DNA of 64,000 nucleotides from Nitrospirota bacterium (lineage in GTDB: Bacteria; Nitrospirota; Nitrospiria; Nitrospirales; Nitrospiraceae): positions 1,536,001-1,600,000 of the forward strand of contig CAVPBK010000006.1 of the NCBI GenBank assembly GCA_963701855.1. Reading direction: 5' to 3'. The position numbers were made by a program, and so were the translations under genes. Below are positions 1 to 64,000 of this stretch, piece by piece; position 1 is the stretch's first letter, and every line of letters begins with the position of its first letter. A model generated the notes under the pieces. The model had not been told where the DNA came from and did not search any database. It saw nothing but the letters and a program-made list of their open reading frames with translations.

Positions 1-370
1 AAAACGGAAACCGTGCTCTCAGAGGAAGACGAGATTGAAAAGAAGAAAGGAAAAAGGGGCGTGGAACTCTGGAGACCCATAAAAAAACTCCTACCAGATT
101 GCATCAGGTAGGAGTCATCAGCCCCGGCGACGCCAGGGCGGTTCTTGGTGGAACCCCATCACCAATCACATATGTTGTATAAAAATTTTACCGGCAGCAA
201 ATCGGAAAGTCAAGATGAGCTGACGTCGGCGAGAGATCCCTTGAATTATTTTTTCCTGTGAGAATCGTCTGACAATGTCGTTGGGACCGGCACACTCAAC
301 CATTTGTTGAGTGTGCGGGCGTATTTCGAGGAGCGCCGACTCTTCCAAGCGGTCTAATCGTGTTTGGGGC

Positions 371-836
371 TATTTGCACTCGTCCGGATTCGTTTCGCAG
401 ATGACGATCCGATGCTGGTTCGACAGAATGTCAGCCTTCGCCTTCACCTCATTCGATTTCGCGGTGATGGTTGCGGCTTCAGCGCCGGCTGCCGCGGTCA
501 GCGCATTGCCTAACCCCGTCCCTCCGCTAGTCATTCCATAACTCACACTATCAATAAAGCCAGAGTTGGTTAATGCAATGGTGAAGGTCTGTTTCCCAAA
601 GAGGCGGGCCTTTAAGATGGGCTACTCATATGTCTCTGAGTTGGAACAAGTATCGGATCCTCGGATGGAATCCGCTTATCCCCGACCATGAACAGGAACT
701 CGACTGACCTCATCTTTTGCAACGTCAGAGCCACACTGCTGCAAGGCTTCTCCGCCATGTCAGCTCTAATCGGAAGCGCGATTTCCAATCCGTCGTCCGT
801 GCGAAGATATTTGTTTTTGAGTGTGCTGCCCTCCAC
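371..836 (-). pseudogene. Degraded hypothetical gene (ORF 612-836 continues in another frame to a stop near 371)
   Basis: After the 836-612 ORF, an alternative frame reads PILKARLFGKQTFTIAL...HRIVICETNPDECK*, which looks protein-like; no family recognised. Confidence 0.3.
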
Positions 837-1047
837 TTTGTTTCTGGACAGTGTTTGTGGTCATTGCTGAGTATCAGGCCTCTTGGAGTCTCCACTTCTC
901 AAATGACAACTGGGAGCTCTCGCTCGTTATTCTAGTGAAAGATCCTCGCTGTCTTCTCCTGCGATGGCATTTCAATAAATTCAGTCGATTCCGGAATCCA
1001 GCTCACTAAAAAAACAACCTGTCAGCATTTTAAGCGGAACAGGACAT

Positions 1048-1533
1048 TCACTGAAGCCCACGTTCAACCAACCGGGTTTCCACCTCCAGATGTTTACTTT
1101 CTAAGTGTTGTCGTTCTTGACGCAGTTCCTCTATGGCATTCACATAGAATATCCAGTGTCGGCGCCATTGCCCTCGTAGCTGTTCTTTTTCTCCTTGGTT
1201 CTTGTAAGCCCGCTGAAGGATGTCGCGGGCTAAAACAAGATGATCGCGCTGTAATATCCATTGCTGCTGATGCAGCTGCCATCCGGAGAGATCCAGAGCT
1301 TGCAATTCTCGCATCACGGGGTCCGTTCCCGCCGATGCCTGCTGCACATCATTCATGCGCCTCGACAACGCATTGATGTTGACGTTCAGTTGCGCAATGC
1401 CTTTGCTCAACAGGCCAATGACCGGATCGCCAGAAGAGACAGGCTCACGATCAATCTGGCTGGGGCCGACACAGGCCATGACACTCATCACAAGCACACA
1501 TCCGGCGAGCATCCACCATCTTCGTATCATCAT
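1048..1533 (-). CDS. Hypothetical lipoprotein, coiled-coil
   Basis: Signal with lipobox-like VMAC; GGAGG RBS upstream. Confidence 0.7.
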   Translation of the reverse strand: MMIRRWWMLAGCVLVMSVMACVGPSQIDREPVSSGDPVIGLLSKGIAQLNVNINALSRRMNDVQQASAGTDPVMRELQALDLSGWQLHQQQWILQRDHLVLARDILQRAYKNQGEKEQLRGQWRRHWIFYVNAIEELRQERQHLESKHLEVETRLVERGLQ

Positions 1534-1761
1534 ACACCCTCCCTCTTGTGAGAATCCGACAACCTCGATTCATTCCGAACTTCTTAGCTGATGAGGAGCT
1601 TCATCGTCGGCAACCGGCACGGCATGTGCTTGCACTGGATCCAGGATCTGTACGTCGGCGGTGTGACCCCGCTCAGCCTACCTGTCGAATGAAGAGCCGT
1701 AGAAACCCGTCGCTGTTTCATGGTCATGGCTCACCCCATCTGCTCAAGACCCTCGGTGCGT

Positions 1762-2295
1762 CTATTTCTGGTTCACGTAGCGAATGGCTGTACCAGATAA
1801 ATATTGCGTCCATTCAGTCTCGTCCGCTGTACTTTGCACAAAACTCCAGGGATCGTAATAATTCCACCAGCCCCCTCCGTAGAGGCCAACATTACTCGAC
1901 CCCGGACCCATGGTGGATTCATAGAGATGACTCGGCCCCATTGACTCCAACACATCAGATTTTCCCAGCACCACCGCGTCAGCTCCCATCTTGCTCGCAC
2001 GAGCCAAAATTTTGTCGCGTAGCCGGTCTTCATCCGCATTCTGACTCGTCGCAATGATCCGGGCCAGCTCGACATAGGGAGCGTTGGGCTCAGTCTCCAG
2101 CCATTGGACGGGTTCGCCACTTACGCGAGGCGGATAGGACTCATGGGTCAACGGTTCGACACGCACCGACACGCATGCTGTCAGCAGCAGAAAAGTAAGC
2201 AGGATCAATCCATACCGTGCGGCACGGAGGAGCCGCCTCCCGTATGATCTGACAAGACAATGTGATGCTGCGCTGCTGTACCGCTGATTCATCAT
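1762..2295 (-). CDS. Lipoprotein with GADAVV (YbjQ/heavy-metal-binding-like) fold motif
   Basis: LLTAC lipobox; ASKMGADAVV and YYDPW motifs; paralogous to 2852-3478; start uncertain. Confidence 0.65.
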   Translation of the reverse strand: MMNQRYSSAASHCLVRSYGRRLLRAARYGLILLTFLLLTACVSVRVEPLTHESYPPRVSGEPVQWLETEPNAPYVELARIIATSQNADEDRLRDKILARASKMGADAVVLGKSDVLESMGPSHLYESTMGPGSSNVGLYGGGWWNYYDPWSFVQSTADETEWTQYLSGTAIRYVNQK

Positions 2296-2314
2296 GAGCA
2301 TCCCAGCATGAGCC

Positions 2315-2660
2315 CTAATCGTACCCCACACGCGGGCCGGCCTTGAGGATTCCCATTGCATCAGCAAAGAAGAAGAGCCGACAATCGATCCCTTCGGAGA
2401 GCGGAAGCGTGGCATAGATCTCCGCTTGACCCGGTGGGCTTGGCAGCGTCATATCCCAGACCAGCTCCTCCATGCGGTCCTGCGCTTCTTTATGAAACTG
2501 GGGAAGGCCGAGTTCGTAGTACAGATCAACGTTCTGCTGGCCGATCCAGCCGTGATGACGTCATCCCACGTATGATGGACTCCGTCCGGCACAGGCTCCT
2601 TGTCCGTACGCAGCCTCCGCTCACCAGATGCAAGGAAAAGCAAACCACGAGTTGCAACAT
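2315..2660 (-). pseudogene. Frameshifted lipoprotein remnant
   Basis: Joined frames read ...SGGCVRT/KEPVPDGVHHTWDDVI/WIGQQNVDLYYELG...GIDCRLFFFADAMGILKAGPRVGYD*. Confidence 0.4.
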
Positions 2661-2851
2661 TCTCCGTATGGGCGGGGCTTTAGCAAACTTTTCCGGTCAC
2701 TACGGACGCGACATACCCACGACTCCGTGCATTCCCTTTCGCATTCTACGAACTTGCTGTCTGACCGATGCACCAGTTTGAGGGAACTGCCGACTTCACT
2801 CAACCTCCGAAGCCCCGCGGAGTGCTTCTCCCCTTAGAAATCTTTGTTTCT

Positions 2852-3478
2852 CTACGGGCTCGCTGGATCCTCTGTCTGGCGAAACTTTGATGATGGCCGT
2901 TCTCTCCGTGACCATGCTTTGCCTAACTCCGTGCGATCGCCAAGATCTGTCGCTTCCGTATACCGGATGGCTGTTCCCATGAGCATTCTCGTGACCACAT
3001 CGTACGGAACCGCGACACTGCCGGAGTAGCTTCCACCCCACAGGCCCCACGATCCATAGGGACCACCGTATGCTCCATATCCACCATACCCCCACGGAGT
3101 TCCATAGTACGGGCTGTTGTACCCCCACGGATCATACAGCGGTTCATACACGACCTCGTGTTGAGTCTGGGTTTGCGGTTTGGCAAAGATGACCGCATCG
3201 GCTCCAAGAGCTGCCGCCTGGTTCAGGATCTTGCGCTGCAGACTGCCGAAGCTGAGCCAACTATCGCCGATCCGTAGTTCCGCGAGTTCTCGATGAGGTC
3301 GGGTCGGTGTCTCTTCCAGCACGGCGACCTCGTCCGCAGACTCCTTGGGCGGAAATGTGTCGCTGGTCAGCAGGATGGTGTCCACGCTTGTGCATCCGAA
3401 GATGAGCAGGCACAGGGCAAGGATCCCCAGAGCCAAGAAGAATCGCTCCCCGCGAGGCTGCTTCAGACCCTGATACAT
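2852..3478 (-). CDS. Lipoprotein with GADAVI motif and Gly/Tyr-rich insert
   Basis: IFGC lipobox; AAALGADAVI, LYDPW, GTAIRY shared with 1762-2295. Confidence 0.7.
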   Translation of the reverse strand: MYQGLKQPRGERFFLALGILALCLLIFGCTSVDTILLTSDTFPPKESADEVAVLEETPTRPHRELAELRIGDSWLSFGSLQRKILNQAAALGADAVIFAKPQTQTQHEVVYEPLYDPWGYNSPYYGTPWGYGGYGAYGGPYGSWGLWGGSYSGSVAVPYDVVTRMLMGTAIRYTEATDLGDRTELGKAWSRRERPSSKFRQTEDPASP

Positions 3479-3542
3479 ACGGGACTCACCGGCTCCTCAC
3501 CATGGTATTCTCACCTGGTGCCGCTACCCTACATCAATAGTG

Positions 3543-3680
3543 TGTTGAATGCGTTCAGAGCCGCCACCTTAGTAACCCTGGGCCAGGGTCCGATAGTTGA
3601 ACACTGTGTCCGGCAAATAGTCGAGGCTGTCATTGAGAGCCAGCACAACCTGACCGATGTGAATCAGCTCGGTTTGTCCG
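3543..3680 (-). pseudogene. sthA: C-terminal fragment of soluble pyridine nucleotide transhydrogenase (SthA-like)
   Basis: Reads TELIHIGQVVLALNDSLDYLPDTVFNYRTLAQGY/KVAALNAFN with a 1-nt frameshift; matches the SthA C-terminal pattern ELIHIGQ...FNYPTLAE.YKVAALNG.N. Confidence 0.65.
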
Positions 3681-3978
3681 CTCTCTATTTGCAGGGCGAG
3701 CGCGTGCCCACGCCGACTGACCTGCACGCACACAACCCGGCGGTTCTCCTAGCTTGTTCGACTTGTCCTCCAGGCGGACGTCGGAAGGCCCAAAGCTAAC
3801 GCCTGAGCGCGATCATGAAGACATGCGCCACGATTGAGCAGGATTCTCGCGGCTAGAGGGATCAGACAATGATCTAGACTATGGAAGCCCCGTCATCACA
3901 ATGGTACCGACCGCGATGATGCTCGCGGACACTATCAGGGCATCAAAGACCGCACGCATATCCCTCATGATAGTCACC

Positions 3979-4347
3979 TCATAGCCGTTCCATTTGGGGA
4001 GTCAGTTCTGACTCCTCTCTCCGCCATTTGTGCAGACAGGTCGGATTCACACAGGCCCACATTCGCAATTGCGGTATTGTCATTTTGCGGACGGAGAGCG
4101 TCCAGCTCATAAATGGTGTGGCATTCTGGCTCTGACATTTTGGGCAGGGCATCCCTCTCTCTCGCATACACTCCGAGAGAGCCGAGCTAGGAAAAGGCCC
4201 AGCAGGAGGTTGGGTGTTCTGCTGAAGGTCTGTCAACTGCTCCATGCCGCGATCATTCTCGTCCATGATGGGCTGCCCTCCAGATCGGTCATCGGTGCCT
4301 GATGATGAAACCAGCCCAGCCCTCTCAATCCGTCCTCTTGAATACAC
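3979..4347 (-). CDS. Small Zn-ribbon-like hypothetical protein (true start may be downstream)
   Basis: CPKC...CVNPTC cysteine pairs. Confidence 0.4.
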   Translation of the reverse strand: MYSRGRIERAGLVSSSGTDDRSGGQPIMDENDRGMEQLTDLQQNTQPPAGPFPSSALSECMRERGMPCPKCQSQNATPFMSWTLSVRKMTIPQLRMWACVNPTCLHKWRREESELTPQMERL

Positions 4348-4468
4348 TTCCCGAACTGCTCCGGCCCCCTACTCTGCCCCTGCGTGTGACGGGCTCTCCG
4401 ATGGTGCAGATGGCCTGGTGGAGGTGTGGTGGTAATATCAGTTCACCTGCATCTTGACGGATCGCTTC

Positions 4469-4696
4469 TCAAGTGACCTCCGCACAATGGATATGCTGTA
4501 ATAATGTTCGCGAGCCTAATGAGATTATGGGTTTCGGAGGGACAATCGAGTCACCGCAGGCAATGCAGTAAAAGTTACCCGTGAAACCGCCGAAGCCACT
4601 AGGCTCCAATTTCAGTTTGAGATGCTCACAGGGTGCTGGATTCTCTCGCTGTTCCCACTTCACTTGTACTTTAGCCATTTGCGCGTGTGCCATCAC
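4469..4696 (-). CDS. Small Cys/His hypothetical protein
   Basis: GGAGG RBS; CEH...YCIACG motif. Confidence 0.55.
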   Translation of the reverse strand: MMAHAQMAKVQVKWEQRENPAPCEHLKLKLEPSGFGGFTGNFYCIACGDSIVPPKPIISLGSRTLLQHIHCAEVT

Positions 4697-5383
4697 GTCC
4701 TCCTCCCAGTGTCCGATTACTTGCTATTGAGCAAATTATTGGAGACGGGGAAACGTACTATCCGGTGAATTCCCGTATTTGAGGAGGGGAACACCTGTAA
4801 GGATCAAAGCAGCGCCGACCGCTCCACAGCGTTTCAATAATCGCTGCTTCTCTGGACAGCATGGTGTCAGACCCCCGGTTGAGGTGAGGTGCTATCGCGG
4901 GTGATTGTATAATGCACTGAACGCGCCCTGTGGGAAATAAGAACTGCGCTCGTTTTGGGGTAAGACCTGTCCTACGAAACCCGCGAAGCAACGGGCCGGA
5001 TCTATTCCGGCGAAAGCAGAGCCGTATACTAAGGTTGTGGGAGGCGGTAGGCGCGCGTCAGCGAGCAAGCGCGTCACTGCAGGCAGTGCAGCGATCGCTG
5101 CCCGTCACATAGCCATCTTCGTTCCGTTCGCGAACTTTCATAAGGGCAGGGAAGGGCTGCGCACACTCATTCGTCCTAAGATCGGCCGCGGCATACGCGA
5201 GCTACGTGCGCCTGACTGATCGAAAGGAAACGAAAAGATGGCGGACCAACTACTGCAAGCACAGCAATGATCGGTACAACGGTTCAGAATGTCATTAAAA
5301 GTGTTGGTAATGAGTTGGCAGGAGTATTGCCTTGATTCAGGAGATCAGACAGCCTGCATAGGGGCGGACAGGGAGTACTCTAC

Positions 5384-6799
5384 ATGCAACGAGAGAAGAC
5401 AGCTCCTGTGCTTTGGCCAAGAGGCATGCAGGTACAAGCCATCCTTGTGCTCGTACTGTTTCTTGGTTCACTGGCCATCTTGCTGTTTAACGCGTTCACC
5501 ACGGGGTTGTTACCAGAGCGAGAACTTCTGGCGCGCACCACCGCCCGCGAGGCCAGTCATAGAATGGCCGAGTCCTCGAACCGTATTATCATGTCCCTCT
5601 CCAGCGACAAGGCCGACCACCTTGAGAAATTAGATGCTACTCTGCGCGAGATTACCACGCGTGTACTGGCAGATTTCCCTGGTGTGGAAGGAGGCTTCTA
5701 CCTGGCTGGTACGATTGACCGATTCAGCGGATATGCGACCGGCCTACCAAGCCCCCACCCAGGGCCGCCACGGAACGAGCCACCGCCACTGGAGGCGCCA
5801 TATATTCAACTCCAAGCTCGGCAAAGCCTGTTGGAAGAATCGGGACAGCCTCTCTTTAGTGTTCGCGATGTTGGGCCGAGCCGGGTGCTGGTTGTCACCG
5901 AACCGGTCGGTCTAGATCGCCCCGCTCGGGCGACGACCTGGGCTATGTTTCGTTTAACGGGTCCTGAGCAGTTACACTCTGAGGTCAGACGCTATCAGAT
6001 GTCCTTGACGTTGGCGCTCATTGGCATGATGTTGTCCATCGCTCTGATGGTGGCACTGATGCGATCGTTAAAGCGGCAATGGTTTGCGCAGGAAGGTTTG
6101 CGCACCGAACTTCGTCGCTCGGAGCAACTGGCGGCGCTTGGGAAATTAGTGGCCGGCGTCGCTCACGAGATCCGGAATCCATTAGCTGGCATTCGTTCCA
6201 CTATTCAGCTTTGGGACCGGATGCCTGAAACCGCGAGAACCAAGGAGTCTATGGAAGCTGTGATCCAGGCTGTCGATCGTCTGAACAATATCCTCAGCCG
6301 GCTGTTGTATTTTGCACGAGCCGGTCGTGCCGAACGGCAACCCGTTGATGTGAACCAGATTCTCACGACAACCTTTACGTTGCTAGAGGCCCAAGCGAAG
6401 GATCAGGGCGTCACCCTCGAACTTGATGTGCAGTCGGCGCTCCCCGCTGTGTTCGGATCTGTGGAGGCCCTCAGACAAGTGTTTCTCAACTTGGCGACCA
6501 ATGGGCTACAGGCTATGCCGAAAGGGGGCTGTCTGCGAGGTCGTAGTCGTTTACTTCCACAAGACCAGGAGATCGAAGTTCGCATGGCCGACACCGGGCC
6601 CGGAGTATCAGCTGAAGATCAAAAGCATCTCTTCGAGCCGTTCTTCACCACACGTCCGGAAGGCACAGGGTTGGGGCTGGCGCTGTGTCGGGAAATTATC
6701 GAACAGCACGATGGGCGAATCGATCTGATCACGGAGGACGGTTTCGGCGCCACCTTTCGCGTGGTGTTGCCGATCGCAGAGCGGGGGGATGGACGATGA
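5384..6799 (+). CDS. Membrane sensor histidine kinase (NtrB/AtoS-like)
   Basis: Two TM segments; H-box VAHEIRNPL; N, G1 (DTGPG), F (FEPFFTT) and G2 (GTGLGL) boxes. Confidence 0.95.
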   Translation: MQREKTAPVLWPRGMQVQAILVLVLFLGSLAILLFNAFTTGLLPERELLARTTAREASHRMAESSNRIIMSLSSDKADHLEKLDATLREITTRVLADFPGVEGGFYLAGTIDRFSGYATGLPSPHPGPPRNEPPPLEAPYIQLQARQSLLEESGQPLFSVRDVGPSRVLVVTEPVGLDRPARATTWAMFRLTGPEQLHSEVRRYQMSLTLALIGMMLSIALMVALMRSLKRQWFAQEGLRTELRRSEQLAALGKLVAGVAHEIRNPLAGIRSTIQLWDRMPETARTKESMEAVIQAVDRLNNILSRLLYFARAGRAERQPVDVNQILTTTFTLLEAQAKDQGVTLELDVQSALPAVFGSVEALRQVFLNLATNGLQAMPKGGCLRGRSRLLPQDQEIEVRMADTGPGVSAEDQKHLFEPFFTTRPEGTGLGLALCREIIEQHDGRIDLITEDGFGATFRVVLPIAERGDGR

Positions 6800-8184
6800 C
6801 TGAAGGACAACGACGAACGACCATTCTGATCGCGGACGATGAGGCCACGATCCGTGCGAATCTCCGCCTCTTGTTAGAATCGGAAGGCTATCATGTCGTT
6901 GAGGCAGCCGATGGCATTCAGGCATCACGAGTGCTTGAGGAGCAGACCGTGGCGTTGGCATTGCTCGACCTCAAAATGCCAGGCCGTTCGGGGCTGGACA
7001 TCTTGCGTGATCATCAGGATCAGTTGGAGCACATGCCCGTGATTGTCATCACGGCGATGGGGGGAAGCAGCGCTCCTATTGAAGCGATGAGGCTTGGCGC
7101 CTACGACTACATCACCAAACCCTTCGATCTTGACGAGGTGCTGTTTACCGTCAAGCGAGCCCTGACGCAATCGGCTCTCGTCGCCCAAGTGCAGGCACTG
7201 AGTGCGGAAAGTGACGGAGCGGCTAAGGATGTGCCTGAGGAAGAACTGGTAGGGCGAACTTCGGCGATGCTTGAGATATTCAAGACCATCGGGAGAGTCG
7301 CATCGACACAGGAGCCAGTTCTGATTCTTGGAGAAAGCGGCACAGGCAAAGAACTCGTGGCCAATGCCCTCCACCGGAATTCGAGCCGAGCGGATCGGCC
7401 ATTCATCAAGGTCAACTGTGCGGCGCTCAGCCCAACCCTTCTTGAAAGCGAACTCTTTGGTCATGAACGCGGGGCGTTTACAGGAGCGGTTGGCTCACGG
7501 ACTGGCCGGTTTGAGCAGGCGAACCGCGGCACGCTCTTTCTCGATGAGATCGGTGAACTGAACATCGAATTGCAGGCAAAACTGCTGCGTGTGCTTCAAT
7601 TCAGTCAGTTCGAGCGAGTTGGCGGCAACAACACCCTCCAAGTTGATGTGCGGATCGTCGCAGCCACGAACAAAGACCTGGGGGACATGGTCACGCAACA
7701 GCGATTTCGGCAAGATCTGTACTACCGCCTGAATGTTGTCAGCATCGAGTTACCTCCGCTTCGCGCGCGACGCGACGACATCCCGCTTCTCGTCGAACAC
7801 ACCGTTCACCGTTTGGCTCGTAAATATCAATGGCCACAGTTGGCGGTTTCGCCCGAGGCGCTCCGGTTTCTCTGCGATCAACCGTGGCCGGGCAACATTC
7901 GCGAGATGCACAATGTCCTGGCCCGCGCTGCTATCCTTTCGCGGGGTCGGATCATCCTGCCGGAAGACCTGTCCGCCACGGGATTACTCAATCCGAGCTC
8001 CTCATCTGGTCCTGCTTCTGACCTCTCTCTGTCTCTCAAGGAAATTCTTGCAGAAACGGAGCGGCGTGTCATTCAACACGCGCTAGAACAAGTGGCGTGG
8101 AATCGCACAAAGGCGTCCCGTCTTTTGGGGATCAGTCGGCGGCAGCTCTTCGACAAGATCCTACAGTACGGACTCACGCACTAA
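6796..8184 (+). CDS. Sigma-54-dependent response regulator (NtrC/AtoC family)
   Basis: REC domain, Walker [22 protein letters not shown], Fis HTH; ATGA overlap with the kinase. Confidence 0.95.
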
Positions 8185-8416
8185 CCTTTGGGCAGAGGTC
8201 CCTCGTCTATGGGGGAATCCTGCTCAATTCCGCGTCCTTATCCCACACATCCTGATAGATATTATTTCTGGATACTCTCATTCCTTCTGTAGAACCCCAG
8301 TATCCCTCGGTTCTGTCGAGTCCTATTGAGATCAATGGCTTTCATGATTATGCGGATGCGTTCATCCAAGTTGCTTGGGAGGGATTTCCCTTCGAGCGCG
8401 TCTTTCTCCTGCCTGC

Positions 8417-8432
8417 TGGTCCGTGACTTGCT
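8417..8432 (+). promoter_or_regulatory. Putative sigma-54 -24/-12 promoter
   Basis: TGGTCCGTGACTTGCT: GG-N10-GC, ~95 bp before 8527 and directly after a sigma-54 activator. Confidence 0.6.
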
Positions 8433-8526
8433 CAATCCATTTTTAGAGATGGCTCAACGCTGGATTTTTTGAGGGCATTGGGTTTTTCTTTAGAGGCTCA
8501 CCACATTCTAAATAGGAGGTAATTCC

Positions 8527-9267
8527 ATGAGACACATCACACAGAGCGCCAAGCTGACTGTTCCACTCCTTGTTGCGGCAGCGGCGTTGTCCTTCGCCGT
8601 TGTACAGGCACAGCCGACCCCACCATCGCCTCCGGCTCAGGCTCCCGCTCCATCGGCTGGGGCAACCAGTCCGTCTTCCGGATTCGGTCAGTCCAACTCC
8701 CTCATTCAGGGCAAGGTGACTCAGTACCTGATGAATCCACACGGGGAGGTGGATGGGCTGCTTCTCAGCGATGGAACCCAGGTGCATTTCCCGCCGCACA
8801 TGGCGAAAGATCTGGTGGGTACGGTCAAACCTGAAGATTCGGTGAGCGTTCAGGGATATCGGAACCTCGATGGGCCAGTTGTGAAGGCGTACACCATCAC
8901 AAATACTCAAACCGGCTTATCCATTACCGAACGGGAGCCTGGTCTACTCGACCGCCAGATCATGCCTCCGTCTGTGAGGGATTTGTCCTTGGTCGAACGG
9001 CATGCTGAAGGTATCGTGCGAGTTCTACTCTATGGGCGGAGAGGTGAGGTGAATGGAGTGGTGCTGGAGGATCGGAGCATCGTCCGTGTTCCTCCCCACA
9101 CCGCGTATCAAGTTGCGAGCCTGCTTCAGGTAGGGCAACCCATCAGCGCCGTCGGATACGGCACAGAAAACGAATATGGGCGAGTGATCGAAGCAACGAC
9201 GATCGGCGCCCCAGGTACACCAATGACACCCATTAATAATCCCGGCCCAGGCGGTCGCCGTCGATAG
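8527..9267 (+). CDS. Secreted protein with two repeated beta domains
   Basis: AGGAGG RBS; signal peptide; repeats GEVDGLLLSDGTQVHFPPH / GEVNGVVLEDRSIVRVPPH. Confidence 0.85.
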   Translation: MRHITQSAKLTVPLLVAAAALSFAVVQAQPTPPSPPAQAPAPSAGATSPSSGFGQSNSLIQGKVTQYLMNPHGEVDGLLLSDGTQVHFPPHMAKDLVGTVKPEDSVSVQGYRNLDGPVVKAYTITNTQTGLSITEREPGLLDRQIMPPSVRDLSLVERHAEGIVRVLLYGRRGEVNGVVLEDRSIVRVPPHTAYQVASLLQVGQPISAVGYGTENEYGRVIEATTIGAPGTPMTPINNPGPGGRRR

Positions 9268-9793
9268 CCCAAATCGTGAGGCGCAGACAAGCTGTGGTGA
9301 AGATGCTACGGCTTGTCTGTTGCCTTCATGGAACCGAATGATTCAATAACACGAGCGAGAGTATTGCTATTTTGGCATCATTCCGAAGAGTTTCCTTCTC
9401 ATCACCCACTGTACCCCAGGGTCGCCGATCCTTCACCAGGCAATGCAAGATGTGCTCTAGAGCGTCGTCCTCCTCTTCCTTATCCTATCGGTATCAGCCT
9501 CTCATTCGCGATCAACCGGTGAATGTGACAGACATTGCCACACTCCTCGACGGCATACCCGCTCCTCCGCTGCGAGTTGAGAACAATTCTCCCATGCACG
9601 AGGGCTTTTTGCTCAACTCATCGCACGCACATAAAGATATGACGAGGCATCGTCGTCTCGTTCTTGGTACTCGTTTAACGGATTTTCCGCTAACGCCGAA
9701 CGCACAACATGCTGATCTGATGAGTCTGTTTCGCACCGTCTGCGTTTGTTGGGGGACGTGGGTGTGGAGATGCGAATGTCATAAGCAGACTGC

Positions 9794-10969
9794 ATGCCGC
9801 TGGCACCTCCGTTGCTCATTCATCTGGGCATGGACAGTCGGCTATGCGGCTCACGCGGGAAGCGATCGTTTTTGCGATGGCGGATGTTCGTCGCGCTTGG
9901 AATCATTATTGGAGGAATCTGTACGGAGGTGTGCATGCCCGGTAATGGACGAGCAGAGGAAACAAAGAACGTGTCTCAGTCTACACTCCCAACTCGCTCG
10001 TCTTGGAATCCCTTGACCTGGAGCTGGATACCTTCCGAGGAGGAGATTCTCAAATATCGGCGCAGCTGGAATCCCCTGTCGAATGGTCCTATTTTGCTGA
10101 GCAGCGTGGATATCAACCCGAAAGGCCAATTCCACATGCAGTATTTTGGATTTGGGGAAATTGGGCATCAACAGTTTGGTGACAAATTGACGACGCATCG
10201 GTCCGACTCGCCGTTCCATCTGAATGCGTTTGAACCGTTAATTACCTTGGGATATGGAATTACGGATCACGTAGAATTCGACGCTGCCTTTACGGGGCTG
10301 TATTGGCAAGCAAGCCAGCCTGGCGAAACAGGCGGTCGGCATTCCACATCCAACATCGGCGTAGGGGACACGTCGCTCTATCTCAAATATCGACCGATGG
10401 TACAAGACCCTGATAGTTGGCTCCCTTCAATCACCATCTATAATCAGGTGACGCTTCCCACCAGTAATTACTTTGGTGCAGAGCCGATTCCCGGAGGATT
10501 CTCACCCTTGGGGAAACTGCCTGCCACTCGTTCCGGAGCACTGGCGCTCACCGAGGGCTTGCTGTTTCGAAAAAATCTTAGGCCGTTTCGGATTAGCGGT
10601 GGCGTCTTCTATTCTTATGCGGTACCGGGGAGTAGTGACGGCATGAGCACGTATGGGGGTGACATTGTCAACACCAGACTCATTTTTGAGCACATCCTCG
10701 ATGAGTCGAAAGGATTTGGGTATAACTTAGAGTTCGTCACCATTCATGGTCTACCTTTTAGGATGGACGGCCATGATGTGACCGACAAACCCTCCAACTC
10801 CCTGCTCTTTGGAGTTGAACCAGCGATTCAATATCGATTGGGGGAGCAGTGGGTTGGCGCTGTCGGTGTGCTCTTCACCCTAGCGGGGCAGAACAATATT
10901 GATGCGATCTATCCCAACTTCTCGCTCTATTATTACTGGGACAGCAAGGGCGGCGCGACAATGCGTTAG
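9794..10969 (+). CDS. Putative outer-membrane beta-barrel (MetA-pathway/phenol-degradation-like); start uncertain
   Basis: GVGDTSLYLKYR pattern, alternating beta strands, aromatic C-terminus. Confidence 0.6.
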   Translation: MPLAPPLLIHLGMDSRLCGSRGKRSFLRWRMFVALGIIIGGICTEVCMPGNGRAEETKNVSQSTLPTRSSWNPLTWSWIPSEEEILKYRRSWNPLSNGPILLSSVDINPKGQFHMQYFGFGEIGHQQFGDKLTTHRSDSPFHLNAFEPLITLGYGITDHVEFDAAFTGLYWQASQPGETGGRHSTSNIGVGDTSLYLKYRPMVQDPDSWLPSITIYNQVTLPTSNYFGAEPIPGGFSPLGKLPATRSGALALTEGLLFRKNLRPFRISGGVFYSYAVPGSSDGMSTYGGDIVNTRLIFEHILDESKGFGYNLEFVTIHGLPFRMDGHDVTDKPSNSLLFGVEPAIQYRLGEQWVGAVGVLFTLAGQNNIDAIYPNFSLYYYWDSKGGATMR

Positions 10970-11118
10970 TGCGTCAACCTTTGCCCAAGCTGAGACCAAT
11001 GTTCATGTCCCTGGAGCTTCGCAGTATTGTGGTCATGTACCCCTCATGCAGCGAAATACGCTCCCTGACGACATCTGGCACTCTGACTAACAGCATCACG
11101 CGATCGGGACTCTAAGCT

Positions 11119-12378
11119 GTGACATCACAGACCAACAACAAGCGGTTCATCCCCTTCTCGCTCGACGCGATCAACTTCCTGCTCGCCGACGTACGCGGCG
11201 CACTGGGGCCGTTTCTCAATGTCTTCCTGGTGACCCAGCAGCACTGGAGTCAGACCCAAGTCGGTCTGGTCACGACGCTGGGCGGCCTGCTGGGGCTGGT
11301 CGCGCAGACGCCGATCGGTGCCGCGATCGACGAGACCCGCGCGAAGAGGGGCGTGATTGTGCTGGCGCTGGCCGTACTGGCCGTGGGGGCGACCACGATC
11401 TTCGTCATGCCGACCTTCTGGCCGGTGACGATCGCCACCAGCCTCATGGCCGTGGTCGGGGACGTCTTCGGTCCTGCAGTTGCCGCTCTGACCTTGGGCC
11501 TGTATACACGGAAACAATTGGCCCGCCGCTTGGGTCGGAATGCCGCCTTCGACCATGCGGGCAATGTCGCGATCGCCGTGATAGCGGGTGCCGTGGGCTA
11601 TGCGTTCTCGCAGCGTGCCGTCTTTCTTCTTGTGCCGGTGTTCGCCGTGCTTGCGGGCATTGCAGTGCTGTCCATTCCATACCAGGCCATCAATTTAGAC
11701 CGGGCGAGAGACTTGGAGCACGAGCCCGACGCGGCTGAGCGCCCGGCCGTTGCCGCCGGCTACAGCATTTTGTTCGCATCCCGACCGTTGGTGATCTTTG
11801 GCCTGTGCGTCATGCTGTTCCATCTGGCTAATGCGGCGCTGTTGCCACTGGTGGGACAAAAGCTGGCTGCCGTATTTCCCGAAGAGGCGACGGCCATGAT
11901 GTCGGCGTGCATCGTTGCCGCACAACTGGTGATGTTGCCGATCTCTCTGCTGGTTGGACGCACGGCCGACAGTTGGGGACGGAAGCCGTTGTTCCTAGTC
12001 GGGTTCGCCATCCTGCCCATTCGGGCGGTGCTCTACACCTTCTCCGATAACAGCGTCTGGTTGATCGGTGTCCAGCTGCTTGATGGCATTGGAGCCGGGA
12101 TCTTCGGCGCCCTCACGCCCCTGGTGATTGCCGATCTCATGCGAGGCACCGGTCGCTATAACCTGGCCTTCGGTGCCATCGCCACGATGCAGGGGATCGG
12201 CGCCTCGCTGAGTGGTCTCGCGGCCGGCGTGATCGTCGATCATTTTGGCTACAGCGCAACCTTTCTCACGTTGGGCGCTGCCGCGGGGGTTGCCCTGATC
12301 GTCTTCGCCCTTGGGATGCCAGAAACTGCCGAACTGGAACAGCCCTCCGTCGGTCAGCGTGATGGCGTATCGCACTGA
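11119..12378 (+). CDS. MFS transporter
   Basis: ~12 hydrophobic segments; GRTADSWGRK motif A in the C-half. Confidence 0.9.
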   Translation: MTSQTNNKRFIPFSLDAINFLLADVRGALGPFLNVFLVTQQHWSQTQVGLVTTLGGLLGLVAQTPIGAAIDETRAKRGVIVLALAVLAVGATTIFVMPTFWPVTIATSLMAVVGDVFGPAVAALTLGLYTRKQLARRLGRNAAFDHAGNVAIAVIAGAVGYAFSQRAVFLLVPVFAVLAGIAVLSIPYQAINLDRARDLEHEPDAAERPAVAAGYSILFASRPLVIFGLCVMLFHLANAALLPLVGQKLAAVFPEEATAMMSACIVAAQLVMLPISLLVGRTADSWGRKPLFLVGFAILPIRAVLYTFSDNSVWLIGVQLLDGIGAGIFGALTPLVIADLMRGTGRYNLAFGAIATMQGIGASLSGLAAGVIVDHFGYSATFLTLGAAAGVALIVFALGMPETAELEQPSVGQRDGVSH

Positions 12379-12404
12379 ACGCATGGGGGCGATATGCGTG
12401 AGCG

Positions 12405-12602
12405 GTGATGACGATGGCGCAACGTATCGAGGCAGCTCTTCACAATGTCGCGCAGGATATCTGGGAAGACCGTGGGGGATATAACGCAGTCTTTCTTTCG
12501 TTCGCCGGCGTGGCCATCATCGCCGTCACTGTGGTGTACTCGAAGATGCCGGAGGCGAAGGACATCCAGACAATTAGGACCGTCGTCGAAGGCAGCCGAT
12601 AG
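12405..12602 (+). pseudogene. C-terminal MFS fragment
   Basis: GYNAVFLSFAGVA...MPEAK resembles the C-terminus of the preceding MFS (GYSATFLTLGAAA...MPETA). Confidence 0.45.
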
Positions 12603-12673
12603 GCATCCATGTATTAGAAAACAGCCGGGCCTTCCTCCTTCACTCACTGAGAAACAACAAGGAGACAACTGCG

Positions 12674-13027
12674 ATGATGTATGTCTACACCGTCATGCTT
12701 CTGGTGGGTTCGAACGTCTTTATGACCCTGGCATGGTACGGCCATCTTCGGTTTATGAACACCTCGATCTGGCTGGTCGTGTTGGCGAGTTGGGGCGTGG
12801 CGTTCTTTGAATACTGTCTTCAGGTGCCGGCGAATCGAATGGGGTATCACGTGCTGTCCGCCTATCAGCTCAAGATGCTCCAAGAGGTCATTACCTTAAT
12901 CGTCTTCATTGTGTTTGCCGAACTGTATCTCGGCGAAGGGCTCAAGCCCAAGCACCTTGCGGGGTTTTTGCTCTTGGGCGCGGCGGCCTGGATCGTGTTT
13001 CAAGAGCAGTTTGGGCTTACATGGTAA
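12674..13027 (+). CDS. Small DMT-family membrane protein (DMT_6-like)
   Basis: SNVFMTLAWYGHL, SWGVAFFEYCLQVPANR, QLKMLQEVITL motifs; AAGGAG RBS. Confidence 0.9.
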   Translation: MMYVYTVMLLVGSNVFMTLAWYGHLRFMNTSIWLVVLASWGVAFFEYCLQVPANRMGYHVLSAYQLKMLQEVITLIVFIVFAELYLGEGLKPKHLAGFLLLGAAAWIVFQEQFGLTW

Positions 13028-13269
13028 GCGCGACAGCAACGACATCCTATTCGTCCACTTGTGTGCCCTATGTAAATTCCGGACAGGCAGTTTTCAACAA
13101 ACTGTCCAGGAATTAAGTGAGGCAGTATAGTCAATACTCGGCTCCGGTTTGACAGCGAAACATGATGTGCTTGGTTGCCAGGAGATCATTATCAGGGATC
13201 AGAGTTGTGGAGGGTGGTGGCAGCAAGCGTTAGTGGTCAGTTTAAACTCTACCCAAGAGTTGGCGGTCC

Positions 13270-13490
13270 TGTGTTCCTCACGCGCTGCGTTCCAGACTTC
13301 CCATGCGGCATCGGCATTCATCGTCGCGATGCCAAGCCCAACGATCAGATCGGGCCATCCAGAAAGCGTATAGGCCGTCACGAACCCCGCCGCGATGATT
13401 GCGATGTTTGCCAGGGCATCATTTCGAGCTGACAGGAACGCTGCCCGTGTCAGACTGCCACTATGCGCTCGAAATTTGACCAGCGAAATA
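13270..13490 (-). pseudogene. C-terminal fragment of a cation efflux (CDF) membrane protein
   Basis: GSLTRAAFLSARNDALANIAII...WPDLIVGLGIATMNADAAWEV. Confidence 0.7.
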
Positions 13491-13597
13491 AACGGGGACA
13501 TTCTGCCTTTTTTAGCAGCGGTGGCCCCGCTTGCGCTCATCTCCAGGCTGGGCGCGAGACTAAACTCGCTGGCTACGTGCTCGATACGAGGATCGCC

Positions 13598-14045
13598 ATG
13601 TGGGTTGTCTTCCTCCTTTTTTTCCGGCTGCTCCCGCTGCTGCTCTCCGTCCACGCGGAAGACCTCGGCGAACTGAGTGCCAATCCGTACAATCCTGATT
13701 CCACGTCCAATCCATTCGGGGCCGGAAGCCCCTTCAAACCGGATGGCTTGAACAATCCCTTCAGCCCTTACGGCAGTCCATTCAGCAATCAATCGGCGAC
13801 GAATCCCTTCGCAACGGACGCACCGCGGCTCCTTGCTCGTCTCTCTGGTCTCTTTGGTTTCTCTGGTTATTTTCCGGTCCGGTCAACAAGACAGACCAAA
13901 TAGACCAGATAAACGAGATAGACCAGTTTCGTTTCTCCGTTCTCGCAGGACTCAATCAACAATCCCTACGGGCGCCGGGAGTCCCTACAGCCCCAACAGT
14001 CCCACGAATCTCTACGGTCGCGGCCTTCGGATTGAAGGACGCTGA
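13598..14045 (+). pseudogene. Secreted NPY/NPF-repeat protein interrupted by a palindromic element
   Basis: Signal + LSANPYNPDSTSNPFGAGSP...; coding resumes at ~13933 (SPFSQDSINNPYG...GLRIEGR*) after a 9-nt periodic insert. Confidence 0.7.
13836..13926. repeat. 9-nt periodic palindromic element, copy 1
   Basis: (C/T)TGGT(C/T)TCT units followed by AGACCAGAT units. Confidence 0.75.
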
Positions 14046-14153
14046 ATCTATTCGCTGAATCGCTCCATGGTGATCTCATGACTGCTTGACACCTCAGTCC
14101 TATACCGCGGTTCACGGGTTTATTGCCGTAGCCTTCGGTTGACGATTCTTCGA

Positions 14154-14840
14154 TCATGTCGACACCCGATCAATAACAAGTAGCGCCTCGTATTCACTAG
14201 GCAAGTTCTGAAGTGAGGCCCACCATGGCGGCGGTTCGCTTGGATGCGGTGGGCTCCACTCTCTCGTCTCCTCGCTCGAAACAGGGGTGAAATGCGTTTT
14301 CACTCGCAGACTTCTGGCGTTGAAATCTGCTCCTCTTAGGTCAGGGCATTGGGGCCGTATTTCGTTGATCATGTCTATGAATTCCTGAGAAGGAGTACAC
14401 TCGCCAATATAGACTTTCCCATGGACTACGTTCGTAATGACAAGGGCAGCGATGGGATTTGGAGTAGCGCAGCCCACCCATCGACAGGTGGATAATGCAT
14501 CAATTAATGTATCTACGAGTCGTGTCGCCACTTTCTTTCGTCTGTGGTGAGGAAGAACTGCCAGCGAGTCGATCCACCCAACAATCCCACAAGTGTAGCG
14601 AAGAATTCTGGCATAGAGGTAGCCAATAACTCCTTCGGTTTGATGTTGAGCTAGAAACAGAAGATCCGTACTTTCTAGCCTCTCCTTTGTTTTCTTTGGT
14701 CCCAATCGGTACGGTTTCCCCTGGGGGGTTGTACCAAAGCTGTTACAAAAAACGTGTGAAACGGCGTCCACCAAACTCAAGATGGCGGCAGCATCTCTTC
14801 CCTTATAAGACAGAAATTCATATGCATCGCGCTCGTTCAT
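14154..14840 (-). CDS. GNAT-family N-acyltransferase, paralog B
   Basis: WIDSLAVLPHHRRKKVAT motif A region; ATPNPIAA. Confidence 0.8.
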   Translation of the reverse strand: MNERDAYEFLSYKGRDAAAILSLVDAVSHVFCNSFGTTPQGKPYRLGPKKTKERLESTDLLFLAQHQTEGVIGYLYARILRYTCGIVGWIDSLAVLPHHRRKKVATRLVDTLIDALSTCRWVGCATPNPIAALVITNVVHGKVYIGECTPSQEFIDMINEIRPQCPDLRGADFNARSLRVKTHFTPVSSEETREWSPPHPSEPPPWWASLQNLPSEYEALLVIDRVST

Positions 14841-14907
14841 TACGAGTCAAATCTCCAGCTTAATCGTAACGATAGTTCGAGCGGGGAGGCGTGAGGGAGA
14901 GGAAACG

Positions 14908-15684
14908 TTAACGCTTGATAACAACCAGTGCTTCAAACGCGTTTGGCAAGTGCTCTATGAAATCCCACCACTTCGGAGATACCATTGCCCGTTGCGGTTC
15001 CCACTTTCTCTGATCAGAACGGGACAAAGGACTGAATCCCGTCTTGATCAGTAAATTCTCCTTATCAAGGGCACAACCCCGCAAGTCGAAGCAGTTCTCC
15101 TGTATTTCTTTTAACAACTGAAATATGGGGAAAGGCGGGAAACAACGGCCAACGTAGTGAATTCCAGGGACGCATCGAGTGATCACGTAGGCTGCTATTG
15201 GATTCGGTGTTGCAAATCCCACTAGTGGAGCCGCCTTTGTAGCCGCGACAAAGTTCTTTACCAGGGCGGTGGCGATTCCCTGCCGACGGTATATTGGGAG
15301 TACAGCCATTGATTCAATCCAGGCAACTCTGCCTGCAGATGAAGGTATTTCCTTCCCAAAGAGGTATCCCACTCCGGAATGTGTATCCCCTGCGATGAAT
15401 AGATAATCCGTACTCATCAGTCGCTCGCTCACGGACTTCGGGCCCATACGATACGGCTTGCCATCGGGTCTGAACCCGAAGCTTTCATTGAAAATGTGTG
15501 AGACCAATCTGACCGCATCAGGGTCGGAAGCTGCGGTGAACCCAGCCGACATCGAGATGCTGGATGGCACCACTGTTAGGCCCAGATCGCAGGTGTTATC
15601 TGAAGTGTGGGTTAGACCGAGATCATACGAATGTGAGGTTCCTTGAACGACTGAATCGCTTTTTGCTGACACCAGTGGAGTCAT
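14908..15684 (-). CDS. GNAT-family N-acyltransferase, paralog A (start may be 15552)
   Basis: WIESMAVLPIYRRQGIAT acetyl-CoA motif; ATPNPIAA. Confidence 0.8.
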   Translation of the reverse strand: MTPLVSAKSDSVVQGTSHSYDLGLTHTSDNTCDLGLTVVPSSISMSAGFTAASDPDAVRLVSHIFNESFGFRPDGKPYRMGPKSVSERLMSTDYLFIAGDTHSGVGYLFGKEIPSSAGRVAWIESMAVLPIYRRQGIATALVKNFVAATKAAPLVGFATPNPIAAYVITRCVPGIHYVGRCFPPFPIFQLLKEIQENCFDLRGCALDKENLLIKTGFSPLSRSDQRKWEPQRAMVSPKWWDFIEHLPNAFEALVVIKR

Positions 15685-15910
15685 GAGGCAGAAAAAGCGT
15701 GGTCTGACCCGAAGGATTCATTTGGTAACCGCTGAGATGAGCTGTTAACCGGCAGAGATGTATTGTTGTAAGCAAGCTTGATCGCTCTGTCAAGAGTCAA
15801 TCGTTTCGCCTTCCATCAGCCTATCTTGATGAAACCGTTTCACATGCAATGTGCTATACGCTAAAGTTTCCTGGCTTCAAAGTTCTCATACTATAGTGTC
15901 AATGCCAGAG

Positions 15911-16056
15911 TGTCTCACCCGAAGGGGTTCACCTCAACCAGGTGTGCTAATTTTGAGCTTCAATTCTTCACAAACGACCGAATTAGGTAGAAGCAATAGA
16001 ATCAGTAGAATCCCAGCAACTCATGGTTTTCAACGATAAACGGGGAAACCTTCGCT
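15911..16056 (+). repeat. Diverged att-like element end, copy A
   Basis: Aligns with 25933-26078 (TGTCTCA..GAGGGGTTCACC..GTGCTAA..TTCACAA..TAGAATC..AAACGGGGAA.CCTTCGC); lacks the tRNA part. Confidence 0.6.
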
Positions 16057-16142
16057 CCATCGATCGGTTAGTATCATCGGCCTTCTGTCACTCTCCCTCT
16101 TCCCTCTTGAATCCCCCACCGCTCCGTTCCATACTTTCGCCC

Positions 16143-18086
16143 ATGGTCCCCCCTCCCTTTGATCGCTCCCAGCCTCTTCAGGATCTCGAAACCGACGCCG
16201 CCCTACGCGCGATCCTCGAAGGGACCGCAACGGAAACGGGCCAGAAGTTTTTTGCAGCGCTGGTGCAGAACCTTGCCAAGACGCTCGGCACGCACGGCGC
16301 CTGGGTGACGGAATATTTTCCCGAGAAGCGCCGCCTCCACGCGCTCGCCTTCTGGATGGACGGCCAGTGGGTCAAGGACTATGAAGTCGATATCGCTGGG
16401 ACTGCCTGCGAGCGCGTGATCGATACGGCCAAGCTGGTGCATTTTCCAGACAGGATTCTGGAGCTCTATCCTCACTCAGAAGAATTGAAGGCAGCCGGCG
16501 CCGTCAGCTACTTGGGCGTACCCCTCCAGGATACGGACGGCCGCATTCTTGGTCACATGGCGGTGATCGACCGACGGCCGATTCCGGAGGAGCCGCGGGT
16601 CTATGCGATCTTTCAGATCTTCGCCGCGCGGGCCGCGGCGGAACTCCAACGGCTGCGGGCCGAAGCCGAGGTACGCGAGCGGGAAGAAAAAGTCGGGCGG
16701 CTCCTCAGCAGCGCAATGGACGCAATCATCGAGCTGGACGATCGGCTTCGCATCACCCGCGTGAATCCCGCCGCGGAGAAAGTCTTCCGCTGTCGAGCGG
16801 ACAAGATGGCCGGCCAGGATTTCCGGCGATTCGTGAGTCAGAAGGATACAGGCCGGCTCATGACTCTGATCGCCGAGCTGGACGGGCGCCCGGAAGGTCA
16901 GCAGTCGCGCTGGATTCCCGGCGGGCTCACCGCACGCTGTCCCGAGGGCGACTCGTTTCCTGCCGAAGCGACGCTCTCCCGTTTCGAACTGCATCGCCAG
17001 AAGTTCACGACCGTGATCCTCCGTAACGTGCACGATCGGGTGGAAGCGGAGCAGAAGATCCTGTCGCTGACCGCTGAAACAGAATTGTTGCGGGAAGAAC
17101 TCCAGTCCCTGCACCATGACGAGGCCTTGATCGGCGAGAGTCCGGCGCTTCGGCAGGTCCTGCGCGACATCGGCCAAGTTGCGGAGACCGACGCGACGGT
17201 GCTCATCATGGGCGAGACCGGCACCGGTAAGGAACTTGTGGCGCGCGCCATCCATGCGGCCGGCAAACGGCATGAACGGCCGCTGATCACCGTGAATTGC
17301 GCGGCGATTCCCGCGACCCTGATCGAGAGTGAATTATTCGGTCATGAAGCGGGGGCCTTTACCGGGGCGACCAAGAAGCGCGAGGGCCGCTTCGCCCTGG
17401 CGGACAAAGGCACCATCTTTCTCGACGAGATCGGGGAATTGCCGCTCGATCTGCAAGCGAAGCTGCTCCGCGTGTTGCAAGAAGGCGAGTTCGACCCGGT
17501 CGGAAGTGCCTCGACGAAGAAGGTCAACGTGCGCGTGATCGCTGCGACGAATCGCGATCTGGAGAAATCCGTTCGCGAGGGAGGATTCCGCGAGGATCTC
17601 TACTACCGGCTGAACGTGTTTCCGCTCCGCGTGCCACCTCTGCGCGAGCGCGGCGATGATGTGGTGCGTCTGGCCTCTGCCTTCGCTCGCCGGTTTGCCA
17701 CCAAGATGGGCCGCACCATCGCTCCGCTGACCGCCGACTGCACGCGCCGGCTCACGAGCTATAGTTGGCCCGGAAACGTGCGGGAGCTGCGGAACGTGAT
17801 CGAGCGGGCTGTGATCACGGCGACGGATGGACGCTTGAATCTGGATCGGGCCTTGCCGGAGGCGTCACCGGTTCACATGGCGCCTCCCGAAGACACCACC
17901 CCCTCTCCCGGCCAGATCCGGACAGCGAATGAATTCGAGCAACTCGAACGCGCCAATATTCTGTGCGCGCTCGACGCCGCCAAATGGAAAGTATCCGGCG
18001 AGAAGGGCGCGGCAACACTGCTCGGAATGAACGCTTCGACGCTCTCGTCACGCATGAAAGTGTTGAAGATTCAAAAACCCCGCTGA
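16143..18086 (+). CDS. GAF-PAS sigma-54 activator (FhlA-like)
   Basis: [33 protein letters not shown]. Confidence 0.95.
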
Positions 18087-18272
18087 GCAAAGATTTCTCC
18101 CGTCACTCTTTCTTCATCCCTCACTGCTCCAAGTTTTACCCTCATCGATTTACGAGATCTCACAAATCTTCTCGCGAGATTTCGCAAGTCACGAGATATC
18201 GGCGCTTGCCGATTTCCACTCATCTGATTCTAAGTCGCTGAATTTCCATCGTCTCGTTCAATTCTCCCGTGC

Positions 18273-18288
18273 TGGCATCGATGCTGCT
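18273..18288 (+). promoter_or_regulatory. Sigma-54 -24/-12 promoter with upstream CGAGAT repeats (candidate UAS, 18150-18200)
   Basis: TGGCATCGATGCTGCT: GG-N10-GC; three CGAGAT-type repeats ~80-120 bp upstream. Confidence 0.75.
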
Positions 18289-18434
18289 GTAGGGACTTGG
18301 CATAGGGTCATTCCCTCACAACAAGGAGCAGCATGATGACGACGATTTATGATTTGCTTACAGCTCACCTCACCATCACCACCCGACGGTCCAACCAATT
18401 ACATGCTGCGCCCGAGAGAGGAAGGAGGCACGCC

Positions 18435-20081
18435 ATGAAGTCCCCCTACATCATCGGGTTCGCTGCGGCTGCTCTGCTCGCCTGTGCCGCTCCCAGCTCG
18501 GGCACAGAGTCAACGGCGGCGCCCGCTCCGCCGAAGAGCCTTTCTGACACGGTCCCCCTCTATACGAATCTCGGCTCTCACCACAAACGCATCTCCACTC
18601 GAGTTCCGGCCACACAGCAGTATTTCGACCAGGGCCTGCGACTCGTCTACGGATTCAATCACTCAGAAGCGATCCGCTCGTTCACGCGCGCCGCAGAGTT
18701 CGATTCCACCTGCGCTATGTGCTACTGGGGGATCGCACTCGCCTACGGCCCGCACATCAATGCTCCAATGGACTCGGTGAGCGGAGTCGCCGCGTACGCG
18801 GCGGCGCAGAAAGCGCTGGCGCTCAAGTCCCACGCCACGGCGCCTGAGCGCGCGTACATCGAGGCGCTCGCGCAGCGCTACGCGGCGGTCCCGCCGACCG
18901 ATCGTGCCCGTTTGAACACGTTGTACTCGCGCGCGATGGAGCGGGTTGCCCACACCTACGCCAGCGACCTCGACGCCGCGACCCTGTACGCTGAATCGCT
19001 GATGGACCTCCGCCCGTGGAACTACTGGCGACCCGACGGTACGCCCTACCCCGGCACCAATGAAATCGTGCGCCAGCTGGAGAGAGTCATCTCGCGCGTC
19101 CCGAACCATCCCGGCGCGTGCCATTACTACATCCACGCGGTCGAAGCGGTGAACCCGCAGGCCGCGGTGCCGTGCGCCGAGCGGCTCGCTCGGCTTATGC
19201 CGGGCGAAGGGCACATGGTCCACATGCCCGCACATATCTACATCCGCGTCGGACGGTGGAACGACGCCATGCAGGCCAACCAACACGCCATCCACACTGA
19301 CGAGGCGTTCATCGAAGGACAGCATCCGATGGGCGTCTATCCGCTCGCGTACTACCCGCACAACATCCACTTCCTCGCCTTCGCCTCCACGATGGCGGGC
19401 CGCAGTGCGCAGGCGATCGAGGCGTCCAATACACTCACCTCCAAGGTGAACCTCGACGCCGCGCGCCAGGTCGGGTTACTACAAGAAATGCTGCCGTACC
19501 ACGCGCTCACGCTCACGACGTTTGGAAAATGGGACGACGTGCTTGCCGACCCGCTTCCACCGGCGGACATCCGCTTCTCCTACGCCATGGCGTACTATGC
19601 CCGCGGTGTGGCGCACGCCGCCAAGGGACAATGGGCGGAGGCGGAAGCCGCGCTCGACACAGTCACGGCGATCCACACCGCGACGCCCGAAGGTGCCGAT
19701 GGCAAGACGGCGCTCTCGATCGCCGTGCACGCGCTGTCCGGCGAGATCGCCACCCGCCGCGGCGACCTCGACAAGGGCATTAACCACTTCCGGGAGGCGG
19801 CCAAGATCGAGGACACGGGACTCTACTTCGAGCCGCCCAAGTGGTACTACCCCATTCGGCACTCGCTCGGCGCCGGGCTGTTGAAGGCGGGACAACATGC
19901 CGAGGCCGAGGAGGTATATCGCGAGGATCTCCGGCGCTTCCCCGAGAACGGCTGGGCCCTGTTTGGACTCGCGCAGACGTTCCGGGCGCAGGGGAAGAAC
20001 ATCGAAGCGGCCGCAACGGAAGCGCGCTTCCGCCGAGCGTGGGCGAGCACGGACGTAACACTGACGGCATCGAGGTTCTAG
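18435..20081 (+). CDS. Secreted/lipo TPR protein with His-rich motifs
   Basis: GGAGG RBS; LLAC lipobox; YGFNHSEA, HPGACHYYIH, HMVHMPAHIY, YPHNIHF; TPR-like helices. Confidence 0.85.
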   Translation: MKSPYIIGFAAAALLACAAPSSGTESTAAPAPPKSLSDTVPLYTNLGSHHKRISTRVPATQQYFDQGLRLVYGFNHSEAIRSFTRAAEFDSTCAMCYWGIALAYGPHINAPMDSVSGVAAYAAAQKALALKSHATAPERAYIEALAQRYAAVPPTDRARLNTLYSRAMERVAHTYASDLDAATLYAESLMDLRPWNYWRPDGTPYPGTNEIVRQLERVISRVPNHPGACHYYIHAVEAVNPQAAVPCAERLARLMPGEGHMVHMPAHIYIRVGRWNDAMQANQHAIHTDEAFIEGQHPMGVYPLAYYPHNIHFLAFASTMAGRSAQAIEASNTLTSKVNLDAARQVGLLQEMLPYHALTLTTFGKWDDVLADPLPPADIRFSYAMAYYARGVAHAAKGQWAEAEAALDTVTAIHTATPEGADGKTALSIAVHALSGEIATRRGDLDKGINHFREAAKIEDTGLYFEPPKWYYPIRHSLGAGLLKAGQHAEAEEVYREDLRRFPENGWALFGLAQTFRAQGKNIEAAATEARFRRAWASTDVTLTASRF

Positions 20082-20376
20082 CGAATGAGTTACCTTCTGA
20101 CTCATTTACAGGAACTCTACAACCTCGGGTCAGACTCCGGCTCCTCGCGTTGTTAACACAGTCGTGCCTACGTGGCCTGCGCCACGAGCTCAATAGGTAT
20201 AGCGGGCTTCGTGGGGGATCCGCCTCGTGGTTTCGTCAGGATGCCCCACGATTGGACACGTCGATCCTCGAAGTATCAGCGGGCCTTAGTGGAAGAACAC
20301 GCATTCGCGCATGATAAATTAGTCAGAGGAACGGCACGAGAAATCGCTTTAGATGATCTATCACCAGGAGGGGGTC

Positions 20377-20682
20377 ATGTACGATCTTAAGAATCTAAAC
20401 AAGATGAAGGATCTCGAGACTCATGCACCAGAAGCCATGCGCGCGTTTGTAGCTTTCGATAAGGCCGCCTTGGCCGGCGGCGCAATTCCGAGGAAGTATA
20501 AGGAGTTGATGGCACTCGCGGTCGCATTTACGACACAATGCCCGTATTGTATCGAGCTTCACTCAAGCAGGGCGCGAGAGACAGGCGCGTCGGATCCGGA
20601 GATTGCCGAGGCCGTTCTCGTCGCTGCGGCATTACGCGCGGGTGGGGCGATCACCCATGGCACACATGCCATGAAGGGTTGA
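20377..20682 (+). CDS. Carboxymuconolactone decarboxylase/AhpD family protein
   Basis: KELMALAVAFTTQCPYCIELH. Confidence 0.9.
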   Translation: MYDLKNLNKMKDLETHAPEAMRAFVAFDKAALAGGAIPRKYKELMALAVAFTTQCPYCIELHSSRARETGASDPEIAEAVLVAAALRAGGAITHGTHAMKG

Positions 20683-21031
20683 TAAACTTCAGATATGAGA
20701 GCGAGCCGTTTCCTCCGTGAACTGTGCGCTGGCTCTCCTCTACCTGTGCGAGAGCCAACTTCATTTCAACAAGGAGGACACAAGATGGCTACCAACAACA
20801 AACCGCGAATACGCTGCGATGCGGCAACATCAAGGCGACGATCTGACAGAACATCAGCGAGAACGGTCTGTTCTTCTCAACGACTTTCTCTCGCCCATTC
20901 AGGGATCAGTCCGGCGCGTGGCGCAATGGGACCTCGTTTGGCCACAATGCTCTTGAGGCGCTCGTCAGCGTTGCACGTGAAGCCAAGGAGTGGATTGCCG
21001 CTCACGCCTTGAAGGGCTGAGCTGCTTCACT

Positions 21032-21069
21032 GGGAAGCCTCCGACATCCGGGGGCTTCCCTTTTATTTC
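21032..21069 (+). terminator. Intrinsic terminator
   Basis: GGGAAGCCTCCG...CGGGGGCTTCCC followed by TTTTATTT. Confidence 0.75.
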
Positions 21070-21144
21070 GAATGAGTTTCTAGTAGAGAGTGGAGAAGGG
21101 ACACTGTGCGGATTATTCCAAGACTGGAACGGTTTCTTCCCTCA

Positions 21145-21465
21145 TCAAGCCGGTAAGAGCGTTCCCCTGTGTTGCTCAATATGCTTCCTGACCTTACCCG
21201 GTAGAGCTTGCTCGGCAAGGCGCAGCTCATACGTCTTCTGCAGATTCATCCAGAATTCAGCTGTCGTATCAAACAATGTCGCCAGACGTACCGCCGTATC
21301 ACCCGTAATGCCTCGCTGCCTTTTGATAATGGCCGTGATCCGGTTCGCAGGAACTTTGAGGGCCTTGGCGAGCATATTGGCATTGATCGGCGGCTCTGCC
21401 GACTTCATGAACTCCTCAAACAAGATTTCTCCCGGATGAACCGGCCGCATTCCATTCTTGATCAT
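21145..21465 (-). CDS. higA: HigA antitoxin (XRE HTH)
   Basis: RPVHPGEIL...RGITGDTAVRLA..F.TTAEFWMNLQ. Confidence 0.95.
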   Translation of the reverse strand: MIKNGMRPVHPGEILFEEFMKSAEPPINANMLAKALKVPANRITAIIKRQRGITGDTAVRLATLFDTTAEFWMNLQKTYELRLAEQALPGKVRKHIEQHRGTLLPA

Positions 21466-21478
21466 GACAGGTTCTCCT

Positions 21479-21767
21479 TCAGTGATAATCGGTGATTGCA
21501 ACCTCATACGGTTCGTCGGCCTTCCAGAGAAAACAAATCCTCCACTGATCGTTGATCCTGATGCTGTGCTGCCCGATCCGATCCGATCCGATCCCCTCTC
21601 AACATCTCCAACCGGTTTCCCGGTGGTGAAAGCAGGTCCTTGAGATCCGACTCGTTATCGAGCATTGTGAGTTTGCGTTCAGAAACCTTCTTGAAGCTGG
21701 AGAATTCCCTCACCATCTCTCCCGCAAAGAACTGCTGTGTCTTTTTGTCCCGGCACCTTCTGATCAC
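21479..21767 (-). pseudogene. higB: HigB toxin frameshifted at a (CGATC)4 tract
   Basis: DLLSPPGNRLEMLRGDRIG, then a shift; other frame QHSIRINDQWRICFLWKADEPYEVAITDYH*. Confidence 0.9.
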
Positions 21768-21809
21768 GATCTATAACCCACCTTAGTTTTACGAGTTACG
21801 TACTACGCA

Positions 21810-22001
21810 TGTGTTAATTTGTGCTGAAAATCTGCACAATGGATCGCATTCTACAGAATCAATGGAATGGATAGAATCGTCTCAAGTCCTTGTTCGCAAA
21901 GAAAAAACGGGGAAGCCTTCGCAAAATCAAGCCGGTGATATTTTATTCTTTTCGAGCTTTTAAGGCGAGGGTCCTGGGTTCGAGTCCCAGCCGGCTCACC
22001 A
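21810..22001 (+). repeat. att-like element end, copy B, ending in the 3' half of tRNA-Lys(TTT) with CCA
   Basis: CTTTTAA anticodon loop + GAGGGTCCTGGGTTCGAGTCCCAGCCGGCTCACCA; near-identical to 25960-26148. Confidence 0.85.
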
Positions 22002-22499
22002 CATCTTTCAACAACTTCGATGCGTGCTGCTCGTCAGCCGATTCCTCGGGTACGGTTTTTGGTGCGGTTCCTAATCGGGTGAGACCCTCAACCGCATGGA
22101 ACAGGTGCGCCGGATGGGGCATTTTCGTACTTCGAAAATTTATAGAAAGTGAGCAATTGTGATCAGACAGATGTGATCCTACAGGCATAATGTTAGGTGC
22201 ATCAAAAGCTGTTTTCTTGCCAGGGGGCGGACATGCTTGCCAAAATCCATGTCAGCGGGTTGTCCTACTTTTGCACCGACGCTTCGTCAGGCCTTTATCC
22301 CGTTTGGCACGGAGGTGCTCGCACAAGTGGGTCCTCTCCCGAGACCGTCAAACATTAACGTGATGCGGGTCATAGGAGTTCACACTGATGGCGACGTTGA
22401 ATTCTCAGACCGTCCTGAATCAAGTCGAAGTATCCGCGATTCCGTCCGGTCAGAGAAACTGATGCTTGACTCCTTGAGAGCATCCGAGGGTGACAATCG

Positions 22500-22847
22500 A
22501 TGAAGCCTCAATTATTACAGTGTCAAAGCAATTGTCGGCCAGGATGCAGCATCCTGGCCCTCGTGATCGTTTTGTTCGTTCTGCCGTATTTTACTGATGT
22601 GGCCTACTATGCAGACCAAACCCCAACCCATGATGCACAAGAGAATTCAAAGGTTGAAGGAAAGTCTAAAGCGAACTATAACAAGACTCCTCTATCTGTC
22701 GCCGCCGTTCAAAGCGATTCTGTAGTTGGGCACAGTCTTACCTCACGGAATGTCTATAAGAGCATCCCCTCTCTGGCTAGCGGAACCTCCTCTTTTCAGA
22801 ATCTTTTTCTTACCTTGCTCATCTCCAGGCCTCCTCCCGTCGCGTAA
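22500..22847 (+). CDS. Small protein with N-terminal TM/signal and C-terminal SRPPP
   Basis: GAGGGT RBS; hydrophobic ILALVIVLFVL; ends LISRPPPVA. Confidence 0.6.
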   Translation: MKPQLLQCQSNCRPGCSILALVIVLFVLPYFTDVAYYADQTPTHDAQENSKVEGKSKANYNKTPLSVAAVQSDSVVGHSLTSRNVYKSIPSLASGTSSFQNLFLTLLISRPPPVA

Positions 22848-23105
22848 CCGATTCAGTCCTTCAATCTCGCGATGGGATAGAGATAAGCGTGAGTCGCTGG
22901 AGTGATTCGCCAATTTTGTCCCCTGCCAGACTTTCCCCTTTAGTTAGGGTGGGCTTGAACGCTCGAGGCTTTATTGAAGTCCGTTGAATTTTGAATGTGT
23001 GGCTCCCTCCGTGGAATTCTTCACGGAAACAAACCCAAATGGAGCCACTGAACAGGTCGATTCAAATCGAAACCGTAGGGCAGGAACCCTAGAACAGGGA
23101 AATGC

Positions 23106-24413
23106 ATGAATAGCGAGACTGATATTTTCACCAAGTGTCGTGCTTTTGAAGACGCGAAACGTGTGCAGGCTGCGGGTGTCTATCCATTTTTTAGACCGAT
23201 TGAAGCGACTATTGGATCTGCTGTTGTCACCCATGGCCGGCGTCGAGTGATGATCGGATCGAATAATTATTTGGGTTTGACTCATCACCCCCGCGTTCTA
23301 GCCGCAGCTAAAGCCGCAATTGATCATTTTGGGACGGGCTGCACGGGGTCCCGTTTTCTCAACGGGAACCTCGTCCTTCATGAACAGCTTGAGCAAGAGC
23401 TCGCGCATTTTCTTGGCAGGGAGGCGTGCCTGGTTTTTGCGACGGGCTTTATTGCTAATCAGGGAAGTATTTCCTGCATCGTTGGCCGCCACGATGTCAT
23501 TTATTGCGATCGTGAGAACCATGCCTCCATCATCGAAGCCACTCGGTTGGCGATTGGCGATACCATCAAGTTTCGCCACAATGATATGGCGGATTTGGAA
23601 CGAATTCTGATCCGCACTCGCGGAAAATATCAAGGCGCGTTGATTGTCGCCGACGGCGTATTCTCCATGTCGGGCGACATCTTCAAGTTCCCGGAAGCGG
23701 TTTCGTTGGCCAAAAAGTACCATTGCCGTATGTACATTGATGACGCGCATGCTTTGGGCGTCATGGGTCCCAAAGGCCAGGGCACTGAATCTCACTTCAA
23801 CATGCTGGGCGCAGCAGACCTGGTCATGGGAACATTTTCCAAGTCGTTTGCCTCGATCGGGGGTTATGTTGCGGGTGCCGCTGACGTAATCCATTATATC
23901 AAGCATAAGGCTCGATCGTTCATCTTCAGCGCCGCAATGCCTCCTGCCGCGGCGGCCGCGGCGTTGGAATGTCTCAAGATCGTGATGGAAGATACGTCAC
24001 ATCTTGAAAGCCTCTGGCGCAATGCCGGCAAGATGAATCAGGGTTTACGCCGAATGGGTTTTAATACATTGAATAGCAGTACTCCCATCATCCCTCTCTT
24101 TATTGGTGATGATCATAGGGCGTTTCAGTTTACCCAGAAGTTGTATGAACAGGGCGTTTTTGCAACCCCGGTGGTGTGTCCCGCGGTTCTAGAGGGCTGT
24201 GCGTTAATTCGTACAAGCTATATGGCCACCCACACCAATGAGGATCTGGATTACGCTCTCAATACCCTTGAAACGTTAGGTAAGGAATTCGGAATCATTG
24301 GTAAGCGTGGTCGCCATCAAGAACATGCCTTTCTTGAGCAGCCGCATTTTGGAATTTCAAGTGTTGACCTGATTAAGGTAAAACAGCCTAGGGTGTTGTT
24401 GAAGGTGAGCTAA
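23106..24413 (+). CDS. PLP alpha-oxoamine synthase, serine palmitoyltransferase-like
   Basis: GVYPFFRPIE N-terminus, GSNNYLGL, GCTGSRFLNG, NHASI, DDAH, GTFSKS (PLP Lys). Confidence 0.85.
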   Translation: MNSETDIFTKCRAFEDAKRVQAAGVYPFFRPIEATIGSAVVTHGRRRVMIGSNNYLGLTHHPRVLAAAKAAIDHFGTGCTGSRFLNGNLVLHEQLEQELAHFLGREACLVFATGFIANQGSISCIVGRHDVIYCDRENHASIIEATRLAIGDTIKFRHNDMADLERILIRTRGKYQGALIVADGVFSMSGDIFKFPEAVSLAKKYHCRMYIDDAHALGVMGPKGQGTESHFNMLGAADLVMGTFSKSFASIGGYVAGAADVIHYIKHKARSFIFSAAMPPAAAAAALECLKIVMEDTSHLESLWRNAGKMNQGLRRMGFNTLNSSTPIIPLFIGDDHRAFQFTQKLYEQGVFATPVVCPAVLEGCALIRTSYMATHTNEDLDYALNTLETLGKEFGIIGKRGRHQEHAFLEQPHFGISSVDLIKVKQPRVLLKVS

Positions 24414-24588
24414 GCCCGGGTCCGACTTGGATACTTTTGGTGATGTTGCTTGGGGAGTTTATACGAGCGATCCATATTGAGTTCGGCCTTTGCGTGTCGC
24501 TGTCCGCGATCTTCTGGATGGTGAGGAAGAACCTACTGCTGTCCAAGACAGGATTTACCCCACGACGATCAACTCAACCGGCGAAAAC

Positions 24589-24984
24589 ATGAATTGGCAT
24601 AGGTTGGCTTGGATGCAGCGTATTGCGGCGGCCGCGATCGTAGTATTTTGGATCACGTTCTGGGCAGATCATGACGGCGTACTCCCAGATGTCTTGGATT
24701 ATGAGTCGAATTTCTTCATCCCAGACCTAGTTTGGATCGCGGGACTCTTACTAACTGCCAGTTATTGGCTCAAGAACAACGACACTCGTGGGATTGTGGC
24801 AAGTTCTGCAGCGGCGGGCGGACTGGTTTTTCTGGGTCTACTGGACGTTCATTTTAACTGGCGCCACGGTCAATACGTCTCTTCACCCCAAGGTTGGCTC
24901 AACGTGGTTGTGAATGTCGGATGCATCTGGTTTGGCCTCTGGACCCTCGTCGTGATGATGCGCGGTTCTGTGAGGGAGAAGTGA
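24589..24984 (+). CDS. Four-TM hypothetical membrane protein
   Basis: Four hydrophobic segments; YESNFFIPD motif; GTGA overlap with the next gene. Confidence 0.7.
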   Translation: MNWHRLAWMQRIAAAAIVVFWITFWADHDGVLPDVLDYESNFFIPDLVWIAGLLLTASYWLKNNDTRGIVASSAAAGGLVFLGLLDVHFNWRHGQYVSSPQGWLNVVVNVGCIWFGLWTLVVMMRGSVREK

Positions 24985-25859
24985 CGGAAAAGCGGATCCT
25001 AGTGACGGGAGCGTCATCCGGAATCGGCCGGGCTTGCGTCTTGCGATTGGCAGCTGCGGGCCACCGGGTGATTGGGGTGTCCCGATCGGAAATCGCGACC
25101 GATGCGAAGTCCGGCCCTGGGCCACTTTCCGGCAACATCGAGTACTTGCGGATGGACATCGCGGATGCGGATACAGTGCAGCAAACAGTGGAAGAAGCTG
25201 TCAGTAGGATGAGTCGGCTCGACGCGGTTATCAACTCGGCAGGCATCGCGGTAGCAGGATCGCTGGAGGATACGCCTCTGGAACTTGTACGCTCACAGAT
25301 GGAGACGAATCTGCTCGGGGCTATCTACTTGACGCGCGCAGCAGTACCGCATCTTCGCCGTAGTGCTCCCAGCTGCCTGATCCACGTTTCTTCTCTGGCT
25401 GGAGAAGTTGCGCTTCCGTATCAGGCGCTCTACTGTGCCACCAAATTCGGGCTGAATGGGTTATGCGAGGCGCTCCGCTACGAACTCGAGCCGCAAGGGA
25501 TTCGGGTAATATCGGTCCAGCCGGGCAGTGTACAAACGGAGCTGACTAAGAACCGTCAGACCGTTGCTGCCAGCGAGCCCTATCAGGCTTCGGCTAACGC
25601 AGCGCTGGCTGTAAACGATGCTGACGAGGAATCCGGAGTGGGTCCGGACGTAGTTGCTCAGATGGTGGAGGAAGCGATTTGCGATGAGAAGGCAATGGGG
25701 TGGCAAACCGTCGGTCACTTTAAGGAGCGGATAACTGTCCCCGCGCGGCGCCTATTGCCAGATCGCTGGTTTCGACGAATCATCGCATCTCATTACGCTA
25801 TTGCCTCGGCTCACTTCAAGCAACGCGCAGGGAAAGCACCGGATGACGAGGTGGGCTGA
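24981..25859 (+). CDS. SDR oxidoreductase, 3-ketodihydrosphingosine reductase-like
   Basis: TGASSGIG, NSAG, YCATK; downstream of the SPT-like gene. Confidence 0.85.
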   Translation: MTEKRILVTGASSGIGRACVLRLAAAGHRVIGVSRSEIATDAKSGPGPLSGNIEYLRMDIADADTVQQTVEEAVSRMSRLDAVINSAGIAVAGSLEDTPLELVRSQMETNLLGAIYLTRAAVPHLRRSAPSCLIHVSSLAGEVALPYQALYCATKFGLNGLCEALRYELEPQGIRVISVQPGSVQTELTKNRQTVAASEPYQASANAALAVNDADEESGVGPDVVAQMVEEAICDEKAMGWQTVGHFKERITVPARRLLPDRWFRRIIASHYAIASAHFKQRAGKAPDDEVG

Positions 25860-25932
25860 CGCCAATTCAGCACCTCTTATAGTCAAAATTTGTGGGTTCT
25901 TGCGCTGTGGTGTTTCAGCATTTCACCCAGTC

Positions 25933-26156
25933 TGTCTCAACCGAGGGGTTCACCCCAAAGGGATGTGCTAAATTCGTGCTAGAAATCTTCACAATGTGGA
26001 TCGCATTCTACAGAATCAATGGAATGGATAGAATCGTCTCAAGTCCTTGTTCGAAAAGAAAAACGGGGAAGCCTTCGCAAAATCAAGCCGGTGATATTTT
26101 AGTCTTTTCGAGCTTTTAAGGCGAGGGTCCTGGGTTCGAGTCCCAGCCACCGCACC
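25933..26156 (+). repeat. att-like element end, copy C, with tRNA-Lys 3' fragment
   Basis: Direct repeat of 21810-21993; acceptor end diverged (CCACCGCACC). Confidence 0.85.
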
Positions 26157-26348
26157 GCTTCGTACTGTAGACAGAACCTTCAAAACGAATTTCTACTTTG
26201 TCATTCCTGGGAACCATCTTCCAGCGCCAACTTGCAAGGAGTTGTAGCTCGTTTTAGTCAAAAACGTGTCGCGCAAAACCCGATTCATTTGCAACCTTGC
26301 ATAGTAGTGCTATCTTAACCGTAAGAGCCACGAATGGAGGTTTGTTCC

Positions 26349-26801
26349 ATGAAGCCTATTCTCTATCACGACATTGACGGTGTGTTATTCGGTGAGTACG
26401 CCGGAGAATTCCAGCTCCGTCCAGGTACGAAGACGTGGATCAAGTGGGCGCGGGAACACTTCGACATTGTGTTTCTTACCATGTGGAAACACGAAGAGAT
26501 TGATACACTGTTAGCCGTTCTCACAGTGGAGAAATGCATGAAATCCCTTCAAGCTCCAGGCTTCCATTCGGCAAACTGGCAGAAGTACGAAAACAAGGAA
26601 CTCTGGGTGGCTGATGCGGTAGCGAAGACCGGCAAACGTGACTGGCTTTGGATCGATGATGAGGTGCCAAACGTGGATAGGCTCCAGCACCTTGGCCTTG
26701 ATCCGAATCGGTGTTTCAAGGTCAACTCAAAGGGAGCCAACGAGCTAGAAGTGCTCAAAGAAAAACTGCTCCAACTTCTCAGCCGTCCCCAAGCTGCATA
26801 A
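26349..26801 (+). CDS. HAD-superfamily protein
   Basis: DIDGVL motif I, LT motif II, WIDD motif IV; GGAGG RBS. Confidence 0.75.
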   Translation: MKPILYHDIDGVLFGEYAGEFQLRPGTKTWIKWAREHFDIVFLTMWKHEEIDTLLAVLTVEKCMKSLQAPGFHSANWQKYENKELWVADAVAKTGKRDWLWIDDEVPNVDRLQHLGLDPNRCFKVNSKGANELEVLKEKLLQLLSRPQAA

Positions 26802-26833
26802 GCCTTAAAAATCTTGCCAAAAATGTGTCAGGG

Positions 26834-27780
26834 TGAGCTTCCCCCGAAATTTCGTCTTCCAAGGGTGACGTAGAATCGCAGTCATCATGAAAGGGAGGGC
26901 GATGAAGATACCGAAGCAGCACTATCCGAGCGAGTTCAAGGACTTGGCGGTGAAGCGAGTCAAAGACGGACTGTCAGCTGGCGCGGCGGCCAAGGAGTTG
27001 GGGCTGGTCGAACAAACGCGACGGAACTGGGTCAAGGCGGCCGCGGCAGACACGCTCAACGGGGCGGGAGCTCCGGTGGTCACACCGGAGCAGATGGCAC
27101 TATCACGACTGCGCGCCGAGCACGTGCGACTGAAGCGGGGAACGAAATCCTAAAAAAAGCGACGGCAGACTTCGCAAGGGACACGCTGTGACGTATGCCT
27201 GGATGGACGTGCAGCGCATGGCCTACACCCTGGACAAGATGTGTGCGGTCCTGGCGGTGAGCGAAAGCGGTTATCGCGCCTGGAAGCACGGCGGCACGCC
27301 CGATCGCACACGGCTGACAGACGCCCAGATGCTGGCGCTGACCCGCGCCAGTCACACAGAACTCAAGGGCGCCTACGGTGATCAACGCACTGACGATGGC
27401 GTGGTTCCGACGGAAACCGGCCGTGGGGCTGCTGCATCACTCGGATCGGGGCAGCCAGTACGCCAGCCAACCCTTCCAGGTCAAGCTGACGGTCTATGGC
27501 ATGGAGGGCTCCATGAGTCGCAAGGAAAATTGTTGGGATAACGCGCCCATCTAGAGTTGGTTCAACAGTTTTAAGAACGAGCGGGTCCATGGGTTGCGTT
27601 ATGCCACACGCGCAGAGATGACGGCGGCGAGCTTCGAGTACATTGAGGTGTTCTACAACCGGACGCGACGGCACTCGAGGTTGGGCTACCAGTACCGATG
27701 CAGTTTCTGGAGGATTGGCGTCTGGCTCAACATGAGAAAAACCTGGTAGCATGAAACTCGCCCGATGGAAGACGAAAAAC
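26834..27780 (+). mobile_element. Decayed IS3-family element
   Basis: Left IR TGAGCTTCCCCCGAAATTTCGTCTTCC, partial right IR GGAAGACGAAA; OrfA, A7G site, internally deleted OrfB ([16 protein letters not shown]). Confidence 0.85.
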
Positions 27781-27873
27781 AGCCCTATGATTCCAGCAGT
27801 CCACGAATCCCTCTACGGCCCCGGCCTTCGGATCGAAGGGCGCCGATCCACCAGCTGAATCGCTCTAGGTGAT
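27781..27873 (+). pseudogene. 3' remnant of the NPY-repeat gene family (similar to 13980-14075)
   Basis: ...CACGAATC..CTACGG..CGGCCTTCGGAT.GAAGG.CGC...GCTGAATCGCTC..GGTGATC shared. Confidence 0.6.
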
Positions 27874-28031
27874 CGCAAGGATACCGTTCATATTTGTTTC
27901 CCTCTCAGTGACATGCTAGCCTTCCTGGTGTCCTTCCTGAACGGAGATCCCATTCCGCACCAACTTTGCATCCAGTCCTGCCGAGTGTTGCTTCTCATCC
28001 GTGGATTTCCTTGCCAACGAGCTACAACCTA

Positions 28032-28568
28032 ATGGACCCGATCACGCACACGTGTTCCGGCATTCTACTGGGGCAGGGGTTGCGTCCACTCACGGCGGTG
28101 CGGAAGACGACGCTGCTGGTGGCCGGACTGGCTGCCTTCGCGCTGGATGTCGATTCCGTCAGTTATCTCTGGGGATCAGACGCCTTTTATCGTGTGCATC
28201 ATACCTACACGCATACGTTTGTGGGCCTTGTCGTGGTGGCGCTGGTGCTGGCCGCAATCGAGAGCCGCTGGCTCAAGACTCTGTCCTTCGCGCGTCTGCT
28301 GGGGATCAACCTGGGCGGAGGCGCGATCCATCTGTGCGGCGACATGATCGCACTCTGGCCGCTCCGCATCCTCTGGCCATTCAGCGATCATGATTTCGTT
28401 CTCAAATGGACCAGTGACTTCGATTATGTGGTGCTCGCGGTGGTGGTCGTCGCGACCGGCTTATCTGAAACGGATGGCTTTCAGCACCGTGCTCCCTGGA
28501 TCATTGCCGGAGCATTCCTTCTACTGGTTGCCTATTTCCTGTTCATCCCCGGTTGGGGAGCGGCGTGA
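28032..28568 (+). CDS. YdjM-like membrane metal-dependent hydrolase
   Basis: MDPITH, DVD, HHTYTHT, HLCGD motifs. Confidence 0.8.
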   Translation: MDPITHTCSGILLGQGLRPLTAVRKTTLLVAGLAAFALDVDSVSYLWGSDAFYRVHHTYTHTFVGLVVVALVLAAIESRWLKTLSFARLLGINLGGGAIHLCGDMIALWPLRILWPFSDHDFVLKWTSDFDYVVLAVVVVATGLSETDGFQHRAPWIIAGAFLLLVAYFLFIPGWGAA

Positions 28569-28853
28569 ACCCGGTCATGTATCCGCTCACCTCCTGGGTT
28601 GGTCTTCCCCTGATTTTGTAGACACCTTCCACGCATAATCAGCGAAGGGAGGTACCTCATGGGCCAGCAGCGACAAAGCTTCCTGTCCACATGTTAAGTG
28701 GGCCACAACATGTAAATTGAACGACCTCCTCCTAGGCTCACGGCTGTATCGTTTCCTCTCCTCCGTATTGATTCCCATTCACACGTCCTGCGCCTCAAGA
28801 TCTTCCCCATATACAATTCACGCACATGCGAATCATCATGAGCGGTGTCCTCT

Positions 28854-28869
28854 CGGCATGAGAGTTGCG
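28854..28869 (+). promoter_or_regulatory. Possible sigma-54 promoter
   Basis: CGGCATGAGAGTTGCG: GG-N10-GC with TTGC. Confidence 0.4.
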
Positions 28870-29092
28870 TTCCACTCGCGTATTATCGGATGCACACGTC
28901 AAGACTGAACCGGGCCGAAGGGAAACCAACATATTTAAATGGTTGGACAAGTTTACGAATCGATAATAAATTACTCATCTGTACGTAACACCTGAACTGT
29001 ACGGTATATCTAGTAGGGTACGGTTATGACAACCCCAAACAGATGGGTGGTCAACAAGTGAAGGAATCTCTTAGGAAGGAGACGATCCGTTT

Positions 29093-29332
29093 ATGCATGG
29101 AACTGAAGCCGCTCACATCCCTGATGGAAGGATCCGGATCAAGGTTCCCGAAGTCAAAGGCTCCCATGCAATGGCCGGCGAAATGGAGAGCCAGTTGACC
29201 AAGTTGGAGGGTGTGGCCCATGTGAAGGTCAACCTGCTAACTGGGTCTGTCCTGGTCCTATTCGATGCTCAGGTCATTAGCCACTATCAAGTCTTTGCCG
29301 TGATCAACGACCTCACGTGCTTGATCGGGTAG
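29093..29332 (+). CDS. HMA2-like small domain protein (possibly truncated)
   Basis: HIPDGRIRIKVP...VKVNLLTGSVLVLFD. Confidence 0.7.
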   Translation: MHGTEAAHIPDGRIRIKVPEVKGSHAMAGEMESQLTKLEGVAHVKVNLLTGSVLVLFDAQVISHYQVFAVINDLTCLIG

Positions 29333-29601
29333 GCCTCCGTTTCTCTTCGCTCGCACCATGCCGCCAGTACGTCGCACGTTCAAGACCACGATGAACGCAC
29401 GACATCGCTCCGTGAGCTGACAACAATAGTCGGAGAAAGATGAGAAATGGTTATGGGTATTACGCTAGAACAACAGACAGAGAACGTTCAGATTGCCGAT
29501 GTCAGAAGACAGGCGGAAGAAGGCGACGCAGAGGTGCACTACCGCCTCGGGGTACTGCATCAGAAAGGACCGCGTTCAACCGTACAGCGGTGCAGGGGTT
29601 T

Positions 29602-30243
29602 ATGAGCAAGATATATCCGTCTATGGCAGTGTTGGTCCTCGCCCTCGTTGGCCCGGTGGGTTGTGACTACAAATCGCACGCGGTCGGGGAGACGAATCCA
29701 GTCCGTGTCGCGGAGATGAAGCAGTCCCTTCGCAGTCTCTGGCTTGGGCACATCTATTGGGTTCAGCACGCCTTGTTGAACAACGCGACGAACAGTCTGG
29801 CAGAGCGGAATGCCGCCGAGAAGGAAGTCGTGGCCAACGCCAAACTGATTGCGAACATGGTGACGCCGTTCTATGGCGAAGCACGGTCTGAGCAGCTCTT
29901 TACGTTGCTGATCAGCCATGTTGCCGCCATCAAAGAATACTCCGAGGCCACCGTCGCGGGGCATACGGGCCGGCAGGAGGCTGCGCTGGCCCGCTTGGCG
30001 TCCAATGTCGACGACCTCGCCGAATTTTTCAACGGAGCCAATCCCTCCTACCTGCCGAAAGACACCGTTCGGGGCCTGATCGCGGCGCATGTCGCGCACC
30101 ATGTCCTCCAAATCAACCAGTACAAGAACAAGGAATATGCGCACCTAGGGGAAACCTGGCCGATGATGCGACAACACGTCTATCTCATTGCCGATACACT
30201 CACGGCAGCATTGGTGAAGCAGTTTCCGAGCGAGTTCTCGTAA
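29602..30243 (+). CDS. Secreted all-helical His-containing hypothetical protein
   Basis: LRSLWLGHIYWV, LLISH, AAHVAHH, MRQHVYLIAD. Confidence 0.7.
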   Translation: MSKIYPSMAVLVLALVGPVGCDYKSHAVGETNPVRVAEMKQSLRSLWLGHIYWVQHALLNNATNSLAERNAAEKEVVANAKLIANMVTPFYGEARSEQLFTLLISHVAAIKEYSEATVAGHTGRQEAALARLASNVDDLAEFFNGANPSYLPKDTVRGLIAAHVAHHVLQINQYKNKEYAHLGETWPMMRQHVYLIADTLTAALVKQFPSEFS

Positions 30244-30374
30244 CGGGCGAGAGAGGTCGTCGCCTCTGTCGATTCCGAGGAGTTGAGCCGCATGTTCGGC
30301 TGTACTCGATCCCCAAGCTCATTACGTACGGCAGCTGCGAGGATCAGTGAAGCGGGCAGTTGCCCGCATTGCGG

Positions 30375-30568
30375 CTGCGTCACCAGAGCCAGATGCACAG
30401 ACAGAGTCCCACTCCATCGCGCAACACCTGCCAGTCTTCTTCTTACAAAATAAGAAATACGGGGCCCTGACCCGGACCAGCCCCTCAAATCGGGGAGAGG
30501 AGCTCCGTCTACAACGAGTATCGAATTCTCAGGCGCGAAGTGGGCGTCAAATCAGCGAATGAGAAGAG
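30375..30568. repeat. ~195-bp non-coding direct repeat, copy 1
   Basis: Differs from 37785-37979 at about seven positions. Confidence 0.9.
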
Positions 30569-30644
30569 GGGCAGACCTGATCACAAAACAGATGATTGAG
30601 AGACAATATGATCGCTCTCTGTACCCATAGTCTCGCATTACTTG

Positions 30645-31434
30645 TTATATGCCTGCGTACCATTCATATCCTTGATCTTCCCAGTATCCACCTTTCCCTC
30701 CTCCGATACCGGAAAGCGTCTCCACCAATTCGATCATCATCACATATTTGGCATGCTTGTAGCCAAGCTGCCGTTCGAAGCGGAGACGGAGCGGCGCACC
30801 ATGCGGTACATCGAGGGGATTGCCCGTTGAGCTCATAGGCCAGGATCGTTTGCGGGTGATAGCAATCGGCCAGGACCATGCTCTCGTAGTAGGCCACGCC
30901 TTCATCGTCCACATCGGCGCAATGGAAGACGGCGAACTCGGCATTCGGCAACGGCTGAACCGTATGCATCAGGTTGCCGAGCGGGACACCGGTCCACTTG
31001 CCGATGGCGCTCCAGCCTTCGACGCAGTCGTGGCGAGTGATTTGTGTCCGCGATGGTAACTCTTTGAGCGCCGCGAGCGACCAACTCGTAGGAGCCTGAA
31101 CCAAGCCGCCGATCACGACCGTCCATTCAGCAAACTTCTGCGCCACGTGCTCGGCATAGTCATCCGTGCCCGGATCGGTATTCCCGTTCGCCGGAAACAC
31201 CTTCGAGATGTCGGCGTCCCCATATTCTTTGGCGAGGGCGTTCGTGGGCGTGACGGCCCGTTGGACTCGTTCAGTCAGTTTCTCCGTCTTGCTCAAGACC
31301 GAAGGGAACCAACTGCTCTGCGTCAGGTTGTCGCAGCCGGCAAGGGCCACGAGACTTGCGGCCCCTAACGTCCCTTTCAGAAACTGTCTCCGTTCCATTG
31401 CACGTTCATGCTTCACGACTCGCTCCTTCTTCAT
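30645..31434 (-). pseudogene. MsrP/sulfite-oxidase-family molybdopterin oxidoreductase, frameshifted near 30820
   Basis: Tat motif ERRQFLK, RHDCVEGWS, HPQTILAY; other frame HGAPLRLR..QLGYKHAKY...GGYWEDQGYEWYAGI. Confidence 0.85.
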
Positions 31435-32310
31435 GCTTCACCACAAACCATCCCGTCACCATCGACCGGATGTTGTTGACGAATCCGGTCAGGATCACTT
31501 GCAATACGTGAATGACGATAAACCCAACGAAGGAGAAACACGCGATGAAGTGAATCGTCCGGGCCGCCTGCCGTCCACCGAAGATCGTGAGCAGCCAGGG
31601 GAACGCCGTATCGATCATGGGCGACATCGTGAGGCCTGTCAAAACGATCAGTGGCGCCACCACAAACAGAATGACTACATAGGCGAGTTTCTGCAGCACG
31701 TTGTACCGCTTGGCCTCCTCACCGTTGGGATGCCGGAAGACCATGTGATCTTTGACCGCCTTGCCGATGCCACGTAGTTCCTTGCCGGTCGGAGCCAGAT
31801 CGCGCGTGGCATGCCGGCTGATCAGCGCATAGGTCGTGAAGAATAGCCCATTGATGACGAGGAGCCATGCGAAGAACAGGTGCCATTGCCGACCCATCGC
31901 CAGAAATCTGGCGCTTGGAACGGTCGCCCAAGCAGGAAAGGCACGGCGCGAGCCATCCGAATAGCCGAGAACGCCTGTTGTGTCGAATTTGTAACCCAAA
32001 ATAGTCGTGATGCCACGGATCTCTCCGCTTTCGGTCTTCACAGGGCGAATCGAGAGTAACGGCTGGTCACGATCAGAACGATCGCCCAATAGAGGGCGGG
32101 ATGCGCGTTGAAAATTTGGAGTCCGCTCATGATCAGGATGATAAGAATAGGAACATTGAGCCAATGGCTGATTCGTACGGGTAGTCGATGGCGGTAGACC
32201 TTCTCGGCCACCGGGGCTAAAGCAGGCCGTATAGATGGGACATCACGCTGGTTCGCGGTGAGACCAGCGGAAGCCGAGGGTCCTTCGAGTGGAAAAGGTT
32301 CGGACCTCAT
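31406..32310 (-). pseudogene. Cytochrome b/b6 membrane partner, frameshifted near 32088
   Basis: RISHWLN..MSGLQIFNAHPALYW / GDRSD...WHLFFAW...YNVLQKLAY...ARTIHF. Confidence 0.85.
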
Positions 32311-32439
32311 CGTGAGTTCCGCGACCGGCCGCTCTCCCGACCTTGACCGATTCTAGATCCTTCGTGAATCAGTGAGGCCATGATCGTGTCTCCTCTGGCT
32401 TGGAATGAGGATCGAACAGGCAAAGGCCGGATAAGAAAC

Positions 32440-32604
32440 CTACTTTCTCATGGCTCCCTTCATCTCACCTTTCATGTCGTCCTTCATTCCCTTCATTTCG
32501 CCCTTCATCTCATCCTTCATTTTTCCCATGTCTTCGGCAAATGAAAGAGAGCTGAAACCTACCAGACCCATTACTGCTATGAGTGACAGCATGATCTTTT
32601 TCAT
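32440..32604 (-). CDS. Secreted Met/Lys-rich peptide (MXKDX/MrpX-like), 54 aa, absent from the ORF track
   Basis: MKKIMLSLIAVMGLVGFSSLSFA-EDMGKMKDEMKGEMKGMKDDMKGEMKGAMRK*; GAAGG RBS; first gene of the operon. Confidence 0.85.
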   Translation of the reverse strand: MKKIMLSLIAVMGLVGFSSLSFAEDMGKMKDEMKGEMKGMKDDMKGEMKGAMRK

Positions 32605-33148
32605 CGAAAACCTTCTATGTGTTAGTAAGTGACAAATGACCTGACCCAGCCTGCGCTCTTCGAATATCTAAATCAACACATCACCCGAAGAACCAACCGG
32701 AATCGACCGGTCCCAGTCATCGCAGTTGGTCGTAGCGACACTCACAAAGACAAAATGATCCACATTGATCGAGCGTGCGAGCCGAAATGATTTGTTTTTG
32801 ACCCTCAGGCGAGGGTACGCTGATGCCCGCACAAAATCGAGAAGGCCCCCCCACGTTCTGCGCTAGGGTTTTTGACAACCATGCCTACCTGACTTGCGCC
32901 TTGAGAAAACAGAGCATCTACAGGCTTCAGTATCAGTTTACAACTCGACCGGCTCCACACGTTTGATATGTGGATGCCACAGTCTATTTCGTAGGTTCTG
33001 AGCGCATGTAGGTGCGATTCGAAGAACTGGATTAGAAACTGGATTGTTGAGGGGTTTTAGGAGATACGACTGAGAGGAATAACCTTGACCCTCCCCTGAT
33101 TTCACAGCCACCTCCATACGGGGGAGAATGATGAAATTGGAGGTCAGT

Positions 33149-33445
33149 ATGCCCAAAACAACCCGGCGTCAGTTTACCGACGCATTCAAGTCCGAGGCCG
33201 TACGGCTCACGCGGGAATCGGGTCGGCCGGTGGCCCAGGTGGCGCGGGAGCTCGGAATTTCGGACAATGTGCTATATCGCTGGAGGAGTGAGCAGCAACA
33301 GGTCGAATCCCAGGGCCGCACGCGCCAGGCGGTGCGCACTGAGCAGGATGAACTGACACGACTGAAACGGGAAAATGAGACGCTGCGGAAGGAACGGGAT
33401 TTTTTACAACGTGCGGCGGCGTTCTTCGCGAGGGAATGCGAATGA
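33149..33445 (+). CDS. IS3 transposase OrfA
   Basis: RRQFTDAFKSEAV...VARELGI..LYRW, leucine zipper. Confidence 0.92.
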   Translation: MPKTTRRQFTDAFKSEAVRLTRESGRPVAQVARELGISDNVLYRWRSEQQQVESQGRTRQAVRTEQDELTRLKRENETLRKERDFLQRAAAFFARECE

Positions 33446-34305
33446 AATACCTCGCGATCCAGGAGCACGACCGTCGCTATCCGATCCGGCCGATGTGCCG
33501 CGCCCTTGCCGTCTCGGCTGCGGGCTATTACGCGTGGCGCTCACGGCCTGAAAGTACCCGATCAGTGTCTGCCCGGACCGTGCTCTCAGCCATCCGGGTG
33601 ATCCATCGAGAGTCCCGTGAGACCTACGGCAGTCCTAGCATCTGGGATGCCCTGGTCAAGCAGGGACACCGCATTGGCGAGCATCGCGTCGCCCGGCTGA
33701 TGCGCCAGGACGGCATCCGGGCCAAGACCGTGAAGAAGTGGCGTGCCACCACCCAGTCCCAGCATCGGTTCCCCGTGGCGGCGAACACCCTCAATCGCCA
33801 GTTCACGGTCGAGTCTCCGAATCGGGTGTGGGCCGGGGACCTCACCTACGTGTGGACCACAGAGGGCTGGCTCTACCTGGCCGTGATCCTCGATCTGTAC
33901 TCGCGCCTCGTGATCGGCTGGGCGATGGGCCACCGGCTGACCGTGGAACTGGCCGAGCAGGCCCTCACGATGGCGCTGGTAAACCGGAACCCAAGGGCCG
34001 GGCTTCTGCACCACTCGGATCGCGGGAGTCAGTATGCGGCTACGCGCTACCAGCGTCTGCTCGGCGAGCACGGCATCACCCCCAGCATGAGCCGCACCGG
34101 CAACTGCTGGGACAACGCCTGTGTCGAACGCTTCTTCGGGACCCTTAAGCGCGAGCTCGTGTCCCATCGGCGCTATGCAACCCGTGACGACGCGACACGG
34201 GATATCTTTGAGTACATTGAGGTGTTCTATAACCGGAGACGCCGTCACTCGACCCTCGGCGATGACTCCCCGACCGAGTACGAAGCGAGGACGGAGGTGG
34301 CTTAA
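33442..34305 (+). CDS. IS3 transposase OrfB (DDE)
   Basis: [27 protein letters not shown]. Confidence 0.92.
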   Translation: MKYLAIQEHDRRYPIRPMCRALAVSAAGYYAWRSRPESTRSVSARTVLSAIRVIHRESRETYGSPSIWDALVKQGHRIGEHRVARLMRQDGIRAKTVKKWRATTQSQHRFPVAANTLNRQFTVESPNRVWAGDLTYVWTTEGWLYLAVILDLYSRLVIGWAMGHRLTVELAEQALTMALVNRNPRAGLLHHSDRGSQYAATRYQRLLGEHGITPSMSRTGNCWDNACVERFFGTLKRELVSHRRYATRDDATRDIFEYIEVFYNRRRRHSTLGDDSPTEYEARTEVA

Positions 34306-34363
34306 CCCGGTGTCCACGGAATTGGGGGAAGGTCACCTCCTTGTTAGGTTTTTCCGGTAGTGG

Positions 34364-34576
34364 TCAGTTGGAATTAATCAACGCTTTGGCCTTTGCTAGA
34401 GCGGCTGCTTCTGCGTCTTGGCGGGAATGGAAGCTACCATCTGCATAGCCACTTCGCTTTCCCATGTCAGTATTGCCGAATTTCGCAACCACATACTGAC
34501 ATGTCCATATCCCGGCATCTTGGTGGCCTGACCTCAATGTAATTTTGTGACCATTATAATATTCATCCAATTTCAT
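34364..34576 (-). CDS. Small hypothetical protein
   Basis: AAGGAGG RBS; YNGHKITL...F.SRQDAEAAAL..AKALI. Confidence 0.6.
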   Translation of the reverse strand: MKLDEYYNGHKITLRSGHQDAGIWTCQYVVAKFGNTDMGKRSGYADGSFHSRQDAEAAALAKAKALINSN

Positions 34577-34631
34577 GCCCTCCTTTACCCAACTAATCCC
34601 GCAATCCAAACTGACCCCCTACCGCTTAATC

Positions 34632-34862
34632 TCACTTCTGTTTCGCCACAATCTTGTGCCTGATCTGCTCATCCGTGGTTCGCGGAAGAATCTTCTTCTC
34701 CATCAACTCATCGTTCTGCTGGTATGGTCGGCCCTTGATGAGTTTCCCGGGGTAGACCTGGCCAATACCGAGGACAATGGACCAACCAAGCGGGGCGGAA
34801 ACCACAAGTCCAATGACGGCCAGTAGGAAGCTTCCTCCGACAAGCGCGCGTAGAGTGGTCAT
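34632..34862 (-). CDS. Small membrane hypothetical protein
   Basis: AAGGAGG RBS; N-terminal hydrophobic segment. Confidence 0.45.
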   Translation of the reverse strand: MTTLRALVGGSFLLAVIGLVVSAPLGWSIVLGIGQVYPGKLIKGRPYQQNDELMEKKILPRTTDEQIRHKIVAKQK

Positions 34863-34983
34863 GATGACGCCTCCTTGCAACTCAGCTTGTGAATGTTCGC
34901 TCTATGAAAAGAATAGCGGTGCGAGGCATGGGGCGAAAGACCCGAAGGTAGTACTTCGGAGGGGGGGTCTTGTGTCGTTGGAA

Positions 34984-35361
34984 TTATCGACCGAGGTGTT
35001 GAATCGTCGTGGCTTCGACACAGATGCGGAGGGGGAGGTTCCCACTGTTTCGAAACACGTGAATTTGCGCGGTTACTTGGATCCGGTCTCCGTTTCTCAA
35101 AGGCTCAATCAGACGATTCGAGCGACGGATCGCCACGTCAATGGAGCCGGTGTCATCTTGCAGCGTGAAGGAGGAACTCCCACACCTCCCTCCTAATTCA
35201 TTCTGACGCGAACGCGACAGATGGACCACGCCTTGGAGTGTCACCAGTTCCAAATTGGAGGAGTCGGCAGACGAGCTGAGGCTCCCGATGGAAACCTGGC
35301 CCCACGCCTCGGTGGTGACCACCAGCAGGATGCCCAACAATCCAGATCGCACAGGTCCCAT
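34984..35361 (-). CDS. Secreted OB-fold protein
   Basis: Signal peptide; FTLQDDTGSIDV, GDRIQVTA. Confidence 0.7.
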   Translation of the reverse strand: MGPVRSGLLGILLVVTTEAWGQVSIGSLSSSADSSNLELVTLQGVVHLSRSRQNELGGRCGSSSFTLQDDTGSIDVAIRRSNRLIEPLRNGDRIQVTAQIHVFRNSGNLPLRICVEATTIQHLGR

Positions 35362-35629
35362 GGAATGTTCCTTCCTCGGTTCAAGTGTAGCAGAAGCTCA
35401 TCGATTGATGTGTCTGCACTTGTCATAGCCGTGCGTCTGGATCGTGATGTCCTCCGCTCGCGGTTCCACCGCCCGCTCTCCTGGGGCAGGTCACGCGCTT
35501 GCGTCCACGACACAACCGACCAGGCAGGAGTGTCCCACTGTGTATTGATCCATACAAGGTTAACCGGTCCATTAGGATTGACAGGTTGCCAGAAGAGCCG
35601 TAGGCTGATCGGACTTGGGAGTGAGCGGA

Positions 35630-36250
35630 ATGATCAAAAGGACTGACTGCATGGGACTAGTCTTGGGCAGCCTCCTCATGACACTGGGCTGCTCGACGGC
35701 GCCAACGCCCGCAACGAGCCCCGATGCCGTGCGGCAACATGCCGACAAGGCCTTTCAACAGCTGAACGCGCAGGAGCATGCGCAGCAACAAAGCGACCCC
35801 CAATCCTCACCCCAAGCCTCGGCTCCTGGAGACACCACAGCCATGCCCGCACCGTCTATTGAGAAGGAGGCGCAGGTTCCATTGGCCGAGATTGGCTCAT
35901 CCGATGGCGAATACATCCGAGCCACGGGGTATGGCAATCTCACGAGGGGGCTCTACCTTTGCCAGCATTCGGCTGATCTGGCTGCGCGTGTCGAACTCTC
36001 CAAGCTGGCTCATGTAAAGGTGACGGAACGATCGACCGACCGCATCCGCGAACGGACAGGAAAAGAGGCGGAGCAGGATATCGAAGTCGTCCGTGAAGGG
36101 CTGGTCAACGAGGTGCTGAGCGACGTGCGGATCGTGGACCGCAACGTGAACAAGGAGGCCGGCACCTGTTCAAGCACCGCCGCGATTCCCAAACGGAATC
36201 TCTTCCCCACGCCGGCCGGTTCTGATGCCAGGACCTCCGCGCCCCGGTAA
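35630..36250 (+). CDS. LPP20-like lipoprotein
   Basis: TLGC lipobox; ATGYG...ADLAARVELSK. Confidence 0.7.
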   Translation: MIKRTDCMGLVLGSLLMTLGCSTAPTPATSPDAVRQHADKAFQQLNAQEHAQQQSDPQSSPQASAPGDTTAMPAPSIEKEAQVPLAEIGSSDGEYIRATGYGNLTRGLYLCQHSADLAARVELSKLAHVKVTERSTDRIRERTGKEAEQDIEVVREGLVNEVLSDVRIVDRNVNKEAGTCSSTAAIPKRNLFPTPAGSDARTSAPR

Positions 36251-36274
36251 GCGAACAGGATTGTTTACGCACCG

Positions 36275-37495
36275 CTAACGACCGCGATGTCCGCCGCCGA
36301 CGTGACCACCCCCGCTGGAACGCCCACCCATTCCGCCAAAGTGCTGAGGATTTATTTGCTGGTTTGAGTAGGGTGCGGAATAAGGCGCGCGAAGCACCGG
36401 AGGGTTAGGTTGCGCGAAATGGGGCGGATGAACCTGCTGCAGCGTCGGGGGCAGAGGGGTGGAGAAGTGCTGCGGCGTCGGCGTGGTCGAAGGATCCGAC
36501 CCCAATGACTGATTCAGATGCGTTGGGGGGGTGAGATGCTGCGGGGCAGACGGCGGCACAAGCAGGGAGGCACGCGGCGGTATTGGCGACGAGAGTCCGG
36601 GCGCGGCCCCTGAGGGAACGGCTCCGCGCTGCACCGTCACGACCTGTTGCAACGTTCGAAGATGACGATTTTGCGGATTGATCTGTCCCGCTTGGAGCAG
36701 CAGTCCGTGAACTTGCTGCACACCGATCCATGGATAGGGGTAGACGATCGGCCTCACATAGACCCAATCGGTCCAGGCTTGGGACACGAGGGCATTGGTT
36801 TGCAGCTGGTTTAACAGGTCCTGGCGTTGCTGATTGAGCGTCTGAACCTCACTGGGCGAGACGGCGGTGGTTAATGCCTGATTGGCGGCATCGAGCTGTT
36901 GATGCAATTGATCCGTTTCGGCTCGGAGCGCTACAAGCTCCTGTTTCGCGCTCTCATTGTCTCGAAGTGCGGCGATTGCCTGAGCGACTTCATTGGGATC
37001 CACTTGCGCCGTGAGATCGGCCTGGATCACCACGGTCTCTCCCTCAAGTCGTGTGCTGATCTCCTGATTCAACACCATGACGATGCCGGCGGTATAGGTC
37101 CGAATGTCATCCCGTGTGACGTCCAAATTTTTGACTTCAGTTACGCTCTCGAGGTAGGTCGCAACCTGCTCAAGCGCCTGTCTCTTTGCCGCTTCAATGG
37201 CTAATCGGACGGCGTCCGCTCGGGTGTCGTGATCGCCCATGCGATACTCACCGCTCGCGGTGACGACCCGGATGGCCGCCGGAAGAGAGTTTGGTGCTTC
37301 GGCCCCAACAGGTGAGGAGGTATCGGAATCGAGAGGGACGACTCGACTGCGATATTTCTCCGGGACCGAGTACAGCTCGGTGGTGAAATTCGGGGTGCCT
37401 GAGTCGTCTTTATATGTGTAGATTTGACTGGCGGCAAAACTGTGAGACACAGCAAACACGAACGAAAGCATGAGCATCTGGCCGAATACCAGCAT
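36275..37495 (-). CDS. Secreted DUF4124-type N-domain protein with coiled coil and Pro/Gly-rich tail
   Basis: IYTYKDDSGTPNFT...VPEKYR; AIEAAKRQALEQ. Confidence 0.75.
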   Translation of the reverse strand: MLVFGQMLMLSFVFAVSHSFAASQIYTYKDDSGTPNFTTELYSVPEKYRSRVVPLDSDTSSPVGAEAPNSLPAAIRVVTASGEYRMGDHDTRADAVRLAIEAAKRQALEQVATYLESVTEVKNLDVTRDDIRTYTAGIVMVLNQEISTRLEGETVVIQADLTAQVDPNEVAQAIAALRDNESAKQELVALRAETDQLHQQLDAANQALTTAVSPSEVQTLNQQRQDLLNQLQTNALVSQAWTDWVYVRPIVYPYPWIGVQQVHGLLLQAGQINPQNRHLRTLQQVVTVQRGAVPSGAAPGLSSPIPPRASLLVPPSAPQHLTPPTHLNQSLGSDPSTTPTPQHFSTPLPPTLQQVHPPHFAQPNPPVLRAPYSAPYSNQQINPQHFGGMGGRSSGGGHVGGGHRGR

Positions 37496-37784
37496 GAATG
37501 TGCCTCACAATAATACACTCTCAATTGTACCATAGACTTGGTCAGCTCTCTGATGCCGCCGATGTGGCCGCGAAGTTGAGAGGAAAACCCTGGGAGTAGT
37601 GCTCTGAAACTATGTCACACTTTCCGCTATAGGTGCTCTGCTCCGCTGAACGTCGTTCCCGCTATTCTCCCTTCCCCTACGTCAGAAGTGTCCAGCACTC
37701 ACTCTGAATATTGATCCACAGAGGTGGCGAGGTACTGGAGGAGCCAAGTTGCTCAACATAGATATGTGCACACCGATACTGCGC

Positions 37785-37979
37785 CTGCGTCACCAGAGCC
37801 AGATGCACAGACAGAGCCCCACTCCGATCGCGCAACACCTGCCAGTCTTCTTCTTACAAAATAAGAAAAATGGGGCCCTGACCCGGACCAGCCCCTCAAA
37901 TCGGGGAGAGGAGCTCCGTCTACAACGGGTATCGAATTCTCGGGCGCGAAGTGAGCGTCAAATCAGCGAATGAGAAGAG
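37785..37979. repeat. ~195-bp non-coding direct repeat, copy 2
   Basis: Matches 30375-30568. Confidence 0.9.
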
Positions 37980-38409
37980 ACACCAGAATAGACAGCTCAG
38001 TCCCGCCTGAAAAATGCTAATAAGATTTTTGGACAAACTGATGGTGTGGGAATGATTGAGAGTGACAATCCCGTTATCAATCATAGGGTTCTGATAGATT
38101 ACTTCGTGCGTCTTCGCGTCCCGGCTTCATTTGGCCAGTCCGTGTAACCTTTTTACTAGTCGGAGCAACTTGATGAATAAGGGGTGAAGTAGCAACACGG
38201 ACGAGTTGGTTCAACAGGCGCTCTATTTCATCAAAAAAATCCTATGAAGCGTGGAACGATAATACTTCTCGGGGTTGCGGCGGGCACGATGCTATTGGGA
38301 ATGGCGACCCCATTTGCCTGGGCGGACGTGGGGGCAGCTTGCAGGGACGGTGGCCAGGCGTTCGGCGAGGATAACCCTCTGAACCTCTTCAAAACCCAGC
38401 GGGAACAAC

Positions 38410-38721
38410 ATGGTCTTGAGCCGTGAGCAATCGATTACGCTGTTCCACATCCTCCAAGAGGGCTTGACCAACGTGGCGCGGCATGCTCAAGCCACCAACG
38501 TCCACATCAGGTTGGAACAATCTGGTGAGCCTGTGTCGTTGCAAGTCGAAGACAACGGTAGAGGTATCACCGGTGTGGAGCAGTCCGGACCGAAAGCATT
38601 CGGTCTGCTGGGCATACGCCTCCGGGCCCAACAGCAAGGCGGTGCCTTCGACATCCAGGGCATGTCGGGAACTGGCACAACGGTCACCCGTCCAGATCCC
38701 ACTATATCGGACCACCGATGA
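38410..38721 (+). pseudogene. HATPase-only fragment of a NarX/UhpB-type kinase
   Basis: QEGLTNVARHAQA, VEDNGRG, FGLLGIRLRA; no H-box or sensor domain. Confidence 0.8.
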
Positions 38722-39356
38722 TTAACATTCTCCTAACAGACGATCACCCGTACCTGCGCCGCGGCCTGGTCCAGATTTTCATCGATGAATTCCCTGGGGC
38801 CGTAATAGGCGAAGCCTCGAATGTCTCCGAACTGCTCGAGCAGGCTCAGAAACAGCGGTGGGACGTGGTCGTGCTGGATCTGAATATGCCCGGGCGTGGC
38901 GGGCTGGAGGCCTTACACGAACTGAGAGTGCTCTGCCCGAGCCTTCCCGTGTTGGTGTTGAGCATGCATCCCGAAGACCAGTTTGCCATACGGGTGCTGC
39001 GGGCCGGGGGGGCCGGGTACCTGACGAAGGAAAGCGCCCCGCAGGAATTAGTTCATGCCATCAAGGCCATCTGGAGGGGAGGAAAATACATCACGCCCAA
39101 AGCGGCCGAACTTCTCGCGGCACACATGTATCAACACGGCGACAGCGAACAGCCGCTTCACCATTCCTTGTCTGATCGTGAGTACCAGGTGTTCAGCTTG
39201 ATCGCAGCCGGACGCACGATTACTGACATCTCCGATCAACTCGCCCTCAGCGTCAAAACCATCAGCACCTATCGTTCCCGCATTCTCACAAAGCTCAATT
39301 TCAAAACGAATGCGGACTTGGCGCGCTACGCGGTTCAGCATCACATCGTGGAATGA
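38718..39356 (+). CDS. NarL/UvrY-family response regulator
   Basis: DDH, DLNMP, GYLTK, LSDREYQV, TISTYRSRI. Confidence 0.95.
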   Translation: MINILLTDDHPYLRRGLVQIFIDEFPGAVIGEASNVSELLEQAQKQRWDVVVLDLNMPGRGGLEALHELRVLCPSLPVLVLSMHPEDQFAIRVLRAGGAGYLTKESAPQELVHAIKAIWRGGKYITPKAAELLAAHMYQHGDSEQPLHHSLSDREYQVFSLIAAGRTITDISDQLALSVKTISTYRSRILTKLNFKTNADLARYAVQHHIVE

Positions 39357-39654
39357 CCACATCTGTTGTTCTACCATGTAACGTCCTAGGGTAATTCACT
39401 GTCTTTCGGCATATACATCCTGCTTTCCTTCGCTGGCCGATCCTTCTTTCACCAGACAGGTCCCACAGACAACAACGGCCAATTCCCACACACACGAGCG
39501 ACGTAATCTGATCCTTCTCGATGAGAGGATGGTGTGTACTTCGGCTCACGGGCCATTGGTGACAATGGCCGCTGGCGCGTTGTGACGGGCCACACAGGGT
39601 AAGCATGTTCAGTGCGTGCGATCGGAGCCTACTGGAGAAAACGGAGGACTCGAG

Positions 39655-39867
39655 ATGAGTTGTCCACGCTGCGGAGGAGTGTTGGCTGCCGAGCTGACGG
39701 AGGCGATGGTCGAATTGGTCTGTGAACGGTTTGTCATCGAGGGCCGACACTGCCATTGCGACGACATCGAAGATCCTGTGCACACGCATCTGCTCCGGGA
39801 GATTATTGTAGAGGTGATTGTTGAAGAGGGGCGTGAACCCACTCAACTGGAATGGAGGCTGCCATGA
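39655..39867 (+). CDS. Small Cys-rich protein
   Basis: GGAGG RBS; MSCPRCGG...CHC. Confidence 0.6.
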   Translation: MSCPRCGGVLAAELTEAMVELVCERFVIEGRHCHCDDIEDPVHTHLLREIIVEVIVEEGREPTQLEWRLP

Positions 39868-40277
39868 TTGGCTATGGGAAACGCGTGCTGGTCGTTGATG
39901 ACAATGAGCGAGAGCGGCAGGAGACGGCCTTTGTGTTGGAGCAAGCTGGCTTCGCGGTGGTGCTGGCTTGTGACGGTCTGCTCGCGTTGAGCGAAATGCG
40001 ACAGCGACGATTTGATGCTGTGGTGACCGATTTCCACATGCCCCGCCTGAACGGGCTCGAGTTCTTAGCGCAGAGTCGGCTCCTCTGGTCCGCTACTCCG
40101 GTCATTATTCTCTCGAGGGGCGAGTGGGATATGAGTGAAATGGCGACGGCACAAGGAGCGTTTGCCTGGATTTGCAAGTCATCTGATCCCGGTATTCTGT
40201 TGAGTATGCTCACCCTGGCTGTGAAGCAGAGCGTGGAATGGGAAGCCCAGCCCCCAATGGAGTGGGTGGGTGCATAG
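39864..40277 (+). CDS. Single-domain response regulator
   Basis: VLVVDD, TDFHMPRLNG, conserved K. Confidence 0.9.
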   Translation: MIGYGKRVLVVDDNERERQETAFVLEQAGFAVVLACDGLLALSEMRQRRFDAVVTDFHMPRLNGLEFLAQSRLLWSATPVIILSRGEWDMSEMATAQGAFAWICKSSDPGILLSMLTLAVKQSVEWEAQPPMEWVGA

Positions 40278-40312
40278 GAACGTCGGTGCGGAAAAAACGG
40301 GAGGAGCACATC

Positions 40313-40573
40313 ATGGCCACAGGACATGCGGATGCAGACGAGACTGTGCTGAACATGCTGCACCGATGTGAGGTGCTCATGCTGGAAGACCTCATCACCG
40401 GGCGACCGGATTTCAGTTGGGCACAATTGTTTCTCGCTATCGACCGGCTGAGCCGAACAAACGTGATCGCGCTCCGTCGAATCGGCCTGAGCTACGAAAT
40501 TTGCCCGACGAACCCCGCGTGGCCCCTCGGTCACACGCCTCAGCGTCAAGAACCGGTTGTGCAGCAACGGTGA
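40313..40573 (+). CDS. Small winged-helix-like hypothetical protein
   Basis: GGAGG RBS; FSWAQLFLAIDRLSR. Confidence 0.7.
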   Translation: MATGHADADETVLNMLHRCEVLMLEDLITGRPDFSWAQLFLAIDRLSRTNVIALRRIGLSYEICPTNPAWPLGHTPQRQEPVVQQR

Positions 40574-41055
40574 CGAGCCAGAAGTATGCGAAATGGTGTT
40601 TGGACTCAAGGGGGTATGGAGCGCGAGCCTCAACGAGTCTGGGCAGAACTGAGAGGAACTGCCATGAGATTCGGCGTCATCGTGTCCGCCGTCATGGTCA
40701 GTGTGAGGCACGGCTCCCTGATGATCCCACTTCGTATCTGGAATGGACTCCCTCGGCAGTGCGACACGCCTGATTGCTGAAATCCGGTCGGCGCGACAGT
40801 TTTCAGAATCTATGCTCCCCGTTATCGCGAGCCGCCCCGGATGGTCAGTTGGTCGAGTGAGTCCGTACCCGTCATGTACCCGCCCATCAGGGCAGCTGAG
40901 GGCGCAGGACCACACTCCCCGGGGTTCGCACACTCTACTAGCGCTGAGCTGAAATGGCCGGGATCGATTGGGGTATCTGGGTGCCCGGCGCCGCACGCGG
41001 CTCTCCGATCGACCGGCTATGGCCTGACCAATATTTTCTGAAAGGATACGTCTCT

Positions 41056-42117
41056 ATGTCCTCGTGGATCATTGCTCTTCAGAGAGGTGCCCACTCATTG
41101 AACGAGACTCTATTCGGTACGCTGAGAGAATCGACCAGTAGTTCGCTCCGTAGTCTGTATCACATCGCGCTGGTCAGCGTGAGCGCCTGGATTGCCATCT
41201 CTCTGCCTTGGATGGCCGAAACGTTTCTCGCCCATTGGTCTGGTCTGCAAGATCAAATGGAGTTCCTCGTCATCTCAGAAATAGCCATCGCCTTCTTGCT
41301 CATCGTGTGGCTGGATTATTTGTGGAGGAGTGTCAGCAATAGGAAGCTTGCCAATATGTCAAAGGGTGCGGGGTTGGCACTGTTTTTCCCTAAAAAGGAT
41401 CATCTGATGCACCGAACCATTGCCCGCTTGAAGTACAAGCACGGCGTGGGACGGAATGTCATGATGATTGGGTCCACAGGCTGGACGACCTTTGTCAATC
41501 CACAGGGAGATTTGCATGACGTCCTGGAGAATTGTCTTGAAGCGAAGATCTTGCTCTTGAACCCACACAGTGAAGAGGCGCGAATGCGCGCCACAATTCT
41601 TCAGCCTTCAGAAGCGATGATCGGCGACTGGAGCGAGCAGCTCAGAAGTTCGGTGCAATTTCTCAAAACACTGAAGCTCACACAGAAGAATATCAAGCTC
41701 AAGCTCTACCCTGACTATCCTCATGTCAAATTGGTGATTCTGGGCGATCACATTTGGGTACAGCATTATCATGCGACTCAGGATATCCAGACGATGCCGG
41801 AGTATGTATTCAGGCACACGCAACAAGACCATGGTCTGTATGCCTTGTTTTACCAGTATTTCGTGAAGCGGTGGGAAAGCCAGGAGATTCCAGAGTATGA
41901 CTTGGAGACAGACGAACTTGTCTACAAGAGTGCGAAGGGGATTGAAGAACGGAGAGAGCCGTTCAACTGGGATGATAGGAGCAACTCCGGTACGGGCGAA
42001 CTGCTGCTTCCAGACCAGATGCAGTTCGATGCGGCAGGTCGTCCCTACCAGGTATCCTCATTTCAAGCAAGTTCTCACCGAAGCCGTGAGACCCCCTCGC
42101 GGCTGGAAACCTTGTAA
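41056..42117 (+). CDS. Two-TM protein with a C-terminal DUF5919/PLD-like domain
   Basis: Two hydrophobic segments; KILLLNP, IKLKLY, VQHY. Confidence 0.65.
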   Translation: MSSWIIALQRGAHSLNETLFGTLRESTSSSLRSLYHIALVSVSAWIAISLPWMAETFLAHWSGLQDQMEFLVISEIAIAFLLIVWLDYLWRSVSNRKLANMSKGAGLALFFPKKDHLMHRTIARLKYKHGVGRNVMMIGSTGWTTFVNPQGDLHDVLENCLEAKILLLNPHSEEARMRATILQPSEAMIGDWSEQLRSSVQFLKTLKLTQKNIKLKLYPDYPHVKLVILGDHIWVQHYHATQDIQTMPEYVFRHTQQDHGLYALFYQYFVKRWESQEIPEYDLETDELVYKSAKGIEERREPFNWDDRSNSGTGELLLPDQMQFDAAGRPYQVSSFQASSHRSRETPSRLETL

Positions 42118-42581
42118 CAGTCCACATTGGCCTCAATCATGGGTATGTGGCGGAACTTTCGCACGTGAAGGAGAATTGTGGCAGGCGGAACGTACATTCG
42201 CCCCGCTGTCGCAACCCCCTTGCTACGCAGCCGCTTCAGGCCAGGCTATCAGATCGTCAGATCCAGATCCTAGGCATGTTGCCCATGGCAATACCATCAC
42301 CCACAGGGTTGAAGCGCGCGCTGTTGAACAGGGCACATGTCAGGACCTCACGCGCAGGCATGGGGGAGTTAGCCTGCTCGCCTCGACCACGGAAGCCCAC
42401 GATTCTCCCCCCTTCCTTCTCAATCGGCCTTACCCGAGCCCTCCGCAGACTCATGTAAGAAATCCCTCACACCGAGACTGCTGAAGATCTGGCCTCGGAA
42501 CGAGGCGCTGTCTGATCGTGTGTCATGCTGATGTCGGCTGTAATGCCGGTAGACGATCAGAAGAAAAAGGAGGGCTCCTCT

Positions 42582-43358
42582 ATGACACCGCAATTCTCTC
42601 AGAAAGCAAGGAAGGCAGAACACAGGTGGCTGTCGCTTCTGCTCATGTCTCTCTTAGCCGCCGTGATCCTCATCGGGACAATTGCCTCTGTAAAGCTGGC
42701 CACAGCCGCAGAATGTCAGCTCACCGACGCTGATGGCACGAGCCAAGGTTTGACAACTTCGGAGGGTACCACGTCATGGACGCTGCCACTCACCATCACC
42801 GTGGATCGGGATCTCTACAGAGGACTTGGACCGTCTCCGGTACGCAAGAGTGCACCCTACATGAAACGCAGCAGAATGAGCCTGGGCGAGACGGAAGATC
42901 AGGAAATTACCGCTATCCAGGCTTGTTTGAGCCAGGATATTCGAGAGAGTGCACTCTTCAAGCACGCCATGATGACCTCCCAGGGGAAAGCCCAGGCCAA
43001 AGTGCACACGCAGATCAAGAAATTTTCCACGCTCCCGTACAACGAAAAGAGACACATCTTCATCATCCGAACGACTCCGCCAGAGATCGGAATTTCTGTG
43101 CGCAAAAAGGCCCGCACAATCATCGGACCGGTTCCGGAACTCCAGCAATCCGTTCTGCCTGAAGCGCAGAGCGTGAGTCGACCCGTGGCCACGCTGCCCT
43201 CCACAGTGGAATTCCCTTCCCTGTTCGGAGGTCAGCTCTTGGTTGCCGTGCACCCATTCCAGAATGCACTGGAACTGCCTGGTAAGGAGTCCCTCCGTAT
43301 GAACCTGACGACGGCACAGGCGGTGCCTGACGGAAACTGTGCAGGTGGCTGCCCATAA
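42582..43358 (+). CDS. Secreted hypothetical protein
   Basis: GGAGG RBS; N-terminal hydrophobic segment. Confidence 0.6.
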   Translation: MTPQFSQKARKAEHRWLSLLLMSLLAAVILIGTIASVKLATAAECQLTDADGTSQGLTTSEGTTSWTLPLTITVDRDLYRGLGPSPVRKSAPYMKRSRMSLGETEDQEITAIQACLSQDIRESALFKHAMMTSQGKAQAKVHTQIKKFSTLPYNEKRHIFIIRTTPPEIGISVRKKARTIIGPVPELQQSVLPEAQSVSRPVATLPSTVEFPSLFGGQLLVAVHPFQNALELPGKESLRMNLTTAQAVPDGNCAGGCP

Positions 43359-43383
43359 GTATGCGTGAGGAGGCTCCAGAAAC

Positions 43384-43614
43384 ATGATGCTGGCACGCTG
43401 GAATGTGTTGTGGGTGGTTGAACAGATGCGTGAACAGAGCCAGATGCTCGACGTCCTTGTTCGGAAGGGACGGATCGCGATGGTGGGAGCCATGTACGAT
43501 GTCGTGACGGGAGAGATCGAGTTTCTGCAGAGGACGGGCGAATCGCGTGTCGCCTCCGGAGCTGGGTCGACCATCGTTATGACGAAGATGGACTTGTGCC
43601 AGGGGGAGGTGTGA
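43384..43614 (+). pseudogene. C-terminal fragment of beta-carbonic anhydrase
   Basis: NV..VVEQM..QS..L..LV..GRIAMVGAMYDVVTGEIEFL. Confidence 0.65.
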
Positions 43615-44185
43615 ACAGGATCATGGATGAGAGTCTCTGATGGGTAGGTGCCATGTGGAGGCGCACAGAAGGAGACATCTGAGCAGACTGTCAATATTTT
43701 CCTGTAAAGGACGATCCGAGAGAAAAGCCGATTAGCGAGACGATCGCGAAGAGTGGAGTGCTCCGATTGATAGTCCCACTCTAACCCACCAGGCACTGTT
43801 TTGATTGTTACGGTGAACCGAAAGCAACGCGTGACCGGACCGGCTCATGCAGGGATGGGTTGAAGTTGGGGCAAAGTGCCGGAGCCATCTGCGTGATCAT
43901 CCCGATGACCAAGTAAAAATCCTGGCACTGTTCATAGCGGAGCTGATGATCGGGCTGAGAAGCCGAGTTGGAAAAGAAACACGATACAATTGTCTGAGAA
44001 GTCGAGGCCGCCACCGCGGAGAACACGGTGATGAAGGTCCATATCGATGCGGCAGTTAAGGTCAGCACACAGTCTCCGGTAGCCCCGACACCCAATGGAG
44101 CACAGCGTCACCCACGCAATCTGGGGCCTACAAGGGGCGCAACACACACCATGTCCCCTGTGAGAGTAGAGGCTGTTGCTGTAGA

Positions 44186-44707
44186 ATGCTTCTCATGGAT
44201 CTCGCCCACATTTCGAGTGCAGCGGAACTGCTAACGATCGAGCACCCTCATTTCGGTAGGATTCACCCCCCTGGATTCTTCAAGACCACTATCGGTACCG
44301 TTACTGGTACGAGCCAGAAAGCCGTTGCCATAGCGGACTACAGTTCCGGCATACGCCAGACTGTTGCGTTCCAAATAGATCCACGAAATTTTATGGTAAC
44401 CATTGCCAGTTCATATGTACTGGTGACCCTAAAGGAGGGCGCGAGCAGGCACTCGGTTATCCACAAGACATGGAAGATGGTGGAGCGGCGTAAAGGGGAA
44501 GGAGTGACGGAGTTCTTCGGCACAGTTAGCACGTATATTGATTCAGATGGCTTGAAGTGGGAGCATCGATTTGAACGATCACCTCACGAAGATGAGTTAA
44601 TTGGCTTTGGGAGCAAGGGAGAGGAAGTCCTGATCATTACGCTGGAAAGCTTCTACCCCACGCCGGTTCCTGGCGTCAGTGGCGTGTTAATATCCCCGTC
44701 TCCCTAG
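44186..44707 (+). CDS. Hypothetical protein (possibly 5'-truncated)
   Basis: 173-aa ORF, no motif recognised. Confidence 0.45.
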   Translation: MLLMDLAHISSAAELLTIEHPHFGRIHPPGFFKTTIGTVTGTSQKAVAIADYSSGIRQTVAFQIDPRNFMVTIASSYVLVTLKEGASRHSVIHKTWKMVERRKGEGVTEFFGTVSTYIDSDGLKWEHRFERSPHEDELIGFGSKGEEVLIITLESFYPTPVPGVSGVLISPSP

Positions 44708-44799
44708 GCCCACCAAATTCTTCAACTACTTACATGTTACATGCCGCAGCACTGCCGGTGATCCAGCCGACGGTGCTAAATTGTACTAACACCTGCCCG

Positions 44800-45020
44800 T
44801 CAATCCAAAATCTCCACCCATTCCGCAAACTTTCTGGATAAATGGTACGCATAGGGCTGACCTATCATCGGCGATGGATGCGCAAGAATGTGTGGTATCT
44901 CGTCCAGCTCTCTTTCTGTCTGGCCCAATCGTGTGGCGAAGGTGTGCCGTCGATCGTGGAAATTAGAGAGATGATATGGATAACTCCTCGACGTGGCCTC
45001 TTGTAGAAATCCTCAACGGG
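44800..45020 (-). pseudogene. Tyrosine integrase C-terminal remnant, copy 1
   Basis: FHDRRHTFATRLGQ...ILAHPSPMIGQPYAYH/YPESLRNG.EILD. Confidence 0.75.
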
Positions 45021-45069
45021 TTACCAAAACATTTAAGGTTGAAGCAATTCGGCTCTGGAATTCCTCTGG

Positions 45070-45232
45070 TCGGCCAGCGGCAGCAGTGGAACTTCAGCCC
45101 TCAAGACCCGACGGGTGAAGCAGAAGATCATCAGGCCGAGCTGTCAGCGGTCACCGTCCTCGAATTAAGTATCATTCCTGACATCAGCGGAGGGAATGCG
45201 TTCGCTTCGTTGGCGCAAATGCGGCTTGCTTA
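45070..45232 (+). pseudogene. C-terminal fragment of a beta-sandwich hypothetical protein
   Basis: RQQWNFSP...VTVLELSIIPDISGGNAFASLAQMRLA. Confidence 0.4.
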
Positions 45233-45324
45233 CCCTCGCACTCAACCAAACTACCCAGCAACATTGTTTCAGAAAGACCGAGGGTCGAGTCTCGCACCCA
45301 ACATTTTATGACGCATGGCGGGGA

Positions 45325-45393
45325 TCTGGTTCGTCAGTTTCTTTGGTCTGTCTCGTTTGTGTGGGTGGACGAACGAGAGAGACCTGGCAGACC
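45325..45393. repeat. 9-nt periodic palindromic element, degenerate copy 2
   Basis: TCTGGTTCG/TTTGGTCTG/TCTCGTTTG then GAACGAGAG/AGACC units. Confidence 0.55.
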
Positions 45394-45583
45394 CGCACAC
45401 GCGATAAACTGCGCTGGAGCCGACGGCCTCTGATTTGTCACGGGCGATTCTGCCGCGCCGGGCGCAGTTCGGTTGCTTCACTGGTGATTTCCGGACTCGA
45501 CCGGCAGCCAGATTCCGGCCCGATTCTGCATGAGCAGAGGTGGTGCGCAGCTCGTTCTTCCGTGAGTGACATGGGCGATCCGC

Positions 45584-46147
45584 TTACTTCTTTTTGGCCG
45601 GAGGGTAGTTTTCAAATGCCGTGGCGACTCCCTGGTCGGCCATTTCAACATTCTTCTCCGGGCTCTCCTTCAGCGTTCCCACGATCGTGGCTCGCCACAC
45701 CAACTCCTTTTTCGACGACTCAGCCAGATCCACAATTAAGGTGCCTTCTTGATACTCGTAGGTAGTCACGCCACCGCCATAATAGCCGGTGCGCCACCCG
45801 TACTGGCCACCATAGGCGCCCCCTCTGACACCAGTGCTCTCGACACGTTGCTTGTCCTTTACACCAACCCAAAAGTGTACCAGCAGATCGGGATGGTCTT
45901 CCAAGCCGACTTGCCGTAGGCCCTTGGCGGTCAGCTGCTGGCCAACCATCTCTTCGATCCGTTTTCGCAAGAGTGAATTATCCAATACCCCGTTCTGATC
46001 TCTGTCCGTCAGTCCCGTGAAGGCAAACGTGCGAAATGCAGAGAACTCAGCGGACGGATCGAAATCTGTCTGCACCCTCGGCCCCACACAGCCTCCGGTG
46101 GCGAGTAGCCCCAGTGCCAACCATGCGATCAAGAATTTGATGGTCAT
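45584..46147 (-). CDS. DUF4136 lipoprotein
   Basis: TGGC lipobox; DFDPSAEFSAFRTF; YQEGTLIVDL..LVWRA. Confidence 0.9.
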   Translation of the reverse strand: MTIKFLIAWLALGLLATGGCVGPRVQTDFDPSAEFSAFRTFAFTGLTDRDQNGVLDNSLLRKRIEEMVGQQLTAKGLRQVGLEDHPDLLVHFWVGVKDKQRVESTGVRGGAYGGQYGWRTGYYGGGVTTYEYQEGTLIVDLAESSKKELVWRATIVGTLKESPEKNVEMADQGVATAFENYPPAKKK

Positions 46148-46471
46148 ATTGCGTCACCTTCCCACCATGAGAGCCCTTGCAGAAACAATACGCTCAAAAC
46201 ATATACCGAATCCCAACTTGTGTAAACCTGTCATAGACCTCGCTAACGCCCAGAGAACCCTCGTGGGGCCTTAGATTGACCCTGCACATTACCTCAGACC
46301 GGAAGAAATGAACAATTACCAGGCCTCTTTCCCGACGCTTGGCGGGCTGTCTCCCAAGATTGCTTGTGAAATTCTTCTGCAACGAGCCGTTGATACATTC
46401 ATCCATTTCCCACGCCTCGCCTTGCGATTTTCTTAGCCTCCTCCTACAATACGCCTCCCTGCGAGGCCCCC

Positions 46472-46804
46472 ATGCCCTTCATGCTTCGTCTCTACCAACG
46501 CTTCCCCGTGTACTGCGCCGCCTCGTACCAAGCCGGCCTGTACCAAGGACAAGGCACTGTCTGGAACTTTTCGCTGAGCGGGTGGAAACTCTCGGGCGAT
46601 GTTCCCTTGCAAGTTGGACAGATGTGCTCCTTGACCGTCAATTTGCCGATCGAAGAAAGCATCGTTGTGGATGCTGCGATCGTGCGCTGGGTTCGGGGCC
46701 AGGAGTTCGGCCTGGAAACCTTGGCGATTGAGAAGCAGACGCATAGTCGGATGGAGCACGTAATCAAACGACTCGTAGAGGAATCCGGTGAGAACATCGA
46801 ATGA
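46472..46804 (+). CDS. PilZ domain protein
   Basis: RLYQRFP, NFSLSG, VRWVRGQEFGL. Confidence 0.85.
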   Translation: MPFMLRLYQRFPVYCAASYQAGLYQGQGTVWNFSLSGWKLSGDVPLQVGQMCSLTVNLPIEESIVVDAAIVRWVRGQEFGLETLAIEKQTHSRMEHVIKRLVEESGENIE

Positions 46805-47155
46805 GCAACGACCGCCCCACCCGTGACAACATGAGCATCGAGGAAGCGACCATCTCCAATATGTGGGAGATGGCAGCGGTTGTGGAAGTGCTGGAGCGAA
46901 GGGCCTCTGCACGAAACACAACCTCTACGACCTCATCACCGAGTTCCGCCGCAAGAGTCCCCGTGTCAGCATCCCTGAGACCGCGTTCCCCGAGTCCTAC
47001 TAGCTCCCCGAACCCGAGGATAAGATTATCGACAACATCTTAGAACTACTGAACAATCACGGGCCGACCTCGCACCAGTCGATGAACCTGCTCGAACGGT
47101 TGGGGCGGATCATTGAGATGGGCCAGAAGTTGTCGAAGGGGACGACGCACTATGA
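46801..47155 (+). pseudogene. Frameshifted small hypothetical gene
   Basis: MSIEEATISNMWEMAAVVEVLER, continued in other frames with internal stops to ...ERLGRIIEMGQK. Confidence 0.5.
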
Positions 47156-47211
47156 AAGAGGCTGCTTACGAGCAAACCAGTCGCAAGATTGTGACGAAGC
47201 AGACGTAATCC

Positions 47212-47907
47212 ATGAGCGCACGCAGCCTCATTCTTCTTTTACTTCTTGTACCACTCCCAGGCTGCGTCGTGACGTATGGAAACTTTCCCGACGCAAGCTT
47301 TGAGTCCCTTCCGAAGGACTATGAGCCCAAGGCTCTTGCATATCACGTCAACCCTATTCCGTATGCCCTGTTTGACGCATCAAGCGGGGGTCCAACCAAT
47401 CAGGCGGACTCCAGTGTCGTCGTCGTGATTGTCCCCAACTGGTATCCCTTGGCCATGAAAGATTTTCGGGAAGCAGGGGTTCGCGAAGTGTCGCGGACGC
47501 TAACGGCCAGTGGCATGTTTTCTGAACTGATACTCGGAGAAGCAAGTCCTTCGGGCGAAGGAACGTATGTCAATATCGAGTTTCACAATCACGATCCCTC
47601 TCCAGGAGCGGTATCAACGGCGCTCCACCAACTCAACGGATGCGGTGTCATTCTCCTTTGTCTCCTGGGGGTGTGGGGAGCGATTCCGCACTATTCGGAT
47701 GAGGGGGGTCTGACCGTGGATTACCACCTATATAAGAATAGGACGCCACAGCACACCTACCAGTATCGGATTTACAAAAAAGGAGCAGGGGGATTATTGT
47801 TGCTTCCATTTGCCTGGCTGAACTTCTTCACCGACGATTTAAAGGATGCTCTGCGCGCAACCACGCTCCAATTCCTTATCGACGCACAACGCGATGGCAA
47901 TTTGTAG
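47212..47907 (+). CDS. Hypothetical lipoprotein
   Basis: LPGC lipobox; internal hydrophobic hairpin LGVWGAIPHY. Confidence 0.75.
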   Translation: MSARSLILLLLLVPLPGCVVTYGNFPDASFESLPKDYEPKALAYHVNPIPYALFDASSGGPTNQADSSVVVVIVPNWYPLAMKDFREAGVREVSRTLTASGMFSELILGEASPSGEGTYVNIEFHNHDPSPGAVSTALHQLNGCGVILLCLLGVWGAIPHYSDEGGLTVDYHLYKNRTPQHTYQYRIYKKGAGGLLLLPFAWLNFFTDDLKDALRATTLQFLIDAQRDGNL

Positions 47908-48004
47908 CCCCCGTATCCTTCAACTCACCGCGTCAACTCCCTTGCTACCTGAGCCGACAGTGATAAAGTGTGATATCGGCGTGATCCGGTCCAGGCCGTC
48001 GACC

Positions 48005-48208
48005 CCATTCCGCAAACTTTCCGGATAGATACTGGTACGCATAGGGCCGAGCTATCATCGGCGATGGATGCGCAAGGAGGTGTGGTAGCTCGTCCAGCTC
48101 TCTTTCTGTCTGACCAATCGTGTGACGAAGGTGTGCCGTCGATCGTGGAAATTAGAAGATGATATGGATAACCCCTCGACGTGGCCTCTTGTAGAAATCC
48201 TCAACGGG
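48005..48208 (-). pseudogene. Tyrosine integrase C-terminal remnant, copy 2
   Basis: Direct repeat of 44817-45020; FHDRRHTFVTRL/...LLAHPSPMIARPYAY/YPESLRNGVD. Confidence 0.75.
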
Positions 48209-48303
48209 TCACCGCACCGCTACGGCAATCTCAGCCCTCAATAAAGAGTATAATGAGGGCGCATCAGTCAGTCATTGTCAGCATACCGGGTAGGAGGTGC
48301 GCG

Positions 48304-49383
48304 ATGCGCAGGGTCCTGCTGCTCTTGACGCTAGTTGTTACGGTTGTGGCACTGCCGCCTCCTCCCGCATGGGCCTACCGGGACCATTTCACGCCGGAGC
48401 AGAAAGCGTTGCTGGAGAAGATTCAGGCGGTGCGCATCGAGGCGATGGCACTGACCGACAAGGGAGCCAGTGACGCGGCGCCGATTGCCGAACTTGTCGC
48501 CCGCCGGATGGGCGAATTGGGATACAGGGTCGTGGGCGAAGCGGCTGCACCGAACGACGTGGTGATCAAAGTCAAATGTGAACAGCGAAAAACATGGGAA
48601 GGCACCACGGCTGCCGGCGGCGATGCGGATTTACCCGATGCCCCGTCTCGGCTGTGGAAAGGCCCAGCCTGTCAGATGACCTATCTCCTCGGGAACATGA
48701 AGGTCAAATGGCAGAAAGAGGTCCGAACCGAGGTTGAAGATGCGGGACAAGCCGCACAATCAGCGAACGCGGGAGATCCTGGCGTCTATGCCCTGAGCAA
48801 ACTGCGGGAGGCGCTCGAGACGTATGAATTTCCCTTGTTGCTGGCTGCGGAGTGGGGTCAGCCTGAGCGTCTGTTGAGGCTGCTCGATCGATCCGACACG
48901 CCGCAGGCTAGAAAGCTGAAAATCATTTCTCTCTTAGGCGAGATGCAGGCCGACGAGGCCTTGCCGAAGCTGAAAGAGGCGCTCAAGGATCGCGACCTGG
49001 CGAAACAAGCGATTGGGGCGATAGGCAGTCTTGGCAAAGAAGGCATTCCGCTCTTGGTGGAGATCCTGAATACGTCACTGGATATTGAGGTGCAAGCCGC
49101 AGCAGCCAAGGGTTTGGGCCAGCTCGGCGGACTGCATGGGGATGCCTCGGTCGTGCCGCCGCTGCTGGCCAAGTTGAAGGATCCGAAGACCGACTGGTCG
49201 GTGCTCACGGAAGTGGCGTGGGCGCTGGGCAAGATTCCGGATAAACGATCGATCGAGCCGCTTACCGATCTCGACAAGAAACTGCAAGCTCTGCGTGATC
49301 CGGAGAATGTGTCGTTGAAGAAACTCAAAGAAGCGGTGTTCTGGGCGATTAAACAGTGCGATACGTGGGATCAGTTCAGCTAA
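48304..49383 (+). CDS. Secreted HEAT-repeat protein
   Basis: AGGAGG RBS; signal; ALPKLKEALKD, AAAKGLGQL, VAWALGKI repeats. Confidence 0.85.
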   Translation: MRRVLLLLTLVVTVVALPPPPAWAYRDHFTPEQKALLEKIQAVRIEAMALTDKGASDAAPIAELVARRMGELGYRVVGEAAAPNDVVIKVKCEQRKTWEGTTAAGGDADLPDAPSRLWKGPACQMTYLLGNMKVKWQKEVRTEVEDAGQAAQSANAGDPGVYALSKLREALETYEFPLLLAAEWGQPERLLRLLDRSDTPQARKLKIISLLGEMQADEALPKLKEALKDRDLAKQAIGAIGSLGKEGIPLLVEILNTSLDIEVQAAAAKGLGQLGGLHGDASVVPPLLAKLKDPKTDWSVLTEVAWALGKIPDKRSIEPLTDLDKKLQALRDPENVSLKKLKEAVFWAIKQCDTWDQFS

Positions 49384-49389
49384 GACCCG

Positions 49390-49426
49390 CTACCGGCCGC
49401 AGGCTCCAGTCTGCGGCCGGGCTTTT
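49390..49426 (+). terminator. Intrinsic terminator
   Basis: CCGGCCGCAG...CTGCGGCCGG followed by GCTTTT. Confidence 0.65.
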
Positions 49427-49486
49427 CAGGCCGTACCCCCATTCAAGCGTCTGCCCGGCGTGTCGATATTCTCCCCATTGCTACAG

Positions 49487-49526
49487 TAAAACGGGCGGGG
49501 GAGTGGTCAGCCACTTCCCCCGCCCC
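49487..49526 (-). terminator. Intrinsic terminator after the OmpA gene
   Basis: GGGCGGGGGAGTGG...CCACTTCCCCGCCC hairpin with T-run on the minus strand. Confidence 0.65.
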
Positions 49527-49551
49527 AACTAATTTAGACAAACCGCATTTC

Positions 49552-50526
49552 CTACTTCGTGACGCGAACCTCGACGCGGCGGTTCTTGGCTCGGCCCGCA
49601 TCAGTCGTGTTTGGTTCAACCGGCTTGGTATCTGCATAACCATGCGTCGTTGCAGATCCAAGACCGCCTTCGGTCAGCGCCTTCGCCGCATTGGCCGCAC
49701 GGGATTCAGAGAGTTCCTTGTTCGTAGGGAACTTTTTCTTCAGTGAGCCACGGATTGCCACATTGTCGGTATGACCGTCTACCGCCACCTTGTATTCAGG
49801 GAAATCCTTCAAGACCGCTCCGACTTGCTTCAGTGCATCGGCGCCCGCCGGTTTCAGTTCATCTTGGCCGGACCCGAACAGATAGCCGGAAGCCAGGTTA
49901 ATCAACAACCGCTCATTGTTAAGGTCGACGGTGATGTCACCCTTCTCGATCTGAGGACGAAGCGCCCGGATCAATCCACGTTGCGCTTCTTTCAGTTTCG
50001 TCATCTCGGCAGAGAGTTCGCCGCGCAGACCAGCTAGTTCCTTGTCTCGATCGGCCAGCTGCTGCTCGAGTTCAGCCACCCGCTGCTTGCACGCGGCCAG
50101 TTCGGCTGCGAGCTTATCTTTGTCGCCGGTGGTGATGCCCATCGCCGCGAGCTGGGCCGCGAGCTGGGCCTCGAGATCAGCGTTGCGTTTATTCGCGGTC
50201 GCGAGCTGCTGACTCGCGAGCTTGGCGGAATCGCCTGCACCGGAACGCAGAGAGGCAACTTCTCGATCACGGTCGGCGAGCTGTCGTTCCAGATCGCTTG
50301 CGCGGCTGCTCAGGGCGCGAATCTGCTTCTGTGCTGCACCCAGCTCATCGGGGGCCACAGGGGCTGGTTCGACACAACGAGTGTCATTCCAAGCCGTCCA
50401 TCCGTGAGTCTTCTCGCAAACGGGGCTTAAGTCCGATTTCTGACTCGCGAAGTCCTCTTTCTGACTCGCACAGGCTGTCAGAGCGGCCAAGCCTGCTATC
50501 AGGATGGTGGTTTTCAACGCCTGCAT
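49552..50526 (-). CDS. OmpA/MotB-domain lipoprotein with coiled coil
   Basis: LTAC lipobox; VDGHTD, NKELSESRA, AKNRRVEV. Confidence 0.9.
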   Translation of the reverse strand: MQALKTTILIAGLAALTACASQKEDFASQKSDLSPVCEKTHGWTAWNDTRCVEPAPVAPDELGAAQKQIRALSSRASDLERQLADRDREVASLRSGAGDSAKLASQQLATANKRNADLEAQLAAQLAAMGITTGDKDKLAAELAACKQRVAELEQQLADRDKELAGLRGELSAEMTKLKEAQRGLIRALRPQIEKGDITVDLNNERLLINLASGYLFGSGQDELKPAGADALKQVGAVLKDFPEYKVAVDGHTDNVAIRGSLKKKFPTNKELSESRAANAAKALTEGGLGSATTHGYADTKPVEPNTTDAGRAKNRRVEVRVTK

Positions 50527-50608
50527 GATGATCTCCTCCTCTTGATTGTGCGGGTCGTCAATCGTGTGAGTCTTTTCCCTCCCGCCTTAGGGGAAATCTC
50601 ATTGCATC

Positions 50609-51037
50609 TTAGACAGTGGACGTACAATGTGCACACTTCGTGGCCTTGATCGGGATCACCGACAAACAATGCGGACAGTCTTTGGTCGTCGGAGCCGCGG
50701 TCGGCTCAGGTTTCTTCAGTCGGTTGACCTGTTTTACGAGCAGGAAGATTACAAATGCAATGATAATAAAGTCAAATGTGGCTTGAAGAAAGATCCCGTA
50801 ATTGATGGTGGGAGCTCCCGCCACCTTGGCTGCGGCGAGAGACGGTTGTGGCGTTCCGGACAGATTGATGAATAGGCTAGAGAAATCCACCTTCCCCATC
50901 AGCAATCCAATGGGAGGCATCAGCACGTCGCTGACGAGCGACGAGACGATTTTTCCGAACGCGCCGCCGATGATCACACCGATCGCCATGTCGAGCACGT
51001 TGCCCTTCATGGCGAAGTCTTTGAATTCTTTCAGCAT
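50609..51037 (-). CDS. mscL: Large-conductance mechanosensitive channel
   Basis: [36 protein letters not shown]-terminal CxxC..CxxC. Confidence 0.97.
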
Positions 51038-51089
51038 GGTTCCTCCTTATGAGGATGATTAGGGTGTACTGCATTGGATATTAATGGGA

Positions 51090-52199
51090 CTACCGCGTCT
51101 TGGTCGTGTCGAAGCTGTACCCGAGGGTCATGAGGTACAGGTTGTCCGTATCTCCGGTTCCCTGCGCCGGAGTACTGTTATATCGGGTCGTCACTTGGAT
51201 GCCACTCACAAAGCCCTTGAATAGTTTGAACCGGACGCCGTTGTCCATCGTCATATAATAACTGTTGGTATTTTGTAATGACGGGTAAAATTCCTGGTAG
51301 TGGTAGAACGTCATGCGCTCATCCAAGATCGGCCAGTTGAGCCTGACTGCCCATCGGGCGCGGAAGGACGTTTGATCAGCAGCAGTCGTAAAGTCTTCAT
51401 TGAAGTAGGAAAGTCCGGCCTCGGCATAGAGCGAGAGGTCTTTGAGCCAAGGACTAGCGTAATCGCCTTTTTCGATGAAATTATAGCCGGGACCGGAGGA
51501 AAGGGCGGTTCGCAGTTTGAGGTCCTGAAAGGTGTCTTTCTCAAAGTAGGAAGAGGCGAACCAGAAAAAGCGTTTGGTGATAAAAAAGTCCATCTTGATC
51601 AGCGCGCGCGCGTTTCGAGCAGAAAGTTCGTTGTCCTTGTCACCATAGACATAGCGACCGTTCAACGTCAGGCGGAGTTGCTCGCTCCGGGCCACGAAGT
51701 CTCCGAGCAAGCTGGCATTTCTCAAATGGCTGTTCCCGGTTGCTTGCGTGTAACCGCCGGTCAGGGTGCCTTTATAGATGACCGGGTCCTGGACGATTGG
51801 ATTCAGCGCGGTGATTGATTCGATGGGAACCTCGATTGCTCCCTTCATCGGCTCAGCTTTCACTGTGATGGTTCCGTTGGGGCCCTCAGTGGCCGTGCCC
51901 ATCAGAACTGTCCCTTCTTTGAGATGAAAGGGGATGGGGTGGTTGATAGTCAGCTTCGACACGCTGGCCCATTTTATCTTGATGATATTATCCGCCGCAG
52001 CCGCAGTCTTGATATGGAGCACCCCGTCAGACATTTCGACAACTTCGCCATAGAGCACCCCGCCGTCCTTCAATGTGACCACGTCGGGCGGCGCAGGAGT
52101 GGGGGAAGCCTCTACGACTACTGGGGTATCAGTGGCTGCGACAAGTTGTGGCGGAATCAAACAAGTCAGGAGAACAAAAAGCCAGAACCCCTTCTTCAT
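51090..52199 (-). CDS. DUF481/YdiY-like outer-membrane protein
   Basis: DVVTLKDG, ATGNS, beta strands, ends LGYSF. Confidence 0.85.
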   Translation of the reverse strand: MKKGFWLFVLLTCLIPPQLVAATDTPVVVEASPTPAPPDVVTLKDGGVLYGEVVEMSDGVLHIKTAAAADNIIKIKWASVSKLTINHPIPFHLKEGTVLMGTATEGPNGTITVKAEPMKGAIEVPIESITALNPIVQDPVIYKGTLTGGYTQATGNSHLRNASLLGDFVARSEQLRLTLNGRYVYGDKDNELSARNARALIKMDFFITKRFFWFASSYFEKDTFQDLKLRTALSSGPGYNFIEKGDYASPWLKDLSLYAEAGLSYFNEDFTTAADQTSFRARWAVRLNWPILDERMTFYHYQEFYPSLQNTNSYYMTMDNGVRFKLFKGFVSGIQVTTRYNSTPAQGTGDTDNLYLMTLGYSFDTTKTR

Positions 52200-52648
52200 T
52201 GAGTCCTCCTTGCAAGATGAGTGAGTGCCATGAGTCCATTTCCACATGCTAGATATGTTGAGAGCCGTAGGATCATTCAGCCCTAGTGGAAAGGTTGCAA
52301 GTCTATAGCTCAGGTAATTGTGGAGTGGCAAGTATAAAATCCTCGATAGATGCTGATGTGAGCGATGCGAGCATCACATGCGGAGCAATGGTTGCCGGAG
52401 GCAGGCAAGGCTAATGCCGTTGACATCGACGGACTCATTTCATCACACATCTTTGCAGATGCATGATTGGTAAACAGGTGAGATGAGGACATGGTTCTTC
52501 ATTTCTGTGGCTGATATGGTGTGGAGAGAGCTATTTCGCCACAGAGAGGCGACGAAAGAATCGCGACGGGTTTGAATACGGAGCGCTGGCGCTCACCTTG
52601 CCGGTCATCAGACCGCGTGTTAAGATGCCGCCTCGCGAAAATCGGCGC

Positions 52649-52738
<90 letters not shown>

Positions 52739-52803
52739 ACTGAAGACGTGAAACGTGAGGCGCAAAGCGTAGGGGTAAGAGTGTGGGAGAGCATGAAAGT
52801 ACC

Positions 52804-52938
52804 GAGGGTGGGATTCGAACAAGGGGGATCGCGGGGGATGTGTCCCCTGCGTGGGAAGCATACGAGGGGGCTGGCCCCCTCTGTAGGAGCGCGAGCAGTT
52901 TCAGTGCGCGCGACTTCGAATGCCCACCCTCTCCGCCA
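52804..52938 (+). repeat. tRNA-linked hairpin element bounded by inverted and direct copies of the tRNA-Ser 3' end
   Basis: GAGGGTGGGATTCGAAC ... TTCGAATGCCCACCCTCTCCGCCA. Confidence 0.8.
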
Positions 52939-53039
52939 TACCGAAGTGCTGAGCGATGAGTGCTTAGATCTGGAAAATAGCATACGATCTATCCTTTGCA
53001 CATTCAGCACTCAGTTCTCAGCGTTTTGAACTTGAAGAA

Positions 53040-53140
53040 GGGGCTGGGCCCTGTGCAACAGAACCCTGTGAACCCCGCCAGGTCCGGAAGGAAGCAACGG
53101 TAAGCGGTCAGTTCTATGTGCCGCAGGATCACCTGGCCCC
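53040..53140 (+). ncRNA. ffs: SRP RNA (4.5S)
   Basis: CAGGTCCGGAAGGAAGCA core; terminal GGGGCTGGG/CCTGGCCCC stem; upstream of dnaX. Confidence 0.95.
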
Positions 53141-53242
53141 GCTCTTCTCTTAGATACAGTGCTGAATGATGAGTGCTGAGATTCAGAAAACAGAGTACGG
53201 TTGGCCTTCGCGTACTCAGCACTCTACTGGAGTGTAGCGACG

Positions 53243-55081
53243 TTGGATTACCAAGTCTCCGCCAGAAAATACCGTCCGGGCACGTTCGATGATGTGATCG
53301 GACAGTCACACGTCGTTCAGACGCTGGTTAATTCCATTGCCACGAAACGAATTGCCCAAGCCTATCTCTTTTCCGGAACCCGCGGCGTGGGGAAAACCAC
53401 GGTCGCAAGAATTCTTGCCAAGGCGCTCAATTGCGAGCGCGGGCCGACTGGCACGCCTTGCGGCACCTGTTCCAATTGTCTTGAGATCGCGCAGGGGACC
53501 TCTGTCGATGTCATGGAGATCGATGGAGCGTCCAATACGAGCGTGGACGATGTGCGCGAGATCCGCGAGAACGTCAAGTTTGCCGCCTTTCGCGGGAAAT
53601 ACCGGGTCTACATCATCGACGAAGTTCACATGTTGTCGAACTCCGCTTTTAATGCGCTCTTAAAAACGTTAGAAGAGCCGCCGCCGCATGTGGTGTTTAT
53701 CTTTGCCACTACCGAGATTCACAAGATTCCAGCGACGATTCTCTCCCGCTGCCAGCATTACAACTTCCGCCGAATTGCGCGAACCGAGATCGTCGAGCGG
53801 CTGCGCCATGTGGTCGAACAGGACCAGATTGTAATCGAAGAACGGAGCTTGATGGCGCTCGCCAGGGCCAGCGAAGGCAGCATGCGCGATGGGTTGAGCC
53901 TGCTCGACCAGGCCGTGGCGTTCGGCGGCAAAACGATCGTGCATGCAGACCTGGAAGCCTTGCTGGGGGCGGTCCCACAAGAACTTGTTCGCGCCATAAT
54001 TCAGGCGATCACTGCTCAAGAAAGCGCTGCAGGTCTTCGCGTGCTGGCCCAGCTGTTGGACCAGGGGCACGATCTGCGGGCCTATTGTGCAGAGGTTGTC
54101 GAGTATCTGCGCAACATGTTGGTGGTGTCGGTGGTGCCCTCACCCCAAGAATGGCAGGGGTTGATCGAAGCCTCCGCGGAAGATCTCATGCAGATGGCGG
54201 CTGATGCCCGCTCGTTCTCGCCTGAGCAACTCCAGGAATTGCTCGTGGTCTTTACTCAAGCGGAGGACTCGCTCAGGCTCAGCGCCCATCCCCGGTTCGT
54301 GCTCGAAACAGCGGCCGTGCGCGCGACGCGGTTGCTGCGTCGCGCGGATGAAAAGCCAGGACAAACAGCGCAACACACTCAGCCGGTACGTCCATCTCAG
54401 CCGGCCCCAGTGCGCACGGGCCAGCCGGTTTCACCGGCTCGTTCCACAGATCCAGCGCCCTCCTCGCCCCCACGGTCTCCTCAATCGACAGTTCCTATGG
54501 CAGCCGCTTCGATACCGTCGAGGTCTCCTGTTGTCGGAAACATGGCGCCTCTACGAAGCCTGTCAACGAGCCCTACGAATGTCACATCTCCTGGCATGGT
54601 CGGTGAGGTGAAGGGTCAAATGTCCATGGCATCGCGCCCGACTGATGATGGTCGGGTCGCGGTGACACTCAATTGGGAACAAGTTCAAGAAGAAGTGGGC
54701 AATACCTCTTCCAGGATTGCCGCCTTTCTAGAGAGAGGGCGGTTTGTGGGTGTGGATGGTCATGTGGTGACAGTTGGATTTGCCAAGCAGGAGATGGCGG
54801 CTCGAGGGATGATCGAGAACCCTGACAATATGGCGGTGCTCACATCGATCTGTGAACGATTGAGCGGTCAGACCGTTCGATTGCGGATTACTGAATTGTC
54901 GGAGTTGGACCCCTCTGGGCCGACAATGGCACAACTCAGGGTGGCGAAGGAAAAAGAACAACGGCTGGCACTCTTTGAGCAAGCACGGGCACATCCTGTC
55001 GTCAAGCAGGCGCTTGAGATATTCGGTGCAGAACTCGCAGAGGTCAGATCGGTGTCGAATCAGAAGGAGGTTGAGGAATGA
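53243..55081 (+). CDS. dnaX: DNA polymerase III gamma/tau
   Basis: ARKYRP, GTRGVGKTT, DEVHML, FNALLKTLEEPP. Confidence 0.98.
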   Translation: MDYQVSARKYRPGTFDDVIGQSHVVQTLVNSIATKRIAQAYLFSGTRGVGKTTVARILAKALNCERGPTGTPCGTCSNCLEIAQGTSVDVMEIDGASNTSVDDVREIRENVKFAAFRGKYRVYIIDEVHMLSNSAFNALLKTLEEPPPHVVFIFATTEIHKIPATILSRCQHYNFRRIARTEIVERLRHVVEQDQIVIEERSLMALARASEGSMRDGLSLLDQAVAFGGKTIVHADLEALLGAVPQELVRAIIQAITAQESAAGLRVLAQLLDQGHDLRAYCAEVVEYLRNMLVVSVVPSPQEWQGLIEASAEDLMQMAADARSFSPEQLQELLVVFTQAEDSLRLSAHPRFVLETAAVRATRLLRRADEKPGQTAQHTQPVRPSQPAPVRTGQPVSPARSTDPAPSSPPRSPQSTVPMAAASIPSRSPVVGNMAPLRSLSTSPTNVTSPGMVGEVKGQMSMASRPTDDGRVAVTLNWEQVQEEVGNTSSRIAAFLERGRFVGVDGHVVTVGFAKQEMAARGMIENPDNMAVLTSICERLSGQTVRLRITELSELDPSGPTMAQLRVAKEKEQRLALFEQARAHPVVKQALEIFGAELAEVRSVSNQKEVEE

Positions 55082-55401
55082 AGAACCCGATGGGCAATAT
55101 GGGAAATCTTTTGAAGCAAGCGCAGGCGATGCAGGCGCAAATGGCGAAGGTGCAGGAACAGGCATCGTCGAAGACGGTGACTGGAACGGCTGGTGGTGGC
55201 AGTGTGGCGGTGACCGCTAATGGGGCCATGCAGCTAGTCGGCATCGTTATCGACCCCGAAGTGGTGAAAAGCGGCGATGTGGAGATGGTGCAAGATTTGG
55301 TCATGGCCGCATCGAACGATGCCCTCAGGAAGGCTCGCGAGATGATGGCGGATGCAATGAAATCAGTTACCGGCGGGATGAACGTCCCAGGACTGCTCTA
55401 G
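55078..55401 (+). CDS. ybaB: Nucleoid-associated protein YbaB/EbfC
   Basis: KQAQAMQ, AGGGSV, DVEMVQDLV; between dnaX and recR. Confidence 0.95.
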   Translation: MKNPMGNMGNLLKQAQAMQAQMAKVQEQASSKTVTGTAGGGSVAVTANGAMQLVGIVIDPEVVKSGDVEMVQDLVMAASNDALRKAREMMADAMKSVTGGMNVPGLL

Positions 55402-55489
55402 CAGGCGGCGGAGGAACTATGTTGGCATGTGAGAGCTTCGACGGCCTGCACTACTTGGACAACAGGAGAACAGTTCAGCATCCTGCTAG
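55398..55489. mobile_element. Short MITE-like element with CTAG ends
   Basis: CTAGCAGGCGGCGGA...TTCAGCATCCTGCTAG; same ends as 56794-57309. Confidence 0.7.
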
Positions 55490-55503
55490 TAAGCGATGTG
55501 GTC

Positions 55504-56106
55504 ATGGCGGTTGATCAACAAGGATTACTCGCACGATTGGCGCGCGAGTTAGCCCGTCTTCCAGGCATCGGCCAAAAAACGGCGCAGCGATTGGCGTTCC
55601 ATGTCTTGAAGGCTGAACGCGAAGACGCGCTTCGCCTCGCGGAGGCGATTCGTGCCGTCAAAGATGGGCTCTCATTCTGCCGACAATGCCGGAACATTGC
55701 CGAGGGAGAACTCTGCGAATTCTGTCTCGACCCAAAGCGGGATCGGGCGAGAATTCTGGTAGTAGAAGAACCGAGTACGACCTATGCCATTGAGCGGGCG
55801 GGAGCCTACCGTGGCTTGTATCACGTGTTACTCGGCGCCTTGTCTCCATTGGACGGCGTCGGACCGTCCGATATCAGGGCCGAGGAGTTGGTCGATCGGG
55901 TGAAGCTTGGAGGAATTGAAGAAGTAATCCTCGCGACGAGTCCAACGATCGAGGGCGAGGCAACCGCCATCTATCTAACGAATCAACTCAAGCCTCTCGG
56001 GGCTCGGGTTTCGCGTATCGCCTATGGCATTCCAGTCGGGATGGATATCGAGTATGCTGATGAGGTGACGTTGCTGAAGTCCATCGAAGGCCGTCGGGAT
56101 CTCTAG
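55504..56106 (+). CDS. recR: Recombination protein RecR
   Basis: LPGIGQKTAQRLAF, C4 zinc finger, Toprim EGEATA. Confidence 0.98.
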   Translation: MAVDQQGLLARLARELARLPGIGQKTAQRLAFHVLKAEREDALRLAEAIRAVKDGLSFCRQCRNIAEGELCEFCLDPKRDRARILVVEEPSTTYAIERAGAYRGLYHVLLGALSPLDGVGPSDIRAEELVDRVKLGGIEEVILATSPTIEGEATAIYLTNQLKPLGARVSRIAYGIPVGMDIEYADEVTLLKSIEGRRDL

Positions 56107-56117
56107 CAAGACTATTA

Positions 56118-56200
56118 TTTGGTTTATTTAGTTTGTCTTGTTTGTTTGGTTAAACAAGACCAACCAGATGAACAAAATAAATTAGATGAACCAGATAGAC
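56118..56200. repeat. 9-nt periodic palindromic element, copy 3
   Basis: TTTGGTTTA/TCTTGTTTG units then AAACAAGAC/GAACCAGAT units. Confidence 0.7.
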
Positions 56201-56288
56201 TGGGCTCATGCTGCCCATTGACCCTCCTCCAAGCCCCTGCTATAGTTTTGCGATTTCAGACGGTTTTACCCCTCAAGCAGGTTGCAGC

Positions 56289-56732
56289 ATGAAGACAGGT
56301 CCTTCCGCCAAGCGCATTTCACCCACTCCACCGGCAGCCAAGTCTGTCACGGTCAAGCGCAAAGCTAAGACATCGTCCCAGGGGAAAAAGTACGCGGCTA
56401 TTCGTCGTGACCTTGAACGGCAGCGCAGGGCTATGTTGGAGGAGGCGGTTGAGGGTCTCGCCAATCCCAACGGCCAGGAGGCGTTCCCTGATGTCAGCGA
56501 TCAAGCGTCTGCGGAAGCTGAGCAGAATTTTTTGATGCGTATCCGTGAGCGCGAGCAACGGTTGATCAAGAAGATCGATGAGGCGCTTGCCAGAATGGAC
56601 CAAGATATCTTTGGTATTTGTGAGCGCTGCGAAGAAGAGATTCCCTATCCCCGACTGAAAGCCCGCCCAGTCACCACACTCTGCATCAACTGCAAGACGC
56701 TCGAAGAACAGGAAGAGAAGGTTCGGCGCTGA
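56289..56732 (+). CDS. dksA: DksA/TraR C4 zinc-finger protein
   Basis: DVSDQAS.E, CERC..IP..RL.ARP....CINC. Confidence 0.93.
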   Translation: MKTGPSAKRISPTPPAAKSVTVKRKAKTSSQGKKYAAIRRDLERQRRAMLEEAVEGLANPNGQEAFPDVSDQASAEAEQNFLMRIREREQRLIKKIDEALARMDQDIFGICERCEEEIPYPRLKARPVTTLCINCKTLEEQEEKVRR

Positions 56733-56793
56733 ACGTGCTGTGCTTTTCCGCTTCGAACCAGTTCGAAATGTCGCACAATGTTTTTGTAAATGA

Positions 56794-57309
56794 CTAGCAG
56801 GCTGCGGAAGAGTTATGTGGGTGCAGTAAAACACCACTGGCCCGCACGTCTGAAACAACAGGATAGCCTCATGCAGGAGGCTCAAAAATTCCAGCATTCT
56901 CACCCACCCAACCCTGGCGACTACTTCACCCTCCTGCCCTGAGTCTGCCAAGACAGCCTCTTCGCCCAAAGACGCGTCTTGGGCCTAGCAAGGCCGTAGC
57001 GATCTGTCACTTTATAAGGGGTGGATGGGATGATCCCGACTGCGCGCAACATTCTCACCCGCCCACCCACTGGCACGCCGAGACGTGCCATTTGCCCGGG
57101 CGAGGGCCTTTCTGATTTCCCAACTTCCCTAGAGGGAGCAGGCAGATTGTTCTTTACTGCGCGCATCGAGCGACCACCGTTTTATCGTGGGGGCTCTGCG
57201 AGCAAAAAGAACGGTCTGTCTGTTCCCTCACATCCTTCTGAGGCCGCGCGTTGCGCGAGCAAGGGGATCGTCCCAGCTACCCCATCCCCCGTTTTCAGCA
57301 TCCTGCTAG
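56794..57309. mobile_element. 516-bp non-coding MITE-like element with CTAG ends
   Basis: CTAGCAGGCTGCGGAA...TTTTCAGCATCCTGCTAG terminal IRs; nested internal palindromes. Confidence 0.75.
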
Positions 57310-58442
57310 TGTTTTAATGCCTTAACGCGATGTTGGACAAGTGCAATGCGATTAGCTTCATCGGGGATACCTTCGGCCAGCGCGAGATAGGTTTCGTACT
57401 CCGAGATGGCCCGTTTAGGATTCGTAGGCTCGTAGGCCTCAGCCAAGTTGTAGCGGGCAATAGCATAGTTAGGGCGGAGTATGACGGTTTTTTCGAATGA
57501 GGCAAGCGCGTTCGCCTTGTCTCCCAGCTCCGTGTACACCGTGCCGAGGTTGTTCAGAACCTCAGGATTATTGGGCCTGATGGCCAATGACTGAAGCATC
57601 TCTGTCTTGGCTTTTTCGTGCTGCCCCTTCCCTTTCCATGCCTGGCCCAGTTTATGGTGGACTTCTGCCAGCCAGACTTTATTCGTAAAGCCGCTTGCAA
57701 TCGCTTTTTGATAGGCAATGGCGGCGGTATCGTAGTTCTGGGTTCCGCAGTAGGAGAGCTGCGCGGTTTGGCCACGCGCGAATTGTTGGAGCGAGAGGAA
57801 GGGTTCCTTGTCTTCTGCGCCTTGACTGTCGAGCTGTTGTCCGGGCTTCTGGCCCGTTGGATGGCGCAATCGTTCCAAGAACTCGTGTCGATAGGGTGAG
57901 AACAGCCGTACATAGGGGTCGATCGTTACAGAAGCCTGGAGCAATGTCGGATGCTCACGCGTACCTAGGACCAAGTATTGTGTTGTTGTTTTCTCGTCGC
58001 CGGTTTCGTACAGGGCACTGGAATCCATGCTCGTCTTTGAGGACAGGTTCGCCACGTTGAGATAGAACTCCAATACCGGCTTCAGCCGGGTTAAGGTGTG
58101 GCGGAGGACTGGATAGGGATTCAAGTCGAGCCCGGACGGAAAGGTAAAGACGGTTCCAACCAGTGTGCCATCCTCATCAAAAAAGTAGGACTCGTCGCTG
58201 TGCGATGCACTTCGGTCGGCAGGGAGAACCACTTCTTGTCCGGCGCCCCAGTCTTGTGTTTTGAGGGTAGAGGCAGGATGTGTCTTGAGGAAACTGGACT
58301 TCGAAGTACAGAGGGTTGAGGGCTTCAGGAGGACCAGATCGCTTTCAGATGGCGGGAGGTTCGGTCTTGGAGCTGGAGTTTCGCATGCATTCAGCAAGAG
58401 GCTCAGCCCTAGCCCACAGATTACCCATGGTCGAAATGACAT
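57306..58442 (-). CDS. TPR lipoprotein
   Basis: LNAC lipobox; C-terminal TPRs (VLNNLGTVY, ARYNLAEAY). Confidence 0.85.
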   Translation of the reverse strand: MSFRPWVICGLGLSLLLNACETPAPRPNLPPSESDLVLLKPSTLCTSKSSFLKTHPASTLKTQDWGAGQEVVLPADRSASHSDESYFFDEDGTLVGTVFTFPSGLDLNPYPVLRHTLTRLKPVLEFYLNVANLSSKTSMDSSALYETGDEKTTTQYLVLGTREHPTLLQASVTIDPYVRLFSPYRHEFLERLRHPTGQKPGQQLDSQGAEDKEPFLSLQQFARGQTAQLSYCGTQNYDTAAIAYQKAIASGFTNKVWLAEVHHKLGQAWKGKGQHEKAKTEMLQSLAIRPNNPEVLNNLGTVYTELGDKANALASFEKTVILRPNYAIARYNLAEAYEPTNPKRAISEYETYLALAEGIPDEANRIALVQHRVKALKH

Positions 58443-58532
58443 AGCGCGAGGCGTATGCGTGTCATGTGGATTCCGACTCACGAAGAGAGCATACATGAAA
58501 CGTGAAAGGGTTTGCCAATGAGATGACAAGGC

Positions 58533-58563
58533 AACGCCCGCTCTCGTGAGGAGAGCGGGCGTT
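58533..58563. terminator. Hairpin, probable terminator
   Basis: AACGCCCGCTCTC-GTGAG-GAGAGCGGGCGTT. Confidence 0.6.
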
Positions 58564-58596
58564 AAAATGAATCTGAGGGAGACCTGTCTGCGGAGA

Positions 58597-58938
58597 TTAT
58601 CGCCGCTGATTATCCAGCATGGAATCTTCAGTCGTGTACCCGAAAAGGTACGGGCTCTTGCTGGGGAGCTTGTACATTGGTCGGTTCAAGCCATAATCCA
58701 AGGCGACTCCGGCTGGGTGCAAGAGAAAACCAGCCCAGCGCCAAGGATTATCGCTAGGAGCTGCTCCGGCCGCAACATCGGTATAGACCAGAGACGTGGG
58801 GTCCATGACACTGTAAATACTGGCCGGGGGGACATAGCTTCCATCTATACCAGTCGATGCCTGCTGCTGGTTGTTTCCGGCACAACCGACTGCGGTGGCC
58901 AGAAGGAGAACTCCCACGGCAAGAGCTGTAGTCCTCAT
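58597..58938 (-). CDS. Small lipoprotein
   Basis: AVGC lipobox; DNPWRWAGFLLHPAG. Confidence 0.75.
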   Translation of the reverse strand: MRTTALAVGVLLLATAVGCAGNNQQQASTGIDGSYVPPASIYSVMDPTSLVYTDVAAGAAPSDNPWRWAGFLLHPAGVALDYGLNRPMYKLPSKSPYLFGYTTEDSMLDNQRR

Positions 58939-59261
58939 AAGATGACCTCACTTGTCTAGTACGGTTCAGAGTCAATGGTCTCTCGATAGACTGAAGTGTA
59001 GCCGACCTTCAGGATTCTGTCCAGGATTGGAGCAGTTCAGGCAATACATGAAAACCGTCAGTTTAGCCCGCAAGATTCATGGCTGTTTGGCGCGAACTGG
59101 CGGAATAGCGCGCGACTCGCATGAGGTGTGAGCCCTGTTCCTGCTTGTGGTGCTTTTCCCGCTAGTCTTGCTTGAGCCAGGCATCGACGACTGCAGCCGA
59201 AACGCCCATGAATAATGTGGGGTAGTCCAAGGGTATGAACCGGGAAGGGAGGTGGAGAATA

Positions 59262-59336
59262 TGGTAGGCGATACTGGTATCGAACCAGTGGCCTCTTCCG
59301 TGTGAAGGAAGCGCTCTACCCCTGAGCTAATCGCCT
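59262..59336 (-). tRNA. tRNA-Val(CAC)
   Basis: AGGCGATTAGCTCAG...TTCACAC...GTTCGATACCAGTATCGCCTACCA. Confidence 0.97.
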
Positions 59337-59480
59337 ACAGGACGCGAAGTCTAGCACGGGGTCGTAAATTGGATCAACCGTGACACCGGTGTCACGCGCA
59401 CCGAAGTTGCCTTGACATCCCCAAAATGCGGTTCCTACAATGCCACCGCTCGCAATCCTTCTTCGCGGAGTGTTACTCGC

Positions 59481-60797
59481 ATGCGCGACGACATTGTCAT
59501 TATCGGGGGCGGTTTGGCCGGATCTGAGGCGGCGTGGCAGGCGGCCAATCGTGGAGCAAAAGTGACGCTCTATGAAATGCGCCCAAAAGAGATGACGCAA
59601 GCGCACAAGACCGGCGGTCTGGCAGAGCTGGTCTGTTCGAACTCGCTCGGCTCCACGGATCTACTGAATGCCCCCGGCATCTTGAAAGAGGAAATGCGCC
59701 GCCTCAACTCGCTCATTATTCGGGTGGCGGATGAGGTACGGGTGCCAGCCGGATCGGCTCTGGCCGTCGATCGTGAGCAGTTTTCACTCAAGATCACCCA
59801 GGCGCTGGAAGGGCATCCGAACATTCGCATTCTGCATGAGGAGATCGCAGAGATTCCAATGGACTGTCTCTGTATTCTGGCAACCGGCCCGCTGACATCC
59901 GACAAACTGTCTCAGGCGATTGCGCAATTAACGCATACGAAACATTTGTATTTTTACGATGCGATCTCTCCGATTGTGGATGCCGATTCCATCAATATGG
60001 ATGTCGTATTTCTCGCGTCCCGTTACGGCAAGGGTGGGAATGACTATCTCAACTGTCCCATGGACGAGCCGGCCTACAACGCCTTCTATAACGCGTTGCT
60101 CGCGGCGGAGAAAGTCCAACCCAAAGAATTTGAAAAGACGCCCTATTTTGAAGGCTGTATCCCCATCGAAGTGATGGCCGAACGGGGCCGCCAGACCATG
60201 CAGTTCGGTCCGTTAAAGCCAGTGGGCCTTGAGAATCCCAAAACGGGAGCGCAAGCCTATGCCGTGGTACAGCTCAGGACGGAAAACGCCCATCGCTCCT
60301 GTTACAATCTTGTGGGATTCCAGACTAAATTGACCTACGGGGAACAGAAGCGGGTGTTTCGCATGATTCCCGGTCTGGAACAGGCAGAGTTTCTGCGCTA
60401 CGGCAGCCTGCACCGCAACACCTTTATCAATTCTCCAGAACTACTGCGCAACACCCTCCAGTTCAAGGCACGCGGCACACTCTTCTTTGCAGGACAGCTG
60501 GTCGGTGTCGAGGGCTATACGGATTCCGCTGCGATGGGAGGGTTGGCAGGAATCAATGCTGCGCGTGGTCTCGCAGGGTTGCCGTTGGTCACGCCCCCTC
60601 CCACCACCGCGCATGGCTGTCTTCTGTCGTACATCACGGCGACAGACCCTCGTCATTTTCAACCGATGAATACGAATTTCGGGCTCTTTCCTCCTCTTGC
60701 CACCCCGACGAGAGACAAGGAACGCAAACGACGACTCACAGGACAACGGGCGCTTGAGGATCTGACAGCATGGATGACGCAATTCGAGCTTTCATGA
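59481..60797 (+). CDS. trmFO: FAD/folate-dependent tRNA U54 methyltransferase
   Basis: GGGLAGSEAAW, ELVCSNS, YFYDA, FQPMN.NFG. Confidence 0.97.
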   Translation: MRDDIVIIGGGLAGSEAAWQAANRGAKVTLYEMRPKEMTQAHKTGGLAELVCSNSLGSTDLLNAPGILKEEMRRLNSLIIRVADEVRVPAGSALAVDREQFSLKITQALEGHPNIRILHEEIAEIPMDCLCILATGPLTSDKLSQAIAQLTHTKHLYFYDAISPIVDADSINMDVVFLASRYGKGGNDYLNCPMDEPAYNAFYNALLAAEKVQPKEFEKTPYFEGCIPIEVMAERGRQTMQFGPLKPVGLENPKTGAQAYAVVQLRTENAHRSCYNLVGFQTKLTYGEQKRVFRMIPGLEQAEFLRYGSLHRNTFINSPELLRNTLQFKARGTLFFAGQLVGVEGYTDSAAMGGLAGINAARGLAGLPLVTPPPTTAHGCLLSYITATDPRHFQPMNTNFGLFPPLATPTRDKERKRRLTGQRALEDLTAWMTQFELS

Positions 60798-61732
60798 CGT
60801 TTCTTGAGCTGGAACGTCACGCGTCGCACGAGACCGTGCGCAACTATGGTTCGGACCTCCGACAGTTTCAGACGTTCATGAGGGCGGAACATCCCGACGT
60901 GCCTACGTTCGATCCTGCTACAGTGCAAACGGAGTCCATTCTGGCCTATCTTCACTGGTTGGATCGCAAGCGTGAAAAAAGCACGTCGATGGCTCGGAAA
61001 CTCGCCTCCCTTCGCAGTTTCTATCGCTATCTGCAGCGAGAGAGCAGAGTGGGCCTCAATCCTGCCGAGGCTATCAGGACGCCGAAACAGCCGAAACATC
61101 TTCCGCGTGTCTTGACCAAAGACGACGCGGCAGCGCTGATGGGGTTTCCTTCCGATCAGGCAGGAGGGTCGCACCGAGACCGCGCCTTGCTGGAGACGCT
61201 CTATTCGACCGGGGCTCGTGTGAGTGAACTCGTGGGGATCAATCTCGACGATATCCATGCGTCCGAGGGGGTACTCCATCTGCGAGGAAAAGGCCGGAAG
61301 GAGCGCATCGTGCCGATCGGAGAGGTAGCTCTATGGGCCATTCAGGCATATCTGGATCAACGGCCTCTGCCTCCGATGGACTCTCGAGATCTGGTGACGA
61401 AGACGAAGCGTGTCTCGTCACCGGTCTTTCGAAATAGCCGAGGGGGACGGTTAACGACCCGGAGCGTCGCTCGCATCGTGGCCCGCTATTCTAGCCGGCT
61501 TGCCGGTGGTTCCGTGAGTCCCCATACGTTGCGGCACTCCTTTGCCACCCATCTCCTTGATGAAGGGGCCGACCTGCGGTCGATTCAAGAGATGCTTGGT
61601 CATGTTTCATTGAGTACGACCCAAAAGTATACACATCTAGCCACGGACCAGCTCCTGGCCGTCTATGATAAGGCGCATCCGCGGGCTGGTCGCCCGACCG
61701 GCTTGCATGCCACGAAGGACGATAAGCCATGA
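60770..61732 (+). CDS. xerC: Tyrosine recombinase XerC
   Basis: TGARVSEL, GKGRKER, PHTLRHSFATH, LGH, TTQKY; follows trmFO. Confidence 0.92.
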   Translation: MDDAIRAFMTFLELERHASHETVRNYGSDLRQFQTFMRAEHPDVPTFDPATVQTESILAYLHWLDRKREKSTSMARKLASLRSFYRYLQRESRVGLNPAEAIRTPKQPKHLPRVLTKDDAAALMGFPSDQAGGSHRDRALLETLYSTGARVSELVGINLDDIHASEGVLHLRGKGRKERIVPIGEVALWAIQAYLDQRPLPPMDSRDLVTKTKRVSSPVFRNSRGGRLTTRSVARIVARYSSRLAGGSVSPHTLRHSFATHLLDEGADLRSIQEMLGHVSLSTTQKYTHLATDQLLAVYDKAHPRAGRPTGLHATKDDKP

Positions 61733-61828
61733 TGAGGATGGTCACAGCGGCAAAAACAGACTCTGAGCATCAATCGCCGTATGGGGCGAGCATCGCGTGT
61801 CGCGCTTTTCTCGCAACGGGAGCTACTC

Positions 61829-62725
61829 ATGAACAGACTCATTAAAAAGGCCAATGTCCTGATCGAAGCCTTGCCCTACATCCGCACATTCAAGGGCAAG
61901 ACGATAGTCATTAAATATGGCGGTCATGCGATGACCGATGCGCCGTTGAAAGAGAAGTTTGCCCAGGATGTCGTGCTCCTGAAGTATGTGGGTCTCAACC
62001 CGGTCATCGTGCACGGCGGGGGGCCTCAGATCGATAAAATGCTCCAGCGCTTGGGCATCGAAGCCAAGTTTCGCCATGGCGTACGGGTCACAGATGAAGC
62101 CACGATGGAAATCGTGGAGATGGTATTGGCCGGCAAGATCAACATGGAAATCGTCGATCTCTTGAATCGCCATGGTGGCCTTGCGGTCGGCTTGAGTGGA
62201 AAGGACGGCGGGCTCATGCTTTCTCGTCCGCTCACGGCCAAAGCCTGGGCAGCCAGTCTGGAAAAGGATCTCGATGATGGCGAGGGAGACGAAGATTTTG
62301 GTTTGGTCGGAGAAGTTCAGTCTATCGATCCCACGTTGGTGCGGAAACTTCAGCAGGATCATTATATTCCCGTCATTGCACCGATCGGCACTAACCGGGA
62401 AGGGAACACATACAATATCAACGCTGATCTGGTGGCCGGATCGATGGCCGCTGCGCTGGGCGCGGAAAAACTGGTGATGATGACCGATGTGAAAGGTATT
62501 CGCGATGCGAACGGGCGTCATCTCTCGACGGTCTCACGCAAAGATGTGCAGCGTATGGTGAAGAAGGGCACGATCGGCGAAGGGATGTTGCCCAAGGTCC
62601 ATGCCTGTTTGGATGCGCTCGGAGGCGGTGTGGGTAAAGCCCATATCATCGACGGTCGAATCCCCCATGCCATTCTTCTCGAAGTGTTCACGCGCAAAGG
62701 TATCGGGACTGAAATCACCGCATAG
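61829..62725 (+). CDS. argB: Acetylglutamate kinase
   Basis: IKYGG, VHGGGPQI, YNINAD, GMLPKV. Confidence 0.97.
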   Translation: MNRLIKKANVLIEALPYIRTFKGKTIVIKYGGHAMTDAPLKEKFAQDVVLLKYVGLNPVIVHGGGPQIDKMLQRLGIEAKFRHGVRVTDEATMEIVEMVLAGKINMEIVDLLNRHGGLAVGLSGKDGGLMLSRPLTAKAWAASLEKDLDDGEGDEDFGLVGEVQSIDPTLVRKLQQDHYIPVIAPIGTNREGNTYNINADLVAGSMAAALGAEKLVMMTDVKGIRDANGRHLSTVSRKDVQRMVKKGTIGEGMLPKVHACLDALGGGVGKAHIIDGRIPHAILLEVFTRKGIGTEITA

Positions 62726-62751
62726 TCAGTTCATCCGGTCAATTTTTTGTT

Positions 62752-63627
62752 GTGATAACCCACCGCTTGCGAATCACCCGTCAGCTTGAGGCCCTCGTCG
62801 GCGAACGCCATCCTGAGACAAGTCCTCGCGCCCTTCGGAAGACGGCGCATTATCTGGCGACGCAGTTTGCCAAGTTAGGATGGACCACCAGTGGTCAGCT
62901 TGTGAGTGCGTGGGGCAAGATCTATCGCAATATGGTGGCGATCAAGTATCCGGACAAGCCGGGCCGAGGAGGGGATTTGCCGCCGCTCCTGATCGGAGCC
63001 CACTACGACACCGTATCCGGTTCGCCGGGCGCGGACGATAACGCGAGCGGGCTGGTGGTTCTTCTCGAAGTAGCGTCACGTCTCCGCGCGCGACCTCTCG
63101 CGCGACCCATCTGGCTCGTGGCATTCTGTCTTGAAGAGCAGGATCGACTAGGAAGTCAGGCGTTCGCGTCCCGCTTGAAAGCCGAGCGTCGCGAGCTGGT
63201 CGGTGCGATTATTTTGGAATGTGTCGGGTTTGCCAGGAGCGAGGCAGGCACGCAGCAGAGCCCACCAGGTGTGCCCATCGCAGTGCCGACCCAGGGGGAC
63301 TTTCTTGCCATTGTGGGCAATGAGACATCCCGGTCTTTGGTGCGTCAGCTTGAACAGGAGGCCCGGCAACATGCGGCCAAGCTCAAGACTCTGTCATTGG
63401 TGGTGCCGGGCCGAGGGGAGGCCATGCCTCATACCCGTCGTAGCGATCATGCCTCGTTCTGGGATGCAGGCTATCCAGCCGTAGTGTTGACCGATACAGC
63501 GAACTTCCGAAATCCGCATTACCATCGTGAGACCGATACCGTGGCCACGCTGAATCTGGAATTTCTCTTGAACGTAGCAGCGACAGTGACCGCAACGGCG
63601 ATACAGATTGCAGGAGTACGACTATGA
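62752..63627 (+). CDS. M28 family peptidase
   Basis: GAHYD, GADDNASG, EE, SDH, PHYH. Confidence 0.9.
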   Translation: MITHRLRITRQLEALVGERHPETSPRALRKTAHYLATQFAKLGWTTSGQLVSAWGKIYRNMVAIKYPDKPGRGGDLPPLLIGAHYDTVSGSPGADDNASGLVVLLEVASRLRARPLARPIWLVAFCLEEQDRLGSQAFASRLKAERRELVGAIILECVGFARSEAGTQQSPPGVPIAVPTQGDFLAIVGNETSRSLVRQLEQEARQHAAKLKTLSLVVPGRGEAMPHTRRSDHASFWDAGYPAVVLTDTANFRNPHYHRETDTVATLNLEFLLNVAATVTATAIQIAGVRL

Positions 63628-64000
63628 AGGTGAGTCGAATGAAACTGTCTTCCGCAACCCGCCGTCTCATAAATGAGGTCTATGACCGTCTCGACTATGG
63701 CGCACTGGGACCGGTCTACTGTTATGAAGGCGGCGATGAGTTCTGGCGAGTGAAGCGGGGGTTCTGCAACCGTCTCGGGAGTCTGGTCGCCGTGGCGTTG
63801 AGGAAAAAACTAGGACGGAGAGGCCGCAGCCTCTACGTCGGTGCCGGGGTGGCGGAACTGCCTCCTTTGATGATGGAAACGGTGGAACTGGGTCGAATGG
63901 TAGAACCCTATAATCTCAGGAGAGCCGAAGTCGCAACCCTCAACCGTGCCTGCCATCCGATTCCCGTCACGTTCCACGCAATTAATGCGGCCAGGGCGAA
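63624..64000 (+). CDS. Hypothetical protein, runs off the window end
   Basis: ATGA overlap and AGGAG RBS; open to the window end; LYVGAGVAE is weakly SAM-motif-like. Confidence 0.6.
   Translation, partial: MKVSRMKLSSATRRLINEVYDRLDYGALGPVYCYEGGDEFWRVKRGFCNRLGSLVAVALRKKLGRRGRSLYVGAGVAELPPLMMETVELGRMVEPYNLRRAEVATLNRACHPIPVTFHAINAARA

Follow-up and report, generated by a model that had tools for sequence, protein, structure and literature searches.

Does a 4 kb set of genes, flanked by repeats in the genome of a Nitrospirota bacterium, encode the synthesis of a sphingolipid backbone, and is it a mobile element? We examined a 64,000-nt stretch of DNA (the window; positions 1,536,001-1,600,000 of contig CAVPBK010000006.1, assembly GCA_963701855.1). 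A sphingolipid backbone is probably the product of this gene set. More specifically, we estimate a probability of roughly 55% that it is an integrase-less, mosaic cassette that encodes the first and second steps of sphingolipid synthesis in a Nitrospira-like genome, where the likeness to Nitrospira is judged from the closest loci and not from marker genes. A repeat-flanked set of serine palmitoyltransferase (SPT), membrane protein, and reductase would modestly extend the known genetics of bacterial sphingolipids. The features are listed below, with coordinates in the window, strand, and sources of evidence.

about 15905..16085, + strand: third, diverged copy of the repeat, 5' non-tRNA part (blastn, alignment)
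21145..21767, - strand: HigB/HigA toxin-antitoxin pair, in the flank, outside the cassette (NCBIfam, Pfam)
21808..21998, + strand: left direct repeat (repeat search, blastn, Rfam, tRNA-Lys alignment)
22500..22847, + strand: orf115, a doubtful small ORF (same-length ORF in L001, hydropathy)
23106..24413, + strand: AOS, an alpha-oxoamine synthase, most likely SPT-type, Bacteroidota/delta-proteobacterial subgroup (Pfam, NCBIfam, PDB, neighbor-joining tree)
24589..24984, + strand: TM4, a membrane protein of 131 aa with four helices, which would be a partner of the SDR at the membrane (orthologue start, family search, AF2)
24981..25859, + strand: classical SDR, putative 3-ketosphinganine reductase (Pfam adh_short, NCBIfam KdsR)
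25963..26148, + strand: right direct repeat (repeat search, blastn, tRNA-Lys alignment)
26887..27541, + strand: remnant of an IS3-type transposase, in the flank (Pfam HTH_Tnp_1 on 26887-27153)

The initial annotation placed four co-oriented genes between the repeats. The genes for AOS, TM4, and the SDR are solid, but orf115 is doubtful. It has no match in Pfam or NCBIfam, encodes a single N-terminal hydrophobic helix (by hydropathy), and contains a perfect 23-bp palindrome (22538-22560). An ORF of the same length lies upstream of the AOS gene in L001, which is the locus with the closest SPT relative. The two ORFs are 84.5% identical in nucleotides and 71.6% identical in amino acids, with substitutions spread evenly across codon positions (18/14/22). 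orf115 may be a conserved leader instead of a gene. The motifs that had been quoted for the proteins (GTFSKS, GVYPFFRPIE, PYQALYCATKF, TELTKNR, and LPDRWFRRIIASHYAI) are all in the translations. The GC content of the cassette is just 3 points under the window's mean.

The synthase and its likely reaction

Judging from its sequence, AOS is most likely an SPT of the Bacteroidota/delta-proteobacterial subgroup. It contains Pfam's Aminotran_1_2 domain, and its top NCBIfam model is SPT-CFB (494.5 bits, which does not reach the equivalog cut-off of 640); the models for the BioF/Kbl family, BioF, and Kbl give 403, 375, and 371 bits. The best match in the PDB is the SPT of Sphingobacterium multivorum (380 bits, with about 380 residues aligned). 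A BioF/Kbl-type enzyme from Thermus (299 bits), the Sphingomonas SPT (252 bits), and Kbl (249 bits) score lower. AOS is also 49% and 44% identical to two SPTs from Bacteroidales. GTFSKS had been proposed to mark SPT as opposed to BioF and Kbl, and this rule held: the motif is present in all 3 SPT references and in none of 5 Kbl, BioF, or HemA references.

We also built a neighbor-joining tree (89 sequences, 391 columns, and 100 bootstrap replicates). In 98 of 100 replicates, AOS, its relatives from 80 loci, and the SPT-CFB references were monophyletic with respect to Kbl, BioF, HemA, and an SPT-beta reference, where the references are proteins named by NCBI's pipeline and not assayed proteins. 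These results bear out the view that the synthase is SPT-like. Five Nitrospira-type copies of AOS form a clade (100/100 replicates) that is nested inside a Bdellovibrionota subclade (94/100), and this lineage of SPT appears to have been gained from Bdellovibrionota-type donors.

In the proposed first step, which is well supported by homology, AOS (PLP-dependent) would condense L-serine with an acyl thioester to give 3-ketosphinganine. Because AOS is not linked to a dedicated ACP or acyl-ACP synthetase, the acyl donor is likely to be acyl-CoA. AOS might instead use alanine to form a 1-deoxy base, form a glycine-derived base, or use cysteate to form a sulfonolipid precursor. Its score is under the SPT equivalog cut-off, SPTs use alanine and glycine at low efficiency (excerpt of PMC10196870), and 1-deoxyceramides are abundant in nature (excerpt of PMC11334938). 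However, the solved cysteate acyltransferases match AOS with just 231 and 222 bits, far below the S. multivorum SPT. AOS is identical to that enzyme at 14 of the 16 active-site or core residues that are named in the excerpt of PMC10196870 (the exceptions are Y27->F and M271->I), and it keeps all of the serine-contacting residues given there (N52, G80, S81, T241, and S243). Given also its place in the tree, we think that a substrate other than serine is quite improbable.

The reductase, its neighbor, and related loci

In the second step, the SDR would reduce the 3-keto group to give sphinganine. The SDR contains an adh_short domain with the TGxxxGxG and YxxxK motifs. Its cofactor would probably be NADPH, judging from an arginine directly behind strand beta-2, which in SDRs indicates the use of NADPH. 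The initial annotation considered the SDR to be KDSR-like. In favor of this, KdsR is the top NCBIfam model, the match covers its full length (model positions 3-267), and the gene is linked to an SPT. But the SDR scores 192.8 bits where the cut-off is 400, and KdsR is just 12 bits ahead of a generic SDR subfamily (PRK06179). For the orthologue in a related locus (L005), KdsR is again the best model (204.5 vs. 184.1 bits).

The GTG start codon of the SDR overlaps the stop codon of TM4 (GTGA) and is preceded by a Shine-Dalgarno sequence (AGGGAG). TM4, being translationally coupled to the SDR, would tether this soluble reductase to the membrane or pass the lipid substrate to it. The ATG of TM4 at 24589 is common to the L005 locus, and the protein is predicted to fold with high confidence (AF2 pLDDT of 94.7). 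It is a conserved bundle of four helices in which some Asp residues are invariant. By similarity searches, TM4 belongs to an unnamed family, with 4 close clusters and 213 representatives at E<=1e-3; 31 members gave nothing above noise in Pfam. Scanning 15 longer or tandem members of the family revealed fusions to adh_short (4), UbiA (2), and epimerase (1) domains, and AIRS domains are a further fusion partner. Because the family is fused elsewhere to SDR domains, TM4 is a plausible partner for the SDR, and to this extent the earlier proposal that it is a pathway component stands. But the fusions to UbiA prenyltransferases imply that the role of the family is not confined to sphingolipids.

Most relatives of AOS adjoin a gene for a bCerS-like GNAT, an epimerase-type reductase, or both. 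At loci with enough flank, a GNAT of about 380 aa is encoded directly downstream of AOS in 26 of 28 Bdellovibrionota-group loci and in 34 of 39 others. An epimerase-family reductase is encoded upstream in 31 of 41 of the other loci. This layout matches the arrangement of Spt, bCerS, and CerR that is reported in an excerpt of PMC11334938. The same excerpt reports Spt-like genes from about 40 phyla, copies of AOS from four Nitrospira/Nitrospiraceae MAGs are 80-86% identical, and many Nitrospirota loci have epimerase-SPT-GNAT triads, so the suggestion that Nitrospira is not a sphingolipid group was overstated.

TM4 and the SDR are downstream of AOS in the window. In L005, they are upstream of AOS, at the position of the epimerase gene that two other Nitrospira relatives (L004 and L006) retain; all that is left of the epimerase gene in L005 is a 32-aa remnant. 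The SDR of L005 is 86% identical to the window's SDR, and its TM4 has lost the first helix and the reading frame. L001 has no TM4, and the SDR that comes after its SPT is another one (30% identity, PRK07024-like). Each of the 4 Nitrospira relatives has SPT in a different context. TM4-SDR would have a history separate from that of the SPT block.

This raises the possibility, which we consider rather unlikely, that SPT is the only sphingolipid gene here, and that TM4 and the SDR, as a membrane-associated oxidoreductase module, have nothing to do with it and came to lie next to it in an island prone to recombination. Besides the low score for KdsR, the different SDR in L001, the broken TM4 in L005, and the UbiA and AIRS fusions, a plasmid collection contained no match to the SDR above 35% identity, and none of the 25 matches listed was annotated as KDSR. 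Yet the pair is linked to this lineage of SPT twice, in two arrangements, and in L005 it fills the slot of the epimerase-type reductase. Also, KdsR was matched by 41 of 42 relatives of the SDR, with the best E-value as well (3.6e-91), although none of the 42 reached its equivalog cut-off.

Alternatively, the SDR might act like CerR: an unlinked acyltransferase would N-acylate 3-ketosphinganine, the SDR would reduce the oxo-ceramide, and free sphinganine would never be a product of the cassette. The slot in L005 is the one that CerR-like genes occupy, and in Caulobacter the order of steps in the ceramide pathway is inverted (excerpt of PMC11324152). But the SDR is a classical one that is closest to the Bacteroides KdsR model, and not an extended epimerase-type SDR, and BT_0972 of Bacteroides has been shown to act on free 3-ketosphinganine (excerpt of PMC9278070). 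Also, no N-acyltransferase of either candidate kind was found in the cassette or among 69 ORFs of the window (Pfam scan); the bCerS-like protein has no match in either of the two small GNATs encoded at 14154-15684. We therefore consider a CerR-like role to be unlikely and favor reduction to sphinganine, after which either ceramide formation would need a gene elsewhere, or the pathway would end with the free base.

The flanking repeats and mobility

The repeats are as near-identical as the initial annotation had stated. A repeat search found two families of direct repeats with a spacing of 4156/4157, and the left and right repeats are 94.1% identical over 187 bp (blastn, E = 1e-77), which is far above chance. 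The report of a tRNA-Lys 3' half in each was also correct: in an alignment with genuine tRNA-Lys(UUU) genes of three loci, both match from the anticodon loop (CTTTTAA) across the variable and T arms, while the 5' half of this part is not tRNA-like. In the left repeat, the match runs on to ...GGCTCACCA, and a pseudo-tRNA makes up the last 70 nt (21929-21998), with a 3' half that resembles tRNA-Lys(UUU) up to the CCA. The Rfam tRNA model aligns to these 70 nt end to end, with 24.8 bits (E = 0.093) against a gathering score of 29, and ARAGORN called no tRNA there. The right repeat departs from tRNA-Lys past the T arm and is missing the acceptor 3' strand. The third copy, which is 6 kb upstream and absent from the initial annotation, is 71% identical to the left repeat over 114 bp (15943-16055; blastn, E = 1e-8) and lacks the tRNA-like 3' end. 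It has a further 40 bp or so on the 5' side in common with the right repeat, whose similarity to the third copy begins about 25 bp earlier.

Integration at a tRNA gene classically leaves co-oriented repeats with a tRNA 3' half, and the flanking repeats look like junctions from successive integrations at a tRNA-Lys gene. As had been noted, there is no integrase inside the repeats (no such domain in the 5 ORFs scanned). There is also no tyrosine integrase within 34 kb, and ARAGORN found no intact tRNA-Lys; tRNA-Ser (52649) and tRNA-Val (59262) are the only tRNAs in the window. Mobility of the cassette is unproven: it lacks both an intact tRNA and an integrase, and the third copy of the repeat, which is degenerate, complicates the reading of the repeats as att sites. 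Thus, what stands of the proposed "minimal mobile module" is the repeats and their tRNA halves, but not an integrase, an intact tRNA, or evidence of excision. At present, loss or transfer via the repeats would require either homologous recombination or an integrase acting in trans.

The repeats might instead be dispersed copies or a local duplication, with the cassette an ordinary, fixed segment of the chromosome. Besides the missing integrase and tRNA and the third copy, this would fit with the 140 bp or so of the repeat that extend outside the tRNA part, and with the absence of the repeat from all 80 related loci. On the other hand, a true tRNA-Lys 3' half closes both copies in the same orientation, the SPT of L001 adjoins tRNA-Arg, tRNA-Pro, and an integrase, SPT's context varies among the Nitrospira relatives, and the surroundings are island-like, with patchy GC. 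HigBA directly adjoins the left repeat on its left (HigA is above NCBIfam's cut-off, at 88 bits; the HigB-like protein is slightly below Pfam's, at 26.7 vs. 27 bits). The IS3-type remnant, whose HTH_Tnp_1 ORF is followed by an ORF with no Pfam family, is 0.7 kb to the right of the right repeat, and an intact IS3 is at 33128-34305. We tend to doubt that the cassette is an ordinary segment, and we prefer the reading as integration junctions.

Comparison with known systems

Both tRNA-targeted islands and integrase-less, cis-mobilisable elements have direct repeats with the 3' part of a tRNA around accessory genes. The cassette resembles them in this, and in the nearby toxin-antitoxin pair and IS remnants. 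It differs in that neither end holds an intact tRNA, an integrase is missing, its repeat is far longer than the usual core site, and there is a third copy with no tRNA part.

AOS shares its fold, its length, the GTFSKS lysine motif, and an N-terminus of the G(V/I)YP(Y/F)FR type with the SPTs of S. multivorum (PDB 3A2B, 8GUH) and Bacteroidales (NF047600). It also shares the lack of a linked ACP, which is expected in this subgroup (excerpt of PMC9386255). Unlike them, it scores under the equivalog cut-off (494.5 vs. 640 bits), has a 35-residue C-terminal extension, belongs to a clade centered on Bdellovibrionota and not Bacteroidota, and is an SPT by prediction.

Like BT_0972 of Bacteroides thetaiotaomicron (NF049977, KdsR), the window's SDR belongs to the classical type, is about 290 aa long, and contains GxxxGxG and YxxxK. 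BT_0972 is a soluble, NADPH-dependent SDR of roughly 31 kDa (excerpt of PMC9278070). By NCBI's criterion, however, the window's SDR falls short of being an orthologue (192.8 vs. 400 bits), and its translation is coupled to that of a membrane protein. We know of no description of a membrane protein partner for BT_0972. Also, the SDR is linked to SPT, whereas in Bacteroidota the genes for Spt, bCerS, and CerR do not lie near one another (excerpt of PMC11334938).

Relatives of AOS have the epimerase-type reductase, SPT, and GNAT of about 380 aa of the Caulobacter-type ceramide locus (Spt, bCerS, CerR), where the GNAT and epimerase are likened to bCerS and CerR by layout and not by sequence comparison. 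Unlike that locus, the window has no GNAT, no epimerase gene, and no AcpR/AasR pair, and its reductase is a classical SDR with TM4.

Finally, eukaryotic KDSRs (human FVT1 and yeast Tsc10) have their own membrane anchors. Here too, an SDR for a membrane-embedded 3-keto base may be tied to the membrane, perhaps via the separate TM4, and some relatives may achieve this by fusion. The putative anchor differs from that of the eukaryotic enzymes: instead of a simple terminal helix, it is a separate bundle of four helices in which Asp residues are invariant.

The synthase and its relatives

The genes discussed here lie between two direct repeats (21808-26148). The likely synthase is:

23106-24413: AOS, an alpha-oxoamine synthase, likely serine palmitoyltransferase (SPT); evidence: NCBIfam SPT-CFB, PDB match, neighbour-joining tree

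AOS has the fold of PLP-dependent class I/II aminotransferases (Pfam Aminotran_1_2, 177.6 bits). Its top NCBIfam model is SPT-CFB (Bacteroidota-type SPT), at 494.5 bits; the model of the BioF/Kbl family trails by about 90 bits. It falls below the equivalog cut-offs of every SPT model (494.5 vs. 640 bits for SPT-CFB, 353.9 vs. 500 for SPT-beta, and 280 vs. 670 for SPT-alpha). Compared to solved structures, AOS is most similar to the SPT of S. multivorum (380 bits), followed by a BioF/Kbl-type enzyme from Thermus (299 bits), the Sphingomonas SPT (252 bits), Kbl (249 bits), cysteate acyltransferases (231 and 222 bits), and BioF (217 bits). By alignment, K246 corresponds to the Schiff-base lysine of S. 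multivorum SPT (K244), and the PLP contacts align as well (H139 with H138; D212/A214/H215 with D210/A212/H213). The roles of active-site and adjacent core residues in the S. multivorum enzyme are described in excerpts of PMC10196870. N52, G80, S81, F83, L84, H138, S185, D210, A212, H213, T241, S243, K244, and F272 are all identical in AOS, and there are two substitutions (Y27 to Phe and M271 to Ile).

The initial annotation considered AOS to be SPT-like, partly from a motif rule (GTFSKS for bacterial SPTs, as distinct from the usual GT(L/F)(S/G)KA of BioF/Kbl), and proposed a phylogeny as a check. Reference genes came from a plasmid collection and were labelled by passing NCBIfam cut-offs (2 SPT-CFB, 1 SPT-beta, 2 Kbl, 2 BioF, and 1 HemA). 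The motif rule held across this small set of 8: GTFSKS is present in all three SPT references, and GT(L/M)(S/G)KA in all five of the others. In a neighbour-joining tree (Kimura-corrected distances, 89 sequences, 391 columns, 100 bootstrap replicates; for 7 loci whose match ran across a stop codon, the longest piece was used), the SPT-CFB references, 80 related loci, and AOS are monophyletic relative to Kbl, BioF, HemA, and SPT-beta (98/100). The SPT-beta reference joins this clade next (84/100). With SPT-CFB as the top model, S. multivorum SPT as the top structure, and this placement in the tree, the assignment of AOS as an SPT is well supported by sequence, and the initial annotation's view of the enzyme stands.

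A protein search with AOS found at least 8000 proteins at E ≤ 1e-30. The 120 matches listed are 72-100% identical and few of them bear names; the named ones among those listed are from Nitrospira sp. (80-81%) or from Bdellovibrionales, Bdellovibrionia, or Oligoflexia (73-77%). A genome scan confirmed 336 relatives, and we analyzed the best 80 of the 336. These 80 include four Nitrospira/Nitrospiraceae MAGs (80-86% identity; loci L001, L004, L005, and L006) and about 30 mostly Bdellovibrionota MAGs (60-76%). The remainder (51-55%) are from Nitrospirota (mostly Thermodesulfovibrionales), Planctomycetota, Zixibacteria, and others. AOS groups with the four Nitrospira copies in a clade (100/100) that is nested within a Bdellovibrionota subclade (94/100), with other Bdellovibrionales branching outside. 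In four Bdellovibrionota-group loci, Pfam matches place the gene in a core synteny (prfA, prmC, an EPSP-synthase-family gene, HIT, an unassigned gene x, AOS, GNAT, ruvCAB, lpxC), and several of those loci have a tRNA-Pro further downstream. The surroundings of AOS differ in each of the four Nitrospira MAGs, and the window's flanking genes recur in none of them. At third codon positions, AOS has a GC content of 54%, vs. 63% for dnaX and 74% and 81% for two neighbouring genes (all the window genes that were measured are higher). We read these patterns as the probable passage of AOS from a Bdellovibrionota-type donor into a Nitrospira lineage, as seen in relatives that are MAGs.

One Bdellovibrionota-type SPT (68% identity; 6424-7605 of locus L030) is in a MAG labelled as a gammaproteobacterium (record title, uncultured Alkalilimnicola sp.). 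It has no adjoining GNAT, and its neighbours are PagL, esterase, and Zn-ADH genes. This could be either another transfer or a binning error.

Gene context in the relatives supports a sphingolipid role for the AOS family. Considering the loci among the best 80 of 336 with 1.3 kb or more of flank, a protein of ~380 aa is encoded directly 3' of AOS in 60 of 67 (26/28 in the Bdellovibrionota group and 34/39 of the other loci, meaning neither Nitrospira-type nor Bdellovibrionota-group). These proteins belong to GNAT acetyltransferase clusters (Atlas score 0.98, structure TM 0.96). An epimerase-family (extended SDR) gene lies just 5' of AOS in 31 of 41 other loci. The genes for Spt, the ceramide synthase bCerS, and the reductase CerR are often clustered (PMC11334938, in part), and the epimerase-AOS-GNAT layout matches this trio in its arrangement of genes. 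We also considered whether the relatives with 51-55% identity might be Kbl acting with an epimerase-type threonine dehydrogenase. Three proteins of this group have SPT-CFB as their best model (562-580 bits), which rules this out for these three.

In the Caulobacter-type linkage, a GNAT and an epimerase lie beside spt, whereas neither a bCerS-like GNAT nor an epimerase-type reductase was found in the window (by tblastn and by Pfam on 69 window ORFs). The sole linked candidate partner of AOS in the window is the pair of genes described in the next section. The window does contain the following:

14154-15684 (- strand): two adjacent GNAT-family ORFs, in a low-GC patch (~50%), unrelated to the bCerS-like GNAT of SPT loci

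We rejected these as ceramide synthases because the bCerS-like queries had no match in the window.

The membrane protein and the reductase

24589-24984: TM4, a 131-aa membrane protein; evidence: AlphaFold2 model, family search
24981-25859: SDR, a putative 3-ketosphinganine reductase; evidence: Pfam adh_short, NCBIfam KdsR best

The GTG start codon of the SDR overlaps the stop codon of TM4 (GTGA) and is preceded by a ribosome-binding site (AGGGAG). The SDR is a classical short-chain dehydrogenase (Pfam adh_short, 159.6 bits) with TGASSGIG, the VSSLAG serine, and YCATK. Its best NCBIfam model is KdsR (3-ketodihydrosphingosine reductase, NF049977), which aligns over its whole length at 192.8 bits, vs. 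an equivalog cut-off of 400 bits; a generic SDR subfamily is next at 180.8 bits. The orthologue in L005 is similar (204.5 bits for KdsR vs. 184.1 for the next model). KdsR matches 41 of 42 aligned relatives at E ≤ 1e-45 and gives the best E-value of any model among the 42 (3.6e-91), and none of the 42 reaches the cut-off. The family is small: three clusters are 85-91% identical, and some 40 others fall at 49-60%. When we compared the SDR to plasmid records by tblastn, nothing was over 35% identical, and none of the 25 matches listed was annotated as KDSR. BT_0972, a bacterial KDSR that has been assayed, is a soluble SDR with a mass of about 31 kDa that depends on NADPH (PMC9278070, in part). 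We conclude that the SDR belongs to a sister family related to KdsR and is not an orthologue. The initial annotation called it KDSR-like: it is a classical SDR with KdsR as its top model, but it scores under half of the equivalog cut-off. Its assignment as a 3-ketosphinganine reductase is plausible but unproven, and leans on linkage as much as on similarity.

TM4 has just four close clusters. Among 1.84 billion representatives, a profile search identified 213 relatives (E ≤ 1e-3), 38 of them at E ≤ 1e-10. The copy of Pfam that we used has no model for the family, and 31 relatives gave scattered noise only. An Atlas lead to DUF8058 (score 0.95) covers 14-21% of cluster members, and Pfam scans found no match to DUF8058 in the family. 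AlphaFold2 predicts a confident four-helix membrane bundle (pLDDT 94.7). Foldseek found nothing in the PDB that matches this model at E ≤ 0.001; the highest-ranking structures are generic four-helix bundles (EBP, TM 0.62, E about 1). Across 31 sequences, five residues never vary: W21, F42, D46, D86, and G116.

We scanned 15 longer or tandem members of the family for fusions. Two proteins (P0255 and P0320) have an N-terminal TM4 and then an adh_short domain, two others (P0321 and P0371) have the adh_short domain first, and P0315 joins an epimerase domain with TM4. The fused SDRs are 32-34% identical to the window's SDR. A complex prediction for SDR with TM4 (own alignments) scored 0.00 (mark, 0.32), which is neither for nor against binding. 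The fusions and the translational coupling argue that TM4 may be the membrane partner of an SDR whose substrate is a lipid; it might be an anchor, a subunit that presents the substrate, or an enzyme in its own right. Separately, P0324 and P0380 join TM4 with prenyltransferase domains of the UbiA family. Several membrane lipid pathways, SDR-linked and otherwise, may make use of TM4-family proteins.

The border repeats

21808-21998: left direct repeat; evidence: blastn against the right copy, tRNA-Lys alignment
25963-26148: right direct repeat; evidence: blastn against the left copy, tRNA-Lys alignment
~15905-16085: third, diverged copy of the repeat; non-tRNA part only
just left of the left repeat: HigBA pair; evidence: domain matches
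26887-27541: decayed IS3 relative, 0.7 kb right of the right repeat
33128-34305: intact two-ORF IS3-family insertion sequence (HTH_Tnp_1 + rve), 7 kb right of the cassette

As the initial annotation reported, the genes are bracketed by two direct repeats, each ending in the 3' part of a tRNA-Lys, and no integrase domain lies between them (Pfam scan of the ORFs there). Between the repeats, blastn gives 94.1% identity across 187 bp (E = 1e-77). In both, the match to genuine tRNA-Lys(UUU) genes starts with the anticodon loop (CTTTTAA) and includes the variable region and the T arm. The left repeat extends past the T arm to GGCTCACCA, while the right repeat loses its similarity beyond the T arm; the 5' halves of both have no likeness to tRNAs. 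The Rfam tRNA model matches the left repeat only, below threshold (24.8 vs. 29 bits), and this repeat is a pseudo-tRNA without a D arm. Rfam found no other family in 20500-27500. ARAGORN found no tRNA at either repeat and no intact target tRNA-Lys at the borders or elsewhere in the window. The repeat was not found in any of the best 80 of 336 AOS-related loci.

The initial annotation also proposed that the cassette is a mobile module. Like a tRNA island, it has direct repeats with a tRNA 3' end at both borders, but it has neither an intact target tRNA at a border nor an integrase inside or adjacent. The nearest recombinases are those of the IS3 remnant (at 26887) and the intact IS3 element (at 33128), and the window's sole tyrosine recombinase is at 60770-61732. 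Mobility is plausible but unproven. We infer an accretion of islands at a tRNA-Lys site: the repeats (140 bp plus a tRNA-Lys 3' half, twice, in direct orientation) would be leftovers of the tandem accretion of related islands at one such site. The distal junction of every island would be the element's end plus the displaced 3' part of the tRNA, and the third copy would be an older junction that has since decayed. The repeats have sufficient length and similarity for RecA-mediated deletion of the cassette.

Between the third copy of the repeat and HigBA (16000-20100), the window encodes a GAF-PAS sigma-54 activator and a 582-aa TPR protein. This stretch has a GC content of 62% (74-81% at third codon positions), vs. 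55% for the rest of the window, and may itself be foreign.

Rearrangement of the SPT locus in Nitrospira

22500-22847: orf115; same length in L001
L004:5817-7505, L005:11272-12978, L006:734-2392: B12-binding radical SAM + DUF4070 proteins, with mutual identity of 83-92%

None of the five Nitrospira-type copies (including the window's) has a GNAT beside AOS. L004 and L006 retain the epimerase gene, divergent and upstream of AOS. In L005, it is reduced to a 32-aa remnant, and TM4-SDR occupies its place, which shows that one reductase type was replaced by another at the same locus. The SDR of L005 is 86% identical to the window's, and its TM4 lacks about 85 bp, so the first helix and the frame are gone.

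The closest relative, L001, has orf115, AOS, and ~110 bp downstream in common with the window. Beyond the shared block it has an unrelated SDR, tRNA-Arg, tRNA-Pro, and an integrase. Because the window shares orf115-AOS with L001 and TM4-SDR with L005, its cassette is a mosaic of these two blocks. TM4-SDR has come to lie beside an SPT of this lineage twice, each time in a different arrangement. The orf115-SPT-SDR block of L001 itself has an island-like setting, with an rve_2 integrase-core fragment (8806-9141) on one flank and the two tRNAs and a phage-integrase-family ORF on the other (13357-14497). We rejected L001's orf128 as an analogue of TM4: it has no hydrophobic segment and no match to the TM4 profile.

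Between L001 and the window, substitutions in orf115 are spread evenly across codon positions (18/14/22), and its amino acid identity is lower than its nucleotide identity (71.6% vs. 84.5%); in AOS, the third position dominates (40/27/71). orf115 may encode a small, rapidly evolving membrane protein, or it may act as a regulatory leader. It holds a perfect 23-bp palindrome (22538-22560; GGCCAGGATGC-A-GCATCCTGGCC), 91% conserved in L001, which might serve as an operator, or form an RNA hairpin, ahead of the SPT gene. We rejected orf88 (22237-22503) as a gene: it belongs to no family, and the similarity to L001 begins only at 22427.

In three of the four Nitrospira relatives (L004, L005, and L006), the B12-binding radical SAM gene adjoins AOS. 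The best NCBIfam matches of these proteins are weak, to radical SAM enzymes of the lipid/hopanoid methylase type, and they might modify either the sphingoid base or the acyl chain it carries. At L006 alone, a protein with a DUF2156 / LPG_synthase_C acyltransferase domain (6421-7395) is encoded directly 3' of the SPT, in the slot of the ~380-aa GNAT of other lineages. It is a candidate for a non-orthologous ceramide synthase.

Our boldest reading is that TM4-SDR is an unrecognised two-component 3-ketosphinganine reductase that displaced a CerR-like reductase in Nitrospira, and that it travels with a Bdellovibrionota-derived SPT on a cassette with tRNA-Lys repeats. This is tentative: we give the claim as a whole roughly three chances in ten. 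If it is true, then the pathway changed its order within one genus, with acylation before reduction giving way to reduction before acylation, and the cassette could carry sphingoid-base synthesis between genomes as a single unit. It would document the movement of an SPT lineage from predatory Bdellovibrionota-type bacteria to nitrite-oxidising Nitrospira, which matters for the spread of membrane lipid traits and for work that uses sphingolipids as environmental biomarkers. A testable role would also be gained for the TM4 family.

Searching the literature for Nitrospira with serine palmitoyltransferase gave no report, only a mention in a reference list, and sphingolipid with Nitrospirota gave nothing evidently on topic among the papers listed, judged by titles and the openings of abstracts. 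The initial annotation's view of an unexpected host for sphingolipid genes loses weight, as other Nitrospirota have related loci and Spt-like genes have a wide published distribution, with 38 phyla in one study (PMC11334938, in part). These findings leave the overall view intact: Spt-like genes are widespread among bacteria.

Of greatest interest to us is the TM4-SDR pair, which has taken the place of the epimerase-type reductase. For the reduction step of sphingolipid synthesis in bacteria, two solutions are known: CerR (as in Caulobacter) and KdsR (as in Bacteroides). The Nitrospira loci suggest a third arrangement, in which an SDR related to KdsR is combined with a dedicated membrane protein.
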